Below are positions 1 through 64,000 of a DNA stretch of 64,000 bases, piece after piece. Within the stretch, counting starts at the first letter, position 1; each line of letters opens with the position of its first letter. The notes beneath the pieces were generated by a model. The model did not search any database. It saw only the letters and a program-made list of their open reading frames with translations, and was not told where the DNA came from. A program made the translations under genes and the position numbers. Source of the stretch: Candidatus Zymogenaceae bacterium (lineage in GTDB: Bacteria > Desulfobacterota > Zymogenia > Zymogenales > Zymogenaceae); assembly GCA_016933535.1 (NCBI GenBank), contig JAFGAS010000077.1:1540-65539 (forward strand), in the 5' to 3' direction.

Positions 1-277
1 TCGTATCGGCGATCCTCCAGGTAAAGATGTACCCGTGTTTCTCGATTTTTGCCGAGGGGTCGTATAGCGAGGGGTCGTCGTAGAAGACAACTTTCTCGTC
101 GCACCCGGGGCAGCGCGCCTCGTCCTTTTTTATGTAGTTGCGCACGAGCAGTTCGCTGCACTTCGGACAGATTGCCGGGGCGTTGCACGTCTCCATGAAA
201 TTCACGAATCCGGCGCCGACAAAGATGTCGCCCGTATCAAAACCACATTTGCAGAGACCCCGTAAAATTATGCCCAT
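1..277 (-). CDS. hypothetical Cys-rich (zinc-ribbon-like) protein, C-terminal part runs off the window
   Basis: Own translation of the minus strand from ATG at 277: MGIILRGLCKCGFDTGDIFVGAGFVNFMETCNAPAICPKCSELLVRNYIKKDEARCPGCDEKVVFYDDPSLYDPSAKIEKHGYIFTWRIADT, open to base 1. It has CxC, CPxC and CPGC pairs. It is absent from the ORF track because the window edge truncates it. Confidence 0.45.
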   Translation of the reverse strand, partial: MGIILRGLCKCGFDTGDIFVGAGFVNFMETCNAPAICPKCSELLVRNYIKKDEARCPGCDEKVVFYDDPSLYDPSAKIEKHGYIFTWRIADT

Positions 278-546
278 GGCTACCGGCTCGATCGGTTTGT
301 GGTTACGCTGCCCCGCCCGCGACGGAAGAACCGCGTGCGGCGTTCGTGTTAATATAGCAAAAAACAATAAATGTCTCAAGCAATAACTGTATATTTCTGC
401 ACCGGACAGAGAGGACGCGAGGGATTTGTCTCCGTTTGCCCCTATTCTTCCCGATAGATAGGACAATCCCGCGATTAGCGGCTGCGCTGCGGGCGGCATG
501 TTGGGCCGCCCCTGCCCGTGCCAAACCGTACCACCCCTATAGGTTC

Positions 547-674
547 AGATTGCCACGGCCGTTTTACTGCCTCTCAATAACGGGGACAAAGCTGAGATTG
601 CCTCGTCGCTGCGTTGCTCTCAATGACGAGTGGGGATCGTCGACCATAAGGACGCTCCCTGCAATAACAGGGGA
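547..674. repeat. three degenerate tandem units (~46-48 bp) with a conserved core CAAT(A/G)AC..GGGGA, each able to form a hairpin
   Basis: AGATTGCC occurs at 547 and 595. CTCTCAAT occurs at 571 and 617, with CTGCAAT at 659. GGGGA occurs at 582, 632 and 670. The stems differ in sequence but keep complementarity: CCGTT/AACGG, CTCGTC/GACGAG, TCCCTG/CAGGGG. Confidence 0.5.
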
Positions 675-745
675 TTATATCATTATGCTTGACTTATGCG
701 GATAGTTAGATTAGCATATCTCAATTATAACTTAGTGAGGATAGT

Positions 746-1309
746 ATGAAGAAGAAGCTCGTCCTGTGCCTTTCTTTTTCTGTTCTCGCGATCTGGGCCC
801 TTACCTGCGCCGCCGCGCCGGTTGCCGTTCCGACGCCGGGGGCCGGAATTACCGAAACGGTTAACGCGGGTTCGGACACGGTGTATGACGCGTTCGTCAA
901 GTATTTTGCCGACAACGGCTACGTCCTGGACAGCGCCGACAAGCCCGCCGGGACCATCACGACAATCAGAATGGAGGTCACCGACAAGGAGGTCGTCTCC
1001 TACTACCGTAATGTAACGGGAGACAAGAGCGAGTATAAAACAAAGGGGCTCAATTTCGGTTACTGCGACTGCGGTTTGCCCCAAAAAGGGCGGCTCATCT
1101 GGCAGAACCTTTATTACAGCTACACCGTCGATATAAAGAAGGTAACCGATAAAACGACCCAGGTGACCGTGAAGGCGAGGTTCTGGACGGAACTCTATAA
1201 GCAGCTTGCGTTCGCCCTGGTTGAGTATGACAGCGACCGGGACTGCGTATCCACCGGGGAATATGAAAAGAAGCTTATCGAGGAGATCAAGGCGAAATAC
1301 CTGAAGTAA
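746..1309 (+). CDS. secreted hypothetical protein (N-terminal signal peptide)
   Basis: ATG preceded by GTGAGGA. N-terminus MKKKLVLCLSFSVLAIWALTCAAAP is a typical signal sequence. Terminator hairpin downstream. I recognised no family. Confidence 0.7.
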   Translation: MKKKLVLCLSFSVLAIWALTCAAAPVAVPTPGAGITETVNAGSDTVYDAFVKYFADNGYVLDSADKPAGTITTIRMEVTDKEVVSYYRNVTGDKSEYKTKGLNFGYCDCGLPQKGRLIWQNLYYSYTVDIKKVTDKTTQVTVKARFWTELYKQLAFALVEYDSDRDCVSTGEYEKKLIEEIKAKYLK

Positions 1310-1341
1310 TAAAAATACCGGGGCCAACCGGTAAGACCGGA

Positions 1342-1372
1342 GGGGGGCGGCGTTTCGTCCCCCTTATTTTGT
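1342..1372 (+). terminator. rho-independent terminator candidate
   Basis: GGGGGG (1342-1347), loop, then CCCCC (1359-1363) followed by TTATTTTG, 33 nt after the stop of 746..1309. Confidence 0.55.
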
Positions 1373-1400
1373 CTTCGGGCCGATTGTGAGAAACGCGTCG

Positions 1401-1488
1401 GGGCCGGCCGATTGAGCGCATCGTGCGGGAGGGAATTTCATCGGCGCCGGAGTGCCGATCCGATCCTCCTGCGCACGATATCGGTGTA
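1401..1488. repeat. direct repeat copy A (duplicate of the 3' end of the 2509..3585 gene)
   Basis: Aligns base for base with 2472..2559 at an offset of 1071 bp. The core 1441-1488 differs from 2512-2559 at one position. On the minus strand it still reads YTDIVRRRIGSALRRR followed by a stop. Confidence 0.85.
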
Positions 1489-1569
1489 GGAAAGGAGAAA
1501 GGAGTCACCCCTCAGGATGCACCGAGCCAAGGGGAGGCCTGACCCGCTTACCATTTAATTCATTGGGCC

Positions 1570-2184
1570 CTATTTCTTTGGCTCAAAATAGATTATCACC
1601 CTGCATACGTCGTCTCCTTTGGCCCGGCACAGCACTTCTTTCACCTCATGTTCATCACCGGTGGCCCACTTGGCCAGCTCGGCATCCAATCCAACCTCGC
1701 CGAAACAGATCGGTCCGTCGCTTTTGAGCCCTCTGCACCAATAGCAGTCAAACAACTCACAGACAATTCCCTCATCAGTCACATAGGACCTCTGGTTTTC
1801 CCCAAAAACCTTATTAGTATTTTCTGCACCGAGTTTAAAAACCTCTTCGAGCCGTTTTCTTTTTGACAACAGTTTCAGCCCAACCCCCATGACCCCCATC
1901 ATCGCGGGGCTTTTTTCTATGAGGAGCTGAAATCCCCTCCGCCCCGCGTTATAAAGCAGCGGGCGCGCCCCCCTCTCCCCAAGGACATCTATGATGCCTC
2001 CCACGATTTTTCCGAAATCGCTGCCCATTGCCTCGATCTTTTCGTCGTTTGGCGGGAAGTTATCCCGGTACTTGGTGAGTCCCGAGTAATTCAATATCGA
2101 GTTGAGTCCATTTTTACCGACAATATCCTGCACCGTAAGAAGAGTGATGTACATCAGCGAATTCGGAATATACTCTTTGAGCAT
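1570..2184 (-). CDS. V4R-domain-like small-molecule binding protein (COG1719-like)
   Basis: 204 aa with GGGAGG 9 nt upstream of the ATG. Cys-containing C-terminal half (ELFDCYWCRGL...PICFGEVG...VLCRAKGDDVC), as I remember for 4-vinyl-reductase domains. The family call is from memory. Confidence 0.65.
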   Translation of the reverse strand: MLKEYIPNSLMYITLLTVQDIVGKNGLNSILNYSGLTKYRDNFPPNDEKIEAMGSDFGKIVGGIIDVLGERGARPLLYNAGRRGFQLLIEKSPAMMGVMGVGLKLLSKRKRLEEVFKLGAENTNKVFGENQRSYVTDEGIVCELFDCYWCRGLKSDGPICFGEVGLDAELAKWATGDEHEVKEVLCRAKGDDVCRVIIYFEPKK

Positions 2185-2471
2185 GTATCATTTCCTCCCG
2201 AATAGAGTCGGACCACCGTCTCCTACCGCTTCGGCAGCGGTATACGGCCCGATAGTATATTGTGCCATACTTATAACACGTTACGGCGTTTGCGACAAGA
2301 TATTCTACGAGCCATATGAGGACGGGACTAGTCCTTATAATTCTTGTGCCTGTTCTCCTTGACGTGTGAAATACACACCTCGTTCTTTTCCTCGTATAGA
2401 GGCATTTAAAATGGAGGAATATATCCAAACTCTAGTTTATAGAAACGCCCCATGTGGTATAGTCACCGCCG

Positions 2472-2559
2472 GGTCCGGTCAATTAGTCGCGTCGTGCTGG
2501 GGGGGATTTTATCGGCGCCGGAGTGCCGACCCGATCCTCCTGCGCACGATATCGGTGTA
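2472..2559. repeat. direct repeat copy B (overlaps the stop codon and last 16 codons of 2509..3585)
   Basis: See copy A. Contains the small palindromes CGGCGCCG and CGATATCG. Confidence 0.85.
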
Positions 2560-3585
2560 TCCCCTGATTCTTTGCGGCACCAGGCCGAGCCGCACCATCC
2601 CCGCTTTCCCCGGCAGGTCATAGTCACCCAGGCTCAGGTAGTCCCGAACGGCGCACACCGTATCGGCCGACGAGACGACCAGCGACTCCGGATAGCGCGG
2701 CGGGATGACCGTAATCGGCCACATGTGCTTGAGGATGATATCCTCTTCCTTTTTCGAGAGGTCCGTTACCCTGCGCGCGTTCTCCAGGGCGATCCGGGGG
2801 TGCCTCAGGCCGTGCAGCCGGGGCCCCTCGGTGAGCCAGTCGTAGTAAAAGAGGTCGTGCAGCAGGGCGCCCCGGACCACCGCTACCACATCCAGCGACA
2901 GCCTACTTGCCCAGAGAAAGCTCAGGTACGCCACCTCGTCCGCGTGCTCCAGCCGCGTCTTGTTCAGGTGATGGGGGTAGCGCGAAAGCCGGGCCACGTC
3001 CGGGTCTTCGAGCAGCGGCCGCGCGATCTGTTCGTACCGTCTCCTGAGTATTTCCCGCTCACCGGGGGATATCGTCACGAGGCGCCGGACAGAGACCGCC
3101 GTAAAATCGGCCAGCATCACCCAGGCGACTACCGTCGTGAGGATCATCACTGTGTCGGCCGATATGGCCGTAAGCACGCGGGTATAGGCGGGGTACAGGA
3201 AGAGTTCAAAGGCAAAGGCCGCCGCCACCCAGTATGCCGAAAACGTGGGGCAGATAGAGCCCTTATAGTTGAAACGCTGATCCGTATAGTCCCACAGGCG
3301 GACACGGAACAGCCGCCGCAAAAGAAATCCCGAGGCCAGTTCGAGCCCGGACATGAGCGCCAGGTATACGGCCGCCCTGACGACGATACCGGAATCCGCG
3401 AGCAGCCAACCGGCCCCGACGAGAAGCAGCGCTCCCGTGCCGTAGAGGATCAGGTACGGCCCTTTCAGGAGGCCGGGGTTGATAAAACGCCCGGCGTTAT
3501 AGGATCGATAACAGACCTCCAGTATCCACCCTGACACGGAAAAGAAACAAAACGCACAGAGAATATGTATCATATCAGCCATCAT
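2509..3585 (-). CDS. fusion protein: N-terminal polytopic membrane domain plus C-terminal HD-domain phosphohydrolase
   Basis: The first ~170 aa are hydrophobic helices (ILCAFCFFSVSGWILEVCY..., LILYGTGALLLVGAGWLL...). The C-terminal half has HD-type motifs (HHLNKTRLEH..., GALLHDLFYYDW, KHMWP). The plus-strand ORF 2452..3534 is its shadow. Confidence 0.8.
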   Translation of the reverse strand: MMADMIHILCAFCFFSVSGWILEVCYRSYNAGRFINPGLLKGPYLILYGTGALLLVGAGWLLADSGIVVRAAVYLALMSGLELASGFLLRRLFRVRLWDYTDQRFNYKGSICPTFSAYWVAAAFAFELFLYPAYTRVLTAISADTVMILTTVVAWVMLADFTAVSVRRLVTISPGEREILRRRYEQIARPLLEDPDVARLSRYPHHLNKTRLEHADEVAYLSFLWASRLSLDVVAVVRGALLHDLFYYDWLTEGPRLHGLRHPRIALENARRVTDLSKKEEDIILKHMWPITVIPPRYPESLVVSSADTVCAVRDYLSLGDYDLPGKAGMVRLGLVPQRIRGYTDIVRRRIGSALRRR

Positions 3586-3637
3586 GCCGTGTACCGTTGT
3601 TCATGTATCGTGCGGCCAATCGGATAGTGCCGGGCCC

Positions 3638-4222
3638 TCAACAATTCCTTTCGGACAATATTCCGAAAAAGAGGATTCGCTGTAATTCGTCAAGATAATG
3701 CTCGATGCGCTCCTGACTGCCGCCAACAAGCCAGTTAAGCTCAAATCCCCTGAGCGAATGGCAAATGGCCCGCGCGGTGAGCAAAATATCGTTAAGCTTA
3801 AAAACGCCCTTTTCCATCCCCTCTTTCAGGATCGAGACAACGATAGAGACCTCCGATTCAAACAGGTCGTTTCGAATGGTATCGGCCTTGTGCAGGTGTT
3901 CCTCTATCCCTTCCCGATCCAGGTTGAGGATGTTTACGGCCCGGCGCATATGCTGAAACTTGGAATGGACGAAGGACGCAAGCTTTTTCTCCGGCGAGAC
4001 TTCCCGGTTAACCGACAGGGTAATCTCTTCCACGATCTCTTCCACTTCCCGGCTGAGGACTTGAAGGTAGACCCCTTCTTTGCTTCTGAAATAGTTATAG
4101 ATGGTGCCCTTGGCCACGCGCGCCATCCGGGCGATCTCATCAAGATTTGTCTTCCTGAGACCGTATCGGGCAAACGCCGTGCGTGCCGTTGTCAGTATGG
4201 CTTCCAGCTTTTCCTTTTTCAT
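3638..4222 (-). CDS. TetR/AcrR family transcriptional regulator
   Basis: MKKEKLEAILTTARTAFARYGLRKTNLDEIARMARVAKGTIYNYFRSKEGVY is a classic TetR HTH. I chose the ATG at 4222 (GAGGA upstream) over the TTG at 4285 used in the track. Confidence 0.9.
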   Translation of the reverse strand: MKKEKLEAILTTARTAFARYGLRKTNLDEIARMARVAKGTIYNYFRSKEGVYLQVLSREVEEIVEEITLSVNREVSPEKKLASFVHSKFQHMRRAVNILNLDREGIEEHLHKADTIRNDLFESEVSIVVSILKEGMEKGVFKLNDILLTARAICHSLRGFELNWLVGGSQERIEHYLDELQRILFFGILSERNC

Positions 4223-4248
4223 GGCCTTGTCCTCACAATTATCTTTTT

Positions 4249-4282
4249 GTACTATTTTCGTTTTATAGTTCAAATATAGTAC
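4249..4282. promoter_or_regulatory. operator-like inverted/direct half-sites in the TetR-PfkB divergent region
   Basis: GTACTAT (4249-4255) faces ATAGTAC (4276-4282), with an extra ATAGT at 4265. AT-rich patch directly upstream of the TetR start. Confidence 0.35.
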
Positions 4283-4495
4283 CAAAGGAAGGCCGTGTCA
4301 AGGTCTTTTTTTAAAGAAGGATATCCATGGACGATTCGTTGAGATAACGGACCGCGCCGAAAACGGGGACCCAAACGCCAAGGGGTCGGCCGCCGTTGGC
4401 AGATATCCCCACGGGCAGGCAGGGCGGCGGTTTGAAAGTCCGCGGCGCGACGTCGCGTGCCCGTTGTTACTTATCCGTTTCGGTTTCCTTTTCCC

Positions 4496-4524
4496 TTGAC
4501 TTGTCCCGGCGCGGCGGCTAAACT
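4496..4524 (+). promoter_or_regulatory. sigma-70-like promoter candidate for the PfkB/aldolase genes
   Basis: TTGACT, 17 nt, TAAACT, ending 35 nt before the ATG at 4559. A perfect 12-bp palindrome CGCGACGTCGCG lies at 4446-4457 upstream. Confidence 0.4.
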
Positions 4525-4558
4525 TTCCTCAGGTAAAAACCATTTTGCGAGCATACCC

Positions 4559-5494
4559 ATGAAAAAACTCGATATCGTTGGATTCGGGCTGTCCACCCTT
4601 GACGTGGTCATGGTGATGAAGGACATGCCCAACTGGGAGTACGGCGGCTGGGTGAGCGAGTTTGTCTTCCAGAACGGCGGGATGGCGGCCACGGCCGTCG
4701 CGGCGGCCGCCCGCCTGGGCGCCGACGCGGGCTTCATCGGCACCGTCGGCAACGACCAGATCGCCGACCTCAAGCTGAAGTTTCTTGCCGACCTCGGGGT
4801 GGACACGAGCCGCATGATCGTGAGGCCCGCTCCCGAGGGACAGGTCTCGTTCGTCTACGTCCACGAGGGAACGGGCGAGCGCGTCTTTGCCCCCAACCCC
4901 CGCTTCATCGCAAACCCGCCCGTGGCCGCGGAGATCGACAAGGACTACCTCACCTCGGCCGACTACCTCCACATGGACGCCCTCTACCTCGAGCCGTCGA
5001 TCGCTGCCGCCGAGATGATGAAGAAGGCCGGAAAGCAGGTGGCGGTGGACCTCGGGTCGTCCACCGGTATAGAGGTGGTCCCGGAGGTGAGGCGGCTCGT
5101 GGAGCTGACCGATATCCTGATTACCGGCGAGGGTTTTTCACAGGCCCTCACCAAACAGACCGACCTGAAAAAGGCGATGCGCGAGGCCCTGAAGGTGGGC
5201 CCCCGCCTCGTGGTGGAGACCCTCGGCGTCAAGGGCTGCTGGACGGTCACGAAGGACGACGAGTTCCACACCCCGGCCTTTGAGGTAACCCCGGTCAACA
5301 CCACCAACGCGGGCGACGTCTTTCACGGCGCGTACTACCTCGGGCTGATAAAGGGGTGGGACCTCAAGAAGGTCGCGGTGTTCGCCTCGGCGGCGGCGGC
5401 CCTGTTGTGCACGAAGCTTTCCGGCGACCGGATCCCGACGTACGACCAGGTGGCCGCGTTCCTCAAGGAGCGCAACGTCCAGTGGAATCCGTGA
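4559..5494 (+). CDS. PfkB-family carbohydrate kinase (ribokinase fold)
   Basis: MKKLDIVGFGLSTLDVV N-terminus and C-terminal NTTNAGDVFHGAYYLG (PfkB DTxGAGD signature). Start trimmed from the GTG at 4457. Confidence 0.85.
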   Translation: MKKLDIVGFGLSTLDVVMVMKDMPNWEYGGWVSEFVFQNGGMAATAVAAAARLGADAGFIGTVGNDQIADLKLKFLADLGVDTSRMIVRPAPEGQVSFVYVHEGTGERVFAPNPRFIANPPVAAEIDKDYLTSADYLHMDALYLEPSIAAAEMMKKAGKQVAVDLGSSTGIEVVPEVRRLVELTDILITGEGFSQALTKQTDLKKAMREALKVGPRLVVETLGVKGCWTVTKDDEFHTPAFEVTPVNTTNAGDVFHGAYYLGLIKGWDLKKVAVFASAAAALLCTKLSGDRIPTYDQVAAFLKERNVQWNP

Positions 5495-5620
5495 CAGGCG
5501 GCCCCCCCGTCCCCCGGATGATGGCGGCGGTCAATCCGCCGCCGGTCCGCGCGTACCGGCCGCGGGCCGGCTTTGCCCGCCCGCACAGACGACGAATATT
5601 CCGCAAAAGGATAACCCCCT

Positions 5621-6469
5621 ATGCCCCTCGTATCTATAAAGGAACAGCTCCAGCGGGCGACCGAAGAAGGTTTTGCCGTCCCCCTCTTTGACGCCTTCGA
5701 GATGGCCGCCGTCGAGGGTATCTTTGCGGCGGTCGAAACCAAGAAGGCCCCCGCCATCGTTGCGATCTACGACGCCTTCCTCTCGCTTCCGGCCGTGCCG
5801 GCCCACGCCGCCTTTATCCGGGAAATGGCCCGGCTCTCCCCGATGCCCGTCTCCCTCATGCTCGACCACGGCTCAAGCCCCGGGCAGTGCGAAAAGGCGC
5901 TCGCGCTGGGCTTTACCGACGTGATGTACGACGGCTCGAAACTCTCGATCGATGAGAACATCGCCGAGACAAGGCGGGTCGTTTTGGCGGCCCACGCGGC
6001 GGGTGCCGCCGTCGAGGCGGAGCTCGGGCACGTCGGCCAGGGGTCGGACTACGAGAGCATCGGCGCCGCCAGGGATGCATTCACCGATCCCGACACGGTC
6101 GGCCGCTTCGTGGCCGATACCGGGGTCGATTATCTGGCGGTGGCCGTCGGCACCGCCCACGGCCTCTATAAGGGCCGGCCGCACATCGACCTGGGCCTCA
6201 TCAAAAAAATCCGCGCGACGACCGATATCCCGCTGGTGCTCCACGGCGGGACCGGGCTCTCCGAGGCGCAGTACCGGGACGCGATCGGCGCGGGGATCGC
6301 CAAGATCAATATCTCCACCGACCTGATCATTGCCGCCACCGACAAGATGGTCGGGGCGGCCCGCGCCGAGGGCGCCTCGTACCTCGGCATCGTCCATGCC
6401 GCCCGGGAGGCCTACCGCGAACGCTGTTCGTATTACCTCGATCTCTTCGGGGCGTCGGGGAAGGGATAG
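5621..6469 (+). CDS. class II ketose-bisphosphate aldolase family (FBA/tagatose-BP/IolJ-like)
   Basis: FAVPLFDAFEM, LDHGSS, EAELGHVG, AVAVGTAHGLYKG, LVLHGGTGLS and AKINISTDL are collinear with class II aldolase motifs. Confidence 0.9.
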   Translation: MPLVSIKEQLQRATEEGFAVPLFDAFEMAAVEGIFAAVETKKAPAIVAIYDAFLSLPAVPAHAAFIREMARLSPMPVSLMLDHGSSPGQCEKALALGFTDVMYDGSKLSIDENIAETRRVVLAAHAAGAAVEAELGHVGQGSDYESIGAARDAFTDPDTVGRFVADTGVDYLAVAVGTAHGLYKGRPHIDLGLIKKIRATTDIPLVLHGGTGLSEAQYRDAIGAGIAKINISTDLIIAATDKMVGAARAEGASYLGIVHAAREAYRERCSYYLDLFGASGKG

Positions 6470-6549
6470 GCGGCCGGGCCATTGGAGGCAACACGGTCGC
6501 CAATTAAAAAGCGCCGTGTCAAAATGAAAAAACCAGTTCGCACGGGGTG

Positions 6550-6619
6550 AAGTCTCCTCTTGACTCATCTTTAGAATCGATGAGAGCTCCCTTTTGAAAC
6601 GTGAGCTAAGAGGAGACTT
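6550..6619 (+). terminator. long stem-loop followed by a T-rich tract (terminator or translational switch)
   Basis: A perfect 12-bp stem AAGTCTCCTCTT (6550-6561) / AAGAGGAGACTT (6608-6619) with an inner hairpin CTCATC/GATGAG, followed by CCCTTTTTCTTTTCTTT. Confidence 0.45.
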
Positions 6620-6660
6620 AATCCCTTTTTCTTTTCTTTATCTTCTCAAGGAGGAGAACA

Positions 6661-7371
6661 ATGGGTAAAGTCACCATGGCCGACGTGATGGCCGCATCAT
6701 ATACGATCACGGAAAATGGCCTGCAGTACCTCCCCGCACCGACAAAGAAAAACACCGCCCTGCTGCTGATCGACATCCAGGGCCTGGCAACGCCCGAACA
6801 TCTGGCAAAAAAAGCCGTCGCCAAAGGGCTGGCCGAAAAAGAGGTGAACGAGGCGCTCGCGGATTACCGGCAGCGTTTTTATGCCGCTCTCGGCGCCTGC
6901 GGAAAGCTGCTGGCCGCCGCCAGGGCAAACGGAATCCCGGCGATTCACGTCAAGATAGAGGGCCTCTCGGACGACGGACGTGACGCCGGCCTCGCCCATA
7001 AATTGGTGCAATGGATCCTTCCGCCGGGTGGCGAGGCGTCCCGCTTCCTGGATGAATGTAAGCCGAACCCGGGGGAGATCGTGCTTACCAAGACGGTCAG
7101 CGGGGCCTTTACGGGAACCATTCTCGACCGTGTCCTGGACCACATGGGAATAAAGGTCCTCTATATCGCCGGGTTTGTGACCGACGAATGCGTCGATACG
7201 ACCGTCCGGGTGGCTTTGGATTTGGGATACTTTTCCAACGTGGTCTCCGACGCCACCACGACCTACTACCAGGAAAGCTACCAGGCGGTCATAGACAAGT
7301 TCGGGGGGTGGGGCATTACCATTACCGCGGAAAATGTCGTCAAGACCTTCGAGGTATTGCCGGAAGGTTGA
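6661..7371 (+). CDS. isochorismatase-family cysteine hydrolase
   Basis: AGGAGG RBS. ALLLIDIQ, TKTVSGAFTGT and LYIAGFVTDECVDTTVRVALDLGY carry the catalytic Cys context. Confidence 0.85.
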   Translation: MGKVTMADVMAASYTITENGLQYLPAPTKKNTALLLIDIQGLATPEHLAKKAVAKGLAEKEVNEALADYRQRFYAALGACGKLLAAARANGIPAIHVKIEGLSDDGRDAGLAHKLVQWILPPGGEASRFLDECKPNPGEIVLTKTVSGAFTGTILDRVLDHMGIKVLYIAGFVTDECVDTTVRVALDLGYFSNVVSDATTTYYQESYQAVIDKFGGWGITITAENVVKTFEVLPEG

Positions 7372-7646
7372 TCGGACCGGAGGGCCGGAAAGACCGGCGT
7401 GTAAATTCGGTGTCGGTCATAACCAAGTCTTTGTGGGTGGATAGTACTGCCATTTATCGCGGCCTCCGGGCGGCCGTTGGAATTGTCCGAACGGAGTTGG
7501 AATGCGCCCGCTATCTTCAGGAATCCAACAGCCAGGCTCGATTCTGTTACTTTGACCGTGGCCGGAGCATATACTATGGATGAAGTCCGGGCTATCCTCC
7601 GGCGTATCGACGGGGGTATCGGTCTGCGATGGCGGGAATCCATCCC

Positions 7647-8588
7647 TCAATGGAGCACGGGGTACATCCGTCCCGCCTCGTAGAGCAGCCGCCACGGCCC
7701 GCCTCCCCCGACACAGGAGATCGTGACATAGGCCCGGTCGACGCCCGAGAGTGAAAAGATGTCATTATCCAGGTCGGCCGTCTCCCATCGGCAGATCCGG
7801 CGGCCCGCACCGTCGCGCGCCTCGATCACGAGTTCCATGCCGTCTTGCCGGTAATCGAGGACGAAGAAATATTCGTCGGCCGATTCGGCCTCGTAGAGGT
7901 AGTCAATACGCAGGCCCGCCTCGAGGAACCCCTCGACCTCATGCATCGCCGCCGGCCCCCCGCTTCTCATACCCCCGATCGCATACATAAGACATCCGCG
8001 GCTCCCGTCGGGATTTTCCCACTGCCAGTGGTCGATCAGCTCGTCGTAGGCAAGGAGCCTTCCGGTCTCCGGTCCCAGGTCGGGGTCCATGATCGTCACG
8101 ACGCCGGGCCCGTCGTCGTAGCCAACCGCCAGCACGAAGTGTTCGTAGGTGTCGTATCGGTGGTGCCGGGGGTCCTCGTTGAACGATACCACCACCGGCC
8201 ATCCCCGCGAGAGGAGTCGCTTCAGGTAGTCCAGAAACGCGCCGCCCTCATCGGGACTAAAGTCCTCGATGAGCAAATACTCCCCCTCGACACCGAGGAC
8301 AAGGCCCGCGGCATAGAGGTCCTCGCTGTAGCAACCGCGGCCTGCCTTCAGGCCCGAGGCGCGGTGGATCTGTTGTTGGGTTATCGGGACGCCGAAGGCC
8401 CCCAGCGCCATGACGTAGCAGGCCTCCCCGCAGAAGTCGGGCAGCTGCCGCTCATACGTCACCGCGACCGAAGCCTTAGGACCGACCATCCCGGCGACAA
8501 CGGGAAGGCAGTGCCGTATCTCGGCCCGTGCGGCAGGCCCGAGGAAAAACGACAGGATGATCGCGGCGGCGATACAACAAGTTTTCAT
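7647..8588 (-). CDS. secreted papain-like (peptidase C39-like) cysteine peptidase with an extra C-terminal domain
   Basis: Signal peptide MKTCCIAAAIILSFFLGPAARAE. Q..DFCGEACYVMALGAFG (Gln/Cys), YEHFVLAVGYDD (His), TIMDPD (Asp). Start trimmed to the ATG at 8588; the track ORF extends to 8828. Confidence 0.65.
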   Translation of the reverse strand: MKTCCIAAAIILSFFLGPAARAEIRHCLPVVAGMVGPKASVAVTYERQLPDFCGEACYVMALGAFGVPITQQQIHRASGLKAGRGCYSEDLYAAGLVLGVEGEYLLIEDFSPDEGGAFLDYLKRLLSRGWPVVVSFNEDPRHHRYDTYEHFVLAVGYDDGPGVVTIMDPDLGPETGRLLAYDELIDHWQWENPDGSRGCLMYAIGGMRSGGPAAMHEVEGFLEAGLRIDYLYEAESADEYFFVLDYRQDGMELVIEARDGAGRRICRWETADLDNDIFSLSGVDRAYVTISCVGGGGPWRLLYEAGRMYPVLH

Positions 8589-8742
8589 CTGATTGGTCCG
8601 GTTTCCGTGTGTCGGCGATACGAAGACAATAGCCGAGCGGCGCGGCCGTGTCAAGGGCCTTTGCGCGCAGGTCCCCGCGTATCTCACGTCGCGTCCGAAG
8701 GACACGTTTCCCGGAACACCTCCCCAAAAGAAAAGAGAGGAA

Positions 8743-8767
8743 TTTTGACCCATTTTATGGGGCAAAA
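8743..8767. promoter_or_regulatory. 25-bp dyad TTTTGACCCAT-TTT-ATGGGGCAAAA, candidate bEBP upstream activating sequence
   Basis: Near-perfect palindrome (10 of 11 arm positions), 231 bp upstream of the -24 TGGC at 8974. A homologous copy sits at 15080-15104. Confidence 0.45.
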
Positions 8768-8973
8768 GAGACCAACGGGACATTCGTCTTCGGGCACGCC
8801 CGTCCCGGCCCTTCCCGCCGCACCTCACCCAAAAAGGGCCGCCATCCCCTCCGATCCGATCATCGTCCGTATTATCTCCTTTTTCTCAAGGATTTCACAT
8901 AATATCGGCCGGGCACGCCGCCGGCAAGCGGAACAACGGGCCCTCTCGGGCCGATCCGCCCCTTGGTCAATAT

Positions 8974-8989
8974 TGGCATATGAATTGCT
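8974..8989 (+). promoter_or_regulatory. sigma-54 (-24/-12) promoter
   Basis: TGGCAT-ATGAA-TTGCT matches TGGCAC-N5-TTGCW. It ends 45 nt upstream of the 9034 start. Confidence 0.6.
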
Positions 8990-9033
8990 AAATAAGGAAA
9001 CAGGAGTAATCCAGGCGGATACTATTATCACCC

Positions 9034-9417
9034 ATGTCAAAAGAACCCGAAAGAATATTGGTGCTGGACGGCGACCCCGCCGTTCAGCCCGAGATCGAGC
9101 GGATCTTTGAGCGCGACGATCTGGCGATCGACTTCTGCTCGCGGATCGTGGATGCCGTCCGGTCGCTCAAGGAAACACGCTATGTCGCCGCCGTGGTGGA
9201 CGTGGGGCTTGCCGACACCCCCTGGGACAAGGCGGTGGGCATCCTGAAGGCGGTGGACGGTACGCTTCCCGTTATCCTGACGGTCGAACGCAACACACGC
9301 GAGCTCGAGAGCAAGGTGCGGGAACAGGATGTCTTTTACTACTATATCAAGTCGTTTGATACCGAGGAGCTGAGGCTGGCCGTGATGGAGGCAATGCGGC
9401 TCGCCCGGACGCCGTAG
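9034..9417 (+). CDS. single-domain response regulator (receiver)
   Basis: RILVLDGDP, AAVVDVGLAD, PVILTV and YYIKSF are collinear with REC acidic pocket, phospho-Asp, Thr and Lys positions. Confidence 0.75.
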   Translation: MSKEPERILVLDGDPAVQPEIERIFERDDLAIDFCSRIVDAVRSLKETRYVAAVVDVGLADTPWDKAVGILKAVDGTLPVILTVERNTRELESKVREQDVFYYYIKSFDTEELRLAVMEAMRLARTP

Positions 9418-9466
9418 GACGGCGCCCTCGGCTGGCCGCACGCGGATAATTTTACAAGGACACCCC

Positions 9467-10609
9467 GTGGTAGAGACACAAAAATCGCAGGGCGCGACAG
9501 GGTTAGGACGGCTTGAGACGATCCTCGTGATCGAGGACGAAGAGATCATGCGCCAGGCGTGCGTCGATATCCTCACCGACCAGGGCTATCGCGTTTTGAC
9601 GGCGGAAAACGGGACCGTCGGCCTCGATTATACCAGGGAGCACGGGCCCGACCTGGTGCTGGTGGATATCCGTATGCCGGGCATCGAGGGTCTGGAGGTG
9701 CTGCGCCTCATTGAGGGAATCGACCCCTCGATCATCAAGATCGTCATCACGGGATACGCCACCATCGAGTACGCGGTGGCCTCCATGAAAAACGGCGCGT
9801 ACGATTTTCTCCCCAAGCCCTTTACCCCGGAGGAGCTGCGCCTCATCGTAAGCAGGGGTCTCGAACGCAGGCGGCTGGCCGCCGAAAAAGAGGCCTTGGT
9901 CGCCGAAAAGAAGAAGATGACCGAGTTTTTTATATCGATCGTCTCCCACCAGCTCCAGTCGCCGCTGTCGGCCGTCAAGCAAAACTTTGAGGTTATCCTC
10001 GGCGATATGGCCGGCCCGGTCTCTGTCGAGGCCCGCGATATCATCGTCAGGGCCGACCACCGGGTCGACGACCTGATCGCCCTCATACAGGATTGGCTCT
10101 CCTTTGCCCGTTTTGACCCCACCAGTGTTCGGGACGAATTTACCGAGCTTAACGTGGCGGAAATAATCGGGCGCCGTATCGAGTCCCTGGCCCCGATCAT
10201 CGAACCGAGCGCCGTCCGGGTTTCGCTGGCCGCAGACCCCGACCTCCCCCCCGTTATGGGGGACGAGCGTTCCCTCGGGGAGGCCTTCGGTAATCTTATC
10301 AATAACGGTGTCAAGTACAACCGCCGGGGCGGCACGCTCGATATCACCGTGAAGACAGAGAGTCCGCTGTGCGTCGTTCGGTTTGCCGACAACGGCATCG
10401 GGATCCCCGACAAGGATATCCCCCTGATTTTTTCCGAATTCTTCCGAGTCAAGAACAAGGACACGAAGGAGATCAAGGGGACGGGGCTGGGGCTGGCGAT
10501 CGTCAAAAAGATCGTCGAGGCCCACGACGGGACGATCGATTTCCAGACGCAGTACGGACGGGGAACCGTGTTTACCGTTCGGTTGCCCATCGCCCGCCCG
10601 CTGCAATAG
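9467..10609 (+). CDS. hybrid receiver-histidine kinase (REC-HisKA-HATPase)
   Basis: ILVIEDEEIMRQ...LVLVDIRMPG (REC), FISIVSHQLQSPL (H-box), NLINNGVKYN (N-box), DNGIGI and GTGLGLAIV (G-boxes). GTG start as in the track. Confidence 0.85.
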   Translation: MVETQKSQGATGLGRLETILVIEDEEIMRQACVDILTDQGYRVLTAENGTVGLDYTREHGPDLVLVDIRMPGIEGLEVLRLIEGIDPSIIKIVITGYATIEYAVASMKNGAYDFLPKPFTPEELRLIVSRGLERRRLAAEKEALVAEKKKMTEFFISIVSHQLQSPLSAVKQNFEVILGDMAGPVSVEARDIIVRADHRVDDLIALIQDWLSFARFDPTSVRDEFTELNVAEIIGRRIESLAPIIEPSAVRVSLAADPDLPPVMGDERSLGEAFGNLINNGVKYNRRGGTLDITVKTESPLCVVRFADNGIGIPDKDIPLIFSEFFRVKNKDTKEIKGTGLGLAIVKKIVEAHDGTIDFQTQYGRGTVFTVRLPIARPLQ

Positions 10610-10709
10610 CGGCTCACACGCCGGCACCGTTTCCCGCCGGAGACGGCTTGCGCCGGTTTTACGTGATACCGGATACGTTTGGTCATACCTACTATGAAAG
10701 GGGGAACAG

Positions 10710-11129
10710 ATGACACAGGGAAAAAAGATTCTCCTCGTGGACGACGACAGCGACTTCCGCAGCGCGACCAGAAAGATCCTCGAATCCGGGGGTTATAAGG
10801 TCGTCGAGGCCGCCAGCGGCCAAGAGGGTTACCAGAAGGCCAAATCGGAGAGCCCCGATCTTGCCGTCATCGATGTCATCATGGAGACCTTCAGCGAAGG
10901 CTTCAACCTGATTAAACAACTCGGCTCCGACGAGTGGACGAAGGGGATTCCCCGCATCGTCCTGACCAGCCTGGGTCTCCAGCAGGAAATGGACATGGTA
11001 ACCCCCGAGGAGCTCGGCACCAAGTACATCATCCAGAAGCCGGTCAAGCCCGCCGAATTTCTCGCGCTGGTCGAGAAGGCCCTCAGAACGGCGCCGCAGG
11101 CGAAAAAGGACGAACTGGGAGACGTGTGA
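10710..11129 (+). CDS. single-domain response regulator (receiver)
   Basis: KKILLVDDDSDFR, DLAVIDVIM, LTSLG, IQKPV. RBS AGGGGGA. Confidence 0.9.
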   Translation: MTQGKKILLVDDDSDFRSATRKILESGGYKVVEAASGQEGYQKAKSESPDLAVIDVIMETFSEGFNLIKQLGSDEWTKGIPRIVLTSLGLQQEMDMVTPEELGTKYIIQKPVKPAEFLALVEKALRTAPQAKKDELGDV

Positions 11130-11177
11130 TAGGCCGTCGGCCGCCCGTTGCCCATTCCAATACCCGTCCGCCGCGGG

Positions 11178-11203
11178 TCCGGCCCGGCAAAGGCCGGGCC
11201 GGA
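11178..11203 (+). terminator. GC-rich hairpin after the receiver gene (terminator candidate, no clear T tail)
   Basis: TCCGGCCCGGC / GCCGGGCCGGA, an 11-bp perfect stem with a 4-nt loop. Confidence 0.4.
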
Positions 11204-11404
11204 CATCGTAACGGCCTTTTACCCAAACCCGAGAGCCGGACGGCCCGCCGACACAGGGCTTTCCCGGGACCGCTGTCCGTGCCGCCCGCACAGGGTTTTA
11301 CGGTGTCCCGCGGACCGCGAAGACGCCTCCCCCCCGCCTTCTTTCCCGACAACCGGGGCGGATCCCTCATGGCATAAGCCGAACCCTCCGCTTGAAAAAT
11401 CTCC

Positions 11405-11434
11405 TTGATCAATCACCGAAAAAAAGGGTAAAAT
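11405..11434 (+). promoter_or_regulatory. sigma-70-like promoter candidate for the PAS kinase / bEBP genes
   Basis: TTGATC, 18 nt, TAAAAT, ~100 nt upstream of 11533. A 9-bp GC hairpin (11497-11518) lies between it and the start codon. Confidence 0.35.
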
Positions 11435-11532
11435 AGATAGTTGAATGCCCGTGCCAAGGGGTAATTGGGGAGGCATGGGGCGGATTTCCCCATTGGGGCG
11501 CGCCGCGCTCGGCGCGCCGGGTTGTCTTTACG

Positions 11533-13374
11533 ATGGAGGGACCGGTGTCGATATCCGATTACGAATGGATATTCCAGATGGGGGACAACGGCATCCTTCT
11601 GTTGGACGAGGCCTACCGTGTAAAAAACGCCAACCGGATGGCCACGGAGCTGACCGGCTACCCGTACGATGACTTGATCGGGATCGATTTTTCGGCGCTG
11701 CTTGGCGTAAAGGGCCGCGACTTTCTCTTCGAGCTCTGCGAGGGAAGCCCGGCACTGGAAAGCCGCCGCTTCTGCATCGAGATGGAGATCGTCGTTTCTT
11801 CCGGTCGGCCGCGTCCCTTTGAGGTCTGCGTCAGCACTGCCGCGACTCCCGACAAAAAGAAGAACATCGCCATATTCATTCGGGATCTCACCGAGCGTAT
11901 CCTGATGGAACGGGAGATCCGCCGCTCCAACGAGTTTATGACTTCCCTTATCGAGAGCTCCTACGACGGCATTATCGCGGCCGACATGACCGGCACCATC
12001 ATTATCTTCAACAAAGGGGCCGAAAACCTCCTCGGCTATACGGCCGACGAGGTTATCGGCAAGATGAACGCCTCGGCGCTCTATCCCCCCGGGGTCGCCC
12101 GGGATATCATGCGAAAGCTCCGCGACGATAAATACGGCGGCAAGGGGAGGCTCTCCGCCCAGCGGTACGTCGGGATTGCCCGAAGCGGCGAACAGATCCC
12201 GGTGATGCTGTCGGGGTCCCTCATCTATCAGGACGACAGAGAGACCGCCACTGTCGGTTTCTTCTACGACCTGAGGGACATCCTCTCCGCCCAGCAGGAG
12301 ATTCTCGAATCCGAGAAGAACTTCCATTACCTGTTCGAGACGGTCCGCCACGGCGTCTATTTCTCGACCCGCGAGGGGAGATTCATCGACTGCAACCAGA
12401 CACTGCTGGATATGCTCGGCTATGCAAGCAAGGAGGACTTTCTGTCCATCGACATCCCGACGCAGCTCTATGCCGACCCGGGTGAGCGCCTGAAGTTTCA
12501 GCAGATCATCGAGCGCGACGGCTTCGTGAAGGACTACGAGGTCACCTTCAAGAGGAAAAGCGGCCGGCCCATCGACGTCCAGCTGACCGCCCACCTGAAG
12601 AAGGACCGGTCGGGTATCTGGTATCAGGGGCTGGTCATCGACGTGACGGAGCGCCGTATACGAGAACAGCAGATGCTCCAGTCGGCCAAGATGGCCTCCC
12701 TCGGAAAGCTTGCCGCCGGCGTCGCCCACGAGATCAATAATCCCCTCGGCGGTATTTTCGTCTACGCCAATCTGCTGGAGGAAAAGACCCAAAAGGACGA
12801 CCCGCTGCACGCCTACATCGAAAAGATCCTGACGGCCGCCTCCCGGACGAAAGAGATCGTCAAGGGACTCCTCGAGTTTTCCCGGCCGACCAAGCTCAAT
12901 TTCGTCTCCACGAGCGTCAACGATGCCCTCGAAAACGTTCTGGCGCTCCTCGACCAGCAGGGCCTCTTCTACCACGTTCAGATCACCAAGGACCTTATTG
13001 CCTCCCCGCCCGGCGTCATTGCCGACCCGACTCAAATCGAACAGGTCTTCATGAACATCATCATGAACGCGACGGAGGCGATGCAGGGAGACGGCCGGCT
13101 GGATATCAAGACGGCCGTTTCGGCCGACGGAAAGCTTCTGGACACAATCATCTCCGACACCGGCCCCGGTATCTCCCAAGAGGACATCGGCAGGATTTTC
13201 GAGCCCTTCTATACGACCAAGGACCCCTCCTCCACAGGGTCGGGAACGGGTCTGGGGCTTGCCATCAGCTACGGGATCATCGAAAAGCACAACGGGACGA
13301 TCACGGTGGCAAGCCGGGAGGGCTCAGGAACCACCTTTACCGTCCGGCTGCCGATCGAGGACGAAAAACAGTAG
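11533..13374 (+). CDS. multi-PAS sensor histidine kinase
   Basis: Several PAS-like repeats, H-box AAGVAHEINNPLGG, N-box NIIMNATEA, DTGPGI, GTGLGLAISYGI. The antisense ORF 11413..13290 is its shadow. Confidence 0.9.
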   Translation: MEGPVSISDYEWIFQMGDNGILLLDEAYRVKNANRMATELTGYPYDDLIGIDFSALLGVKGRDFLFELCEGSPALESRRFCIEMEIVVSSGRPRPFEVCVSTAATPDKKKNIAIFIRDLTERILMEREIRRSNEFMTSLIESSYDGIIAADMTGTIIIFNKGAENLLGYTADEVIGKMNASALYPPGVARDIMRKLRDDKYGGKGRLSAQRYVGIARSGEQIPVMLSGSLIYQDDRETATVGFFYDLRDILSAQQEILESEKNFHYLFETVRHGVYFSTREGRFIDCNQTLLDMLGYASKEDFLSIDIPTQLYADPGERLKFQQIIERDGFVKDYEVTFKRKSGRPIDVQLTAHLKKDRSGIWYQGLVIDVTERRIREQQMLQSAKMASLGKLAAGVAHEINNPLGGIFVYANLLEEKTQKDDPLHAYIEKILTAASRTKEIVKGLLEFSRPTKLNFVSTSVNDALENVLALLDQQGLFYHVQITKDLIASPPGVIADPTQIEQVFMNIIMNATEAMQGDGRLDIKTAVSADGKLLDTIISDTGPGISQEDIGRIFEPFYTTKDPSSTGSGTGLGLAISYGIIEKHNGTITVASREGSGTTFTVRLPIEDEKQ

Positions 13375-13467
13375 GGAAAACAATACCCCGTCAAGGGAAA
13401 CGGGGCAAGACGGGAGTTTGTCCGGGCAGGGTTCCCGGAAGAATCGACGAGTGAGGAGCAGTATCCA

Positions 13468-14844
13468 ATGAGCGCACATTCCCGCATATTGGTCGTCGAC
13501 GACGACCCCGGCATCTGCGATGCGATCCGGGAGGTCATCACCGCGGAAGGCTATGCCGTTCAGACGGCTCCCGACGGGGAGGCGGGCCTGGCGCTGGTCA
13601 AGGAGCACGGTTTTGACCTGATCATCGTCGACCTTGTGATGCGGGGCATGGACGGGATGGCGGTTTTGCGCAGCGTAAAGGCCGATGATCCGGACGCGGT
13701 GGTGATCGTCATTACGGCCCACGGAACGATAGAGGCCGCCGTACAGGCGATGAAGCTGGGGGCCTTCGATTTTCTCTCAAAACCGTTTACCCCCGACGAA
13801 CTGAGAATGGCCGTGAGACGCGGGCTTTCGGTGCGCCGGCTCACGCTGCATAATCGCCTCCTCAAGGAAGAATTAAAGTATTCCATCGGTATTCCGTCGG
13901 ATGTCAACCCGATCCTCGGGCTTTCATCGTCGATGGTCAAGGTCCGCGAGCAGATCCAAAAGGTCGCGCCGACCAACAGCACCGTGTTGATCCTCGGTGA
14001 AACGGGCACCGGCAAGGAGCTGGTCGCCCGGGCGATCCATCAGTTTTCCGAGCGGCAGCAGGAGCCGATGCTGACCGTCGATTGCGGCGCGCTGGTGGAG
14101 ACCCTGTTCGAGAGCGAGCTTTTCGGCCACGTAAAGGGGTCCTTTACGGGGGCTACGGCGACCAAGCACGGAAGATTCGAGCTCGCCAACGGGGGGACTC
14201 TCTTTCTGGACGAGATCACCAACATCGGCCCCAAGATACAGGGCAAGCTCCTGCGCGCCATTCAGGAGCGTGAGATCATCCGGGTGGGAAGCTCTCACTC
14301 CATCAAGGTGGACGTGCGCATCATCGCCGCCACCAACAGGGACATCCTCCAGGAGATCAACCAGGGCAATTTTCGTGAAGACCTCTTCTACCGCCTCTCC
14401 GTCGTGCCGATCCATCTCCCACCCTTACGGGAGCGCAAGGACGACATCACGGCGCTCACCGATCACTTCCTTGATAAATTCAAGCGCAAGAAGAAGAAGG
14501 ACGTGAAGGGCATATCGGAGGCCGCCATGAACGCCCTGATGTCGTACGACTGGCCGGGAAACGTCCGGGAGCTTGAGAGTGTTATCGAACGGGCGGCGGT
14601 GCTCACCGAAAACGAGACGATCATGCCGGCCGACCTTATGTTTTTCGGCGGACAGCAGCGTCCCGACAACGCGTTTCCCGAACATGAACTGGTGGCCCTC
14701 GAAACGCTCGAACAGCAGCATATCCGGCACGTCCTTACGGCAACCCAGGGCAAGAAGTCAAAGACGGCCGAGATCCTCGGTATCGACCGCAAGACGCTGC
14801 GTCTAAAGATGGCCAAATACGGCATCGGGGACGATTCGGACTGA
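13468..14844 (+). CDS. sigma-54-dependent response regulator (NtrC family bEBP: REC-AAA+-HTH)
   Basis: RILVVDDDP...LIIVDLVMRGMDG (REC), GETGTGKELVARAIH (Walker A), GSFTGA (GAFTGA variant), ESELFGH, C-terminal Fis-type HTH KTAEILGIDRKTLRLKM. Confidence 0.95.
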   Translation: MSAHSRILVVDDDPGICDAIREVITAEGYAVQTAPDGEAGLALVKEHGFDLIIVDLVMRGMDGMAVLRSVKADDPDAVVIVITAHGTIEAAVQAMKLGAFDFLSKPFTPDELRMAVRRGLSVRRLTLHNRLLKEELKYSIGIPSDVNPILGLSSSMVKVREQIQKVAPTNSTVLILGETGTGKELVARAIHQFSERQQEPMLTVDCGALVETLFESELFGHVKGSFTGATATKHGRFELANGGTLFLDEITNIGPKIQGKLLRAIQEREIIRVGSSHSIKVDVRIIAATNRDILQEINQGNFREDLFYRLSVVPIHLPPLRERKDDITALTDHFLDKFKRKKKKDVKGISEAAMNALMSYDWPGNVRELESVIERAAVLTENETIMPADLMFFGGQQRPDNAFPEHELVALETLEQQHIRHVLTATQGKKSKTAEILGIDRKTLRLKMAKYGIGDDSD

Positions 14845-15079
14845 TACCCGGCGCCCATCCCGGCAACGCCGACGGCCTTTTAGACCCGTCCCCGCGTCAA
14901 TCGAGGCCGCCGGGGGCCGCCCGGACGGTTGGTGTGGACGTCATGACCGTTTGGCCGCCCGTACCCGTCGAGTTTCCGGCGACTTCACACCGGGGATCAA
15001 TACGAACCAAAGGCCTTCGCACGAGGGTGCCGATCAATAGAACGGATTGTGCCCCCGGGACCGCGCCGCAAGAGAGGAA

Positions 15080-15104
15080 TTTTGCACCACCTGCTGGGGC
15101 AAAA
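15080..15104. promoter_or_regulatory. 25-bp dyad TTTTGCACCAC-CTG-CTGGGGCAAAA, candidate bEBP UAS (paralog of 8743-8767)
   Basis: Same flanking AGAGAGGAA, and the same distance (233 vs 231 bp) to the downstream sigma-54 element. Confidence 0.45.
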
Positions 15105-15312
15105 CGAACCACCCGATACCCCAATCGCGCCAACGACGCACCGCTGGGGCCGCCGGTGATTCATTCCGCGGCTTGAACACCGCACACGGTTCTCCTCCCC
15201 CCAAACCGGGGGTCCCCCTTTTCTCAACGATTTCAATGCATCACAACATGATCGCCCCGCCGTTGCCCGGCGGGACTCGTTAAGATCGAGCGCCTCCCAT
15301 TATCACGATGCT

Positions 15313-15328
15313 TGGCATAGGGATTGCT
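15313..15328 (+). promoter_or_regulatory. sigma-54 (-24/-12) promoter of the hox operon
   Basis: TGGCAT-AGGGA-TTGCT, ~95 nt upstream of the hoxF ATG. Confidence 0.65.
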
Positions 15329-15422
15329 TAATAGAACCATATTGTCTGTCATGTATGGACTGCAGAGGCGGCACACCTCGACCATTGTTTTTCTAAAAGT
15401 ATATCTTTAAAGAGGGGTAGCA

Positions 15423-17204
15423 ATGAGCGAAGACCACGCCTTATTCATCAAGAAGGTTGCAGAAAAGTACGGGAGGGACCCGACGCGCTTGATGGATATC
15501 CTCCTGGAAGTGAACGCCCGATACGGGTGGTTCTCCGAAGAGACCATCGGCCACATCGGTGAAGCGATGGACATCCCGCGCGTCAAGATCAGGGATAAGA
15601 TCAGCTTCTATACGTTCTTCTCCCAGAAACCCGTCGGCAAGACCGTCATCCGCCTTTCCAACAGTGTCGTGGAGAAGATGAAGGGGGCCGCTGAGGTCGC
15701 CCGCGCGTTTGAGGATGCCGTGGGAGTAAAATTCGGCGAGACCACACCGGACGGCGCAATCACGCTGACGTACGCCCAGTGCATCGGCATGAGCGACCAG
15801 GCGCCCTCGGCGCTCATCAACCACACACCGGTCGGCAATCTCCTGCCCGAAGACGTTGGGGACATCGTGGAGGCCATAAAGAACGAAGAAGACATCTCCC
15901 AGCTCCCGCAGGCCCTTATAGACGTAAACCTGAGACGATCGGGCCCCGTGGTCTTTGCACCGATGGATGCCGGTACGGCCGTTCGCGCGGCCCTCAAGAT
16001 GACACCCGAGCAGGTCATCGACGAGATAAAGAAGTCTAATCTCCGCGGTCGCGGCGGCGCCGGTTTCCCCACCGGCAAAAAGTGGGAGGCCTGCCGAAAC
16101 GTCAAGAGCGACTTCAGATACATCGTCTGCAACGCCGACGAGGGGGAGCCCGGCACGTTCAAGGATCGTGTCATTATGAGCGAGCGGGCCAACCTTGTAT
16201 TTGAAGGAATGACGATCGCGGGTTACGCCGTCGGCGCCGAATACGGTATCGTCTACCTCCGGGGCGAATACGAGTATATGCTGGAGGACCTCAAGCGGAT
16301 CCTCGAAGAGAGAAGAAAGAAGGGGCTGTTGGGCAAGAACATCCTCGACAAGAAGGACTTCAATTTTGCCATCAGGATTCAGATCGGGGCAGGGGCCTAT
16401 ATTTGCGGTGAGGAGTCCGCACTCATCGAATCGCTGGAAGGCAAGCGGGGCGCCCCGCGGGAGCGTCCTCCTTTCCCGGTGGAAAAGGGATACATGAACC
16501 GCCCCACCGCCGTCAACAACGTGGAGACCCTTTGCGCTGCCGCCCGGATCATGGAGCAGGGGGCCGACTGGTTCTCGACCATCGGCACCGAGGCCTCCGC
16601 GGGCACCAAGTTGCTGTCGGTTTCCGGCGACTGCAGCAGGCCCGGCGTCTATGAGATCGAGTACGGCATCACCGTCGCCCGGTTCCTCAAGATGGTGGGG
16701 GCCGAACACGCCATCGCCGCCAAGATCGGCGGTCCTTCCGGAAGGCTCGTGGCGCCGAACGACTTTGACCGCACCATCTCTTTTGAGGACTTCTCCACGG
16801 GCGGCTCGGTCATTTTCTTCGGGCCCGGCAGAGACCTGCTGACCCATATGAAGCAATTTACCGAATTCTTCGTGGAAGAATCATGCGGCTGGTGCACGCC
16901 GTGCCGGGTCGGCACGACCCTTATGCTCAAGGAATTCGACAAGATCATTGAAGGACGGGCGACAAGAACGGAGATTGAAAACATCAAGAAGCTCGGCCAG
17001 ACCATCAAGACCATGAGCCGGTGCGGCCTCGGCCAGACGGCGCCCAATCCGATCCTCACCAGCATGCAGAATTTTCCCGAGCTGTACGAGGCCGTGATTA
17101 AGCCGGTTGATTACATCGGGACCTTCGATTTTGCGAAGGCCGTCAGCGCCGGCGCCGAGATCACGGGCAGGAAACCCCACAGTGACGAGGAGGCAAACCT
17201 ATGA
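15423..17204 (+). CDS. hoxF: NAD-reducing [NiFe] hydrogenase diaphorase subunit HoxF (NuoF-like with an N-terminal NuoE-like domain)
   Basis: GRGGAGFPTGKKWE (FMN/NADH site), ESCGWCTPCRVG and SRCGLGQ (4Fe-4S). The N-terminal ~150 aa resemble NuoE but contain a single Cys. Confidence 0.9.
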   Translation: MSEDHALFIKKVAEKYGRDPTRLMDILLEVNARYGWFSEETIGHIGEAMDIPRVKIRDKISFYTFFSQKPVGKTVIRLSNSVVEKMKGAAEVARAFEDAVGVKFGETTPDGAITLTYAQCIGMSDQAPSALINHTPVGNLLPEDVGDIVEAIKNEEDISQLPQALIDVNLRRSGPVVFAPMDAGTAVRAALKMTPEQVIDEIKKSNLRGRGGAGFPTGKKWEACRNVKSDFRYIVCNADEGEPGTFKDRVIMSERANLVFEGMTIAGYAVGAEYGIVYLRGEYEYMLEDLKRILEERRKKGLLGKNILDKKDFNFAIRIQIGAGAYICGEESALIESLEGKRGAPRERPPFPVEKGYMNRPTAVNNVETLCAAARIMEQGADWFSTIGTEASAGTKLLSVSGDCSRPGVYEIEYGITVARFLKMVGAEHAIAAKIGGPSGRLVAPNDFDRTISFEDFSTGGSVIFFGPGRDLLTHMKQFTEFFVEESCGWCTPCRVGTTLMLKEFDKIIEGRATRTEIENIKKLGQTIKTMSRCGLGQTAPNPILTSMQNFPELYEAVIKPVDYIGTFDFAKAVSAGAEITGRKPHSDEEANL

Positions 17205-17917
17205 GTCAGGAAACGGTAACCTTCACGCTGGACGGGGTGAAGGTAAAGGCTACTAAGGGACAGACCATCATGGAGGCCGCCGATGCCGCCGGTATTTACA
17301 TCCCCCGGCTCTGCTGGCACAAAGACCTCCCCTCCGGTGGGAACTGCCGCATCTGCACCGTGATGGTCAACGGCAGGCCCGCGGGCTCCTGCCTCTTTCC
17401 CGTCGAGGACGGGATCGTGGTCGAAAACAACACCAAGCAGCTCAAGGACCACCGCTGCCAGGTCGTGGAGATGCACTTCATCGAGGGCAACCACTACTGC
17501 CCCTCGTGTGAGGCCAGCGGCGAGTGTGAACTGCAGGCCCTCGGATACTACACCCAGATGCTCACCCCCACTTCCCCTTACCTGAGGCCGAAGTACGAGG
17601 TGGACGCATCCCACCCGGATGTCTATATCGATCGTGACCGTTGCATTCTCTGCGGACGGTGCATTCGTGCCTCGGAGTTCCTCGACGGCAAATGCGTCTT
17701 CTCGTTTGAGGGGCGCGGCATCCACAAAAGGATTTCCGTCAACGCGGAGCATAATCTCGGCGAAACCAATATGGAGGCCTCCGACCGGGCGGCAACGATC
17801 TGCCCTACCGGCGCCCTGATGATCAAGCGCACCGGATACCGGATACCGGTCGGCAAGCGGCGGTTTGATATACACCCGATCGGGTGGGACATCGAAAAAA
17901 AGAAGAAGAGCGGTTAA
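17201..17917 (+). CDS. hoxU: diaphorase Fe-S subunit HoxU (NuoG N-terminal-like)
   Basis: ATGA overlap with hoxF. 2Fe-2S ferredoxin start VTFTLDGVKVKA...CWHKDL..GGNCRICTV, then CPSCEASGECELQ and CILCGRCIRA clusters. Confidence 0.9.
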   Translation: MSQETVTFTLDGVKVKATKGQTIMEAADAAGIYIPRLCWHKDLPSGGNCRICTVMVNGRPAGSCLFPVEDGIVVENNTKQLKDHRCQVVEMHFIEGNHYCPSCEASGECELQALGYYTQMLTPTSPYLRPKYEVDASHPDVYIDRDRCILCGRCIRASEFLDGKCVFSFEGRGIHKRISVNAEHNLGETNMEASDRAATICPTGALMIKRTGYRIPVGKRRFDIHPIGWDIEKKKKSG

Positions 17918-17937
17918 ATTTAGATAGGGGTAAGCAG

Positions 17938-18480
17938 ATGGCAAAGCCACTCATAGCAACACAGCATCTGACCAGTTGTTTCGGCTGTCATATGTCGATC
18001 CTCGATATTGACGACCGGATACTCAAACTGGCAAAGATGGTCGACTTCGACAGGTCGCCCATCAACGACATAAAGGAGTTCACCTGGCCTGTGGACATCG
18101 GCATTATCGAGGGCGGGGTTTCAAACGACGAGCACGTGGAGATCCTCAAGGATTTCCGGAAGAACTGCAAGGTTCTCATCGGCATCGGCTCCTGCGCCGT
18201 CGCCAACTCCGTCCCCTCGATGCGGAATACCGTCCCGCTCAAAGAGTGCCTCGAAGAGGCGTACCTCAATGGCCCCACAATCGTCGACGGCGGGATCATC
18301 CCCAATGACGAGGATATCCCGATTCTGCTGGACAAGGTCTATCCGCTCCACGAGGTGGTCAAGATAGACTATTTCCTGCCCGGTTGCCCGCCTTCGGCCG
18401 ACACCATTTGGAACGCGCTGGTGGCGTTATTGACGGGGAAGGAACTGGAATTTCCCTACGAACTGATTAAATACGACTAA
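17938..18480 (+). CDS. hoxY: [NiFe] hydrogenase small subunit HoxY
   Basis: LTSCFGCHMS, GIGSCAVANS and LPGCPP Cys motifs of a short group-3 small subunit. ATG at 17938 follows AGGGG; the track ORF starts inside hoxU. Confidence 0.9.
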   Translation: MAKPLIATQHLTSCFGCHMSILDIDDRILKLAKMVDFDRSPINDIKEFTWPVDIGIIEGGVSNDEHVEILKDFRKNCKVLIGIGSCAVANSVPSMRNTVPLKECLEEAYLNGPTIVDGGIIPNDEDIPILLDKVYPLHEVVKIDYFLPGCPPSADTIWNALVALLTGKELEFPYELIKYD

Positions 18481-18499
18481 CGCGCGTGGAGGCAGAAAT

Positions 18500-19930
18500 A
18501 TGGCTACACGAAAGATCGTCATCAACCCGGTAACCCGTGTCGAAGGACACGGAAAGGTCACTATTCATCTCGATGAAGAGGGACACATCGGCCAGACGCG
18601 CTTTCACATCACCGAGTTCCGCGGCTTCGAGCGGTTCGTTCAGGGTCGTCTCTACTGGGAGGCACCGGTCATCGTCGAGCGTCTGTGCGGTATCTGCCCG
18701 GTCAGCCACCACCTGGCCGCCAGCAAGGCAATGGACGTGATCGCGGGGGCCGAGAAGATCACCCCGACAGCCGAAAAGATGCGCCGGCTCATGCATTACG
18801 GTCAGACGTATCAGTCCCATGCCCTGCACTTCTTTCACCTCTGTTCGCCTGATCTCCTGTTCGGTTTTGACGCCCCGGTGGAGAAACGAAACGTCTTCGG
18901 CGTCATTGAGGCATATCCCGACGTCGCCAAAAAGGCGGTCCTCATGCGGAAGTTCGGGCAGGAAGTAATCAAGGCGACTGGCGGTAAGAAGGTCCACGGC
19001 ACCGGCTCGATCCCGGGCGGTGTCAACAAGAACCTCTCCAAGGAAGAGGCCGATGAGCTCAAGAGAGACGCCGACACCATGGTCGACTGGGCCGTGGAGG
19101 CCCTGGAGCTCTGCAAGAAGATCGTCAACGCGGACGCCAAACGGCTCCTCGAATTCGGTACCTTCGAATCCAACTTCGTATCCATCGTCGCGGAAGACGG
19201 ATGCATGGATCTCTACGACGGGAATCTTCGGGCCATCGACGCCGACGGCAAGATCATCTTCGACCAGGTTAAACCGGCCGACTACCTCGACTACATCCGG
19301 GAAGAAGTACGCCCCTGGAGCTACATGAAGTTTCCGTTCATCTATCCCCTCGGCAAGGAGAAGGGGTGGTATCGGGTGGGGCCCTTGGCGCGCCTGAACT
19401 GCGCGACGTACATCGACTCCCCGATCGCCGAGAAAGAGCGCAAGGAATTTATGGCGCTGGGCAACGGCAGGCCTATACATTCGTCCCTGGCCTACCACTG
19501 GGCGCGTCTTATCGAATTGATCCATTCGGCCGAAAAGATTCGCGAACTGCTGGCCGATCCTGATCTTCAGAGAGACGAGTTGGTCGTCACCGGCAAGAAG
19601 AAAAACAGTGCCGTGGCCTGGCTAGAGGCGCCGCGGGGAACGCTGTTCCATCACTACGAGGTGGACGACAACGACCAGATCACCATGGCAAACCTCATCG
19701 TCTCCACCACCAACAACAACGAGCCGATGAACCAGGTGGTCAAGAAGGTCGCCGAGCAGTACCTCGACCGCAAAAAGATCACGGAGGGGCTCCTCAACCA
19801 CATCGAGGTGGGCATCCGGGCCTACGATCCCTGCCTCTCTTGCGCGACCCATGCCCTGGGCCGGATGCCGCTGATCGTGCAACTGTTCGACCATCATGAC
19901 GACCTCATAGACGAGCGGGTGCGCGGATGA
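18500..19930 (+). CDS. hoxH: [NiFe] hydrogenase large subunit HoxH
   Basis: N-terminal RLCGICPVSHH and C-terminal DPCLSCATH Ni-Fe ligands, with a 25-aa C-terminal extension after the His as expected for protease processing. Confidence 0.95.
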   Translation: MATRKIVINPVTRVEGHGKVTIHLDEEGHIGQTRFHITEFRGFERFVQGRLYWEAPVIVERLCGICPVSHHLAASKAMDVIAGAEKITPTAEKMRRLMHYGQTYQSHALHFFHLCSPDLLFGFDAPVEKRNVFGVIEAYPDVAKKAVLMRKFGQEVIKATGGKKVHGTGSIPGGVNKNLSKEEADELKRDADTMVDWAVEALELCKKIVNADAKRLLEFGTFESNFVSIVAEDGCMDLYDGNLRAIDADGKIIFDQVKPADYLDYIREEVRPWSYMKFPFIYPLGKEKGWYRVGPLARLNCATYIDSPIAEKERKEFMALGNGRPIHSSLAYHWARLIELIHSAEKIRELLADPDLQRDELVVTGKKKNSAVAWLEAPRGTLFHHYEVDDNDQITMANLIVSTTNNNEPMNQVVKKVAEQYLDRKKITEGLLNHIEVGIRAYDPCLSCATHALGRMPLIVQLFDHHDDLIDERVRG

Positions 19931-20433
19931 GCGACCGGGAGCAATCGGTCTTCGTTCTCGGATACGGTAATCCCGGCCGTCAGGACGACGGCCTCGGGCC
20001 GAAGGCGGCAGACCTGATAACATCCCTCGGCCTGCCTTTTATCACGGTCGACGCCGCCTTTCAACTCAATATCGAGGATGCCGAGGCGATCTCCGGATAC
20101 GACACGGTCGTCTTTGTGGACGCCTCCGTCTCGGCGCCGGAGCCGTTTTCTTTTGACAGTCTTTCTCCCGCCGACGATATCACCTTCACGAGCCACTCGG
20201 TCTCCCCCGGCTCGATCATGAGACTATGTGCCGACCACTTCGGCCCCGCGCCCCGGGGGTGGGTCATGGCGATTCGGGGATATTCGTTTGAGTTTGAGGA
20301 GGGGCTGACCGGGCAAGCCCAAAGGAATCTTGAGTCCGCTCTTGCTTTTCTCTCAGATTTCCTGATAAAACAGTCCCAGAAGTCCCCTCCGGAAAAGCCG
20401 GCGTCCGGACCTGTACAGATGAGCATGAAGTAG
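19927..20433 (+). CDS. hoxW: hydrogenase maturation endopeptidase (HoxW/HycI family)
   Basis: ATGA overlap with hoxH. VFVLGYGNPGRQDDGLG motif, and a VDA.. motif further on. Confidence 0.9.
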   Translation: MSDREQSVFVLGYGNPGRQDDGLGPKAADLITSLGLPFITVDAAFQLNIEDAEAISGYDTVVFVDASVSAPEPFSFDSLSPADDITFTSHSVSPGSIMRLCADHFGPAPRGWVMAIRGYSFEFEEGLTGQAQRNLESALAFLSDFLIKQSQKSPPEKPASGPVQMSMK

Positions 20434-20458
20434 ATCGAATAATATCAAAGTCAGCGTT

Positions 20459-20479
20459 AGGGGCGGCAAAGCCGCCCCT
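20459..20479 (+). terminator. hairpin after hoxW (terminator candidate, no T tail)
   Basis: AGGGGCGGC-AAA-GCCGCCCCT, a 9-bp stem 26 nt after the stop. Confidence 0.4.
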
Positions 20480-20695
20480 CGTCATTACAGAGCAAGAGAC
20501 GACAACGTCCCCGGCCTTCTTCGTGTCTCAGCATCATTGTGGTGAGATTCACTATTAGATGATAGTACAAGACAATTGTCCACAAAGACGCTAAGACCCT
20601 CAGGGATCAATCCGTCATCACGATATCCACGATTCCGTTTGAAAATAGGCCGCGTATGTAGTACCATCAAGTCGCACATTAATAAAGAGGCCTGT

Positions 20696-21694
20696 ATGCA
20701 ACACGATAAAATCCTGCTCGCCCACGGCGGCGGCGGGATCCTTACCCGCGAGCTGATCGAGACGATCATCGTCCCGGCGTTCGGGACCGATCCCCGAGGC
20801 CTGCCCGATGCCGCCCCGGTCCCCGGCACGGCCGATATCATGCTTACCACCGATTCCTTCGTGGTCAAGCCCCTCTTCTTCCCCGGCGGCGACATCGGCA
20901 GCCTGTCAATCCACGGGACGGTCAACGATCTTGCCGTCTCCGGCGCAAAGCCCCTGGCAATTGCCCTTTCTCTCATCATCGAGGAGGGACTTGAAGTCGA
21001 AACGCTCAGGCGTGTCGTCACGTCAGCCGCCCGGGCGGCCCGGGAGTGCGGAGTGGCCGTCGTCACCGGCGACACCAAGGTCGTGGCGCGACGAGAGGCC
21101 GACGGGCTCTTTATCACCACCGCCGGCGTCGGGATACGAAGGATCACCACCGACCCCCGGACGATCACACCGGGCGACGCCGTCATCCTCAGCGGCCCCA
21201 TCGCCGAGCACGGGATTGCCGTCATGAGCAAAAGGGAGGGCATCGACTTTAAGACACAATTCGAGTCGGATTCGGCGTCGGTCTGGCCGCTGGTAGAAAG
21301 CCTCATAGAAAGCGGGGCCGCCGTCAGGGTCATGCGCGACCCGACGCGGGGCGGGCTTGCCGCCGCCCTGATGGAGCTGGCCGCCGACGGAAACATCACG
21401 GTTCAGCTTCGGGAGGATGCGATTCCGATCGAGGAAGGGGTTGCGGCGGCCTGTGAGATGCTGGGCCTTGACCCGCTGACGGTCGCCAACGAGGGTAAGC
21501 TCGTCGTCTTTGTCTCTAAGCGGGACGCCGAACGGACGGTCGCTGTCCTGCGGACAATCGCGACGGGACAGCGGGCGGCGATTATCGGATCCGTCGTACC
21601 CGCGGGGCCTGTGCCGGTTACAATCGAGACCCGTTTCGGATCGGTCAGGGCCGTGGATATGCCCTACGGTGAGGAACTGCCCCGGATCTGCTGA
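20696..21694 (+). CDS. hypE: hydrogenase maturation carbamoyl dehydratase HypE
   Basis: MQHDKILLAHGGGG, AIR-synthase-like fold motifs, and the invariant C-terminal PRIC. AAGAGG RBS. The antisense ORF 20485..21399 is its shadow. Confidence 0.95.
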   Translation: MQHDKILLAHGGGGILTRELIETIIVPAFGTDPRGLPDAAPVPGTADIMLTTDSFVVKPLFFPGGDIGSLSIHGTVNDLAVSGAKPLAIALSLIIEEGLEVETLRRVVTSAARAARECGVAVVTGDTKVVARREADGLFITTAGVGIRRITTDPRTITPGDAVILSGPIAEHGIAVMSKREGIDFKTQFESDSASVWPLVESLIESGAAVRVMRDPTRGGLAAALMELAADGNITVQLREDAIPIEEGVAAACEMLGLDPLTVANEGKLVVFVSKRDAERTVAVLRTIATGQRAAIIGSVVPAGPVPVTIETRFGSVRAVDMPYGEELPRIC

Positions 21695-21714
21695 GTAACG
21701 GGGTGATGGACACC

Positions 21715-22515
21715 CTATTTCCCCTCACTCAGCAGCAGTCTCTTTTCTATGGCGCGTTTCGTCGTCAGGACAATGGTATCGAGCTCGAACGGTTTTTCTA
21801 TGTAGTCGTACGCCCCGAGCTTGACGGCGGCGATCGCCGAGTTCTTGTCGGCATTCCCGGTGATAATTATAACCTGGGATGACGGAGATACCGCCTTGAC
21901 GTGGCGGAGGACCTCGATTCCGTTTCTCTTGGGCATCATAATATCAAGTATCACCACATCGTGCTTCTTGTCATTGAACATGCCGATAGCCTGCTGGCCG
22001 TCAGCGGCGCTGTCGATGTGCGTGAACCCTTCGGCCGAGAGCGTCTCGGAGATGATGTTACTGATCTCGGCCTCATCATCGGCTATCAGGATACGTGAAT
22101 CGACGATCTTTTGCTCATCCAGACCGTAGGGATTCTCGTAGATGAACTCCAACGGCCCTCGGATTGTCTCGAACGAGCGATTGACCTCCTCAAGCTGCTC
22201 GATGGTGATGGGCTTTTTGAGGCAGACGAAGACTCCCTTGGGAATGGAGTTGCCCAGCATTTGATCCACGGCGTTGCCAGAAATCAACACCGATGACACC
22301 TTCGGCTCGATCTCGCGCATTCTCTTGAGCGTTTCATACCCGTCGATGCCGGGCATCATAACGTCAATATAGGCCAGATCCACCTCGTGGTCCCGCACGT
22401 AGTCGATGGCGGCATATCCGTCGGCCACCGTCACTACTTCCTGTCCCATTTCAGTCAGGGTTTCTTCAAGATAGTCCCTGATGGTGGGTTCGTCGTCGAC
22501 AACCAGTATCTTCAT
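21715..22515 (-). CDS. tandem double-receiver response regulator (REC-REC, no output domain)
   Basis: MKILVVDDEP...LAYIDVMMPGIDG...LKKP, then RILIADDEAE...VVILDIMMPKRNG...IEKPF. Confidence 0.9.
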   Translation of the reverse strand: MKILVVDDEPTIRDYLEETLTEMGQEVVTVADGYAAIDYVRDHEVDLAYIDVMMPGIDGYETLKRMREIEPKVSSVLISGNAVDQMLGNSIPKGVFVCLKKPITIEQLEEVNRSFETIRGPLEFIYENPYGLDEQKIVDSRILIADDEAEISNIISETLSAEGFTHIDSAADGQQAIGMFNDKKHDVVILDIMMPKRNGIEVLRHVKAVSPSSQVIIITGNADKNSAIAAVKLGAYDYIEKPFELDTIVLTTKRAIEKRLLLSEGK

Positions 22516-22634
22516 CTCCTTGGACTCCTTTCTGTTTGGCGTTGGGCCGCCCGGTTATCGCCTCAAACATCGGCACGGTCTCAGGATAACATAGTAAAGC
22601 CTAAAGATAAATACGTATCGAGCGGTATCTTGTC

Positions 22635-23765
22635 CTATCGCTCGGTTTTTCCCCCGAACGCGAACTCCATAAGGCTAATCATCAAAAATACGGCCAGCGC
22701 CTGGGCGACGAGGACCACGGCGGTGAAGAACCGGGCGTCCCTGAGGGCCAGGGCGCCCAATCCGAAGACGATGTTAACCAGTACGAGGAATACGACGGTC
22801 AGATGTCTGCTTCCAAGGATACTGTTCATCCGGTGGTGGAAATGGTCATGGCCGGTGAAGGCAAGGAGTTGCCGGAGATTTTTGACCCTCCCGGTCACGA
22901 TACGCGAGATATTGGTGTAGGCCATATCGTATATCAGGATTCCGAAGATCAACAGGGGAGTCGAAAAAGAGACGAGAGGATCGTTATCCGACCATTCACC
23001 GATGAGGGCCAGACAGGCCAGGACAAAGCCCAAAAACGAGCTCCCGGAGTCGCCGAGGAATATCCGTGCCGGCCGTTTCGGGCTGAAATTGTAGGGGAAA
23101 AACCCTATTACCGCACCGAACAGTGCAGCCGAAAGCCACCCCAGCTCCGGCTGATCGGTCAAAAATGCTATCGCTCCCAGAAAAAAGGAGATCGTTACGG
23201 AAATCCCGGCACAGAGACCGTCCATACCGTCCACAAAGTTCATGGCGTTGGTAATCCCGACGATCCACAGGAAGCTCAGCAGATAATTGAGTATCTGTCC
23301 CAACGGCGTTGGGTAAAAGAGCCGCAGATGAACGCCGGCGTACGCCACCATCACAAATGCCGCCGCCTGGGCCAGGAGCCGGACCCACTCCCTGACTCCG
23401 AAACGGTCTTCGAGGATGCCGACCGAAAGGATAAGGGTCGAGGCCGATATTACCGTGATAAGAATGGGGGTGATGATTCCGTTTATAAAAAGGCAGAGGA
23501 TAAACGAACAGAAGACCGCGAGCCCCCCCAGGAGCGGGGTGGGCGCTTCGTGGTCCTTCCTTCCCCCCGGAACGTCCATAACACCCAGGCGTACGGCGAG
23601 CCTGGCCGCTATCGGGACAAAGACAAAGGACGAAACGGTCGAGAAGACCACCAGCCACAACCACCGCTGGCCTGCCCCGGAAAAATAGCGGAAAACCGGC
23701 GGCACGGCCAGCAGCACAACGAGTGCCGCGGCGATAAACCAGAGAGGCCCGAACATCCGTTTCAT
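22635..23765 (-). CDS. polyprenyl-phosphate N-acetylhexosamine-1-phosphate transferase (WecA/MraY, GT4 family) - initiating enzyme
   Basis: Polytopic membrane protein with NAMNFVDGMDGLCAG and FLGDSGSSFLGF motifs. Confidence 0.9.
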   Translation of the reverse strand: MKRMFGPLWFIAAALVVLLAVPPVFRYFSGAGQRWLWLVVFSTVSSFVFVPIAARLAVRLGVMDVPGGRKDHEAPTPLLGGLAVFCSFILCLFINGIITPILITVISASTLILSVGILEDRFGVREWVRLLAQAAAFVMVAYAGVHLRLFYPTPLGQILNYLLSFLWIVGITNAMNFVDGMDGLCAGISVTISFFLGAIAFLTDQPELGWLSAALFGAVIGFFPYNFSPKRPARIFLGDSGSSFLGFVLACLALIGEWSDNDPLVSFSTPLLIFGILIYDMAYTNISRIVTGRVKNLRQLLAFTGHDHFHHRMNSILGSRHLTVVFLVLVNIVFGLGALALRDARFFTAVVLVAQALAVFLMISLMEFAFGGKTER

Positions 23766-24853
23766 GGCTTGCCCGCCAACACCGCGACCACCGCCTCGGC
23801 AACCCGCCTCGTCTCATCGTCGGTCAGCGCCGGGTACAGGGGAATTGAAATGTCGCGGTTATGCGCTCGTTTGGCCCCGGGGAGTTCCCCGGTCTCCTCG
23901 TATGTGTAAAGCGGCGCAAAGACCGGCCGCCGGGCGGCGATTCCCCGTTCCCCGAGACGGGAAATAACCCGATCCACCCCGTCGTCGCTTTTTACGACAA
24001 ATCGGTAGTGGATATCCTCCCCCTGCCCGGCGGGCGGGGGAAGCTCTACGCCCGCCGCGGAAAACGTCTCTCGATAAAAATCATGTATCGCGAGCCTCCT
24101 TTGCAGAAACTCGTCGATCCGTGACATCTGGCTCGCCCCGAGGGCGGCCTGAAACGAGGTCATCCCGTACGCGTATCCGGTCAGGACGTCCGTGCGCTCG
24201 TCGTATCGGACCAGGTCACGAATCCGCCCGATGAGGCCCGCATCGTCCGAGCAGACCATCCCGCCGAATCCCGTCGTGATGACCTTTGTGGCATAGAATG
24301 AAAAGACCGCCGCGGTCCCCCACGACCCGAGCGGTTTTCCCCGGCACTCTCCTCCCAACGATTGGGCGCAATCCTCAAGCACCGGAACGCCGAGGGATAC
24401 GATATCGTCCACGGGTGCGGCCCTGCCGAAGAGGTGGACGGCAACGATCGCCTTTGTCCGTTTTGTCAGGACCGCCCGTATATGATCGGCCGAAGACAGC
24501 CCCGTCTCGGGGTCCACGTCGGCAAGGATGGGCCGCCCGCCGACGTGACGGACGGCATAGAGCGGGGCCGCGCAGACATAGGCGGGCAGGATCACCTCGT
24601 CGGCCGGCCCGACCCCGAGGGCGGCCAGCGCCAGGTGGAGCGCCGCGGTACCCGAGCTGACCGCACATCCGAGGGCCGTGCCCGCCCGATGAGCCACGGC
24701 CGTTTCAAAGGCCGAGACGGCGGGCCCACCGGCAAGCATTGTGGTCATCACCGACTGAGCCACGGCGCGGGCGTCATCCGGGATAATCGACGGGCGGGAA
24801 TGTCGGATAAGCCCGTGCGTATCTTCGGTTTTTTGAGAGGGTGTCCGTCTCAT
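23762..24853 (-). CDS. DegT/DnrJ/EryC1/StrS-family sugar aminotransferase
   Basis: RPSIIPDDARAVAQSV N-terminus, DCAQSLGG, FSFYATKVITTGFGG (PLP Lys). I prefer the ATG at 24853 (TGATG junction with the upstream gene) over the track start at 24883. Confidence 0.85.
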   Translation of the reverse strand: MRRTPSQKTEDTHGLIRHSRPSIIPDDARAVAQSVMTTMLAGGPAVSAFETAVAHRAGTALGCAVSSGTAALHLALAALGVGPADEVILPAYVCAAPLYAVRHVGGRPILADVDPETGLSSADHIRAVLTKRTKAIVAVHLFGRAAPVDDIVSLGVPVLEDCAQSLGGECRGKPLGSWGTAAVFSFYATKVITTGFGGMVCSDDAGLIGRIRDLVRYDERTDVLTGYAYGMTSFQAALGASQMSRIDEFLQRRLAIHDFYRETFSAAGVELPPPAGQGEDIHYRFVVKSDDGVDRVISRLGERGIAARRPVFAPLYTYEETGELPGAKRAHNRDISIPLYPALTDDETRRVAEAVVAVLAGKP

Positions 24854-25467
24854 CAGAGATTTATTATCAACCGTTCGGGGCAAAAGGCCTCGGCGAAACG
24901 GATTCGAGCCTGAATTCCGCGGTAATTGGCCAGAGACCGGGAGATCTCGAGGATCGAGAGCCCTTCGATGTTCGTCTTCATCATCTGGGAGTGGTGCGCC
25001 ATGAGGGCCTGTTTCTTGATATCCATGAATCTTTCGATATCAACGAAGACCTTCGGGGTGAAGTGTTGGGTCGAAGGGACTTCGTAATACATGACGTTTC
25101 TGATGTTTCGGGCGGCCGAATTGAGCGCCCTGGCAAGCTCCCGGTGATCCTGGTGGGTGTCGTCACTGAAATTCACAAATATCATTTTGGGATCGACATT
25201 CTCAATGACCCGTTCGATTGCGTCGATCAGATCCTTCTGGGCAGGTGGAAAGGTATCGGAGAATCCTCCCCAGAAAATTCTTTTGGCCATGAGTATCTCC
25301 CGGGCCTTTTTCTGCTCCGTCGCCCGTTCCTCCCCGTCTCCGCCCTTCTCTCCTCTCGTCATAACCATGAGATAGACAGTATGTCCGTTATTGGCATATT
25401 TTGCCAGCGTTCCAGCACAACCGAATTCGATGTCGTCGGGATGAGCGCCTAATGCGAGAATATTCAT
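24853..25467 (-). CDS. PIG-L/LmbE-family N-acetylsugar deacetylase
   Basis: MNILALGAHPDDIEFGCAGTL ... HQDH. Confidence 0.9.
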   Translation of the reverse strand: MNILALGAHPDDIEFGCAGTLAKYANNGHTVYLMVMTRGEKGGDGEERATEQKKAREILMAKRIFWGGFSDTFPPAQKDLIDAIERVIENVDPKMIFVNFSDDTHQDHRELARALNSAARNIRNVMYYEVPSTQHFTPKVFVDIERFMDIKKQALMAHHSQMMKTNIEGLSILEISRSLANYRGIQARIRFAEAFCPERLIINL

Positions 25468-26150
25468 GGTACGGTCCCTCGCAAATAATCAAGTGCATTG
25501 GGTCCAATATTAAAAACAAGGTCTATAATGGAGAGGTTGGGGGCAAACGCGCCGAAGAGCTGCGGATAATTGGGTGCGCAAAACTCCTGGAAGGAAAGCT
25601 TCACCCCACCTTCTTTAAAGACGTCCTCATCGATATATTCCCTGCCGCCCGCCCCCGATAGATACGTGTCGCCGCCCAACAGCTTGACGATCTCGACGAG
25701 CCGCCGGTCCCGATGGTTGTCCACCTGGGGGAGGTCGGAGGCTACCGCCAGCGCGGTCTCGATGCCGAGGAGGCGCGCGATCAGCTGTGCTGCGGCAATG
25801 TTGAGCTCTGAAATCCCCTCGTAGGTGTCCGTGAGAAGTTTTTCAAAGTCTCCGATATAGCGGGCAAAAAAGGGCGCCCTCCCGTAACACGATACGAGGG
25901 CCGCCAGGTGTTTTCTTGCCCAGGGCACGCTGTTGTTTATCATGACCTCGTTGATCGTCTGGCCGAAACGGTAAAGCACCGGCACGGTAAGCCACTGAGG
26001 TCCCCGGGGTCCCTTAATCAGGTTTCTGTTCTGGAACTCGTTCTTCTTATACTGCACGGTATCCAGGAAGACAAAGGCGTCGGCCGTATCCATTTTATGA
26101 AAATATCCGCCCCAGGCCATGTACTGCGGCTGATGAACGGCGACGATCAC
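25464..26150 (-). CDS. WbqC-family protein
   Basis: VAVHQPQYMAWGGYFHKMDTADAFVFLDTVQYKKNEFQNRN, as I remember for WbqC-like proteins in O-antigen loci. 4-nt overlaps on both sides. Confidence 0.8.
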   Translation of the reverse strand: MIVAVHQPQYMAWGGYFHKMDTADAFVFLDTVQYKKNEFQNRNLIKGPRGPQWLTVPVLYRFGQTINEVMINNSVPWARKHLAALVSCYGRAPFFARYIGDFEKLLTDTYEGISELNIAAAQLIARLLGIETALAVASDLPQVDNHRDRRLVEIVKLLGGDTYLSGAGGREYIDEDVFKEGGVKLSFQEFCAPNYPQLFGAFAPNLSIIDLVFNIGPNALDYLRGTVP

Positions 26151-27316
26151 GATGTCTCTCCCATCAAATCGAGATAGAGCCGGGCCGTCTTCTCGATAAA
26201 CCCCTCGACGCCAAACCGCGTTTCAACCGATCGCTTGCCCGCCCGTCCCATTTCCCGGGCCCGGTTCGCGTCCCTGATCAGGCCAATACAGGCGCCCGCC
26301 AGATCATCGGGGTCCTCGGCGGAAACAAGGATCCCGGTAACGCCGTCCGTGACCGCCTCGGGGATTCCCCCGACGCGCGATGCGACCACCGGCAGGCACA
26401 GCGCCATCGCCTCCAGGATGCTCATCCCCAGCCCTTCGTTTCTGGACGGCATCGCCAGCAAATCGGCCCCCGAGAGAAGCCGGCCGATATCGGTGCGAAA
26501 TCCGAGAAACGAGAACCGGTCCTTCATGCCGAGCCGGCCCACCTGGGACACGAGAGCCCCGCGCTCCGGGCCGTCCCCGATGACGAGAAACCGGACGTTT
26601 TGTGCACCGCCGACCTGTGCAATGATCGACGGTGCCGCGGCCGCCATCACGTCATACCCCTTTATCCGTACGAGCCTCCCGACGCATGCGATAACAAAAT
26701 CGTCCGCACCAATGCCGAGCTCGCCGCGTGCTCCCCGGCGGTCGGCGGCGGCCGACAGCGCGGCCGCATCGACCCCGTTGGGGATTGTCACGAACTGCCG
26801 CCGGGTCCCGATACCCCGGGTAAGGTATTCACGGCCCCCCGCATCCGAAAGGGTCACGATCTTATCACACCACGGAGCCGCCATCCGCTCCGCCCAGCGG
26901 TAGGCTACCGTTTCATAGCCGGGGAAATAACCGGAAAAAATATCCCCGTGGGGCGAATAGACCACCCGCCTTTTGCCCGTGAGCCGCGCCGCGAGCCGTC
27001 CCAGGAAACCGGCTTTGGACGTATGTGTATGGATAATATCAAACCTTTTATCCTTTATCAAGTCGATAAGCCCGATGAGGGCCGAAAGATCTCGTAGCGG
27101 GGCGACGCTCCGTCCGAGCCGCCTGATCCGGTGCACCTCAACGGGGAGACGCCCGGCCTCGTGCAGCAGATCGGTTCCCTCGGGGGCGGGGCCCGCCGCC
27201 AGCGTTTGAGAGAACCGGTCGCGATCCAGCCCCCCCAGAAGATCCAGGAGCACCCGCGGCGCGCCTCCCTCCTCCATACGGGTGATGACGTGCAGGATTT
27301 CGATTCGCTTTTTCAT
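26147..27316 (-). CDS. glycosyltransferase, GT-B fold (GT4 family)
   Basis: PSRNEGLGMSILEAMALCLPVVASRVGGIPEAV (E-x7-E region). Confidence 0.9.
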   Translation of the reverse strand: MKKRIEILHVITRMEEGGAPRVLLDLLGGLDRDRFSQTLAAGPAPEGTDLLHEAGRLPVEVHRIRRLGRSVAPLRDLSALIGLIDLIKDKRFDIIHTHTSKAGFLGRLAARLTGKRRVVYSPHGDIFSGYFPGYETVAYRWAERMAAPWCDKIVTLSDAGGREYLTRGIGTRRQFVTIPNGVDAAALSAAADRRGARGELGIGADDFVIACVGRLVRIKGYDVMAAAAPSIIAQVGGAQNVRFLVIGDGPERGALVSQVGRLGMKDRFSFLGFRTDIGRLLSGADLLAMPSRNEGLGMSILEAMALCLPVVASRVGGIPEAVTDGVTGILVSAEDPDDLAGACIGLIRDANRAREMGRAGKRSVETRFGVEGFIEKTARLYLDLMGETS

Positions 27317-27332
27317 GGCCGTCCATTGGACA

Positions 27333-28484
27333 TCAGAACCGATAGAGCTCCGTACAGCGGACGCACGCGGGGAAATATCCCCGCCTTTTGATCTCGCGCC
27401 GGTAACCGACGTACCGGTCGTTATTCCAAATGGCCGAAAACGGCTCTTCCCGCACGTTTCCCATCACCACGCCGTTGCTGAGGCACGGCCTGACCGTGCC
27501 GTCGGGAAAGATATAGGCCACCATCCAGGGGCTCATACACGCCGGCGCGTAACTCTTTGGGGTAAACTCGAAAGAGCCGTAGTAGTCTCTCACCTCGTCA
27601 TCGGTGAGGTTTGGATAGACCGAAGCCCCCCTCTCCCTGACATCGGAAAGCCCCGCAATGAGGATATCGGGGTCGATATCGGGAAGTCCGTCGACCGCAA
27701 ATCCTTCCCAATCGCATACCGGCATATCATACAGAGACAGCATCAGTTGTTGGTGGGCCGCGTACATCTTTCGGCTGATGAAAATAAGATGGTGAAAAGT
27801 GACTTCCTCGGCGCCGAGGGATCGTGCCGTATCGAGGGTCTCCTTCATTTGCCGGTAGTTGAAATCGAAGATCGTGCTGTTGACATTGACCACCGGTCGT
27901 CGGGAACCGCTCCGTTGCTTGGCCTCGGCAAGCAGGCGGAACCCGGCGGCCGCATCGGTAAAGACCCCGGCCCTATTGCGCACCCGGTCGTGGACCTTGG
28001 GAGGGCCGTCCAGTGAGAATATGACCTCGTCCAGGCCCAGACGCACGAGATCGGGGGCCCAGCGGGAGAGGAGCGTCCCGTTGGTGATGATATTTGCCCG
28101 AAGGCGCGCCCCCTTGATGATCTCCAGAGCACCGACGATATCCTTGTAGAGGAGGGGCTCGCCGCCGAAAAGCGTGATCGCCGGGGTAAACCCCCGCACG
28201 CCGTCGACAACGGTCTTGATATCATCCAGCGTCAGCGATTGACGTTTCACTTCATCCGTATAGCCCTTGGCCGCCCCGCCTTCTCCCCATTGACCGCACA
28301 TCGTGCAGCGAAGATTGCAGCGATAGGCCAGCAGTATCGATACCGTTTCCGGGGGGGCGCTTTTGCCCCCGCCCAGATAATAGGAGAGCGTCGAGCGGGC
28401 CCGCTTGAAAAGGACCCGGGCGGCATACCCCGGGAACTCCCGGGCCTTGCGCAGATTTCTCCTGAGATTGCGTATCGAAATCAT
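27333..28484 (-). CDS. radical SAM / SPASM-domain enzyme inside the glycan operon
   Basis: CNLRCTMC (CX3CX2C), FGGEPLL, C-terminal CMSPW...DGTVRPC...CVRC Cys-rich SPASM-like tail. Confidence 0.85.
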   Translation of the reverse strand: MISIRNLRRNLRKAREFPGYAARVLFKRARSTLSYYLGGGKSAPPETVSILLAYRCNLRCTMCGQWGEGGAAKGYTDEVKRQSLTLDDIKTVVDGVRGFTPAITLFGGEPLLYKDIVGALEIIKGARLRANIITNGTLLSRWAPDLVRLGLDEVIFSLDGPPKVHDRVRNRAGVFTDAAAGFRLLAEAKQRSGSRRPVVNVNSTIFDFNYRQMKETLDTARSLGAEEVTFHHLIFISRKMYAAHQQLMLSLYDMPVCDWEGFAVDGLPDIDPDILIAGLSDVRERGASVYPNLTDDEVRDYYGSFEFTPKSYAPACMSPWMVAYIFPDGTVRPCLSNGVVMGNVREEPFSAIWNNDRYVGYRREIKRRGYFPACVRCTELYRF

Positions 28485-28667
28485 CTATTTCTTCTTCTGG
28501 TTATTCATATAGTCGTCCCGCTGCAGGTCATGGGGATAGTAGTAGGTCTGCTCGGTATTGAAATAGTCCGAAATAGTCCTTATGATGACCGGCAGAAAGA
28601 CGGCAACCCCCAGTAAGACGAGGAAAATGATAAGATAGATCTTCATTCTTCGCTTAATTCGGGACAT
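28485..28667 (-). CDS. 60-aa single-pass membrane micro-protein
   Basis: MSRIKRRMKIYLIIFLVLLGVAVFLPVIIR... It exactly fills the gap between two genes, and its TAG stop abuts the ATG of the radical SAM gene. Lower GC than its neighbours. Confidence 0.5.
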   Translation of the reverse strand: MSRIKRRMKIYLIIFLVLLGVAVFLPVIIRTISDYFNTEQTYYYPHDLQRDDYMNNQKKK

Positions 28668-28671
28668 TGTC

Positions 28672-29853
28672 TTACATCGTCCTCTTGATTGTATCGATCA
28701 TAGTCAAAATATCGTCCTCCGACACCAGCGGATGGGTCGGCAGGACCAGGAGCCTCTCGGCGATGAAGGCGGCCTCGGGGAACGGGTCGGGAGACCGGGC
28801 GTACCCGAGATCGTAGATATGGTGAACCGGACGCTCATACATGCGCGCCGTATCGATCCCCCGGGCCAATAACGACGTCCTGAGCCGTTCAATGACTCTT
28901 TTGTCCTCGATGACCACCGGCAGATGATTGAACGAGGGGACCGCCCCTGAGATGACCCTCGGCGTTACGATGCCGGGCACGCCGGCAAGCCCCGAGAGAA
29001 GCGTCGTCCCGTTTTTGACCCGCGCGGCGACCTGGCGATCGACGGCATCCATCTGACCTGTCCCGAGCCGTGCGACAAACGGGGTTGCCCCGGACGGCTC
29101 AAAACGGGCATGGACAGTGGTTGACTTGAAACGGCCGATGATCGGCAGCAGCGCCCCGTAGACCGCGGGCCGAACCGCACCGGCAAGCAGCACGAGCGTA
29201 ACGAGGAGCCTCAGGTCAAACAACGGGCCGGGCTCTTTTAACGACCGCACCTCCCGCCGGACCGCGCGGCCGATGTCCGGGTCGTTGGTCGTGATTACCC
29301 CGCCGCGAAACGTTGAAATAATCTTTCCCTTGCAGAGGGAAAAGAATCCCACGTCCCCACCCCCTCCCACGCGCCGCCCCCCCAGCATCGCCCCCGGCGC
29401 CTGGGCGGCATCCTCAACGACAAAAAAGGAGCCCTCCCGCGCCATCTTCCGGATAGGGGCCGGGTCCATCGGGAAGCCGAACAGGTGCGCCGGCACCACC
29501 GCCAGCGTCTTCTTGCCGATCGAATTGCCGAGCTTTGCCGCATCCATGTTGAAAGTCGTCCGATCGATATCACAGAGCCGCGTCGAGAGGCCCGCCCGGG
29601 ATATCGCCAGCGTCAGGGTGGGCACCATATAGGCGGGGATTACTACCTCGTTCCTTTCGGAGAAGTCGCCCAGCGCCTTGAGGATGACGTACAACGCCGA
29701 CGTCCCCGATCCCACGAGGAACGCATGCTTTACGCCCGCATACCGCGCAAAGGCCTTCTCAAAGGAGTCGACATCCCCCTCGGCACCGGAAACGAACGCC
29801 CCGATAGTACGCCCAACGGAGGCATGGAAAGAATTTGTGGGAACTCGTCTCAT
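28672..29853 (-). CDS. DegT-family PLP aminotransferase (second copy, atypical N-terminus)
   Basis: FEKAFARYAGVKHAFLVGSGTSALYV, VEDAAQAPGA, FFSLCKGKIISTFRGG (PLP Lys). Confidence 0.8.
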   Translation of the reverse strand: MRRVPTNSFHASVGRTIGAFVSGAEGDVDSFEKAFARYAGVKHAFLVGSGTSALYVILKALGDFSERNEVVIPAYMVPTLTLAISRAGLSTRLCDIDRTTFNMDAAKLGNSIGKKTLAVVPAHLFGFPMDPAPIRKMAREGSFFVVEDAAQAPGAMLGGRRVGGGGDVGFFSLCKGKIISTFRGGVITTNDPDIGRAVRREVRSLKEPGPLFDLRLLVTLVLLAGAVRPAVYGALLPIIGRFKSTTVHARFEPSGATPFVARLGTGQMDAVDRQVAARVKNGTTLLSGLAGVPGIVTPRVISGAVPSFNHLPVVIEDKRVIERLRTSLLARGIDTARMYERPVHHIYDLGYARSPDPFPEAAFIAERLLVLPTHPLVSEDDILTMIDTIKRTM

Positions 29854-30506
29854 CTGCGGGCCTCAATAACAAAGGCACTGGGGAAACACCAGAAGGGATA
29901 ATATATTCCGACCTTCCTAACGACCCGGAACCCGTGTTGTCCGAGCAGACGCCTGACCCGCCCGAATCGATAGGCGCGCACCGGCAGCCTTTTCGTCGAG
30001 GGATCAAAAACCGTCGAATAGCGGTACGCGCAACTGATAAGGGGATCCCAGGCGTTCCTGATATCGAAGATGAGGCTCCCCCCTTCCTTGACCAGTGCCC
30101 CCGCCGCCGAGACGATCGATTCCAGCTCCGACCAGGACGGCTGGTTGTGCAGCGTATTGATACAAATGACCCTTGAGAAAGCGGACCGAACAAACGGGAG
30201 GACGTCTCCCCGGCCACACATCCCGAAAAACGCGCCGTGGCTTCCGACTTTCTCCTGCGCCCTCCTGAGGTTGTCGCGGTCTATATCCATTCCGATGAAT
30301 CTCTCGGTGATCCCCCCGCGGACCGCCTCCCGGGCCAGGAGGCCTTCCCCCACACCGACCTCGAGAACCCATCCCCCCCGCCGCTCGGAAAGAATGACAA
30401 CGGCCGCATCCCTGATCCGGTCCGACAGCGGTCCCCGGGAGAGGTCCGAACCGGCGCCCCCGCGCGCCTTCATGAACATATGAGCGATCAATCCCCTGAG
30501 ATTCAT
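29850..30506 (-). CDS. class I SAM-dependent methyltransferase
   Basis: VLEVGVGEGLLA motif I, FIGMDID, FSRVICINTLHN. ATGA overlap with the upstream gene. Confidence 0.85.
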   Translation of the reverse strand: MNLRGLIAHMFMKARGGAGSDLSRGPLSDRIRDAAVVILSERRGGWVLEVGVGEGLLAREAVRGGITERFIGMDIDRDNLRRAQEKVGSHGAFFGMCGRGDVLPFVRSAFSRVICINTLHNQPSWSELESIVSAAGALVKEGGSLIFDIRNAWDPLISCAYRYSTVFDPSTKRLPVRAYRFGRVRRLLGQHGFRVVRKVGIYYPFWCFPSAFVIEARR

Positions 30507-30537
30507 GAGAAACCGGTTGTCCTGTCATTGAGGAACG

Positions 30538-31470
30538 TTATGTGGCACCACGCCGATACGTATCGAGCCCTTTTATAAATCCCTTTAATGCCCAGGGGAT
30601 TACCCCCAACCGTCTGTTCTTTATCGCCGAGAAGGGGAGCCTGGCGGTAAACCAGGCGGCAAAAAGCGGAAAAAGCGACGCCGGATAATTCTTTCGATAA
30701 AAGAGGCAACTGTTGTGGCCATACCAGAAGAACCAATCTTGAAGATTTTTCGGCCGACACCCGCCGGCCGGTTCCCGGAGATGGACAAGCACGGCGGCCG
30801 GCTCAAACACGAGCCGGTATCCCTTGGCCCGCACGCGAAGGGCAATATCCGTCTCTTCGAGGTGGGCGCTGCCACCGAAGCGGCCGTCAAATCCGCCCGC
30901 GTCGTCGATTGCCCGCTTGAGAAAAGACATATTACACCCGCGAACATGGTCGGCCCCCGTCGGTATATCGGCGTCAAAATGGTCCCGGATGATAAGTCCC
31001 CAAAACTTGATCTTGGCTATACGAGAGTGCCGCTTCTGTGTCTTTTGCGGCACGTTACCGGGAGGCAGTATCCTCCCCGCCACTCCCCCCACGCCGTCCC
31101 GGCCGTAAGCGGCCCCATGGGCACAGATCAAGCGGCGGCCGGGGATTACGTCGTCGTCGACAAAAAGGATCACGTCTCCCCGGGCGGCGGCCACTCCGGC
31201 GTTGCGGGCGTCCGGGAGGCCGGGCTGCCGCCTGCGTATATACCTGATACGCGCGCGCCCATTCTCCATGAATTCGAGCACGTCTCGCTCGGGTCGGGGG
31301 GTCTGGTCCACGACGATGACCTCAAAGTCCGGGTAGTCGTTTTCAAGAAGTCCCCGGACCGTCTGGATAAGAAGCCCGCCCCTGTCTATGGTAGCCACGA
31401 CCACGGAGACAAAGAGGTGAGCATCATTGTCACGGGTGCTTGCCGTCCGGGAATGCGTTTTTATGTTCAC
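30538..31470 (-). CDS. glycosyltransferase family 2
   Basis: VSVVVATIDRGGLL...DFEVIVVDQ...ILFVDDDV. Confidence 0.9.
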   Translation of the reverse strand: MNIKTHSRTASTRDNDAHLFVSVVVATIDRGGLLIQTVRGLLENDYPDFEVIVVDQTPRPERDVLEFMENGRARIRYIRRRQPGLPDARNAGVAAARGDVILFVDDDVIPGRRLICAHGAAYGRDGVGGVAGRILPPGNVPQKTQKRHSRIAKIKFWGLIIRDHFDADIPTGADHVRGCNMSFLKRAIDDAGGFDGRFGGSAHLEETDIALRVRAKGYRLVFEPAAVLVHLREPAGGCRPKNLQDWFFWYGHNSCLFYRKNYPASLFPLFAAWFTARLPFSAIKNRRLGVIPWALKGFIKGLDTYRRGAT

Positions 31471-31489
31471 GGCGCCCCTTTACGACTCG

Positions 31490-32605
31490 TTATTTTCGTC
31501 CGTTGCGGCGCCCGATCCCTCGTTTGTGCCGTTGGGCCATGAGGGTATCGACCGCATCCAACACCCGCTTGGCGTCGATACCTTCAAGGCAGCGCATATC
31601 GTCACAGGAATAACGGACGCAGGGGGAACATTCGACACGATCGGAAATAACCACGACCCCCGCCCTGTCCGTCGGGGCGTAGCGATCGGGATTTTCCGGG
31701 CCGAATATTGCCACGATCCCCGGTCCCTGGCTAGCCGCCGCCAGATGCATGGGACCGGTATCGTTGGTGATCATTATATCACAACGCCCGATCATCTCAA
31801 ACAAAACCCTGGTCGGCACATCGATGAGGATAGACGCCCCCTTCACGCCGCGGGCCACGCTCTGTACGATATCGTTTTCGTGCGAAGATCCGCACACCGC
31901 TACCGACAGTCGGTGGCGCCGGGCAAGGTGATTTCCCACGATGACGAATCTCTTTGCATCCCATCTTCTCGTGGGGCGCCAGGCCCCCGGCACAAGAATC
32001 GCGACACCCCTATCGTCTTTTTTCCGAAGCGAGTCAAAAAGGCCCCGTGCGGTCCGGACGTCCCTTTCGGTTGAAAATACCCGCATATCCGGTATCGGCA
32101 CGTCCGGGAAGAGGGCCCCGACAACGGCCAGCTTCCGGTCCGTCTCATGAATGTTCGAAAAAAGGTCTTCCCCAACCTTCACGTCCAGGTAATCGGCCCA
32201 CCCGTTCGTGTTTCTTCCTGCCGTCCGCGATGGAGAAATCAGGGAGAGAAGGAACCCTCGCCTGCGCGCCGCCTGCGGGCTCTCGACGGCCATCAGGTCC
32301 ACCACAAGACCATAGCGTTTCATCCGCAGGCGCAGAAGCGTCATGATCGAGGCGATAAACCGAATCCCGCCGGTTATTGAGGGCCTGCCCGTCAACACGG
32401 AGACGTCAACGGTATAGGTGCGGCCGATAAACGGGGCCTTTTCCACAATGGGGGCCGAGCGCTTCACCGTGAGGATATCGAGCCTGCCGCCAGGAGCCCG
32501 GGCCGCCAGGCACTCCAGGGCCGGTGTCGCCAGCACCATGTCCCCTATCCCGCCGATGTTGAGGACCAGTACCTTTTCCGTCTTATCTATCATCACACAC
32601 TTCAT
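31490..32605 (-). CDS. glycosyltransferase family 9 (heptosyltransferase-like)
   Basis: VLVLNIGGIGDMVLATPAL and ITNDTGPMHLAAA. Start trimmed to M35 of the track ORF; M39 at 32593 is an alternative. Confidence 0.8.
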   Translation of the reverse strand: MKCVMIDKTEKVLVLNIGGIGDMVLATPALECLAARAPGGRLDILTVKRSAPIVEKAPFIGRTYTVDVSVLTGRPSITGGIRFIASIMTLLRLRMKRYGLVVDLMAVESPQAARRRGFLLSLISPSRTAGRNTNGWADYLDVKVGEDLFSNIHETDRKLAVVGALFPDVPIPDMRVFSTERDVRTARGLFDSLRKKDDRGVAILVPGAWRPTRRWDAKRFVIVGNHLARRHRLSVAVCGSSHENDIVQSVARGVKGASILIDVPTRVLFEMIGRCDIMITNDTGPMHLAAASQGPGIVAIFGPENPDRYAPTDRAGVVVISDRVECSPCVRYSCDDMRCLEGIDAKRVLDAVDTLMAQRHKRGIGRRNGRK

Positions 32606-33800
32606 CGACCACCGCCAGAAGTTTTGCGGCCGTCTTCTCCCAGCTGAAATTATCGATAACAAGGTCCCGGGCGCTTTTTCCGATCTCTGCGGTGAGCGAT
32701 TCATCATAGGCTAACGTCTCTATCGCCCCGGCAAGTTGGCCGGGCGTCGCCCGTTCGATACGATAATAGTCCTTCTTGTGGGTCAACGGCAGGCCGAAGG
32801 CCGACGTGCTGTTGCCGATGACCGTACCGCCCGACGACATATACTCAAGCAGCTTCATGGTTGCGCTCTCCGAACCGTCGACCGTGAGGTCTATGAGTAT
32901 CGTCGACGCCCTGAGATATACGGGAATATCGCGATTTTTCTTCATCCCGGGAAAAAGTACCCGGCCGGCGATGCCGAGTTCTTCGGCCAGATCTTTGCAG
33001 CGGGCCAGGTCGTGCCCCTCTCCAACCATGACGAAATCTATATCCGCGTGTTTCGTGACGACGATCCGGGCCGCCCGAACGATTACCGGCGTAAGGGAAT
33101 GGGGATAGAATGTCCCGACAAAGGTGATATATCTTTTTTTTATATCAAGACCGAGTTGCCGGGCCGCATCGGTTTTATTGCCGGGTGAAAAGAGCCCGGT
33201 ATCGACGCCGTTGGGCACGAAACGAACCTTTCGCTCGTCGATCCGATACTCCTTGCGGAAGAGCCTGAGGTAGTTCTTTCCGGCAAAGACCAGGGAGTCG
33301 GCGACTTTGAGGTTCACCCACTCAAAGAGCTTAAAGACGGCGAGCTTCGCCCGGGAGACCCCGATCATCCTCAGGTCCCTGAGGATAAAGCCGTTAATCT
33401 CCATAACGACGGGGGCGCCGAGCAGCCGGGCGCAACACGCAATCGGCGTGATAAGGCTCATCTCCCGGCAGTAGACCGCGGCGGGACGCCGCCGTAGGCC
33501 GAAAAGGAGGATATACAGGGCAACGACAATAAGGTAGAGGTATTCCCTGACGATTCTGACGTTTATCGTCGGGACGTATACCACATCGCAGGCGGGCCGA
33601 ACCGAAAAGGGCCATATCCCGGGGGCAAAAAGGGTGACCCTGACTCCCAGCCTCTCCCAATTGTCCACCACTTCCCGGATATGAACGGTCCAGGCCCCCT
33701 CCTGAGTGAGGTCTTCGAAACAGACGTAGAAGAGATGCCTTTTGCGCCGGCCGCCCTTCTTATCTTTCGTACCCACTATCCTCCCCCCCCGGCCGTGCAT
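32583..33800 (-). CDS. glycosyltransferase, GT-B fold (GT4-like)
   Basis: Rossmann-like halves with a C-terminal ...SESATMKLLEYMSSGGTVIG region. The antisense ORFs are shadows. Confidence 0.75.
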   Translation of the reverse strand: MHGRGGRIVGTKDKKGGRRKRHLFYVCFEDLTQEGAWTVHIREVVDNWERLGVRVTLFAPGIWPFSVRPACDVVYVPTINVRIVREYLYLIVVALYILLFGLRRRPAAVYCREMSLITPIACCARLLGAPVVMEINGFILRDLRMIGVSRAKLAVFKLFEWVNLKVADSLVFAGKNYLRLFRKEYRIDERKVRFVPNGVDTGLFSPGNKTDAARQLGLDIKKRYITFVGTFYPHSLTPVIVRAARIVVTKHADIDFVMVGEGHDLARCKDLAEELGIAGRVLFPGMKKNRDIPVYLRASTILIDLTVDGSESATMKLLEYMSSGGTVIGNSTSAFGLPLTHKKDYYRIERATPGQLAGAIETLAYDESLTAEIGKSARDLVIDNFSWEKTAAKLLAVVDEVCDDR

Positions 33801-34951
33801 CCGGAAAACAGCGCCATCAGCTGCCGTGCCACGTCTCTTATCTCGAACTCATCGACGACCTTTTTGCGCCCTTCGAGTGAAAACCGCTTTGCCATGTCGG
33901 CGTCGGCAAGCAACCTCCCGATTGCGCCGGAAAGCGCCCGGGCGTCCTTTTCCGGAACGAGGATACCGTTCTTGCCGTCCTCTACCAGTTCGGGGATTCC
34001 CGACAGCCTCGTCGATATCACGGGGACGCCGCAGGCCATCGCCTCCATGAGGACGACCGGAATACCGTCTTTGTGTCCGTCGCTGCACGTCACGCTGGGC
34101 AGTACAAAGAGGTCGGCCTCGCGGTAGAATTGCACGACCTTCCGGTTATCCACGGCCCCGAGGAAGTCCGCGTTGACTCCGAGCGATACGGCCTGTCTCA
34201 TCAGCTCGGCCTTGAGCGGGCCGTCGCCGATGATAACCGTCCGATAACCCTTTTGGTCGAGTGACGGATCAGAAAGGGCCTCCAGTAGATACCGGATCCC
34301 CTTCTGCTGGACAAGGTTTCCCACGGTCACTATCGTCTTCTTGCGTGGATGCCCCTTCGGTTTTAGGCGGTCAAAGACAAAGCGGCGCGTATCAACCCCG
34401 CAGTGAATAACGTGAAACTTCGTCTCGTCGGCGCCCGTGGTCTCGATAAGATAACGGCGGTTATATTCCGAGATGCAGCGGACAAAGGCGGCATCGGCAC
34501 ACTTCTGAGCGAGAAATTCCCGGTCGATCGGCTCCTTGAACAGATCGTAGGCGTGGGCGGAAAACCCGTAGGGGATTCCGGTGAGTATTGACACCGCCCG
34601 GGCGACCGCGGCGGGCGCCGTGGCGAAATGAGCGTGGATAATGTTCGGCCTTTCCCGGCCGATTATCCGGGCCGTTGAGAGGGCTGCCAGCGCTATCTTT
34701 TTCCCCGCATAAGACGACAGTTTCCGGAAAAGGCCGGACGCCTTGACCGGATGGGCAAGAGAGACGGCCCCCGCGTTCACGAGGTCTCCGGCCATCGTCC
34801 TCTTTCGATACCGGGCCTCTTCCTCAAATACGTCATAGACCGCGGGGTTTACGGGATGGACTACTATTTGTGCCCCCAGACCGCTCAGGGCGTCGACCTC
34901 ATATTTGAGCCACCCCCCCGTTATATGTTCAAGAACGTAGGCTATTTGCAT
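33776..34951 (-). CDS. glycosyltransferase family 4
   Basis: LPSVTCSDGHKDGIPVVLMEAMACGVPVISTRLSGIPELVEDG. Confidence 0.9.
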   Translation of the reverse strand: MQIAYVLEHITGGWLKYEVDALSGLGAQIVVHPVNPAVYDVFEEEARYRKRTMAGDLVNAGAVSLAHPVKASGLFRKLSSYAGKKIALAALSTARIIGRERPNIIHAHFATAPAAVARAVSILTGIPYGFSAHAYDLFKEPIDREFLAQKCADAAFVRCISEYNRRYLIETTGADETKFHVIHCGVDTRRFVFDRLKPKGHPRKKTIVTVGNLVQQKGIRYLLEALSDPSLDQKGYRTVIIGDGPLKAELMRQAVSLGVNADFLGAVDNRKVVQFYREADLFVLPSVTCSDGHKDGIPVVLMEAMACGVPVISTRLSGIPELVEDGKNGILVPEKDARALSGAIGRLLADADMAKRFSLEGRKKVVDEFEIRDVARQLMALFSGCTAGGGG

Positions 34952-34957
34952 CGGCGG

Positions 34958-36238
34958 TTATTCCCCGATAACATCGTTAAGGACCTGGGCCAGCTGTCCC
35001 GTCAGACGCCTTCTCTCGAATCGGTCCGCCGTTGCCTTATCCGGCACGAGGCCTCCCGCCGCAAGCATTGGAATTGCCCGGGACAGGCCGTCCGCGAGTT
35101 CGCCGGCCCCGTCTTCCGACAGGACTATACCCGCCCCGGCCGATTCAATGATGCGTGCCGTCTCCCCCTGCGGGGCGATAGCCAGGATCGGCCTTCCGGC
35201 GGCGAGGTACTCGAAGAGCTTTCCCGGGACAAGATACGACGCCTTTTCTTCGACCGGCAGCACGATCAGGTTGATGTCCGATTCTGCTATGGCCCTTATT
35301 GCCTCCGCATGGCTCACGTATCCCCAAAAGTCACAATGGTCGGGGAGAAGTCCCCGAATATTCTCCCGGATCTCCCCGTCCATAACCCCCACAAATCGTA
35401 CGACTATGCGCCTTTCCAGGTCCGCGTTGTTCTTAAGGGCCAGGGCCAGGGCCCGAACGAATGTCTCGGGAAAATAACTGCCGTAAAACGACCCGGAATG
35501 GGTGATGACTATTCGATCGGAGGATCTGTGTCTGCGCCCCGGGTTTGGAATAAAATCGGAGGCGTCAAAGCCGTTATAGATCGTCACGAGGCGCTTGGGG
35601 TCGATTCCGAAACCGGTAATATAGTTTTCCCGCGACGACTCGGTATTGCAGATGACCTGGTCGGCTTCCTCCAGAATTTTCCTTTCGCAACAGCTATGGG
35701 CCCTTCTCACCCACCGTGTTGGCGGATCGTAACGGAAGTCTCCCGTCCAGGAATCCCGGAAATCGGCCACCCAGGGCAGTCCCGTCATCCGCTTGAGGAG
35801 GAGCCCCGAAACATGGGTGCTGTGGGGGGGAGAGGTGGTATAGACGGCCCTGATTGCATGCTTTTTTATCATCGCGCGGGCGGCCAGCGCCGCCCTGAGC
35901 GCCCACAGGATGCGGTCGTCCGGGAAAAAGAGGCTATCCATTATTCGGCCTGAGGCGGCTTTCGACGTGATCCGGGAAAGGAGATAATAGAGGGCATGGG
36001 GCCTCAGGGGGGAAAGCCTTTTGACGACGGTGTCGGCGGCAATGTCATCGATCAGGGTATCGTCCCGGGCCCAGTAGGAGGGATCGTCGGCGGCCACGAC
36101 CGCCGGGATCCAGCCGAATCGGGGAAGATACTTGACGAACTTGGCGCTTCGCTGCACCCCACCGCCGCCCATCGGTGGAAAGTTGTAGGCCAAGACGATT
36201 ACATGCCGCGTAGTGCGTTCCTGTCCGGGTAATTGCAT
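34958..36238 (-). CDS. glycosyltransferase family 4-like (first gene of the minus-strand glycan operon)
   Basis: VIVLAYNFPPMGGGGVQRSAKFVKYL N-terminus, C-terminal PGKLFEYLAAGRPILA. Start trimmed to the ATG at 36238. Confidence 0.8.
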   Translation of the reverse strand: MQLPGQERTTRHVIVLAYNFPPMGGGGVQRSAKFVKYLPRFGWIPAVVAADDPSYWARDDTLIDDIAADTVVKRLSPLRPHALYYLLSRITSKAASGRIMDSLFFPDDRILWALRAALAARAMIKKHAIRAVYTTSPPHSTHVSGLLLKRMTGLPWVADFRDSWTGDFRYDPPTRWVRRAHSCCERKILEEADQVICNTESSRENYITGFGIDPKRLVTIYNGFDASDFIPNPGRRHRSSDRIVITHSGSFYGSYFPETFVRALALALKNNADLERRIVVRFVGVMDGEIRENIRGLLPDHCDFWGYVSHAEAIRAIAESDINLIVLPVEEKASYLVPGKLFEYLAAGRPILAIAPQGETARIIESAGAGIVLSEDGAGELADGLSRAIPMLAAGGLVPDKATADRFERRRLTGQLAQVLNDVIGE

Positions 36239-36479
36239 TACACCAAATATTGTGACATAACGCGCGGTAAAAATCAAAGGTAAAAGAAGTCGGCCGCGGT
36301 TGCCACACAGGGGCAGTTTTGGAATACCCGCGGTCAGGAGGCGGTCGACCGCCCGAGCCGGAACCGGGCGATACATCGGTAGACAATGAATGTGAAACGA
36401 TACCTTCCGGGCACGGCCGTCCGGTCCCGTCTTGCCGCCTGTCGGGCCGAGCCATTCTCTCCTTTACGGAGCTACCTCA

Positions 36480-36507
36480 TTGACCTTTACATTATTTCTG
36501 TTATACT
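36480..36507 (+). promoter_or_regulatory. sigma-70-like promoter candidate for the second bEBP gene
   Basis: TTGACC, 16 nt, TATACT, ending 35 nt upstream of the GTG at 36542. Confidence 0.4.
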
Positions 36508-36541
36508 GTATTTATTCAATACCATATCTGAGTAATCGACG

Positions 36542-38731
36542 GTGCCCGAGCCAATTCAAATCCTCTATATAGAGGACAATCCCTGGGATCGACGCCTCAT
36601 ATCCCGTATCCTTTCCGCGGTGCGGTCACCCTCATTTGTCCTGACGACGGCCGAGACCCTCTGTGAAGGGCTCTCCCGCATCCAATCGGACCCGCCCGAT
36701 ATTATCCTGCTGGACCTGAATTTGCCCGACAGCCAGGGGCTCTCGACTCTCTTGGCGGTGGCCGACCGTCTTACCCACGTGCCGATCGTAATCTGCTCGG
36801 CAACCGACGATGAAGATACGGCCGTGCAGGCGTTACAGGGAGGCGCCCAGGATTACCTGACGAAGGGGAAAATTACTTCCGATATCCTGGTGCGCACCAT
36901 TCGATACGCCCTCGAACGCAAACGTATTGAGGACTCGCTTCTGGCCGCCCACGATAATCTCGAACGCCGGGTGCGCGAAAGGACGGCGGACCTGGAGGCG
37001 GCAAACGAGCAGCTGACCGAACAAATCGCCGAACGTTGTCGGATCGAAGAGGCGTTGACGAAATCGGAGCACAAATGGAGGAATCTCTTTGAAACCTCGA
37101 CCGACGCCGTCATTATCGCCTTGAAGGACAAAACCCCCATAGAGATCAACAGGGCGGGATTGGAACTCTTCGGATTTTCCGAGGATGATATTTCGGGACT
37201 CTATCCCGACGCTATCTTTCAAGACCCCAAAGAGTGGCCCCTGTTTAGAGAACAGATCGATCGCCGGGGATCTGTCAAGGACTACGAGGTTGCCCTCCGG
37301 CACAAAAACGGCACCCCGCGGGACTGCCTTATCTCGGCCGGCGCCATCAGGGACAGATCGGGGATCGTGGTCGGCTACCAGGGGATCATCAAAGATGTCA
37401 CCACCCGCCAGCGGTTTATGGAAAAGACCCTCAACAGCGTTACCGACGGCGTATTCATCATCGACGCTACCGGTAAGATCACCTATTTTAACGCCGCGGC
37501 CGAAAGGATCCTCGGTATACCCCGAAAGGACGCCCTGAAACGTCCCTTTACCGAGATCATATACGGACCCGGCAAGAAGACCTCACCCGTGGTCCAACCC
37601 TGCGATACGGGCCTTGAACTCCTGGATCAGGCCGATGAGTTTATCGCGCACGACAAAACCATCGTACCGGTCTCTCTGTGTGTCTCTCACCTGTCTGACA
37701 CGTCCGGAAGGGGAATCGGCTCTGTTGTAACCTTTCGGGACCTCACAACCATTATGGAACTCAAGAAAGAGATCGACGAGAAATATACGTACCTTGATAT
37801 CGTAAGCAAGAATAGAAGGATACGGGAGATTTTCAACATCCTGCCTGCCATCGCCGAGAGCGACAGCACCGTGCTCATCGAGGGAAGGAGCGGCACCGGG
37901 AAGGAGCTTTTCTCCCGGGCAATCCACAATCTCTCGCCCCGAAGAACCGGCCCTTTCGTGGCGGTAAACTGTGCGGCGATACCCGACAGCCTCATCGAAT
38001 CGGAGCTCTTCGGGTACGTGAAGGGTGCCTTTACCGATGCCGTTCGCGATAAGATAGGGAGGTTTGCCGCCGCCGCCACAGGTACAATCCTCCTGGACGA
38101 GATCGGAGAACTTGCGAAACCGCTACAGGTAAAACTAGTCCGCGTTCTCGAACAACGCCAATACGAGCCCCTGGGCTCAACTGTCTCCAGGGATCTGGAC
38201 GTTCGGATTATCTGCAGCACCAACCGGGACCTCGGCATGGAGGTGGGTCTCGGGAATTTTCGTGAGGATCTTTATTACCGCATCAATGTAATAAGAATAG
38301 CCCTCCCCGAGCTCAGGGAGCGGCCCGAGGATATCGCGCTGCTGGCCGCGCACTTCGTCAAGAAGCTGTCCCTCAGAATGGGAAAACCGCCTCAAACCAT
38401 ATCCGATGAGGTGATGGATGTCCTGATAGGCTATGATTTTCCCGGTAATGTTCGGGAACTTGAAAATATCATCGAACGCATGCTTGTCGTTTCCTCGGGC
38501 GGCATTATCAGCAGGCATCATCTTCCTGCGGAGTTGATACAAAAGGATACCGATGATGACGACTATTCCTCGTTCAAGGATGAGATAGAGGGATCAGAGA
38601 AAAAGATGATTCAGGAAGTGCTGAACCGGTACAAGGGAAACCGGGGCCTTGCCGCCAGGGCGCTCAACATCAATCGCACGACCCTCTGGCGAAAGATGCA
38701 GAAACACAATCTGCTTGATACCGAGGAGTAG
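36542..38731 (+). CDS. sigma-54-dependent response regulator with REC, coiled coil, two PAS-like domains, AAA+ and HTH
   Basis: ILYIEDNPWD...IILLDLNLPDSQG (REC), GRSGTGKELFSRAIH, ESELFGYVKGAFTDA (GAFTGA loop with G to D), C-terminal ARALNINRTTLWRKM. Confidence 0.9.
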   Translation: MPEPIQILYIEDNPWDRRLISRILSAVRSPSFVLTTAETLCEGLSRIQSDPPDIILLDLNLPDSQGLSTLLAVADRLTHVPIVICSATDDEDTAVQALQGGAQDYLTKGKITSDILVRTIRYALERKRIEDSLLAAHDNLERRVRERTADLEAANEQLTEQIAERCRIEEALTKSEHKWRNLFETSTDAVIIALKDKTPIEINRAGLELFGFSEDDISGLYPDAIFQDPKEWPLFREQIDRRGSVKDYEVALRHKNGTPRDCLISAGAIRDRSGIVVGYQGIIKDVTTRQRFMEKTLNSVTDGVFIIDATGKITYFNAAAERILGIPRKDALKRPFTEIIYGPGKKTSPVVQPCDTGLELLDQADEFIAHDKTIVPVSLCVSHLSDTSGRGIGSVVTFRDLTTIMELKKEIDEKYTYLDIVSKNRRIREIFNILPAIAESDSTVLIEGRSGTGKELFSRAIHNLSPRRTGPFVAVNCAAIPDSLIESELFGYVKGAFTDAVRDKIGRFAAAATGTILLDEIGELAKPLQVKLVRVLEQRQYEPLGSTVSRDLDVRIICSTNRDLGMEVGLGNFREDLYYRINVIRIALPELRERPEDIALLAAHFVKKLSLRMGKPPQTISDEVMDVLIGYDFPGNVRELENIIERMLVVSSGGIISRHHLPAELIQKDTDDDDYSSFKDEIEGSEKKMIQEVLNRYKGNRGLAARALNINRTTLWRKMQKHNLLDTEE

Positions 38732-38811
38732 TCCTCGCCCCGGCGGATTATGCCAATACCTCGTTTCTCGAACATCCGTGCGGTCAATCGTTTCATTATT
38801 TTCAATCTAGT

Positions 38812-38827
38812 GCAACGATACCGTTGC
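38812..38827. promoter_or_regulatory. perfect palindrome GCAACG-ATAC-CGTTGC (possible UAS)
   Basis: Lies ~260 bp upstream of the sigma-54 element at 39083. Confidence 0.3.
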
Positions 38828-39041
38828 GCAGGTGAACTTTCACGGGAGTTCTATCGTCCCGGCACCACCGATTCGAAGGCTCACTAATATATTAACATTT
38901 TCATAGAGTTAACCGATTTGTCCCCGTGCTGTCCCATATCGGTTGTCCAACCTCTCATAAGCGGGCCTCTTTTTTCCTGAAGTGTTGCATTAATAGGACA
39001 TGAACCCGGCGATTCATTCTCCCTATCGGCCTTCTTTCCGT

Positions 39042-39054
39042 TAACAGATTGATA
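39042..39054 (-). promoter_or_regulatory. IHF-site match (TATCAATCTGTTA against WATCAANNNNTTR)
   Basis: Read on the minus strand. Centred ~35 bp upstream of the -24 element. Confidence 0.3.
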
Positions 39055-39082
39055 TCTTTGAATTTTTTCAATGGCCCATACA

Positions 39083-39098
39083 TGGCACATAATTTGCT
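39083..39098 (+). promoter_or_regulatory. near-consensus sigma-54 promoter of the EPS export / maturase operon
   Basis: TGGCAC-ATAAT-TTGCT, in an AT-rich intergenic island, ~225 nt upstream of 39321. Confidence 0.7.
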
Positions 39099-39320
39099 TA
39101 TATACATATAGGGATAGTAAGAGACCGGACCGGTACGGATAAAGGCTTTGTCGTGCGCAAGGACACGTTACTTCCTGTACTTTAGTACGATGTCTCAAAT
39201 CGTGTGAATCAAAAAAGTTGTTGAATTATATATATTTATGTTATATGTTTAATTAATATGATATCGATCACGCGTTGAAGTCAGCATGCATGTTCATACA
39301 GTGATTGAATAGGTAAGTCA

Positions 39321-40160
39321 ATGTACGAGAAATATTGGGGGCTGAACGAAGCTCCGTTCGAAAACGTTCCCGACCCCTCGTTCCTTTATGAGTCACCTCA
39401 GCATAAAGAGGCCCTCTCGCGGATGCTCTACGGCATATCACGGCGAAAGGGTTGTATCATGCTTTCCGGAGAGGTGGGCAGCGGCAAAACCACCCTGGCC
39501 CGCACCCTGCTCCAGAGCCTCCCCTCCGAAAACTATGAGGTGGCGATCATCGAAAATCCCAGGCTCTCGCCTTCCCTCTTCATCCAGGAAATAATCTACC
39601 AGTTTATCGGAAAGACCGAAGGGAAGAACAAGATAGACCTCCTGCACTCCCTCAACCGTATTCTTTTCAAGAACCTTGCCGAGGAAAAAGACTCGGTCAT
39701 TATTATCGACGAGGCCCAACTCATCGGGGACAAATCAACCTTCGAGGAATTGAGGCTTCTGCTGAACTTTCAGCTGAACAACCGCTTCCTGTTGACCCTT
39801 ATTCTCATGGGACAGCCGGAGTTGAGGGACGTGGTCGGCACGATCCCGCAGTTCGAGCAGCGCATCGCCATCCGCTACCACTTGACGCGCCTCAGCCATG
39901 AAGAGACAGTCAAATATATCGGATTTCGGCTGAAAAGGGCGGGACTTGCCAAGAATGTCTTCACCACCGAGGCGATAGAAAAGATCTACCACTATTCCGA
40001 GGGAATACCGCGCAAGATCAACAATATCTGCGATATGGGTCTTCTCGTGGGCTGGAGCATAAAGGCCTCCTATATCGATACCAAGATCATTGCCAACCTC
40101 ATCGACGAGAACACAGATGGTAAGAATATCAGACATTATCAAGAATCAAGAGCTCATTAA
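39321..40160 (+). CDS. ExeA/GspA-like AAA ATPase (the type found in PEP-CTERM-style EPS loci)
   Basis: APFENVPDPSFLYESPQHKEALSRMLYG, Walker A GEVGSGKTT, Walker B VIIIDEAQ. Confidence 0.9.
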   Translation: MYEKYWGLNEAPFENVPDPSFLYESPQHKEALSRMLYGISRRKGCIMLSGEVGSGKTTLARTLLQSLPSENYEVAIIENPRLSPSLFIQEIIYQFIGKTEGKNKIDLLHSLNRILFKNLAEEKDSVIIIDEAQLIGDKSTFEELRLLLNFQLNNRFLLTLILMGQPELRDVVGTIPQFEQRIAIRYHLTRLSHEETVKYIGFRLKRAGLAKNVFTTEAIEKIYHYSEGIPRKINNICDMGLLVGWSIKASYIDTKIIANLIDENTDGKNIRHYQESRAH

Positions 40161-41160
40161 TAGGCCCAGGGAAAGCGGGCGAGATCGGATATCCATCAGC
40201 GAGGTCCTGACGGCTGAGGATATTATGGGAGAGCGTATATCGCCGGGATTGCGTGCCCCCACCACAATGGAGGAGCAGGAGGCCAAGATCTTTCTCGATA
40301 ATACGCTGACGGCCCTTGAACGCGCGTTTACCATTGTCAAAGAAGGGAAGATCTTTTCTATCGAGCCCTTTGTGATACTGGCGGAAAAATTTGTCAATTC
40401 CGTTGATAAATACGACAACATCTACATGCTCCAGGAATATAAGGACTACGGCGAAACCGATTATCTCAAGAACTGCCTCTGGACCGCGCTGATCTCGGTC
40501 AAGATCGGCAGGCGGTTAGGGTTATCAAAGAAAGAGCTTTGCGAGCTTTTTCTGGCGGCCCTCTTTCACGATATCGGCATTCAGGAGCTCAATAACGGGA
40601 TACTCGGCAAGAAAGGGGAGTTCTCAGCGTCGGAACGTGAACAGATAGAAAAACACCCGGAATACGGCAGGGAGATCCTGCTTGACCTCGGGGAGCCGTA
40701 TCGATACCTCTCGGATACGGCCTCCCAGGAACATGAGCGAATAGACGGCTCGGGCTATCCCAACGCCCTGTCCGGTAACGAAATCTCGCTCTATGCCCGC
40801 ATCGTTGGGCTTGCCGACTCCTACGAGGCGATGACGCATACACGGCCCTATCATCAGCGCGCGCTCCCCCTTATGGCAACCAAGGAAATCGTTGAAAAAA
40901 TGAGGGGAAAATTCGACACCCGGATAGTCAAGGCCTTCCTCGAAGAAGTCACCATGTTCCCGGTGGGAAGTTTCGTACGGCTCAACAACCGGGAGGTTGG
41001 AAGGGTTATCGCGGCGATGAGCAGTGCACACTTTCGCCATGTCGTGCAGATTCTTTTCGGCCCCGACGGTGATCGTCTCATCAAACCCAAAACGATAAAC
41101 CTCATGGAGGCGCACCTCCTGTACATTGCCGAGCCCGTTGATGAAAGAACTCTCAGCTAA
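40117..41160 (+). CDS. HD-GYP domain protein (putative c-di-GMP phosphodiesterase)
   Basis: ALFHDIGI and HERIDGSGYPN motifs. ATG at 40117 overlaps the upstream gene by 44 nt. Confidence 0.85.
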   Translation: MVRISDIIKNQELINRPRESGRDRISISEVLTAEDIMGERISPGLRAPTTMEEQEAKIFLDNTLTALERAFTIVKEGKIFSIEPFVILAEKFVNSVDKYDNIYMLQEYKDYGETDYLKNCLWTALISVKIGRRLGLSKKELCELFLAALFHDIGIQELNNGILGKKGEFSASEREQIEKHPEYGREILLDLGEPYRYLSDTASQEHERIDGSGYPNALSGNEISLYARIVGLADSYEAMTHTRPYHQRALPLMATKEIVEKMRGKFDTRIVKAFLEEVTMFPVGSFVRLNNREVGRVIAAMSSAHFRHVVQILFGPDGDRLIKPKTINLMEAHLLYIAEPVDERTLS

Positions 41161-41170
41161 AAGGGATGAC

Positions 41171-41854
41171 ATGAAAAGGAACATACTCATCACAGTCCTT
41201 ATCTGCTCGGCGCTGGCGGTTCTTTCCTGTGCCACGGGCTCAAGCATCGATGCCGATACGCTCCCGTCGGCACCGGGGGATGCCGTCCTCTATCAGCATA
41301 AGATTGTCCCCGGCGATACCATTTATATCACCGTCTGGGAGGTGGATCAGCCCAAGGAATTTACGGCCCAGGTAAAGAATAACGGCACGATAGACCTTAT
41401 GTTCATGACCGACCTCAAGGTTATAGGACTTACTGAAGATCAATTGAATGAGTACCTGGTCAAGGAAATCTCTACCTATTACGTAAATCCGAGAGTTTCG
41501 GTCTCGCTTTCGACTTTCATCTATCTCCTCGGCGAAGTGAGAAATCCCGGAGTATACGACTTTGAAAAGGGCCAGACGCTGATCTCCGTGCTCGCGGTTG
41601 CCGGCGGACCGACCAGGGCCGCAAAACTTCGTAATACCCTGATTATCCGCGGTGATTACCACGACAATCCCACGGTTATCGTTTCGGACGCCTCTCGAAT
41701 ATTCCGTAAGGGCGACCTCTCGGAAAACGTCATACTCCAATCGGGCGACATCATTTACGTGCCGTCCACGTTGATATCCGACGTCAATTACTACATTACG
41801 CAGATCAAGCCGATCCTGGACTTTTTTATGTTAAGTACATTGCTTGGCCTTTAG
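41171..41854 (+). CDS. outer-membrane polysaccharide export lipoprotein (Wza/OPX-like)
   Basis: Lipobox AVLSC, Poly_export-like PGDTIYITVWE, and a later SLBB-like QSGDIIYVP. Confidence 0.85.
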   Translation: MKRNILITVLICSALAVLSCATGSSIDADTLPSAPGDAVLYQHKIVPGDTIYITVWEVDQPKEFTAQVKNNGTIDLMFMTDLKVIGLTEDQLNEYLVKEISTYYVNPRVSVSLSTFIYLLGEVRNPGVYDFEKGQTLISVLAVAGGPTRAAKLRNTLIIRGDYHDNPTVIVSDASRIFRKGDLSENVILQSGDIIYVPSTLISDVNYYITQIKPILDFFMLSTLLGL

Positions 41855-41960
41855 GGCCGCCCATCGGACGGATTATCCCTGTCCGATATGCCCGGCACCC
41901 GGCCGCGACAATTCGGATGGGAGAAGACCGACGTTATTAAACCGCATGTGAGGCTGCAAT

Positions 41961-44219
41961 ATGCCCCAGTATGAGATACAACTCAAGGACCTCATCCGCA
42001 TTCTGAGACGGCGTAGAAATATCATCTTCTTTTCGATGATCGTTCTCGGTGTGTTGAGCATTGTCTTCGCCAAGCTACAGTCCCCAAGCCTCCTCTACCA
42101 GGCGATCGCCAAGGTAAATTACGACCAGACCAGGTCACTTGCGGGGATAACGTCGCCGGTATACTATTTCTCGCCATACGATAACATCAACTCGCAGACA
42201 AAGATTATCACGAGCTTTCCCGTCCTCGAGAAAGCCGCTAAGAAACTCGGGTATCTCAACAAGAAACTCTCGTCTTCGGAAATTCTCAAGTCCAAGGAAC
42301 ACATGGCCGTCATTTTGGGCTTGGAGGGCCAGATCAGGTGTGAGATCGAAGAGAACACCAACATCATCAACATCAAGGTTACCTCCATCGATCCGGCAAT
42401 GGCCTCCGACATCGCCAACGCGGTGGCCGAAGGCTACCGTGATTACAACCGTGAGCAAATCAATAAGCGGACGATCGACACCAAGGACTTCATCGAAAAG
42501 CAGCTCAACCTGGTCGGCGGACGCCTTAACGATGCCGAAGAGAACCTTAAGAATTTCCAGCAAAACCGGAACATCGTCGCCCTGGACGCCCAGGCCAGCA
42601 ATGACCTGAACTCATTGGCCGACCTCGAAACCGAGTACGAAAAGCTCAACCGTGAGAACAACGACCTCTCAGCCTTCAAGAGGAGGCTCTCATCCAAGAC
42701 CATAAGCGGAGGCGAGATCTTCCCCATCCTGGAGGAAGATATCTACAGCAATCTCTTCAAATTAAACACGGAACTCCAGAAGCTTCTCCTGGAACGCGAC
42801 GAACTTATGACGGTCTATACGGTCAATCATCCCAAGATCATTGACCTTAATGACAAGATTAATAATGTCCTTAACCTGATCACCGTCGACATCACTTCAC
42901 GAATCTCCTCCAACGGGGTCAGGATGGCCAACCTGAACAAGGATATCACTATCTATAAAGAACGGGGCGCCGAATACCCCGCCGACAACCTGAGTCTGGC
43001 CAAGTACGAGCGGGAGGTAAAGCTCCAGAGCGACCTCTATGCCGAGCTTTCCTCAAAGTACCAGGAAATTCTCATCCAGGAATCGGGGATGGTGGTGGAG
43101 GTAGGTATCGTGGCGCCGGCCCTTGTGCCGGGGGCCCCGATCAATCCGCCCAAGATATTCTCGTCTCTTTTTATCGGCATGCTGCTTGGGCTCTTCCTGG
43201 GCATCTTCTTTGCCATCGTCATGGAGAACCTCGATACTTCCATCGGCACTATCGAGGACGTCGAGAGCTACCTGGAAATTCCCGTTCTCGGGGTAATCCC
43301 TTCGATCACGGTGATGACCGAACAAAAGGGAGAGGAACCCGACGTTGAACACCACAGGGCTTCCTTATTGACCATCAGCATGGACCCCAAGTCACCGGTA
43401 ATCGAGGCCTATCGATCACTGCGCACCAATCTCATCTTCCTCCATCAGGAGAAGGGTATCAAAACCTTCATGGTTACCAGTTCCTCGCTACAGGAAGGTA
43501 AAACCATAAATTGTATCAACATTGCCGTCACGCTGGCCCTCGGCGGTTATCGAACGCTGCTGGTGGAGGCTGATCTCCGACGCGCAACGATCGCCAAGAC
43601 TTTCGGGATCGAGCGCTCTCCGGGCCTCTCGGAGGTGATCCTCGGAATCGTCCCCTGGCGGGAGGTTACCAGAGATATCAACGATATCCTTCTGGGCGGC
43701 CTGGAGATGGACACCCTCATAAAGTCCCCGGAGCTGGCAAATCTCTCCATTATCACCTCCGGCGCTTTTCCGACCAACCCATCGGAGCTCTTGAGCTCTC
43801 AACAAATGGCGAAGTTTATCGAGGAGGTAAAGGCCGAGTATGACCTTGTGATCTTCGATACGACTCCGGTGCTGCCGGTCACCGATGCGGTGCTCTTATC
43901 ACAGAAAATCGAGGGAGTGATCATCCTTTACGAGGTGGGCAAGATCGCCCGGGGCGTGCTCAAGCGGACGAAATCCCACCTTGACTCGGTTAAGGCAAAC
44001 ATCCTCGGGATTATCCTGAATAATGTTAGGCCGGAGTACGGACCCGAATACTACGACTATCACTATCAATATTACTACGAAGAAGGGAAACCGCCGAGAC
44101 GGGTCTCCGATTGGGAGAGGTTCAAGGAGTCCTTCTCTCCCCAGCATATTTCCCGCACCATAGCGGATATACTTGCGACGCTGGCCCGACCGTTTAGAAA
44201 AAAAGAAGAAAAGAAATGA
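41961..44219 (+). CDS. polysaccharide co-polymerase / BY-tyrosine autokinase (Wzc/GumC-like)
   Basis: N-terminal Wzz TM, coiled coils, a second TM, then SSSLQEGKT (Walker A), VEADLRR (A'), VIFDTTPV (B) and a Tyr cluster YGPEYYDYHYQYYYEE. Confidence 0.9.
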   Translation: MPQYEIQLKDLIRILRRRRNIIFFSMIVLGVLSIVFAKLQSPSLLYQAIAKVNYDQTRSLAGITSPVYYFSPYDNINSQTKIITSFPVLEKAAKKLGYLNKKLSSSEILKSKEHMAVILGLEGQIRCEIEENTNIINIKVTSIDPAMASDIANAVAEGYRDYNREQINKRTIDTKDFIEKQLNLVGGRLNDAEENLKNFQQNRNIVALDAQASNDLNSLADLETEYEKLNRENNDLSAFKRRLSSKTISGGEIFPILEEDIYSNLFKLNTELQKLLLERDELMTVYTVNHPKIIDLNDKINNVLNLITVDITSRISSNGVRMANLNKDITIYKERGAEYPADNLSLAKYEREVKLQSDLYAELSSKYQEILIQESGMVVEVGIVAPALVPGAPINPPKIFSSLFIGMLLGLFLGIFFAIVMENLDTSIGTIEDVESYLEIPVLGVIPSITVMTEQKGEEPDVEHHRASLLTISMDPKSPVIEAYRSLRTNLIFLHQEKGIKTFMVTSSSLQEGKTINCINIAVTLALGGYRTLLVEADLRRATIAKTFGIERSPGLSEVILGIVPWREVTRDINDILLGGLEMDTLIKSPELANLSIITSGAFPTNPSELLSSQQMAKFIEEVKAEYDLVIFDTTPVLPVTDAVLLSQKIEGVIILYEVGKIARGVLKRTKSHLDSVKANILGIILNNVRPEYGPEYYDYHYQYYYEEGKPPRRVSDWERFKESFSPQHISRTIADILATLARPFRKKEEKK

Positions 44220-44235
44220 GCGACGGGCATTTATC

Positions 44236-45630
44236 ATGAGGATTACCGGACGTGAAACCGGGAAGGGATCGGCTAACCTGCCCGTCTATGTCGTTCTCGG
44301 CCTCATGATCCTCTTTATCACGTTACTGGCCTTCCTGGTCTCCGGCGGCATGCAGCTCAAAATGGTGATCCTGATCCTCGGGATCATCGCCACGGCCATC
44401 TGCTTCTTCAATACAGAGATGGCCCTCTATCTCATTATCTTTGCAATGCTGTTTTCTCCGGAGTTTTCCTTCGGCGGCGAGATTGCCGAAGGGAGAAGTC
44501 TCGTCCTCCGGGTCGAGGACATTATAATTCTGGTGACCTTCTTTTCCTGGGTCCTCAAAACGGCCCTCTACGAAGGCGTGGGCCTTATTATCAGGACTCC
44601 CCTCAACCGCCCCATAAAGATCTACGTCCTTGTTTCATTAGTAACCACCCTTCTGGGGACGATTTTTGGAAAGGTCAACCTTGCCTCCGGACTCCTGTAC
44701 GTCTTCAAGTATATGGAATATTTCCTGGTCTTCTTTATGTTCGCCAACAATATTACGGATCGGGATCAAGTCAGGAGGTTCGTCATTGCCGCCCTTATCG
44801 TGGCCCTGTTCACGGCACTATACGCCTTCATACAGATACCCCTGGGAGCCAGAGTTACCGCCCCCTTCGAGGGTCAAAACGGCGAACCCAATACACTGGG
44901 CGGCTATCTGATATTGATCATCTCCGTGCTCGCCGGGCTCTGGACGGTCTATCAGGATAAACGGCTGAGGCTCATCTTGGTCTGCTTTATCGGCCTTCTA
45001 TTCGTCCCCTTTCTCTTTACGCTTTCCCGCAGTTCGTATCTTGCCGCAATCCCGATGTTCATCACCCTATTTATCTTCAGCGACAAGAAGCTCCTCCTGT
45101 CGTTTCTTCTGTTCGTGTTTATCCTGGCAACCCCGTTCCTCCTGCCGGAAAAGGTTAAAGGCCGGATCAACGAAACCTTCATCCCGGACCCGGGCTTCGA
45201 CAAGACCGAGGTGATCGGCGATGTCGGCTTCGACAGCTCCACTTCGGAGCGAATCTACTCATTCAAATACGCCATGAATAAGTGGCGGCAGCACCCGCTC
45301 TTTGGATGGGGCGTAACCGGCGTCGGGCTTATCGACAGCACCTATTTCCGTCTATTAGCCGAAATGGGGCTGTTGGGTCTTCTTTCATTTCTCTATCTCA
45401 TAGGGGTCATCGGTCTATACCTGTATGCCGCCTATCGTGAGAGTCAGGATCTGCTCGTCAAGGGCCTTGCCCTCGGGATGATCGCCGGAACCGCCGCCCT
45501 CCTCGGTCACAGCGTCGGGGCGGCCTCTTTCATCATCGTCAGAATCATGGAACCGTACTGGTTCTTCATGGCATGTGTCATTTCGCTGCGCCAACTGGAA
45601 CAGGCCGCATCGCCGGCTTATGAGCGGTGA
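44236..45630 (+). CDS. O-antigen ligase / Wzy-like polymerase family membrane protein
   Basis: ~11 hydrophobic segments, LFTLSRSSYLA motif, large loop followed by GWGVTG. Start trimmed to the ATG at 44236. Confidence 0.8.
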   Translation: MRITGRETGKGSANLPVYVVLGLMILFITLLAFLVSGGMQLKMVILILGIIATAICFFNTEMALYLIIFAMLFSPEFSFGGEIAEGRSLVLRVEDIIILVTFFSWVLKTALYEGVGLIIRTPLNRPIKIYVLVSLVTTLLGTIFGKVNLASGLLYVFKYMEYFLVFFMFANNITDRDQVRRFVIAALIVALFTALYAFIQIPLGARVTAPFEGQNGEPNTLGGYLILIISVLAGLWTVYQDKRLRLILVCFIGLLFVPFLFTLSRSSYLAAIPMFITLFIFSDKKLLLSFLLFVFILATPFLLPEKVKGRINETFIPDPGFDKTEVIGDVGFDSSTSERIYSFKYAMNKWRQHPLFGWGVTGVGLIDSTYFRLLAEMGLLGLLSFLYLIGVIGLYLYAAYRESQDLLVKGLALGMIAGTAALLGHSVGAASFIIVRIMEPYWFFMACVISLRQLEQAASPAYER

Positions 45631-46874
45631 CGCTTGTGAAACCCGCCTATTGCCTCAAGACGCCCCCCTCCTCCGGTCTGCCGGCCTCCATCCATCGCGA
45701 GGCGGCGGCTTCCGCTAACGAAAATCGTGCACAGGGGCGTCCGCCGGCGGATGCGCGCCAGATCACCGCCCGGGCCGTCCGTTTCGTGTGGGAAACGATG
45801 CTCGGGGCAAACCCGGTGACTCCCCGCGATCTGCCGGATTGGCTGCCGCCCGACCTCGTCTCGTTTGCCGCGGCCAAGGGTTCCCTTGGGCCCGTCATAA
45901 ACGCCCTGGATCGATGGGGACTTTCGGACTCCCTCGAACAAAAGGAGAAAGACAAGGCACGATTGACGCTCGCGCGGACGGCTATGGCCACAACGGCCAT
46001 GAGAGAGGAGCTCGGGCTGATACTCTCCAGGTGCGGCAAAAAGAACATCGACATAGTGCTCTTCAAGGGACACGACCTCATCACCGTCTGCTATCAGGAC
46101 GACACAATCCGTCCCACCACCGACGCCGACTTTCTCGTCCGGCGGCACGATTACCCGGCCCTAGTTAAGATTCTTTCGGACGCGGGGTATCGCCGGAATG
46201 CGGGCCCTCACTCCGGCGTCTGGTCCCGGGGGGGGTTGATTATCGACGTTCACTTCGGGTTCGTGGGGGATACCAGAAATCCGGCAAGTGCCTACCTTCC
46301 CCGCATCGAATCGGATGAGATTTTTAACGGTGCGCGTCGGCGGGAGATAAACGGTGTTGCCTATCTCTCCCCCGACCCGCGCCACAGCCTGATCATGACG
46401 GCGCTGCATGCACTTACCCACTCCTACGTCATGGATTTCTGGTTCATGGACGCCGGGGCGCTGCTCATAAAGAACGATCGGGCATCCTTTTCCCGGACGC
46501 TGGCTGACATCGCCCTCCGACACCGGCTTTCGGACGTTTTAAATTACCACCTCTGGTCAATCCGGGAGATCTTCGGGTTTCCCGGAGATATCCCCCTCCC
46601 GACGGATTATCGGCCGCCCCGGCCGATCCGGCGGCTCATCAGGACCGCCGTCAGGCGTACCGACTACCTCTTCTTCGGGGACATCCTGCTCGGATTTACC
46701 ATTGACAGCTATCGAAAAAAGTTTTATTATTTCAAAGAGATGGCGTTTCCACACCGGGATATCATCGCTCATGAGACGGGCATCGATTCCCACAGCATTA
46801 CGGGAGTCTACCGCGCGCGGTTGCTCCACCTGGCCAAATCGGTGTTTCGCGTCTTCTTTGCCGGTCGTCGATAA
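45627..46874 (+). CDS. uncharacterised nucleotidyltransferase-family (NTP_transf_5-like) protein
   Basis: IVLFKGHDL...RPTTDADFLVRRHDY...LIIDVHFGF resembles the DxD/hairpin core of that family. GTGA overlap with the upstream stop. The true start may be further downstream (M57). Confidence 0.7.
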   Translation: MTLVKPAYCLKTPPSSGLPASIHREAAASANENRAQGRPPADARQITARAVRFVWETMLGANPVTPRDLPDWLPPDLVSFAAAKGSLGPVINALDRWGLSDSLEQKEKDKARLTLARTAMATTAMREELGLILSRCGKKNIDIVLFKGHDLITVCYQDDTIRPTTDADFLVRRHDYPALVKILSDAGYRRNAGPHSGVWSRGGLIIDVHFGFVGDTRNPASAYLPRIESDEIFNGARRREINGVAYLSPDPRHSLIMTALHALTHSYVMDFWFMDAGALLIKNDRASFSRTLADIALRHRLSDVLNYHLWSIREIFGFPGDIPLPTDYRPPRPIRRLIRTAVRRTDYLFFGDILLGFTIDSYRKKFYYFKEMAFPHRDIIAHETGIDSHSITGVYRARLLHLAKSVFRVFFAGRR

Positions 46875-47491
46875 TGGTCGTCATCGACACTATAGTCTCT
46901 TTATATCTCTCTATCATACGGGGTCTCCTCGAACGGCGGATCAGCCTCTCGGAGACGAACGTCTTTCTCCTCGCCGACAAGATACTCGTATGCGAATGCG
47001 CCCGGGACGAGATCGTCCTGTTCAACATCGATAATCGGAGCGTCTACCTCCTCAACCACACGGCCGCGGCGGTCATCCGGCTTACCGACGGTGTCCGAAA
47101 CCTCGGATGGGTCGCCCGTAAAGTCGCCTGGGACTTCGATACGAAGACAAACGTCGTCGTTCGGGACATAAAAAAGATCTATCGGAAACTACTTAAAGAA
47201 GGAGTCATTGCCATGACGCCCGACTCTTCGTTCATACCCAAGATCAAGCAGGAGACCGTCATTCGCGAAGAGGACGACGGCGCTTTTATATTCGACCCGG
47301 TCACCGACGAGCTATCCGCCGTCAACGAGACGGGACTCCTGGTACTCAGGCAGATCGATGGGAAAAGGACCCTGGTCGATATCATCAACACCGTAGCATC
47401 CGAGTTTTCGGAAGTTGAGCCCGATGATATCCGCCGGGACGTAGAGGCTTTTGTCGAGGGGTTGGTAGATCGGGGGGTGATCGGTGCATGA
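46874..47491 (+). CDS. tandem PqqD-like (RiPP recognition element-like) protein
   Basis: Two repeats: VYLLNHTAAAVIRLTDGVRNLGWVARKVAWDF...IYRKLLKEGVI and LSAVNETGLLVLRQIDGKRTLVDIINTVASEF...VEAFVEGLVDRGVI. TAATG junction with the upstream gene. Confidence 0.8.
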   Translation: MVVIDTIVSLYLSIIRGLLERRISLSETNVFLLADKILVCECARDEIVLFNIDNRSVYLLNHTAAAVIRLTDGVRNLGWVARKVAWDFDTKTNVVVRDIKKIYRKLLKEGVIAMTPDSSFIPKIKQETVIREEDDGAFIFDPVTDELSAVNETGLLVLRQIDGKRTLVDIINTVASEFSEVEPDDIRRDVEAFVEGLVDRGVIGA

Positions 47492-47546
47492 GGCCCTCCC
47501 GAACAGGGGTCCTCACGGCCGATGAGTATACGAGGGGAGTACGATT

Positions 47547-48686
47547 GTGACTAAACAAAACGCGGCCCACCGGGTGGGAGATATATCTCCCACCCCCCCG
47601 AAGATACCACGGGCACCGCTGTCCGTCTTTATCTCCATCACCTCCCGGTGCAACCTGTCGTGCCGCCACTGCGCCGTCTACGGGGAGTCTCTTACCTACG
47701 GACCCGATCTCACGACCCCCCAATGGCTTTCATTTATCGATCATATCGCCCATCTTAAGGTGTTCCGGGTCAAGATCAGCGGTGGGGAGCCTTTCGTACG
47801 GGAGGATATCTTCACGATTCTGGATCATCTCTCACAAAAGCCGATCCGTTTTTCCATCAACACCAACGCCGTCCTCATCGACAAGGAGGCGGCACGCCGC
47901 CTCCAAACATACGAAGAAAGACTCTCGGATATCATGGTGAGCCTTGACGGCGGATCGGAGGAAATCCACGATGCGCTGCGGGGACCGGGCACCTACAAGG
48001 ACACGATACGGGGTCTGGGACGTCTCGTCGAGCGGATCGATCGGATCTCGGCCTACTGCACCGTGACGCGCCTAAACTTTCGACATCTGGGCGAGGTAGC
48101 CAGGCTGGCCGACGAGCTGCGGATCGGGGGCCTGAAGTTCAACGACCTCATCACCCTCGGAAGGGGCCATGACAATCGGGGAGAGCTCGATCTCTCGACC
48201 GACGAGCGCAACGAGGCCGCGGCATGCATCAATGAGCTCAAACAGACCTATCCCTTTGTCTCGGGCACTTTCTGCGAGGCAGACGAAATCTTTGACCAGA
48301 TTCGTTCGTCATGCGCAGAGGCCACACACGATGACCCCTTGAACATAAACTACCTCTCCGGATGCGGCGCACTGAGGACCGAATGCGCCGTCCGGCCCGA
48401 CGGATACGCAACCCCCTGTGACCGCCTTACCGAGCTTGTGGCGGGAAACATCCTCGATACCGCCCTTGACACGATATGGACTCAATCGCCGGTATTCAAG
48501 GAATTTCGCCGCCGCTTCATCACCCCGATCACGAGCCTTCCTACCTGTGCCGACTGCAGGTACGCCCCGTACTGCACGGCGGGATGTGCCGCGGCGGCAT
48601 ACGCGGTTTCCGGCACGACGCTCGCCCGGGACCCGTCCTGCTGCCTCAGGCTTCGCGAAGAGGAGGCGTCTCGTGGGGGCCGATAA
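47547..48686 (+). CDS. radical SAM / SPASM-domain enzyme 1
   Basis: ITSRCNLSCRHC, ISGGEPF, C-terminal CGALRTECAVRPDGYATPCD...CADCRYAPYCTAGC. GTG start after AGGGGAG. Confidence 0.9.
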   Translation: MTKQNAAHRVGDISPTPPKIPRAPLSVFISITSRCNLSCRHCAVYGESLTYGPDLTTPQWLSFIDHIAHLKVFRVKISGGEPFVREDIFTILDHLSQKPIRFSINTNAVLIDKEAARRLQTYEERLSDIMVSLDGGSEEIHDALRGPGTYKDTIRGLGRLVERIDRISAYCTVTRLNFRHLGEVARLADELRIGGLKFNDLITLGRGHDNRGELDLSTDERNEAAACINELKQTYPFVSGTFCEADEIFDQIRSSCAEATHDDPLNINYLSGCGALRTECAVRPDGYATPCDRLTELVAGNILDTALDTIWTQSPVFKEFRRRFITPITSLPTCADCRYAPYCTAGCAAAAYAVSGTTLARDPSCCLRLREEEASRGGR

Positions 48687-49761
48687 GACACCCTCCTACC
48701 CCCTCATCCACGCATACCTCTACCTTTCCGGCGGGTGCAACCTCCGCTGCGCCCACTGCTGGATATCCCCCAGCTTTACCCCCAAACCGGAGGCCGTGCA
48801 AGACCGCCTGACCACCGGCGATGTCAAAAGGATCGCCGACGCGGCACAACCCCTAGGGCTTTCTTATGTCAAACTCACGGGGGGCGAGCCGTTTTTGAAC
48901 GAGGATATTTTCGATATCATCCAGCTGCTGGCAGGCCGTAATCTGTCGATATCGATCGAGACCAACGGCACCCTGGTCGACCGGGACGCCGCCGCCTTTC
49001 TTAAGAAGAACGGTGTTTATTCGGTCAGCGTGAGCATGGACAGTCACCGGGCGTCGTTCCATGACGCCTTCCGGGGAGTCGCGGGGGCGTTGGACGGCGT
49101 TATCGCGGGCACCGAGTCTCTCGTGGCCGAGGGACTCGACGTACAGGTCATTATGAGCCTGGTCAACGAGAACGCCGCCGATATCGAAGGACTCGTCGGC
49201 ACCGCCGCGCGGCTCGGGGCGCATTCGGTGAAAATAAATCCCGTCAATCCTATCGGAAGGGGCGGGGCGCTGATGGATCGGGGGAAGATCCTGCCGGTGG
49301 AAGAACTCGTTGCCCTCTCCGGGTGGGTGGAGACGGAGCTTCCCCGGCGGTACGGCATTGAGACGTTCTTTACCATCCCATCGGCCCTCAAGCCGATCTC
49401 CCACCTCTTTGACGGAAGAAATGCCCAGTGCCATATACTGAACATCATCGGGATCCTGGCCGGCGGTGATATCTCCATCTGCGGTATCGGTCGCGAAGAA
49501 CCCGAGCTCGTCATGGGCAATATCCGAACCGATGACCTGGCCCGGGTTTGGGAAGACAGCCCCGTGCTCAAGCATCTCCGAGACGTTGTACCGCGTCGGA
49601 TGGAAGGAATTTGCGGTCGCTGCGTGATGGCGGGGATCTGCCTCGGTTCCTGCCGGGCCGACGCCTACGTCCTCTCGGGAAGCCTCACCGCATCGCACTG
49701 GATGTGTGAGGAGGCCCACGAGAAAGGTCTTTTCCCTCAGACAAGGATAATAGAGAGATGA
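48673..49761 (+). CDS. radical SAM / SPASM-domain enzyme 2
   Basis: LSGGCNLRCAHC, LTGGEPF, C-terminal ICGIG...CGRCVMAGICLGSCRADAY. GTG at 48673 follows GAGGAGG and overlaps enzyme 1 by 14 nt; the track ORF starts far upstream inside enzyme 1. Confidence 0.85.
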   Translation: MGADKTPSYPLIHAYLYLSGGCNLRCAHCWISPSFTPKPEAVQDRLTTGDVKRIADAAQPLGLSYVKLTGGEPFLNEDIFDIIQLLAGRNLSISIETNGTLVDRDAAAFLKKNGVYSVSVSMDSHRASFHDAFRGVAGALDGVIAGTESLVAEGLDVQVIMSLVNENAADIEGLVGTAARLGAHSVKINPVNPIGRGGALMDRGKILPVEELVALSGWVETELPRRYGIETFFTIPSALKPISHLFDGRNAQCHILNIIGILAGGDISICGIGREEPELVMGNIRTDDLARVWEDSPVLKHLRDVVPRRMEGICGRCVMAGICLGSCRADAYVLSGSLTASHWMCEEAHEKGLFPQTRIIER

Positions 49762-50720
49762 TCGTCACGATCGGGGGGATATCGGCGCGCCTGACTCTCA
49801 TCGACGCCGATAAGGGCAGGCCGACAGATAGCGTCGGCCCGGTACTGAACGATCGTATCTCCCCCTTTACGGGCCGGTCAAATCGAGTCTCTCTTAACCT
49901 GACGGTAACGAGGTTCGTCAGGTCGTCCTGGTACGAGATACTGACGCCCAAGGATTTCACGCGGACGCAACACATCATACGCAGGATCCGGGAGAGGTTC
50001 CCCTTCACCCCGATACTATTTGGTAAAACAAATAGTCACAAGCCGCCGACGAAGGCCGGTGATATATCCCTGCCCCTCCTGGCCGCTTTTGACAGCAGAC
50101 ACGTCTCGGTCATCGCACACCCCGGTTTTCTCGTAACGGTGGACCACCGGGTCGGGAACGCCGACGCCCTCGTGAGGATCGACGATGATCGGGATTGGGA
50201 AACGTCTCTGATACCCGTGTTTCAGGGCGTGCTGGCCCTGTGCGCTCCGGATCACGGCGCCCTTATGCTCCACGCCGCATCACTGGTCCTGGCAGGTAAA
50301 GGCTATCTCTTCATCGGAAATTCCGGTGCGGGCAAGAGCACAATCGCAGCCTCGGTCGATCCCTCGCTGGTTCTCTCCGACGACGGGTCCTGGTGTTCGC
50401 AAAATGACGGGGACTTTTCCCTCTTCCCGACCCCCTTTTCCCAAATCGACCCAATACCGAATCCCGGAGGCCCGGTCCCCATCGAGCGCGTCCTCTTTCT
50501 CGAAAAGGGCACCCAAAATCGGATCGTCGATCTGTCGCCGGGCCGAGCAATGACGATGCTGCTTTCCAATCATATCCATTTCTTTCGGTTCATGGCTCAC
50601 GAACCGGCGGCACGGGCCTTCGGCCTTGTCGAAGGGCTCTGCCGGAGGCATCCGGCCTCGACCCTTGTTTTTACCCCCGATTTTAACCCCAAACCCTTTT
50701 TTCAGGAGAACAGCCGATGA
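49758..50720 (+). CDS. HPr-kinase-C-terminal-like P-loop protein
   Basis: HAASLVLAGKGYLFIGNSGAGKSTIAA mirrors the HprK H..V...G.G.LI.G.SG.GKS core. ATGA overlap with enzyme 2. Confidence 0.75.
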   Translation: MIVTIGGISARLTLIDADKGRPTDSVGPVLNDRISPFTGRSNRVSLNLTVTRFVRSSWYEILTPKDFTRTQHIIRRIRERFPFTPILFGKTNSHKPPTKAGDISLPLLAAFDSRHVSVIAHPGFLVTVDHRVGNADALVRIDDDRDWETSLIPVFQGVLALCAPDHGALMLHAASLVLAGKGYLFIGNSGAGKSTIAASVDPSLVLSDDGSWCSQNDGDFSLFPTPFSQIDPIPNPGGPVPIERVLFLEKGTQNRIVDLSPGRAMTMLLSNHIHFFRFMAHEPAARAFGLVEGLCRRHPASTLVFTPDFNPKPFFQENSR

Positions 50721-50920
50721 AAGGAAACAGGCCGTTTGAGCCCCGGGCGATCATCGACCTGCAGGTGGACCATACCCGGGCGGTGGGCGCTTCACGGTGC
50801 GTGGGGGGGGACAGGCCATCGGACAAAGCCCGGCGGGTGCCCGGCCGACCGTTGTATGCGCACGGGGTCTTTTGGCAGGGCCGTAAGCTGCCGGGATGGG
50901 GCCAGCGCCAAGAACCGTAA
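50717..50920 (+). CDS. candidate 67-aa ORF (uncertain; possible small protein or precursor)
   Basis: ATGA overlap with the stop of 49758..50720 and a G/C-rich third codon position. Arg/Gly-rich with no recognisable motif, and three other ORFs overlap it. Confidence 0.25.
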   Translation: MKGNRPFEPRAIIDLQVDHTRAVGASRCVGGDRPSDKARRVPGRPLYAHGVFWQGRKLPGWGQRQEP

Positions 50921-50982
50921 TTTCAGGAGATCGCCGCAGCATCCCCGCGTCCGACCCATTCGCACACAACGAAGAGACACCG

Positions 50983-51411
50983 ATGGACTATAGACGCATC
51001 AAATTTCGGGGATACAGCATGTATCCCGCCCTCCGTCCGGGCGACACCCTCGTTCTGAAGGCCGTGGAAGCGCACAATCTGCGTCCGGGCGATATTATCT
51101 GTGTTCCGGAAAAAGGACACTATGTATCGCATCGAATCGTCGGTATTTCAACCACGCCCGACGGCGTTTTTCTCACAACCAAGGGTGACAACCTCCCGGC
51201 CCCCGATGCGACCCGTCGACTTTCGTCGGGAGACACCTACAGGCTTTTCTTGATCAATCGACCGAACCGGGGTATTATTCGACCCCGATTCGGTCGCCTT
51301 ACCGCGCTCCTTTCAACGAGAAATCTCACCTACGGGATCATCAAGGGGAGGATGGGAATAATCGTCCGGCGGGCCTTATCGTCTGTGCGTTTCCGCACTC
51401 CGCCTTGCTGA
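50983..51411 (+). CDS. type I signal peptidase, S26 family, SipW/archaeal-like
   Basis: FRGYSMYPALRPGD (Ser nucleophile box), HRIVG, and TTKGDNLPAPD (KGDN box). ATG at 50983 follows GAAGAG. Confidence 0.75.
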   Translation: MDYRRIKFRGYSMYPALRPGDTLVLKAVEAHNLRPGDIICVPEKGHYVSHRIVGISTTPDGVFLTTKGDNLPAPDATRRLSSGDTYRLFLINRPNRGIIRPRFGRLTALLSTRNLTYGIIKGRMGIIVRRALSSVRFRTPPC

Positions 51412-51517
51412 GCAGCTACACCAATGCCGTTCTGCCGTTCCTAATCGTATCATCGGCAGTATCATGGAAAGCGCACGAAATCTCTTTTCTCGAAGATATG
51501 ACCGCTGTGCCGACCGA

Positions 51518-52279
51518 CTATAGGCCGCCGATCGGTATGACCATCAGGTCCTCGGCCACGGTAATCTTTCCCGAAAAACAGGCGCCGACGGCCAATACGA
51601 TATCCACGTCTTCCATCGGGGGGTAGAGGTGGGTCAGGACAACGTGCCGGACGCCGGCGTCCCGGGCGAGACTCCCTGCCTCGGACGGCGTCAGGTGCCC
51701 CGCCACCTTCATGTCGTCCGGAAATGAGCACTCCAACAGCAGCAGGTCCGCTGCCCGTGCCAGCGCCACGAGGTCGTCGGAGAGGTCGGTGTCTCCCGAG
51801 TAGACAAACGAGGCGCCGCCGTCCTCAAATCGCATCGCGATGCTCTCGGGGTTGTGGTTTACCGGCGCGGTCGCCACTGAAAAGTCGCCCAGGTCGATAG
51901 ATTCCCCGGTTGCCTCCCGAATATCAAGACGGTAGGCCTCCGGGACGATCCAGCCGCCAAAGACCTCGATGAGTCCGGCGTAGAGCTCACCGAATCCGCC
52001 GGGCGCCACGACGGTCAGGTCCCGGGTTCGGCAGCTTCCCACGGCATATTTTGAGGCAAACACCAGCGGCACGAAATCGGCGATGTGGTCGGGGTGAAAG
52101 TGGGAGATGCAGATGACGTCGATATCCGAGATACCGGCGCCCGCCTCGACCATACGCCGGAGCGTTCCCGGCCCAAGGTCTATGAGGACGGTCTTCCCCC
52201 CGATCCTCAGGATATGGGCAGGCGACCAGCGTGTCAGAGAGGGAACGATCGTTCCCGAGCCGAGAATAGTAAGCTCCAT
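51518..52279 (-). CDS. MBL-fold metallo-hydrolase (RNase Z/PhnP-like)
   Basis: LTILGSG...LIDLGPG...CISHFHPDHIADF. Confidence 0.85.
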   Translation of the reverse strand: MELTILGSGTIVPSLTRWSPAHILRIGGKTVLIDLGPGTLRRMVEAGAGISDIDVICISHFHPDHIADFVPLVFASKYAVGSCRTRDLTVVAPGGFGELYAGLIEVFGGWIVPEAYRLDIREATGESIDLGDFSVATAPVNHNPESIAMRFEDGGASFVYSGDTDLSDDLVALARAADLLLLECSFPDDMKVAGHLTPSEAGSLARDAGVRHVVLTHLYPPMEDVDIVLAVGACFSGKITVAEDLMVIPIGGL

Positions 52280-52285
52280 ACCCCC

Positions 52286-52313
52286 ATTTTAGGATCGATG
52301 GGCGATAAGTCAA
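52286..52313 (-). promoter_or_regulatory. sigma-70-like promoter candidate ending 6 nt before the MBL start codon
   Basis: Minus strand reads TTGACT, 16 nt, TAAAAT, then GGGGGT-ATG. A T6 tract lies just upstream. Confidence 0.35.
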
Positions 52314-52408
52314 CAAAAAAGCGCCGCCGGATATGCAGCGGAAGACGGCTGAATTCGCTGTCGGCCGCAAGCCTCAGCGGAACACCGTTTCGGCCCTCCC
52401 GCGGATTG

Positions 52409-54397
52409 CTAAGGCTTACGCACGTCGCCCATCGGCTTTGTTAGTATATTCCATAGCGTTCGCCTGTATCGGATAACACATCCCCCAACCGCGATCACCA
52501 GCAGGCAGATGACGATAATAGTCAGGCGCCGATCGACATAGACGGCGCTCACGCTCGTCTCCTCACCCATACCAATCAGTTTCACGAAACGAAAGACCTT
52601 CCCTCTGAGCGGCAGGTCAAAGCCCTCGGAGGCCGGCGGCAATTCCGCTCCCGTCTTATCGGGCATCTGCTGCTGCTCGTAGATGGCCTCTTCGAGTTCC
52701 TCCTGCCGTTCGTACACCGACCTCTTGAGGCGCATGTTTTCCGACACAAAGGATTTTGTCGCCTCCGAAGAGAGCACCTCCGTGAAGTATTCGATCGGCT
52801 CCATGTCTCCGCCGAAAGACAGGTACGACATACCCTCAGGGAGGTAGAAAGTCGCCATCATCTGGCCGGTTGGGATTTCGAGCCGCGGCAGCGGCAGCAG
52901 CAGCCGCCCGGCCAGCCCCAGCGTTTTCGTCGGCACGAAGATGACAACGGAGACGATAAATGGTTCGGCGGCATCGCCGGTACCCATCGGAAGGGGTACC
53001 ATGACGACACCCTCCTGTTTGGTCGACGTCCTTACCGCAATTCCCCGCACCGAGGCCGACCAGAAGACCGAACCGGCCGGCAGGGATATCTTGAGAAACT
53101 GGAGGTTCCTGTTGCGGATAAAATAGTTCGTCCTCACGACCATCTTGCCGTCCGTTGTCACCAGGACGACCGAGTTTGCCGAATCGGCAAAGGCCGAGAG
53201 CGCATACAGGGCCTCCCCCTTTCCGATCGCCACCGAGAGAGAAAAACCGGGGTCGGTAAAACGATAGGCAAGGATCGGCGGCAGGGCCGACAGGGAGACA
53301 ATGGCCTGGGGAAGCTCGGAGGGGTCCCGGGGCGTGAGAAGCTCGGCCTTTTCCTCGGTAACCTCAAATCCGCCGCCCGAGACGACCATGACAAAGCCCG
53401 TCGTCCGGATGGCGCCCACGGGGGTGACCTTGGGCAGCGCGGCCGAATCCATATCCTCCGTCCTTCCCTTCTCGAAGGAAAAAACAAGCCCGTAGGTCCC
53501 GATGACGTCGTATCCGACGGTAACGGCAACCTCCGTGCGGTCCTCGGAAACCTTCCATGAAGCGATCCCCTCTCCCGTTACATCCAGGAGGTCAAAGCCC
53601 TTCGGCAGCTTTACCCGAAACGACCGCACGGGGGCGTTTCTTACTTCGTAGCCGATGCGGGTCCATGAAAGGACCGCTTCCTCCTCGATATCCATTACCG
53701 ACAGGACCTCGGCAATTATCTCCGGGGGACCGATTATCTTCTTGCCGGGGGCCTCCGGTTTATCCACGGCTGCAACGGTATAGGAGACCGTGATGCCGCC
53801 GCTGCCCGAGAGCACCGACGAGATTCTCCCCGGCGCAGAAGCGGTGACAACCCCGCCGACCCCCACGTCGGTAAAATAACGCGGGTAACTCAGATCGACA
53901 CCCCTGACCGCCGCATTGGGGCCCGGGATCGTTACCGTGTGGGGACCCGGCGTCTGGGGGGCGTCGCAAACGACGACCGCCCGGATCGTCTTTTTCCCCT
54001 CGCCCACAAACGCCACCCACACACCGTCATCCCGCACAAACGTGACCGCCTCCTTATCGTCGACCCAAACCGAGACCAGCGGCGTATCCCGGCCGGCAAC
54101 GAACAGCTCGTGCCATCCCTCACCATAGGCCGTTGCGTAAAGAATCACCGACGATTCCAGCCGACCGGACGAAAGGCGGATGGAATAGGCCGCCCTGCCG
54201 ACCGAAACGTCAAACGGCGGCGGAGGAGGAGGGGCCGGCTTGCGGCCGAGCTCCTCCATCATCTTTACAAACTGGTCCCACGGCACGGTAATCTTCGTAT
54301 CGGGCAACGACGGGAACGCTGCCTTTTCGGCGCGGACCTGAGAGGCCGTCAGGATAAGAAGAAGGACCAGCAGCGCCGGGAGAGCCTTACTTCTCAT
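52409..54397 (-). CDS. large secreted/membrane-anchored protein, paralog 1 (unknown family)
   Basis: Signal peptide MRSKALPALLVLLLILTASQVRA, ITVPWDQF, a P7 tract, a beta-rich body and one C-terminal TM (LTIIVICLLVIAVGGCVI). Collinear motifs are shared with 54387..56672. Confidence 0.85.
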   Translation of the reverse strand: MRSKALPALLVLLLILTASQVRAEKAAFPSLPDTKITVPWDQFVKMMEELGRKPAPPPPPPFDVSVGRAAYSIRLSSGRLESSVILYATAYGEGWHELFVAGRDTPLVSVWVDDKEAVTFVRDDGVWVAFVGEGKKTIRAVVVCDAPQTPGPHTVTIPGPNAAVRGVDLSYPRYFTDVGVGGVVTASAPGRISSVLSGSGGITVSYTVAAVDKPEAPGKKIIGPPEIIAEVLSVMDIEEEAVLSWTRIGYEVRNAPVRSFRVKLPKGFDLLDVTGEGIASWKVSEDRTEVAVTVGYDVIGTYGLVFSFEKGRTEDMDSAALPKVTPVGAIRTTGFVMVVSGGGFEVTEEKAELLTPRDPSELPQAIVSLSALPPILAYRFTDPGFSLSVAIGKGEALYALSAFADSANSVVLVTTDGKMVVRTNYFIRNRNLQFLKISLPAGSVFWSASVRGIAVRTSTKQEGVVMVPLPMGTGDAAEPFIVSVVIFVPTKTLGLAGRLLLPLPRLEIPTGQMMATFYLPEGMSYLSFGGDMEPIEYFTEVLSSEATKSFVSENMRLKRSVYERQEELEEAIYEQQQMPDKTGAELPPASEGFDLPLRGKVFRFVKLIGMGEETSVSAVYVDRRLTIIVICLLVIAVGGCVIRYRRTLWNILTKPMGDVRKP

Positions 54398-56672
54398 GTT
54401 TCTTTTCCAATTTGGATCGTTCTTTTTCCCGCTTGATGTGTTCCTCTTTCGACTGCCGGGCCATTTCCTTGATCTTTTCGATCAGGTCTCTGGCAAAGAG
54501 GCCGCCGCCGATGAGGACGGCAATAACGAGCCCCCACCAGGCCGCACCGGTGTCCATGATCAGGAAAACGGCAATCAGGATAATCGCAATCAACGATCCG
54601 CCGAACAGCGCCGCGAGCCTTCGATCGATAACGACCCGCCGCACCTCCAGGGACTGCCGCAACGCGATGATCAGGCTGACAAAGAGGATCCCGAACAGGG
54701 CCATGCCGATATAGAACAGGAGGCCGGAAACTCCTTTCCCCTCGTATCTGATCCTTATCGTGGACCGTTCGCCGGGGCTGACGATCGCCTTGGAAAAACT
54801 CATTGGTCGGCCGGAAAACGGAATGTCAAGCTTGACGGGCAGCACCCCCTTCATTCCCGTAACGCCGCCCATGGCCGACAGCCCCTCGGCGTAGATATTC
54901 TTTTCCATGTAGATCTGGGACCGGGGTTCTTCCTTCTTTTCGAAGTCGCCCCGGTACACCTCATCGGATGCATCCATTTCTTCCATGGGCGCCAACGCCG
55001 GGGCGTTCATTCCCATGTCTGATCCATACCCAATGGGGGCAGGCGTACTAGGCTCCATGTCCTTGCCGACACTCCTGTAGGAATACCGCTCCGGTAAATA
55101 TACCGTCCACGCCTGGGCATCGGTCTGGATATCAATGACGGGGGCGATAAACTCACGCCTGCCCAATAATGCACCGAGAGGCTTGGTTTCGGTAATATAG
55201 ACGACCTCTACGACAAAAGAGGTGAGCGAGGTGTCGGTGCGGGCGGACCGGTCAAGGGGGATAAGGATCGTGCCGTCCTTGTCCACCGACGGCTTGACCG
55301 GCCGATCCGAGACGTAGGCGCTCCAGAGGGTCGAACCCTCCGGCAGCGAAAGTCGCATGAACTGCTTGACGTTGTTTTTTATCTCAAAGACGGCCCGGGT
55401 CACCAGGTCGCCCCGAACCGTCAACAGAGAGGCCAGGTCGGCCTTCTTCACCACCGTGGTGAGGCTCGGGATATCCTCATAGGTCACGACCGAGAGTCTG
55501 AGGGCGTAGGGGTATTTCAGGTATTTATAGGAAAAGAGGATCGGGTTTTCCGAGGCGGAAACGAGATCGGGCGGAAGCTCGGAGCTGTCCAACCCGGCCA
55601 GGTTCTTGGACGAGATCTCCTCGATCCCCACCTTTGTGGAGGCGGTAACCGCCAGATAGCCGATCTCCCGGACCACGTCATTGACCTCGATCTGAGGCAC
55701 GTCGATATCGGCGGTGGTTCCTCCCATATTGCGCTCGTAGAGGAGCACGATGTTCGTCGTGCCGGAGACCGCAAATCCCGTGTTGATGAGAATCGTCGAG
55801 GTGTCGCCGTTCGGGACGGCCTTCCAGTCGCGAACCGCGTCTCCCGAGACGTCAAGGATATCGATGCCGGCCGGCACGACGACCGAAAACGTCGAGAGGG
55901 TCCCATGCGAGATGTCGTAGCTAACCGTGGTGACACCCTTCATAATCCCCTCACCCACCGAGATGATGGTATTGACCTGTGCCTGTACCCTGAGCGTCCC
56001 GGAGATCTCCTCACGTACGGCGGGGCTCCATGAGATAAGGGCCCGGTCGGTAACCGGCAGCACCGCATCCAGGGTTGTCGAGCCGCCGGAGGGCGTAACT
56101 TTCCTGAAGTGGGCGGGTGTTATCTGTATATCGAGACCCGGCCTGGGTACGGAAAACCTGAGCGTTGAAGACGGGACTTCCGGAAGGGGAATATCGACGG
56201 CGTTCGGGCCGGCACCGGTATCGACGGGGACGAAGAACTTCAGCGATACGGTGTGCGTTCCCGGTTTATCGGTAATAATAACATACATGCCGTTTCGAAC
56301 CGAAAGGGTAACGGGGACGCCGTCCATGGTAACGTCGGAAATCGCCGCTTCGCTGGACAGAAGCGGGACCTCGACCCATTTTTTCTCGGCCAGCACCACC
56401 ACCGCAAACGACGCGGAAAAAACGGCGCTGTCTCCCTCGAGTCTCCCGGTATAGGCCACCGAGCTCACCGAATAGTCGGCGGGGGGCGCGGGTGGGGCCG
56501 GGGGAGGCGGAGGCGGGGCGATCAGGTCCTTAATAAGCTCCTTGAAGTCCGACCAGGGGATAGTAACGGCGCCACCCGTCAGGTCGGGTAGCCCCCCTTG
56601 CTCGGACCGGGCGGATGCGGTTGCGAAAAATAACGCGACGACAATACAGGAAAAGATGATTGCCTTTTTCAC
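54387..56672 (-). CDS. large secreted/membrane-anchored protein, paralog 2 (unknown family)
   Basis: GTG start after GGGAGG. Signal peptide, VTIPWSDF, PPPPPPAPPAPP, three C-terminal TM segments and a Lys/Glu-rich tail. 11-nt overlap with paralog 1. Confidence 0.85.
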   Translation of the reverse strand: MKKAIIFSCIVVALFFATASARSEQGGLPDLTGGAVTIPWSDFKELIKDLIAPPPPPPAPPAPPADYSVSSVAYTGRLEGDSAVFSASFAVVVLAEKKWVEVPLLSSEAAISDVTMDGVPVTLSVRNGMYVIITDKPGTHTVSLKFFVPVDTGAGPNAVDIPLPEVPSSTLRFSVPRPGLDIQITPAHFRKVTPSGGSTTLDAVLPVTDRALISWSPAVREEISGTLRVQAQVNTIISVGEGIMKGVTTVSYDISHGTLSTFSVVVPAGIDILDVSGDAVRDWKAVPNGDTSTILINTGFAVSGTTNIVLLYERNMGGTTADIDVPQIEVNDVVREIGYLAVTASTKVGIEEISSKNLAGLDSSELPPDLVSASENPILFSYKYLKYPYALRLSVVTYEDIPSLTTVVKKADLASLLTVRGDLVTRAVFEIKNNVKQFMRLSLPEGSTLWSAYVSDRPVKPSVDKDGTILIPLDRSARTDTSLTSFVVEVVYITETKPLGALLGRREFIAPVIDIQTDAQAWTVYLPERYSYRSVGKDMEPSTPAPIGYGSDMGMNAPALAPMEEMDASDEVYRGDFEKKEEPRSQIYMEKNIYAEGLSAMGGVTGMKGVLPVKLDIPFSGRPMSFSKAIVSPGERSTIRIRYEGKGVSGLLFYIGMALFGILFVSLIIALRQSLEVRRVVIDRRLAALFGGSLIAIILIAVFLIMDTGAAWWGLVIAVLIGGGLFARDLIEKIKEMARQSKEEHIKREKERSKLEKKHEK

Positions 56673-56752
56673 GACAAACCTCCCATAGGCGTGGATATGG
56701 ATAGTGACAACGATTTTCGATAATTGTTCTGAAGAAGTGACAGGATTTTTTA

Positions 56753-56781
56753 TTTATATCACCGTTTGAACCTTTTTTCAA
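56753..56781 (-). promoter_or_regulatory. sigma-70-like promoter candidate for the paralog operon
   Basis: Minus strand reads TTGAAA, 17 nt, TATAAA. Back to back with the plus-strand promoter at 56800. Confidence 0.4.
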
Positions 56782-56799
56782 CGAATATGATCGACATCC

Positions 56800-56828
56800 T
56801 TGCATTCGGGCGGGCAAGGCGCTATAAT
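56800..56828 (+). promoter_or_regulatory. sigma-70 promoter candidate for the HIT / aspartate kinase genes
   Basis: TTGCAT, 17 nt, TATAAT. Confidence 0.55.
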
Positions 56829-56864
56829 TTCTTTCACTTTTACCCCATGAGAGAGGTACGGCGT

Positions 56865-57212
56865 ATGGGATGTCTCTTTTGCAATCTGGTTGCCAAACAG
56901 CAACCTTCCACGATTGTCTATGAGGACGACAAGGTCTTCTGTTTTGAGGATATCAACCCCCTGGCGCCCGTCCACGTAGTGGTGGTCCCCAAGGAGCACG
57001 TCGACGATCTCAACACCCTGTACCGGAACGGCAAAATGTCGATCATGGAGGCTATGTACCGTGGTGCCTTCGAGGTCGCCAGGATAAAGGGCATTGACCA
57101 CCGGGGATTCCGCACGGTGATCAACAACGGACCCGAGGGCGGCCAGATCATCTGGCACCTGCACCTGCACGTGCTGGGGGGCAAACGCCTCGGCGACGGA
57201 CTGGCGGGATAG
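56865..57212 (+). CDS. HIT-family (HinT-like) nucleotide hydrolase
   Basis: CLFCNLV...VVVPKEH...[12 protein letters not shown] at 56865 follows GAGAGG. Confidence 0.85.
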
Positions 57213-57223
57213 TCCCGCCAACG

Positions 57224-58459
57224 ATGGAAGGAAAGATGGATTCACAGACACAGCCGATCGTCGTGCATAAATACGGCGGCTCCTCGGTGGCCGACCCGGA
57301 CAAACTCAAACAGGTTGCCAAGCGAATTATCGCCGAGAAACGGCTCAACAAGCGCATTGTCGTTGTGGTCAGCGCCATGGGCGACACCACCGACCAACTC
57401 CTCTCGCTGGCAAAGGAAATGGTCGCCACCCCCACCGCCCGGGAGCTCGATATGCTGCTGTCCGTGGGGGAGCGCATCTCGATGACGCTGTTGTCTATGG
57501 CGCTCAACGAGATGGGCCACCCCGCGAAGTCCTTTACCGGGTCCCAGAGCGGCATCATCACCGATACGCGCCACTCCAACGCCCGGATTGTGGAGGTACG
57601 GCCCCGCCGGATCGTGGAGGCGCTCCAATCGGGCCTTATTGCCATCGTGGCGGGCTACCAGGGCGTCAGCATCGAAAACGAGGTGACGACACTGGGCCGC
57701 GGGGGGTCGGATACGACGGCGGTGGCGCTGGCGGCCGCCCTGGGCGCCGAGTACCTCGAAATCTGCTCGGACGTGGACGGGGTCCTCTCGACCGACCCCC
57801 GGATCGTGACCGATGCCAGGAAGATAGATCGGCTCTCGTTTGACGAGATGCAGGAAATGGCCGCGGCCGGGGCCCGGGTCCTCAACACGACCGCCGTCGA
57901 ATACGCAAAGCGGGCCGGCATCACCATCCGTTCGGTCTCCACCTTCGGAACGGGCGGGGGCACCGTTGTGGGCGATTTTTACGAGGAGACGCGCACGGGC
58001 CTTGTCCGGGCGGTGGTCTTCGAACGGGAATTGACCTACGTGGTCTCCGACGACCTTTTTTCCCGGCAGGAGATCACGGGACTCATGGATTTCCTGGATG
58101 ACGAGGCGGCCGACTACAAGCAGTTCGACCTCAAGACCTACGGCGGGCAAGGATTTTCGTTTAGTTTCATCCTGTCGCTGGAGAACGTCCACGGTTATCG
58201 GGGCATGAAGGAAAGGCTTGGCTCCCGTTTCCCAAAACGGATCCTCTTCTTCGAGGAGTGGGGGGCGCTGTCACTGATCGGTGAGGGAATCAACAATACC
58301 GGCCAAAACGTGAAAAAGACCATCTCTCTATTGAGCAGTCGGGGCATCCCGGTACACGACGTGCACACCTCGCGCTTCCGCATCAGCGCGCTGGTCGATC
58401 GGGCGGCAATCGACGAGGCGGTGAGAGTCTGTCACGACGCTTTCATCGCCGGCAAATGA
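57224..58459 (+). CDS. aspartate kinase
   Basis: [33 protein letters not shown], and C-terminal ACT-like repeats. Confidence 0.9.
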
Positions 58460-58476
58460 CCCGGCAACATGCGCTG

Positions 58477-58501
58477 CGGCCGGAGATAGGCTCTCCGGCC
58501 G
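58477..58501 (+). terminator. hairpin after aspartate kinase
   Basis: CGGCCGGAG-loop-CTCCGGCCG, a 9-bp stem. Confidence 0.4.
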
Positions 58502-58520
58502 TATACATTTCAAAAATGTC

Positions 58521-58550
58521 CCCGGAAAGACTTTGTCCTTCCGGGTTTTT
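58521..58550. terminator. bidirectional rho-independent terminator between convergent aspartate kinase and kamA
   Basis: CCCGGAA / TTCCGGG stem, followed by TTTTT on the plus strand and by CATTTTTG on the minus strand. Confidence 0.55.
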
Positions 58551-58551
58551 C

Positions 58552-59826
58552 TTATGCGTGGAATTGGCTCTTCTTTCGCTTGTCCCGCACGGAGTCCGTG
58601 GGGCGCAGGGATGACGCCTCCCCGGTGAAGAGCTTTTCGATGCCGATGCTCTTTACCCCTTTCTCCTCCATCTTCCTGCAAATCGGGCACTCCTCGTGGT
58701 TGATGACCGGTTCCGTGTAGGAAGAGATAAATCCCTCGTAATTGCGGAAGATGATCTTGTGGTCGCTGCGAGATATCATATACTGGGGCATGACCGGGAT
58801 CTTGCCGCCGCCGCCGGGGGCGTCCACCACGAAGGTCGGGATTGCCAGGCCCGAGGTGTGGCCGCGCAGCCGCTCTATGATCTCGATGCCCTTGCCAACG
58901 GAGGTGCGGAAGTGCTCGATGCCCACCGAAAGGTCGCACTGGTAGAGGTAATAGGGCCGCACGCGGATCTTCATGAGGCCGTGGACGAGCGCCTTCATGA
59001 CGTGAATGCAGTCGTTGACGCCGCGCAGCAGCACCGACTGGTTGCCGACGGGGATGCCCCCCCGCGTGAGGAGATCGCAGGCCCGGGCCGACTCCTCGGT
59101 GATCTCGTTGGGGTGGTTAAAGTGGGTGTTGAACCAGATCGGGTGATACTTTGTGAGCATATCGACGAGTTCGGGGGTGATACGTTGGGGCAGCACCACC
59201 GGCGTTCGGGAGCCGACGCGGATGACCTCCACGTGGGGGATCTTCCGGAGCTCGGCAATAATCCACTCGATCTGGTCGTCTCCCAGCGTGAGCGGATCGC
59301 CGCCGGAAAGGAGCACGTCCCTTACCTCCGGCGTCTCCCGGATATAGTCGATATCGGCCAGTAGTTCGGCTTTACTGCGCATCTTGTCGTTGACGCCGAC
59401 CATGCGCCGGCGCGTACAGTGCCGGCAGTACATGGTGCACTGGTCGGTGACCTGAAAAAGGACCCGGTCGGGGTAGCGGTGGGTAAGGCCCGCCACGGGG
59501 GAGTCCTCGTCCTCGCTCAGGGGATCTTCGAGGTCCTCCGGGGCCTTGCGGGTTTCGCTGATCGTTGGGATGGCCTGCTTTCGGACGGGGCAGCAGCGGT
59601 CATCCGGGTCCATCAGGGAGGCATAGTAGGGAGAGACGGCCATCCTAAAGCGGGCCAGCGTCGTCCTGATCCCCTCTTCCTCCTCGGCGGTGAGGTTTAT
59701 GACCTTCTTGAGGGCCTCGACGGTGGTAATGCGGTTTCTGACGTGCCACCGCCAGTCGTTCCACTCTTTTTCTGTGACGTCTTTGAACAGCTCTATGTCT
59801 TTATAGCTTCTCATGGGTTTGTCCAT
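58552..59826 (-). CDS. kamA: L-lysine 2,3-aminomutase (radical SAM, PLP)
   Basis: EWNDWRWHVRNRI N-terminus, CTMYCRHCTRRR cluster, GGDPL, and a C-terminal CPICR Zn site. Confidence 0.95.
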   Translation of the reverse strand: MDKPMRSYKDIELFKDVTEKEWNDWRWHVRNRITTVEALKKVINLTAEEEEGIRTTLARFRMAVSPYYASLMDPDDRCCPVRKQAIPTISETRKAPEDLEDPLSEDEDSPVAGLTHRYPDRVLFQVTDQCTMYCRHCTRRRMVGVNDKMRSKAELLADIDYIRETPEVRDVLLSGGDPLTLGDDQIEWIIAELRKIPHVEVIRVGSRTPVVLPQRITPELVDMLTKYHPIWFNTHFNHPNEITEESARACDLLTRGGIPVGNQSVLLRGVNDCIHVMKALVHGLMKIRVRPYYLYQCDLSVGIEHFRTSVGKGIEIIERLRGHTSGLAIPTFVVDAPGGGGKIPVMPQYMISRSDHKIIFRNYEGFISSYTEPVINHEECPICRKMEEKGVKSIGIEKLFTGEASSLRPTDSVRDKRKKSQFHA

Positions 59827-60046
59827 TCAGTTTGGTTGCGAGATCGGCGCCCGGAGGAAACGGCAGTCCAAAAGGCCCGTTTGAATCCCCGGCGCCCCGA
59901 TACACTCGTGCCGGACGCACTCGGGCGTGCGGACATCAATCCGGCTTGTAGGCCCCGGTCTTGTATCCGCCGGTTCCGATCCGAAGCAGGCTCAGCATCT
60001 TGATAAACCAAACGTTCATGGTATAATGATCCTCGATCGCCCGCCG

Positions 60047-61429
60047 CTACCTTTTCAATTCCTTCCGGCAAGCCGACACGGCCTCGGCCACTACCGAGAG
60101 CCCCTCCATCAACGGCTCGGCCGTAATGATCAGCGGCGGATTGATCTTTACGGTGCCGCCGCCCGGCCCCAGGGGCGCGTAAAGCATGACGCCCTTCTGG
60201 ATGCACCTCTCCACGATGGCAAACGCCAGCGGATGGTCCGGCTCCTTGGTCCCGCTCTTGACGAAGAGAATCGCCGCCAAGAGCCCCTTGCCCTGGACGC
60301 GGCCGATGATGTCGCCGTGCTCGTCCTTGATCTTGCCCAGTTCGGCGTGAAGTATCTTGCCCATCTTCGCCGAGTTTTCCACGAGCTTGTTTTTCAGCAG
60401 CAGGTCTATACTGGTAAGCGCCGCCCGGCAGGTCAGCGGGTTGCCGCTGTGGGTGGAGGTCATCTCGCCCGGCCCGTAGATATCCATGAATTTCGAATTG
60501 CCGATGACCGCCGATATCGGCAACCCCCCGCTCATCCCCTTGCCGCAGCAGATGATGTCGGGAACGATGCCGTAGTGTTCGATGGAAAAGAGCTTTCCCG
60601 ACCTCCCGAAGCCCGCCTGCACCTCGTCGTCGATCAAGAGCGCTCCGGCGTCGTCACACCATTTTCTGAGCTTCTTGACGTACTCTCCGGGATAAAACCC
60701 TGCGATACCGCCTTGATAGGATTCCATCATCACGCCGCAGACGCGGTCCTTGCCGATCCCGCGGTCTGCCAGGCTCTTCTCGAAGACGTCAAAGCTCGTG
60801 TCCTCGAATCGATACCCGTCCGGAAACGGGACGTTGACGAACGTGGGGTCAAGCGCTCCGATCCAGTCTTTTAAGGCAGGAATACCGCCGGCCAGCTGTG
60901 AGCCGAGGGTCCGCCCGTGAAAGGAACCGGAAAAGGTCACGATGACGTTCTTGTCCGGGCCGACGGTGCGCGTACCCCAGGTCTTTGCCAGCTTGATGGC
61001 GTTTTCCGTGGCCTCCGCGCCGGTGGTCAGGAGAAAGACCTTATCCATCCCCTTCGGGGCGATCTCGATCATCTTCTTGACGAGCTTTGCCCTGGGCTCG
61101 TTGGGGAAGCAGTAGGAGTGGATCATGCCCGAGTTGATCTGATCCACGAGGGCCCGCTTCATCTCCGGGGGGAGGTGTCCGCAGTTGGCGACAAGCACGC
61201 CGGAGGAAAAGTCGATCCATTTGTTACCCCAGCGGTCCCGGACGGTGATGTTCTCGGCGTTATCCCACACGACCAGGGGTTGGCCGCTCATGGAGATCGG
61301 CTCGTATTTCCTGAGCTCCTTGAGGATTGGTATCGATTCCGGCACGGGGATATCGGTCAATATCTTTCGGTATTTGGTGGAAATTCGCTCGGTTTTCTTG
61401 GAAACCAGCTCGTAATTCATGTAGGCCAT
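60047..61429 (-). CDS. class III PLP aminotransferase (candidate beta-amino-acid / 3-aminobutyryl-CoA transaminase)
   Basis: GHLPPEM, LTTGAEATENA, DEVQAGFGRSG, CCGKGMSGGLP (PLP Lys). The pathway role is inferred from context only. Confidence 0.9.
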   Translation of the reverse strand: MAYMNYELVSKKTERISTKYRKILTDIPVPESIPILKELRKYEPISMSGQPLVVWDNAENITVRDRWGNKWIDFSSGVLVANCGHLPPEMKRALVDQINSGMIHSYCFPNEPRAKLVKKMIEIAPKGMDKVFLLTTGAEATENAIKLAKTWGTRTVGPDKNVIVTFSGSFHGRTLGSQLAGGIPALKDWIGALDPTFVNVPFPDGYRFEDTSFDVFEKSLADRGIGKDRVCGVMMESYQGGIAGFYPGEYVKKLRKWCDDAGALLIDDEVQAGFGRSGKLFSIEHYGIVPDIICCGKGMSGGLPISAVIGNSKFMDIYGPGEMTSTHSGNPLTCRAALTSIDLLLKNKLVENSAKMGKILHAELGKIKDEHGDIIGRVQGKGLLAAILFVKSGTKEPDHPLAFAIVERCIQKGVMLYAPLGPGGGTVKINPPLIITAEPLMEGLSVVAEAVSACRKELKR

Positions 61430-61444
61430 CGGTAAAACCTCCCG

Positions 61445-61855
61445 CTATTTCTTATTCGTTCTCTGAAGCTCTTTTGGAGTGACACAAATACCCCGCGCCT
61501 CCGCAACAATGACGGGCTCGGGTAAAAAATCGGCCGCCGAGGCGCTGATGTCCCGCCGTGCGGCCACTACCTTGCGGGCCGTAAACTCCATCGCCCGTGA
61601 TGTGCCGCCGACCTTCGTTATCCTTCCGGTCGCCTCGATATAGTCCCCCTCATAGACCGGGGCGATGAACCGGACCTCGTCGTAGCGCAGGAAGAGCCCC
61701 TCGTCGCCGTCGAGCCGAATGAGGAGCTCCGTGGCCACGTCGCCGAAGAGCGCCAGGATCCCGGCCCCATCCACCAGCCCGCCGCCGTAGTGGGCGTCGG
61801 CGCTGCTCATCCTGAGTCGGATTGTCGATTCGATGAGAATATCACTGTCGGCCAT
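61445..61855 (-). CDS. hotdog-fold protein, likely 3-aminobutyryl-CoA ammonia-lyase (Kal-like)
   Basis: 136 aa. [43 protein letters not shown] resembles Kal sequences as I remember them. Located in the lysine fermentation cluster. Confidence 0.65.
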
Positions 61856-62008
61856 CTGGTTACCCGTCTATATCTGAATATCTATCATACACCACTGCCG
61901 CCCGACCGTGCAAGGAATATGAGACGACCTCCCGGTACGCGGACGATACGGGCGTTTGCGACGCGCCCGACGGACGCTCCCGAAAAAGCGGATCTCGGGC
62001 CCGGCCAC

Positions 62009-63133
62009 TCACAGGCGGGACACAAAATTCGCCAGTGCCTCGACTCCCCTGACAAACTCGTCGCGCCGGGTTCCCACCCCAATCCGGAATTTGCCCTCAT
62101 CCCCGAAGACGTCCCCCGGCAGAATGAGGACATCCCTTTGCTTGATGAGGCCCAGCGCAAGGTCCCGGCCCGTCATTCCCGGCACGGAAAGCGTGACGAA
62201 TCCCGTGTATCCGCCCCGCGGCCTTACCCAGGAGAGCTTGCCCCCGGAGTCCTTTACCACCCGGTCGAACAGGGTGATGTTTTCGGCGGCAATGCCCATG
62301 TTGCGCGCCAGGATTTTTTCCTTGTGTTCCAGCGCGATGACCGAGAGATACTCTGAGGGTCCGGCGGCACACATCGTCGTGTAGTCCTTGAGGGCCGAGG
62401 CCTCCTGAAGGATATCGCGCCGCCGGCAGGCGAGCCACCCGATCCTGAGTCCCCCCAGTCCGTAGGGCTTGGTCATGTCGCCGATGGTCACGACGTTTTC
62501 GGCAAGGTCCGCGGCATGGGCAACGACGTCCGCCTTGTCATAAAAGGCCCCCCAGTAGACCTCGTCGGAGACCAACAACGCCCCGTATCGACCGCAGATA
62601 TCCACGATCTCGGTGAGCAGTGCGGCGCTCAGGATCGATCCGGTGGGGCTGTGGGGGTGATTGATGACGACCATTTTTGCAGGCCTTTTTGCCAATAGGC
62701 CGGCAAGACGCTCGGGGTCGGGAACGTAATCCTCCGATTCCATCAGATCAAGCCAATCGACCTCCACGCCGAGATCTTCGGCCACCTGGAAGAGCGTCTG
62801 GTAGAGGGGTTTCTCGGCTATGATCCGGTCTCCCGGGGAGATCTCGGTATGCATCAAGAGGAAGATCGCCTCCGACCCCCCGCAGCAAAGCTGGATATCG
62901 GCGGCGGCGAGGTTCTCATATTCTTCGGCAATCAGCTCTCTGAGCCGCTCGTCGCCCTTGTTCTCCCGGTACCCGAGGCCCAGAGAAAGGTACTCGTTCC
63001 TCCGTTCTTCTCCGGCCATTGCCAGGAGGTCGGCCGTCGTCGTTTCGGCCCCGCAGGATGCGCTGATGTTGGTGCCGACGGAAAATTCCCATTGAACGTA
63101 GAAGCGCTCCAGCGCGCTGGGGGTTGTCTTCAT
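62009..63133 (-). CDS. class I/II PLP aminotransferase
   Basis: Typical fold-type I layout (...VINHPHSPTG..., ...DEVYW..., ...KPYGLGGLRIGW...). ATGA overlap with kamE. Confidence 0.85.
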   Translation of the reverse strand: MKTTPSALERFYVQWEFSVGTNISASCGAETTTADLLAMAGEERRNEYLSLGLGYRENKGDERLRELIAEEYENLAAADIQLCCGGSEAIFLLMHTEISPGDRIIAEKPLYQTLFQVAEDLGVEVDWLDLMESEDYVPDPERLAGLLAKRPAKMVVINHPHSPTGSILSAALLTEIVDICGRYGALLVSDEVYWGAFYDKADVVAHAADLAENVVTIGDMTKPYGLGGLRIGWLACRRRDILQEASALKDYTTMCAAGPSEYLSVIALEHKEKILARNMGIAAENITLFDRVVKDSGGKLSWVRPRGGYTGFVTLSVPGMTGRDLALGLIKQRDVLILPGDVFGDEGKFRIGVGTRRDEFVRGVEALANFVSRL

Positions 63134-63888
63134 GCCCTGCCCTCCTTCTCAAGAAGCCGATTAAGGATAAACCAGGCTACGTGTGACGGCAGCGTGCCCC
63201 GCCCGAAGCCGGCGTCAAAGCCGAGCTCCTTGGCAAGTTCCCGGGTGATCCGCGGTCCGCCGACAACAAGGATGACCCCGTCCCGAACGTGCTCGGCCTC
63301 CAGAAGATCTACGAGACGGGTGAGATTCCTGACGTGGACTTCCTTTTGCGTCACCACCTGGGAGACGAGGATGACCTCGGCCTTTTCCCGGATCGCCTCG
63401 CGGACGACTTCTTCGGCGCTCACCTGGGCGCCCATGTTGATGGCCCGGATGTTCTTGTAGCGCTCCAGGCCGTAGTCCCCGGAATAGCCTTTCATGTTCA
63501 TGATGGCGTCGATGCCGACGGTATGGGCGTCGCTCTCGATGCAGGCGCCGACCGCCGTAATGACGCGGCCCAGCTTCTCTTCGATCATGTGGTCGATGAC
63601 CTTCATGTTCGGGATCTTTTCATCGCCCCGGTCAAAACCCTTGATTTGTCCGATATCGACAGAATGCCTGACCTTCCCGTAGAGGACGATAAAGGTCATT
63701 TCCGACCCGATGTCGTCACAGCTGCTCACGTACGGGTCGTCTATCCCCATCTTGCCCGCCAGGCGCCGGGCGGCCTCCTCGGCTATCTCTCCCGAGACGC
63801 CCGGAAGCGTGAACGAGAGCTGGACGGCTCCGTCCCCCATGGCGTCGCCGTACGGTTTTACGATTCCTTTCTTGTCCTGTTGGGCCAT
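63130..63888 (-). CDS. kamE: beta-lysine (D-lysine) 5,6-aminomutase beta subunit, B12-binding
   Basis: KPYGD..., ESDAHTVG (DxHxxG B12 motif), LVVGGPRIT. I prefer the ATG at 63888, one nt after the kamD stop, over the track start at 63924. Confidence 0.9.
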   Translation of the reverse strand: MAQQDKKGIVKPYGDAMGDGAVQLSFTLPGVSGEIAEEAARRLAGKMGIDDPYVSSCDDIGSEMTFIVLYGKVRHSVDIGQIKGFDRGDEKIPNMKVIDHMIEEKLGRVITAVGACIESDAHTVGIDAIMNMKGYSGDYGLERYKNIRAINMGAQVSAEEVVREAIREKAEVILVSQVVTQKEVHVRNLTRLVDLLEAEHVRDGVILVVGGPRITRELAKELGFDAGFGRGTLPSHVAWFILNRLLEKEGRA

Positions 63889-63889
63889 A

Positions 63890-64000
63890 TCACGCCTCGA
63901 GGAACGGATTGTAGTAGTCATCATCCTTTTTCACCACGCCGTCGATCCCCTTGCCCCCTTTGGGATCCCGGTGGATATCGGCAAACATCCCCCGGGCCAG
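63890..64000 (-). CDS. kamD: lysine 5,6-aminomutase alpha subunit, C-terminal 36 codons only
   Basis: Own translation: LARGMFADIHRDPKGGKGIDGVVKKDDDYYNPFLEA followed by a stop. The position directly upstream of kamE fits kamD. Confidence 0.75.
   Translation of the reverse strand: MARGMFADIHRDPKGGKGIDGVVKKDDDYYNPFLEA

Follow-up and report, generated by a model that had tools for sequence, protein, structure and literature searches.

The region at 45627–51411 of the 64 kb window (the whole stretch of DNA analysed here) is probably a variant SynChlorMet (Scm) RiPP cassette that lies inside a sigma-54-driven Wza/Wzc/Wzy operon and whose local precursor gene, scmA, is a relic. Scm models are the best NCBIfam matches for four window proteins, with all Scm HMM scores in the window below NCBI's curated equivalog cut-offs. 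By HMM score, the set is nearest to the SynChlorMet cassette (ScmA/C/D/E/F), and not to GeoRSP or HPr-rel-A, where the initial annotation had filed the genes and whose models score far lower. ScmF-like homologues with 81% identity have been named ScmF by JGI.

Table 1. Features of the operon and its regulator in the window
Feature	Position	Strand	Evidence
Sigma-54 enhancer-binding protein (PAS + AAA+ + HTH)	36542..38731	+	NCBIfam AtoC/PrdR/PEP-CTERM-box regulator-type matches, E about 1e-96 to 1e-109
Sigma-54 promoter TGGCAC-N5-TTGCT	39083..39098	+	sole exact match in 64 kb
ExeA-like AAA ATPase (XrtA/PEP-CTERM-system-associated ATPase type)	39321..40160	+	TIGR03015, 244.8 bits (cut-off 324.5)
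HD-GYP-type HD-domain protein	40090..41160	+	HD-GYP domain match, E 1e-22
Wza-type polysaccharide export protein	41126..41854	+	TIGR03027, E 9e-24
Wzc-type chain-length determinant / tyrosine autokinase	41961..44219	+	TIGR01005 + TIGR01007
Wzy_C (O-antigen ligase/polymerase-like) membrane protein	44173..45630	+	PF04932, 45.5 bits; TIGR03097-like
NTP_transf_5 nucleotidyltransferase	45627..46874	+	PF14907, 95 bits
Fused double PqqD/RRE protein (ScmD-like)	46874..47491	+	PF05402, 79 bits, two stretches; TIGR04248, 59.6 bits
Radical SAM/SPASM enzyme, ScmE-like	47547..48686	+	best match TIGR04250, 226.6 bits (cut-off 400)
Radical SAM/SPASM enzyme, ScmF-like	48673..49761	+	best match TIGR04251, 349.6 bits (cut-off 400)
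ScmC-family P-loop protein, PEPCK/HprK-type fold	49758..50720	+	Pfam PF27840 ScmC (precomputed); TIGR04249, E 1e-6
scmA relic	50717..50936	+	intact leader in annotated frame 50717–50809; core remnants in other frames, 50806–50883 and 50865–50936
Soluble ER/SipW-type S26 peptidase	50983..51411	+	TIGR02228, 54 bits

Genes of the operon

As first read, the Scm genes and the Wza/Wzc/Wzy-type genes form one gene string downstream of a perfect sigma-54 promoter at 39083. In L001, a version of this promoter with one mismatch precedes the ExeA-like gene by the same interval, about 238 nt. The enhancer-binding protein encoded at 36542–38731, for which all NCBIfam scores are under the equivalog cut-offs, is likely the activator of the operon. 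The true start of the Wzy_C protein is probably the ATG at 44236, with relatives aligning from residue 19–25 onward. A third radical SAM/SPASM gene is located at 27333–28484, within a sugar-biosynthesis block.

The start/stop overlaps called initially were found again. The TGA stop of the Wzy_C gene overlaps the GTG start of the NTP_transf_5 gene (GTGA at 45627), the TAA stop of which shares bases with the ATG at 46874 (TAATG). The ScmE-like gene, ending at 48686, overlaps by 14 nt the GTG at 48673, which has GAGGAGG upstream, and an ATGA is present at 49758. A gap of 55 nt separates the end of the PqqD gene (47491) from the start of the first radical SAM gene (47547). The ATGA overlap at 50717 is also real, but it is not the peptidase start: it opens a separate 67-codon ORF (50717–50920), while the peptidase is in another frame, from an ATG at 50983 (MDYRRI...) shared with the starts of all its relatives. 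There are therefore seven ORFs, not the six originally counted.

The domain calls made for the nucleotidyltransferase, the two PqqD/RRE-like repeats and the two radical SAM/SPASM proteins all held; both of the latter contain PF04055 and PF13186, with CNLSCRHC and CNLRCAHC, respectively, GGEPF and full 7-Cys SPASM motifs. The predicted P-loop GNSGAGKST is present in the product of the gene at 49758, which retains every invariant ScmC residue. For its AF2 model (pLDDT 88.5), the best Foldseek matches were PEPCK (E 5e-7) and HprK/P 1knx (E 1e-4), at low TM-scores (0.26–0.45), and the PEPCK likeness is at least equal to the HprK likeness. The S26 peptidase was correctly called SipW-type, as it exceeds the TIGR02228 cut-off of 51.85 bits. 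This candidate leader peptidase can be aligned with SEC11C 7p2q at its Ser (GYSMYP), His (HRIV) and KGDN, none of which varies among 10 orthologues. The radical SAM and SPASM cysteines and the S26 Ser/His/Asp are all intact in the window, and the dN/dS of the enzyme genes versus L021 is 0.16–0.34, averaged over both lineages. Judged from their sequences, none of the six enzyme genes is disrupted and all are under constraint. PqqD recognition domains, two radical SAM/SPASM enzymes, a kinase-like protein, a nucleotidyltransferase and a peptidase make up a RiPP-style maturase set, as had been proposed: the radical SAM enzymes were not placed in a non-peptide clade, PF05402 is matched and the six genes are co-conserved across genomes.

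The broken precursor gene and its intact relatives

The set had been described as having no visible substrate, but the ORF at 50717 belongs to the ScmA family, whose gene is intact in relatives. The leader HMM finds it with an E value of 2e-12 as the sole match in 64 kb, and no further ScmA-like sequence was found in any frame of the window. Over residues 1–31 the ORF matches the leader shared by a family of Cys-repeat peptides, and in tblastn searches with intact ScmA proteins the window aligned in three successive frames, over which the core is divided. With 1 Cys versus 4–9 elsewhere, it is the sole outlier among 47 family members counted, and leader residues Y7 and P10, invariant in 44 leaders, are F and R. 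At least two frameshifts are present, the first inside a G8 run (50803–50810), a classic sequencing-error site, and the second near 50880. The region also has an in-frame TAA, and Arg replaces Gly at position +3, which is 98% conserved. Core Cys codons have become Ser and Arg, and the stop codon has been lost. From these alignments, we conclude that the 50717 ORF is a frameshifted relic of an ScmA-family precursor gene.

Precursors of the ScmA type are 65–115 aa, with the leader PYEPPKIIDLQVDYTQAVG and a core of 4–9 repeats of the decapeptide C-x2-G-x2-A/P-x3. The Cys–Cys spacing is 10 in 135/221, with G at +3 in 98% and A/P at +6 in 89%. Small ORFs of the relatives match TIGR04252 ScmA (E 1.5e-6), their best NCBIfam match, and one (P0005) has been named ScmA by JGI. 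An exhaustive profile search yielded 948 representatives (E ≤ 1e-3). AF2 models ScmA as disordered (pLDDT 46), as expected of a precursor.

Intact relatives include NTP_transf_5, PqqD, two radical SAM/SPASM, ScmC, ScmA and S26 peptidase genes and usually one for an adenylating enzyme. The NTP_transf_5 gene is kept in L001–L005, L007, L020, L023 and L027–L029, and in L023 and L029 each PqqD/RRE half has a gene of its own. The adenylating enzyme (AMP-binding) gene, usually the next after the peptidase gene, as in L002–L005, L020–L022 and L029, is missing from the window. No complete locus has the enzymes without ScmA-like ORFs. These lie between scmC and the peptidase gene in L002–L005 (L005 has another copy 5' of scmC), directly 3' of scmC in L020–L023, L028 and L029, and beside Scm genes in L024/25, L027 and L030. 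L026 has an orphan precursor far from maturases.

The same EPS and Scm operon as in the window is found in L001–L004 and L020/21, and Wzy_C adjoins NTP_transf_5 in L023; L005, L028 and L029 have the Scm cassette without EPS genes. In L024/25, L027 and L030, Scm genes are interleaved with those for Wzy_C, Wzc, Wza, HD-GYP, the ExeA-like ATPase and an LMW phosphatase. An AAA_22 gene homologous to the ExeA-like ATPase gene adjoins Scm genes in L024, L027 and L030, and in L027 and L030 the HD-GYP gene (PF13487/PF01966 in relatives) separates scmF from scmC. Because distant loci repeat the link with EPS and Scm genes intermixed, it looks functional; 'welded onto' the EPS operon, the initial wording, was right about the linkage but too weak.

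Proposed pathway and alternative readings

For the intact relatives we propose a pathway in which every step is inferred and the chemistry is by analogy. An ScmA-type precursor, with its leader and repeat core, would be made and bound at the leader by the two PqqD/RRE domains, which would pass it to both radical SAM/SPASM enzymes. The strictly periodic Cys residues suggest that each repeat acquires one Cys-derived cross-link of thioether type. The ScmC P-loop protein might then phosphorylate Ser/Thr, as lasso-peptide HprK homologues do, and the NTP_transf_5 enzyme could add a group such as a sugar to the phosphate. Leader removal, after a conserved A-x-G/A motif, would fall to the soluble SipW/Sec11-type S26 peptidase. 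As loci of the L024/L027/L030 type have A-x-A but no S26 gene, this assignment of peptidase to site is not general. The mature product would act outside the cell together with the EPS assembly/export machinery. In the window, either the enzymes act on a precursor from another locus of the genome, which is plausible given the orphan precursor remote from maturases in L026, or the substrate has just been lost and decay is starting.

It is unlikely, though worth weighing, that the whole cassette is a decaying, functionless remnant from which the precursor and adenylating enzyme genes were lost first. The scmA relic and the absent AMP-binding gene would fit, as would L001, which independently lost both genes and in which flanking genes are 94–96% identical to the intact L020. 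However, about 5.2 kb of enzyme genes are without a stop or frameshift versus at least two in the 0.25 kb precursor gene, and the intact catalytic motifs, the low dN/dS (though averaged over both lineages) and the distant precursor in L026 also argue against decay. That the precursor gene is really intact, the frameshifts in 50717–50936 being sequencing or assembly errors in a gene for a normal ScmA, is quite improbable. The first frame change coincides with the G8 homopolymer, and the related MAG L001 has many split genes, typical of indel errors, but repair of a single indel is insufficient given the second shift. The in-frame TAA, the Cys-to-Ser, Cys-to-Arg and Gly-to-Arg changes, the lost stop, Y7F and P10R are substitutions, and none of the 12 other operon genes, spanning about 12 kb, is truncated or frameshifted.

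We consider it very improbable that the enzymes act on the polysaccharide or on its precursors, as an EPS-tailoring rather than a RiPP module. They share an operon with Wza/Wzc/Wzy, NTP_transf_5 adjoins Wzy_C in four arrangements, another radical SAM/SPASM gene is in the sugar-biosynthesis block and here the enzymes remain although the local precursor is not intact. Against this stand the two PqqD/RRE peptide-binding domains, the ScmA-like ORFs in every complete locus, including the EPS-free L005, L028 and L029, and an S26 peptidase matching the A-x-G/A site in the leader. GeoRSP (TIGR04302–04304) and HPr-rel-A (TIGR04352/04353) have similar parts (PqqD + radical SAM/SPASM and PqqD + HprK-like, respectively), but there is almost no chance that the set belongs to either. 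Weak matches to TIGR04303 (136 and 129.5 bits), TIGR04302 (24.5), TIGR04352 (20.7) and TIGR04353 (23.6) are far under the cut-offs (400, 100, 200 and 35), the Scm models score higher (226.6, 349.6, 59.6 and 28.3) and close homologues carry the JGI names ScmF and ScmA.

Comparison with known systems

The ExeA-like ATPase, Wza, Wzc-type and Wzy_C/O-ligase-like proteins and the sigma-54 regulator match models from XrtA/PEP-CTERM EPS loci, but such models are the top match only for the ExeA-like ATPase, Wza and the Wzy_C protein, and all scores are below cut-offs. No exosortase or PEP-CTERM protein was found among the scanned window ORFs; a PEP-CTERM protein is encoded nearby in L023. A peptide-maturase cassette is not known to belong to the described PEP-CTERM locus.

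Sactipeptide/ranthipeptide maturases (AlbA, SkfB, StsB, PapB) and further radical SAM/SPASM enzymes that act on peptides (MftC, PqqE and WgkB) share with the window a radical SAM plus SPASM architecture, an RRE partner and a Cys-rich core. HMM/PDB matches of the window enzymes include MftC, WgkB, StsB, AlbA, PapB, SkfB 6efn and PqqE 6c8v, a likeness that is superfamily-level only (E 1e-17 to 1e-45, far under cut-offs), and the non-peptide AhbD and NirJ score similarly. The window differs in having two paralogous maturases per cassette and a 10-residue repeat as the proposed target.

Phosphorylated lasso systems also have a kinase-like P-loop protein, a PqqD-type RRE and a nucleotidyltransferase, presumably likewise a PF14907 member. 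The window, however, is without a lasso cyclase or B2 protease, its precursor is a Cys-repeat peptide and its ScmC bears only a remote resemblance to HprK (TIGR04352 E 1.8e-4; fold E 1e-4). Precedent for the kinase and nucleotidyltransferase pair comes from paeninodin and pseudomycoidin, where the kinase phosphorylates the precursor C-terminal Ser and the nucleotidyltransferase puts 1–2 hexoses on the phosphate (PMC8498205).

The nearest known system is SynChlorMet (TIGR04248–TIGR04252, which are ScmD, ScmC, ScmE, ScmF and ScmA, respectively; PF27840 ScmC), a family defined computationally only, for which our literature search on the SynChlorMet/Scm system found no paper or experimental study. 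The cassette described here is conserved and real, is of this type and sits inside a slime-export operon. In both, genes for two radical SAM/SPASM enzymes, a PqqD protein, the P-loop protein ScmC and a small precursor rich in Cys lie side by side. In the window, the PqqD protein is a fused double domain, NTP_transf_5 and the S26 peptidase, both without an Scm model in NCBIfam, are additional, the local scmA is a relic and the cassette is inside a sigma-54 EPS operon.

Gene order and family of the maturase set

A tight string of genes on the forward strand lies downstream of a perfect sigma-54 promoter (TGGCAC-N5-TTGCT), the sole exact match within 64 kb. L001, one of the relative loci from other genomes (L001–L030), has a sigma-54 site with one mismatch at an equal distance upstream of the first operon gene, and in the window a sigma-54 enhancer-binding protein gene is found just upstream of the promoter. 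Rfam scans of the 5' UTR and the whole window returned no match and there is therefore no known riboswitch behind the promoter, and a promoter and terminator scan gave no signal above shuffled background.

The junctions described in the initial annotation at 45627 (GTGA), 46874 (TAATG) and 49758 (ATGA) are real, as is the 14-nt overlap between the GTG at 48673, which is preceded by a GAGGAGG ribosome-binding site, and the stop at 48686. The ATGA at 50717 also exists, but it is not the peptidase start and instead opens a 67-codon ORF, here orf67. The peptidase gene begins at an ATG (MDYRRI...) in a different frame, and every orthologue has the same start. As orf67 is separate from the peptidase gene, the set consists of seven ORFs, not six.

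Positions of features in the window
Feature	Position	Strand	Remark
Sigma-54-like site, one mismatch	8974–8989	+	5' of histidine-kinase gene
Second sigma-54 response regulator	13468–14844		PEP-CTERM-box regulator-like, 428 bits
Sigma-54-like site, one mismatch	15313–15328	+	5' of NuoE/F-like gene
WecA-type initiating transferase	22635–23765		in sugar block
Third radical SAM/SPASM protein	27333–28484	-	PF04055 + PF13186
Sigma-54 enhancer-binding protein gene	36542–38731
Sigma-54 promoter	39083–39098		exact match
Gene string	39321–51411	+
ExeA-like/HD-GYP overlap	40090–40160		71 nt
Sigma-70-like site	46702–46730	+	TTGACA-17-TATTAT (11/12)
orf67	50717–50920		relic scmA
G8 run	50803–50810
scmA core remnant, second frame	50806–50883		GGQAIGQSPAGARPTVVCARGLLAGP*
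scmA core remnant, third frame	50865–50936		GSFGRAVSCRDGASAKNRNFRRSP
Peptidase gene start	50983		ATG
Paralogous large protein	52409–54397	-	662 aa
Paralogous large protein	54387–56672	-	761 aa
Sigma-54-like site, one mismatch	56880–56895	-

The maturase genes may also have a promoter inside the operon, as a near-consensus sigma-70-like sequence occurs within the 3' end of NTP_transf_5, 144 nt upstream of the start of PqqD. The HD-GYP ORF, read from a TTG start, overlaps the ExeA-like gene. This overlap may be real, as alignments with relatives begin at residue 2 and L003 has it too (240–304). Three further sigma-54-like sites and a second sigma-54 response regulator are found elsewhere in the window.

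The domain calls of the initial annotation were upheld: the NTP_transf_5 protein matches PF14907 (95 bits), the PqqD/RRE repeats match PF05402 in two stretches (79 bits), both radical SAM/SPASM enzymes match PF04055 and PF13186 and have CxxxCxxC, GGEPF and complete 7-Cys SPASM motifs, the P-loop protein contains GNSGAGKST, and the S26 peptidase passes TIGR02228 (54 bits; cut-off 51.85). Four of the proteins are closest to the SynChlorMet (Scm) models of NCBIfam, all below the curated cut-offs. The ScmF-like protein scored 349.6 bits with TIGR04251 (cut-off 400; best match, full length, 1–353 of 353), the ScmE-like protein 226.6 bits with TIGR04250 (cut-off 400; best match, full length), the ScmD-like PqqD protein 59.6 bits with TIGR04248 (cut-off 100; C-terminal half only) and the ScmC-like protein 28.3 bits with TIGR04249 (cut-off 125). 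The last also has a precomputed match to Pfam PF27840 ('ScmC'). ScmF homologues 81% identical to the window protein carry that name in JGI, and the ScmF-like family has >1000 members at E <= 1e-30. A neighbourhood of two radical SAM/SPASM genes, PqqD, ScmC and a small Cys-rich ORF is shared by the window, L001–L006, L020–L025 and L027–L030.

The tentative filing under GeoRSP or HPr-rel-A was not borne out, as those models score well below the Scm models on the window proteins: TIGR04303 gave 136 and 129.5 bits (cut-off 400), TIGR04302 24.5 (cut-off 100), TIGR04352 20.7 (cut-off 200) and TIGR04353 23.6 (cut-off 35). Neither a lasso cyclase (asparagine-synthetase-like) nor a B2 transglutaminase-like protease is encoded by any ORF of the string, in agreement with the initial annotation. 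That annotation had also raised a non-peptide assignment of the radical SAM enzymes, to anaerobic sulfatase maturases (anSME) with a cognate sulfatase. The anSME structure 4k37 does align with the ScmF-like protein (E 5.6e-7), but only over the N-terminal radical SAM core; anSME models are absent from the top 25 NCBIfam matches of either enzyme, and no sulfatase occurs among the scanned neighbour genes.

In the 205 aa PqqD protein two RRE-type domains are fused, whereas L023 and L029 encode them as separate genes; the C-terminal half of the window protein resembles the PqqD upstream of scmF in L027. In ScmC, the Walker A-type motif G-x-S-G-x-G-K-S/T is invariant. A confident AF2 model of the window protein (pLDDT 88.5) was closest in Foldseek to ATP-dependent PEP carboxykinases (E 5e-7, TM 0.45), followed by HPr kinase/phosphorylase (E 1e-4, TM 0.26), and thus the earlier label 'HprK-like' holds at the level of fold superfamily at most. 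PDB sequence searches gave no meaningful match for the ScmC-like protein and none for the NTP_transf_5 protein. The S26 peptidase aligns with human SEC11C over the Ser, His and Asp boxes, and SM.P, HR[IV] and KGD are invariant among its orthologues. While it shares these catalytic boxes with S26B (SipW/Sec11-type) signal peptidases, it lacks the anchor that places their active site outside the cytoplasm; direct reading of the 142 aa window protein and its orthologues found no hydrophobic N-terminal segment and no membrane anchor.

A relic precursor gene and its intact relatives

The initial annotation recognised no substrate for these enzymes. A precursor gene of the ScmA family is in fact present at 50717, as a relic, and the puzzle of the missing substrate is largely solved. 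Residues 1–31 of orf67 match the ScmA leader (E 2e-12), and nothing else like them occurs in the 64 kb, whichever frame is read, though the TIGR04252 ScmA model does not match orf67. Past a G8 run, ScmA homology shifts to the second frame and then continues in the third (see table). Repair of orf67 by a single G insertion was tried and rejected, as the product is only 56 aa with 2 Cys and a premature TAA. The gene carries at least two frameshifts and an in-frame TAA (50884–50886), has Cys codons changed to Ser and Arg and a Gly changed to Arg at +3 of the repeat, where conservation is 98%, and has lost its stop codon. In the leader, Y7F and P10R affect the only two residues that are invariant among 44 leaders. 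The remaining 12 operon genes are full length. From the sequence, we conclude that scmA in the window is a relic rather than the product of one sequencing error.

Intact counterparts were found in L002–L005, where a small ORF between scmC and the peptidase gene has a Cys-repeat core behind the conserved leader M-K-x-K-K-P-Y-E-P-P-K-I-I-D-L-Q-V-D-Y-T-Q-A-V-G. L002 and L005 each have two copies of this ORF, the second one in L005 lying upstream of scmC. These ORFs match TIGR04252 at E 1.5e-6 and up to 28.3 bits, below the cut-off of 35. Leader-bearing precursor, RRE and maturases occur together in the relatives, and in the window the leader is recognisable and the core destroyed. As species-representative genomes were scanned with exact peptide words, only 8 true cassette loci were found in that way; L009–L019, returned by the same scan, are unrelated radical SAM genes. 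A profile search yielded 46 proteins, one named ScmA by JGI, and at E <= 1e-3 an exhaustive HMM search retrieved 948 cluster representatives. The peptides have 4–9 Cys in a core built of decapeptides of the form C-x2-G-x2-(A/P)-x3: of 221 Cys–Cys spacings 135 are 10, and conservation is 98% for G at +3 and 89% for A/P at +6. The conserved A-x-G/A motif of the leader reads A-V-G in the window's clade and A-H-A, A-Y-A or A-F-A in distant clades. An AF2 model of ScmA had low confidence (pLDDT 46), and the peptide is predicted to be disordered, as a precursor should be.

Versions with 20 or more Cys repeats also exist (P0211, P0244 and P0265, 214–280 aa; P0221, 266 aa), and a C-terminal domain in P0221 was read as a putative T9SS-type sorting domain, which, if right, hints at an extracellular destination. 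The giant P0205 (1062 aa, glycosidase-like, with tandem FSCHAGTEFA) was rejected as a family member, as its tandem tract is probably an artefact of low complexity. In L026 (10001–10303), the ScmA-like precursor P0042 (100 aa) is an orphan: its gene lies beside a PAS histidine kinase gene with no maturase within 10 kb, and precursors can therefore be encoded away from the cassette.

Linkage to exopolysaccharide genes and local losses

The set recurs across genomes, a point that the initial annotation had proposed to check: NTP_transf_5, PqqD, ScmE, ScmF, ScmC, ScmA and S26 peptidase genes are found in L001–L005, L020–L023, L028 and L029. The complete operon of exopolysaccharide (EPS) and Scm genes is common to the window, L001–L004 and L020/21. 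Three distant arrangements are the stronger evidence for the link. In L027 and L030, where ScmF identity is 47% and 44%, one strand carries PqqD-ScmF-HD-GYP-ScmC and the facing strand ScmA-ScmE-PqqD-ExeA-like ATPase-LMW phosphatase; L027 also has Wza, Wzc, Wzy_C and NTP_transf_5 alongside. L024 and L025 have LMW phosphatase, ExeA-like ATPase, PqqD, radical SAM and ScmA genes in order, followed by ScmC, HD-GYP and radical SAM genes on the opposite strand and, after these, Wzc and Wzy_C. In L023, Wzy_C adjoins NTP_transf_5 and a PEP-CTERM protein is encoded nearby. The cassette also occurs apart from EPS genes, in L005, L028 and L029, in some cases beside genes for an ABC exporter and a B12-rSAM enzyme. 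The link is therefore common, with the genes interleaved, but it is not obligatory.

A B12-binding radical SAM gene heads the cassette beside an ABC exporter in L023 (4811–6220) and L028 (7182–8591) and is absent from the window. EPS genes and Scm cassette differ in divergence: between L003 and L001/L020, Wzy shares 94% nucleotide identity and ScmF 74–75%. A GT4 glycosyltransferase gene inserted between Wzy and NTP_transf_5 in L002–L004 (about 5770–6950) is absent from the window, L001 and L020. Together these mosaic histories imply a recombination breakpoint at the EPS/Scm junction. Downstream of the operon are genes for two paralogous large proteins (about 26% identical) without a Pfam or NCBIfam match, which show synteny with the cassette in L001–L003, L020 and L022; the 662 aa protein has a signal peptide and, at its C-terminus, a membrane anchor. 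A third radical SAM/SPASM protein is encoded in a divergent sugar-biosynthesis block with DegT aminotransferases, GT4/GT2/GT9 transferases, WbqC and PIG-L; as it has no PqqD partner, it may act on sugar.

The window enzymes keep all invariant and catalytic residues, and dN/dS relative to L021 is 0.16–0.34 for the Scm enzymes and 0.09–0.17 for the EPS genes. In L002–L005, L020–L022 and L029, the gene behind that of the peptidase encodes an AMP-binding (adenylating) enzyme. This gene is absent after the peptidase in the window (51411–51518) and from L001, the same two loci in which scmA is destroyed. L001, whose Wzy and ScmF are 94–96% identical to those of the intact L020, has lost the scmA core, the AMP-binding gene and all that lies between them. 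Homology between L001 (12104–12780) and L020 (10074–12467) stops exactly where the scmA leader meets the core and picks up again in the downstream 670 aa gene, and window-to-L001 homology likewise ends at that junction (50801), which appears to be a hot spot of recombination or indels. As L001 is nearly identical to L020, its loss is separate from that in the window, and we conclude that two lineages have each lost the precursor together with the adenylating enzyme, in independent events, which suggests that the two function together. A remote substrate elsewhere in the window's genome is plausible, as the L026 precursor lies far from any maturase.

Possible function and relation to known systems

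While the gene set, its conservation, the precursor family and the broken precursor in the window are shown, the pathway is a proposal. The RRE domains would bind the ScmA leader and the two radical SAM/SPASM enzymes would act on the periodic core Cys. Thioether-type cross-links are the most likely product, by analogy with sactipeptide and ranthipeptide enzymes, which are among the weaker matches. ScmC may phosphorylate Ser/Thr and NTP_transf_5 decorate the phosphate, on the model of the lasso peptides paeninodin and pseudomycoidin, in whose systems an HprK homologue is paired with a nucleotidyltransferase (PMC8498205). The S26 peptidase would cut after the conserved A-x-G/A. Type I signal peptidases follow a -3/-1 rule at the cleavage site, with which this motif agrees.

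The repeated wiring into Wza/Wzc/Wzy machinery points to an extracellular-matrix role, not a classical bacteriocin role. A more specific proposal, which we regard as unlikely, is that the Scm product, rather than being a free antibiotic-like peptide, takes an active part in the assembly of exopolysaccharide by the Wzy-dependent route. It would account for the HD-GYP, ExeA-like ATPase, Wzb/Wzc and Wzy_C genes interleaved with scm genes in distant lineages. Under this proposal, one possibility is that a cross-linked, phospho-glycosylated decapeptide-repeat peptide serves as polymer primer or anchor, to which the O-antigen-ligase-like Wzy_C could attach polymer, giving a ribosomal-peptide/polysaccharide conjugate; another is that the product is an obligatory matrix or regulatory partner of EPS.

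For experiment, there is now a large, well-defined precursor family, characterised by its leader motif, its ten-residue Cys repeat and probable cleavage at A-x-G/A, and a fuller parts list that adds the nucleotidyltransferase, the S26 peptidase, the adenylating enzyme (most loci) and the B12-rSAM enzyme (some). With its local precursor broken, the window's genome is ill suited to such work, and loci of the L020 or L003 type, whose intact ScmA is 84 aa long, are better. What deserves further study is the conserved tie to the EPS machinery.

Literature searches found no paper on the SynChlorMet cassette (ScmA/ScmC/ScmE/ScmF, TIGR04250-52, PF27840) and nothing relevant on radical SAM and SPASM combined with EPS. 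The operon differs from XrtA/PEP-CTERM EPS loci, as its ATPase reaches 244.8 bits with TIGR03015, below the cut-off of 324.5, and no exosortase was found among the scanned part of the window's ORFs. SynChlorMet is a known kind, but only as database models, and the window's set differs from it in the fused double RRE, the EPS-operon setting and the relic precursor.
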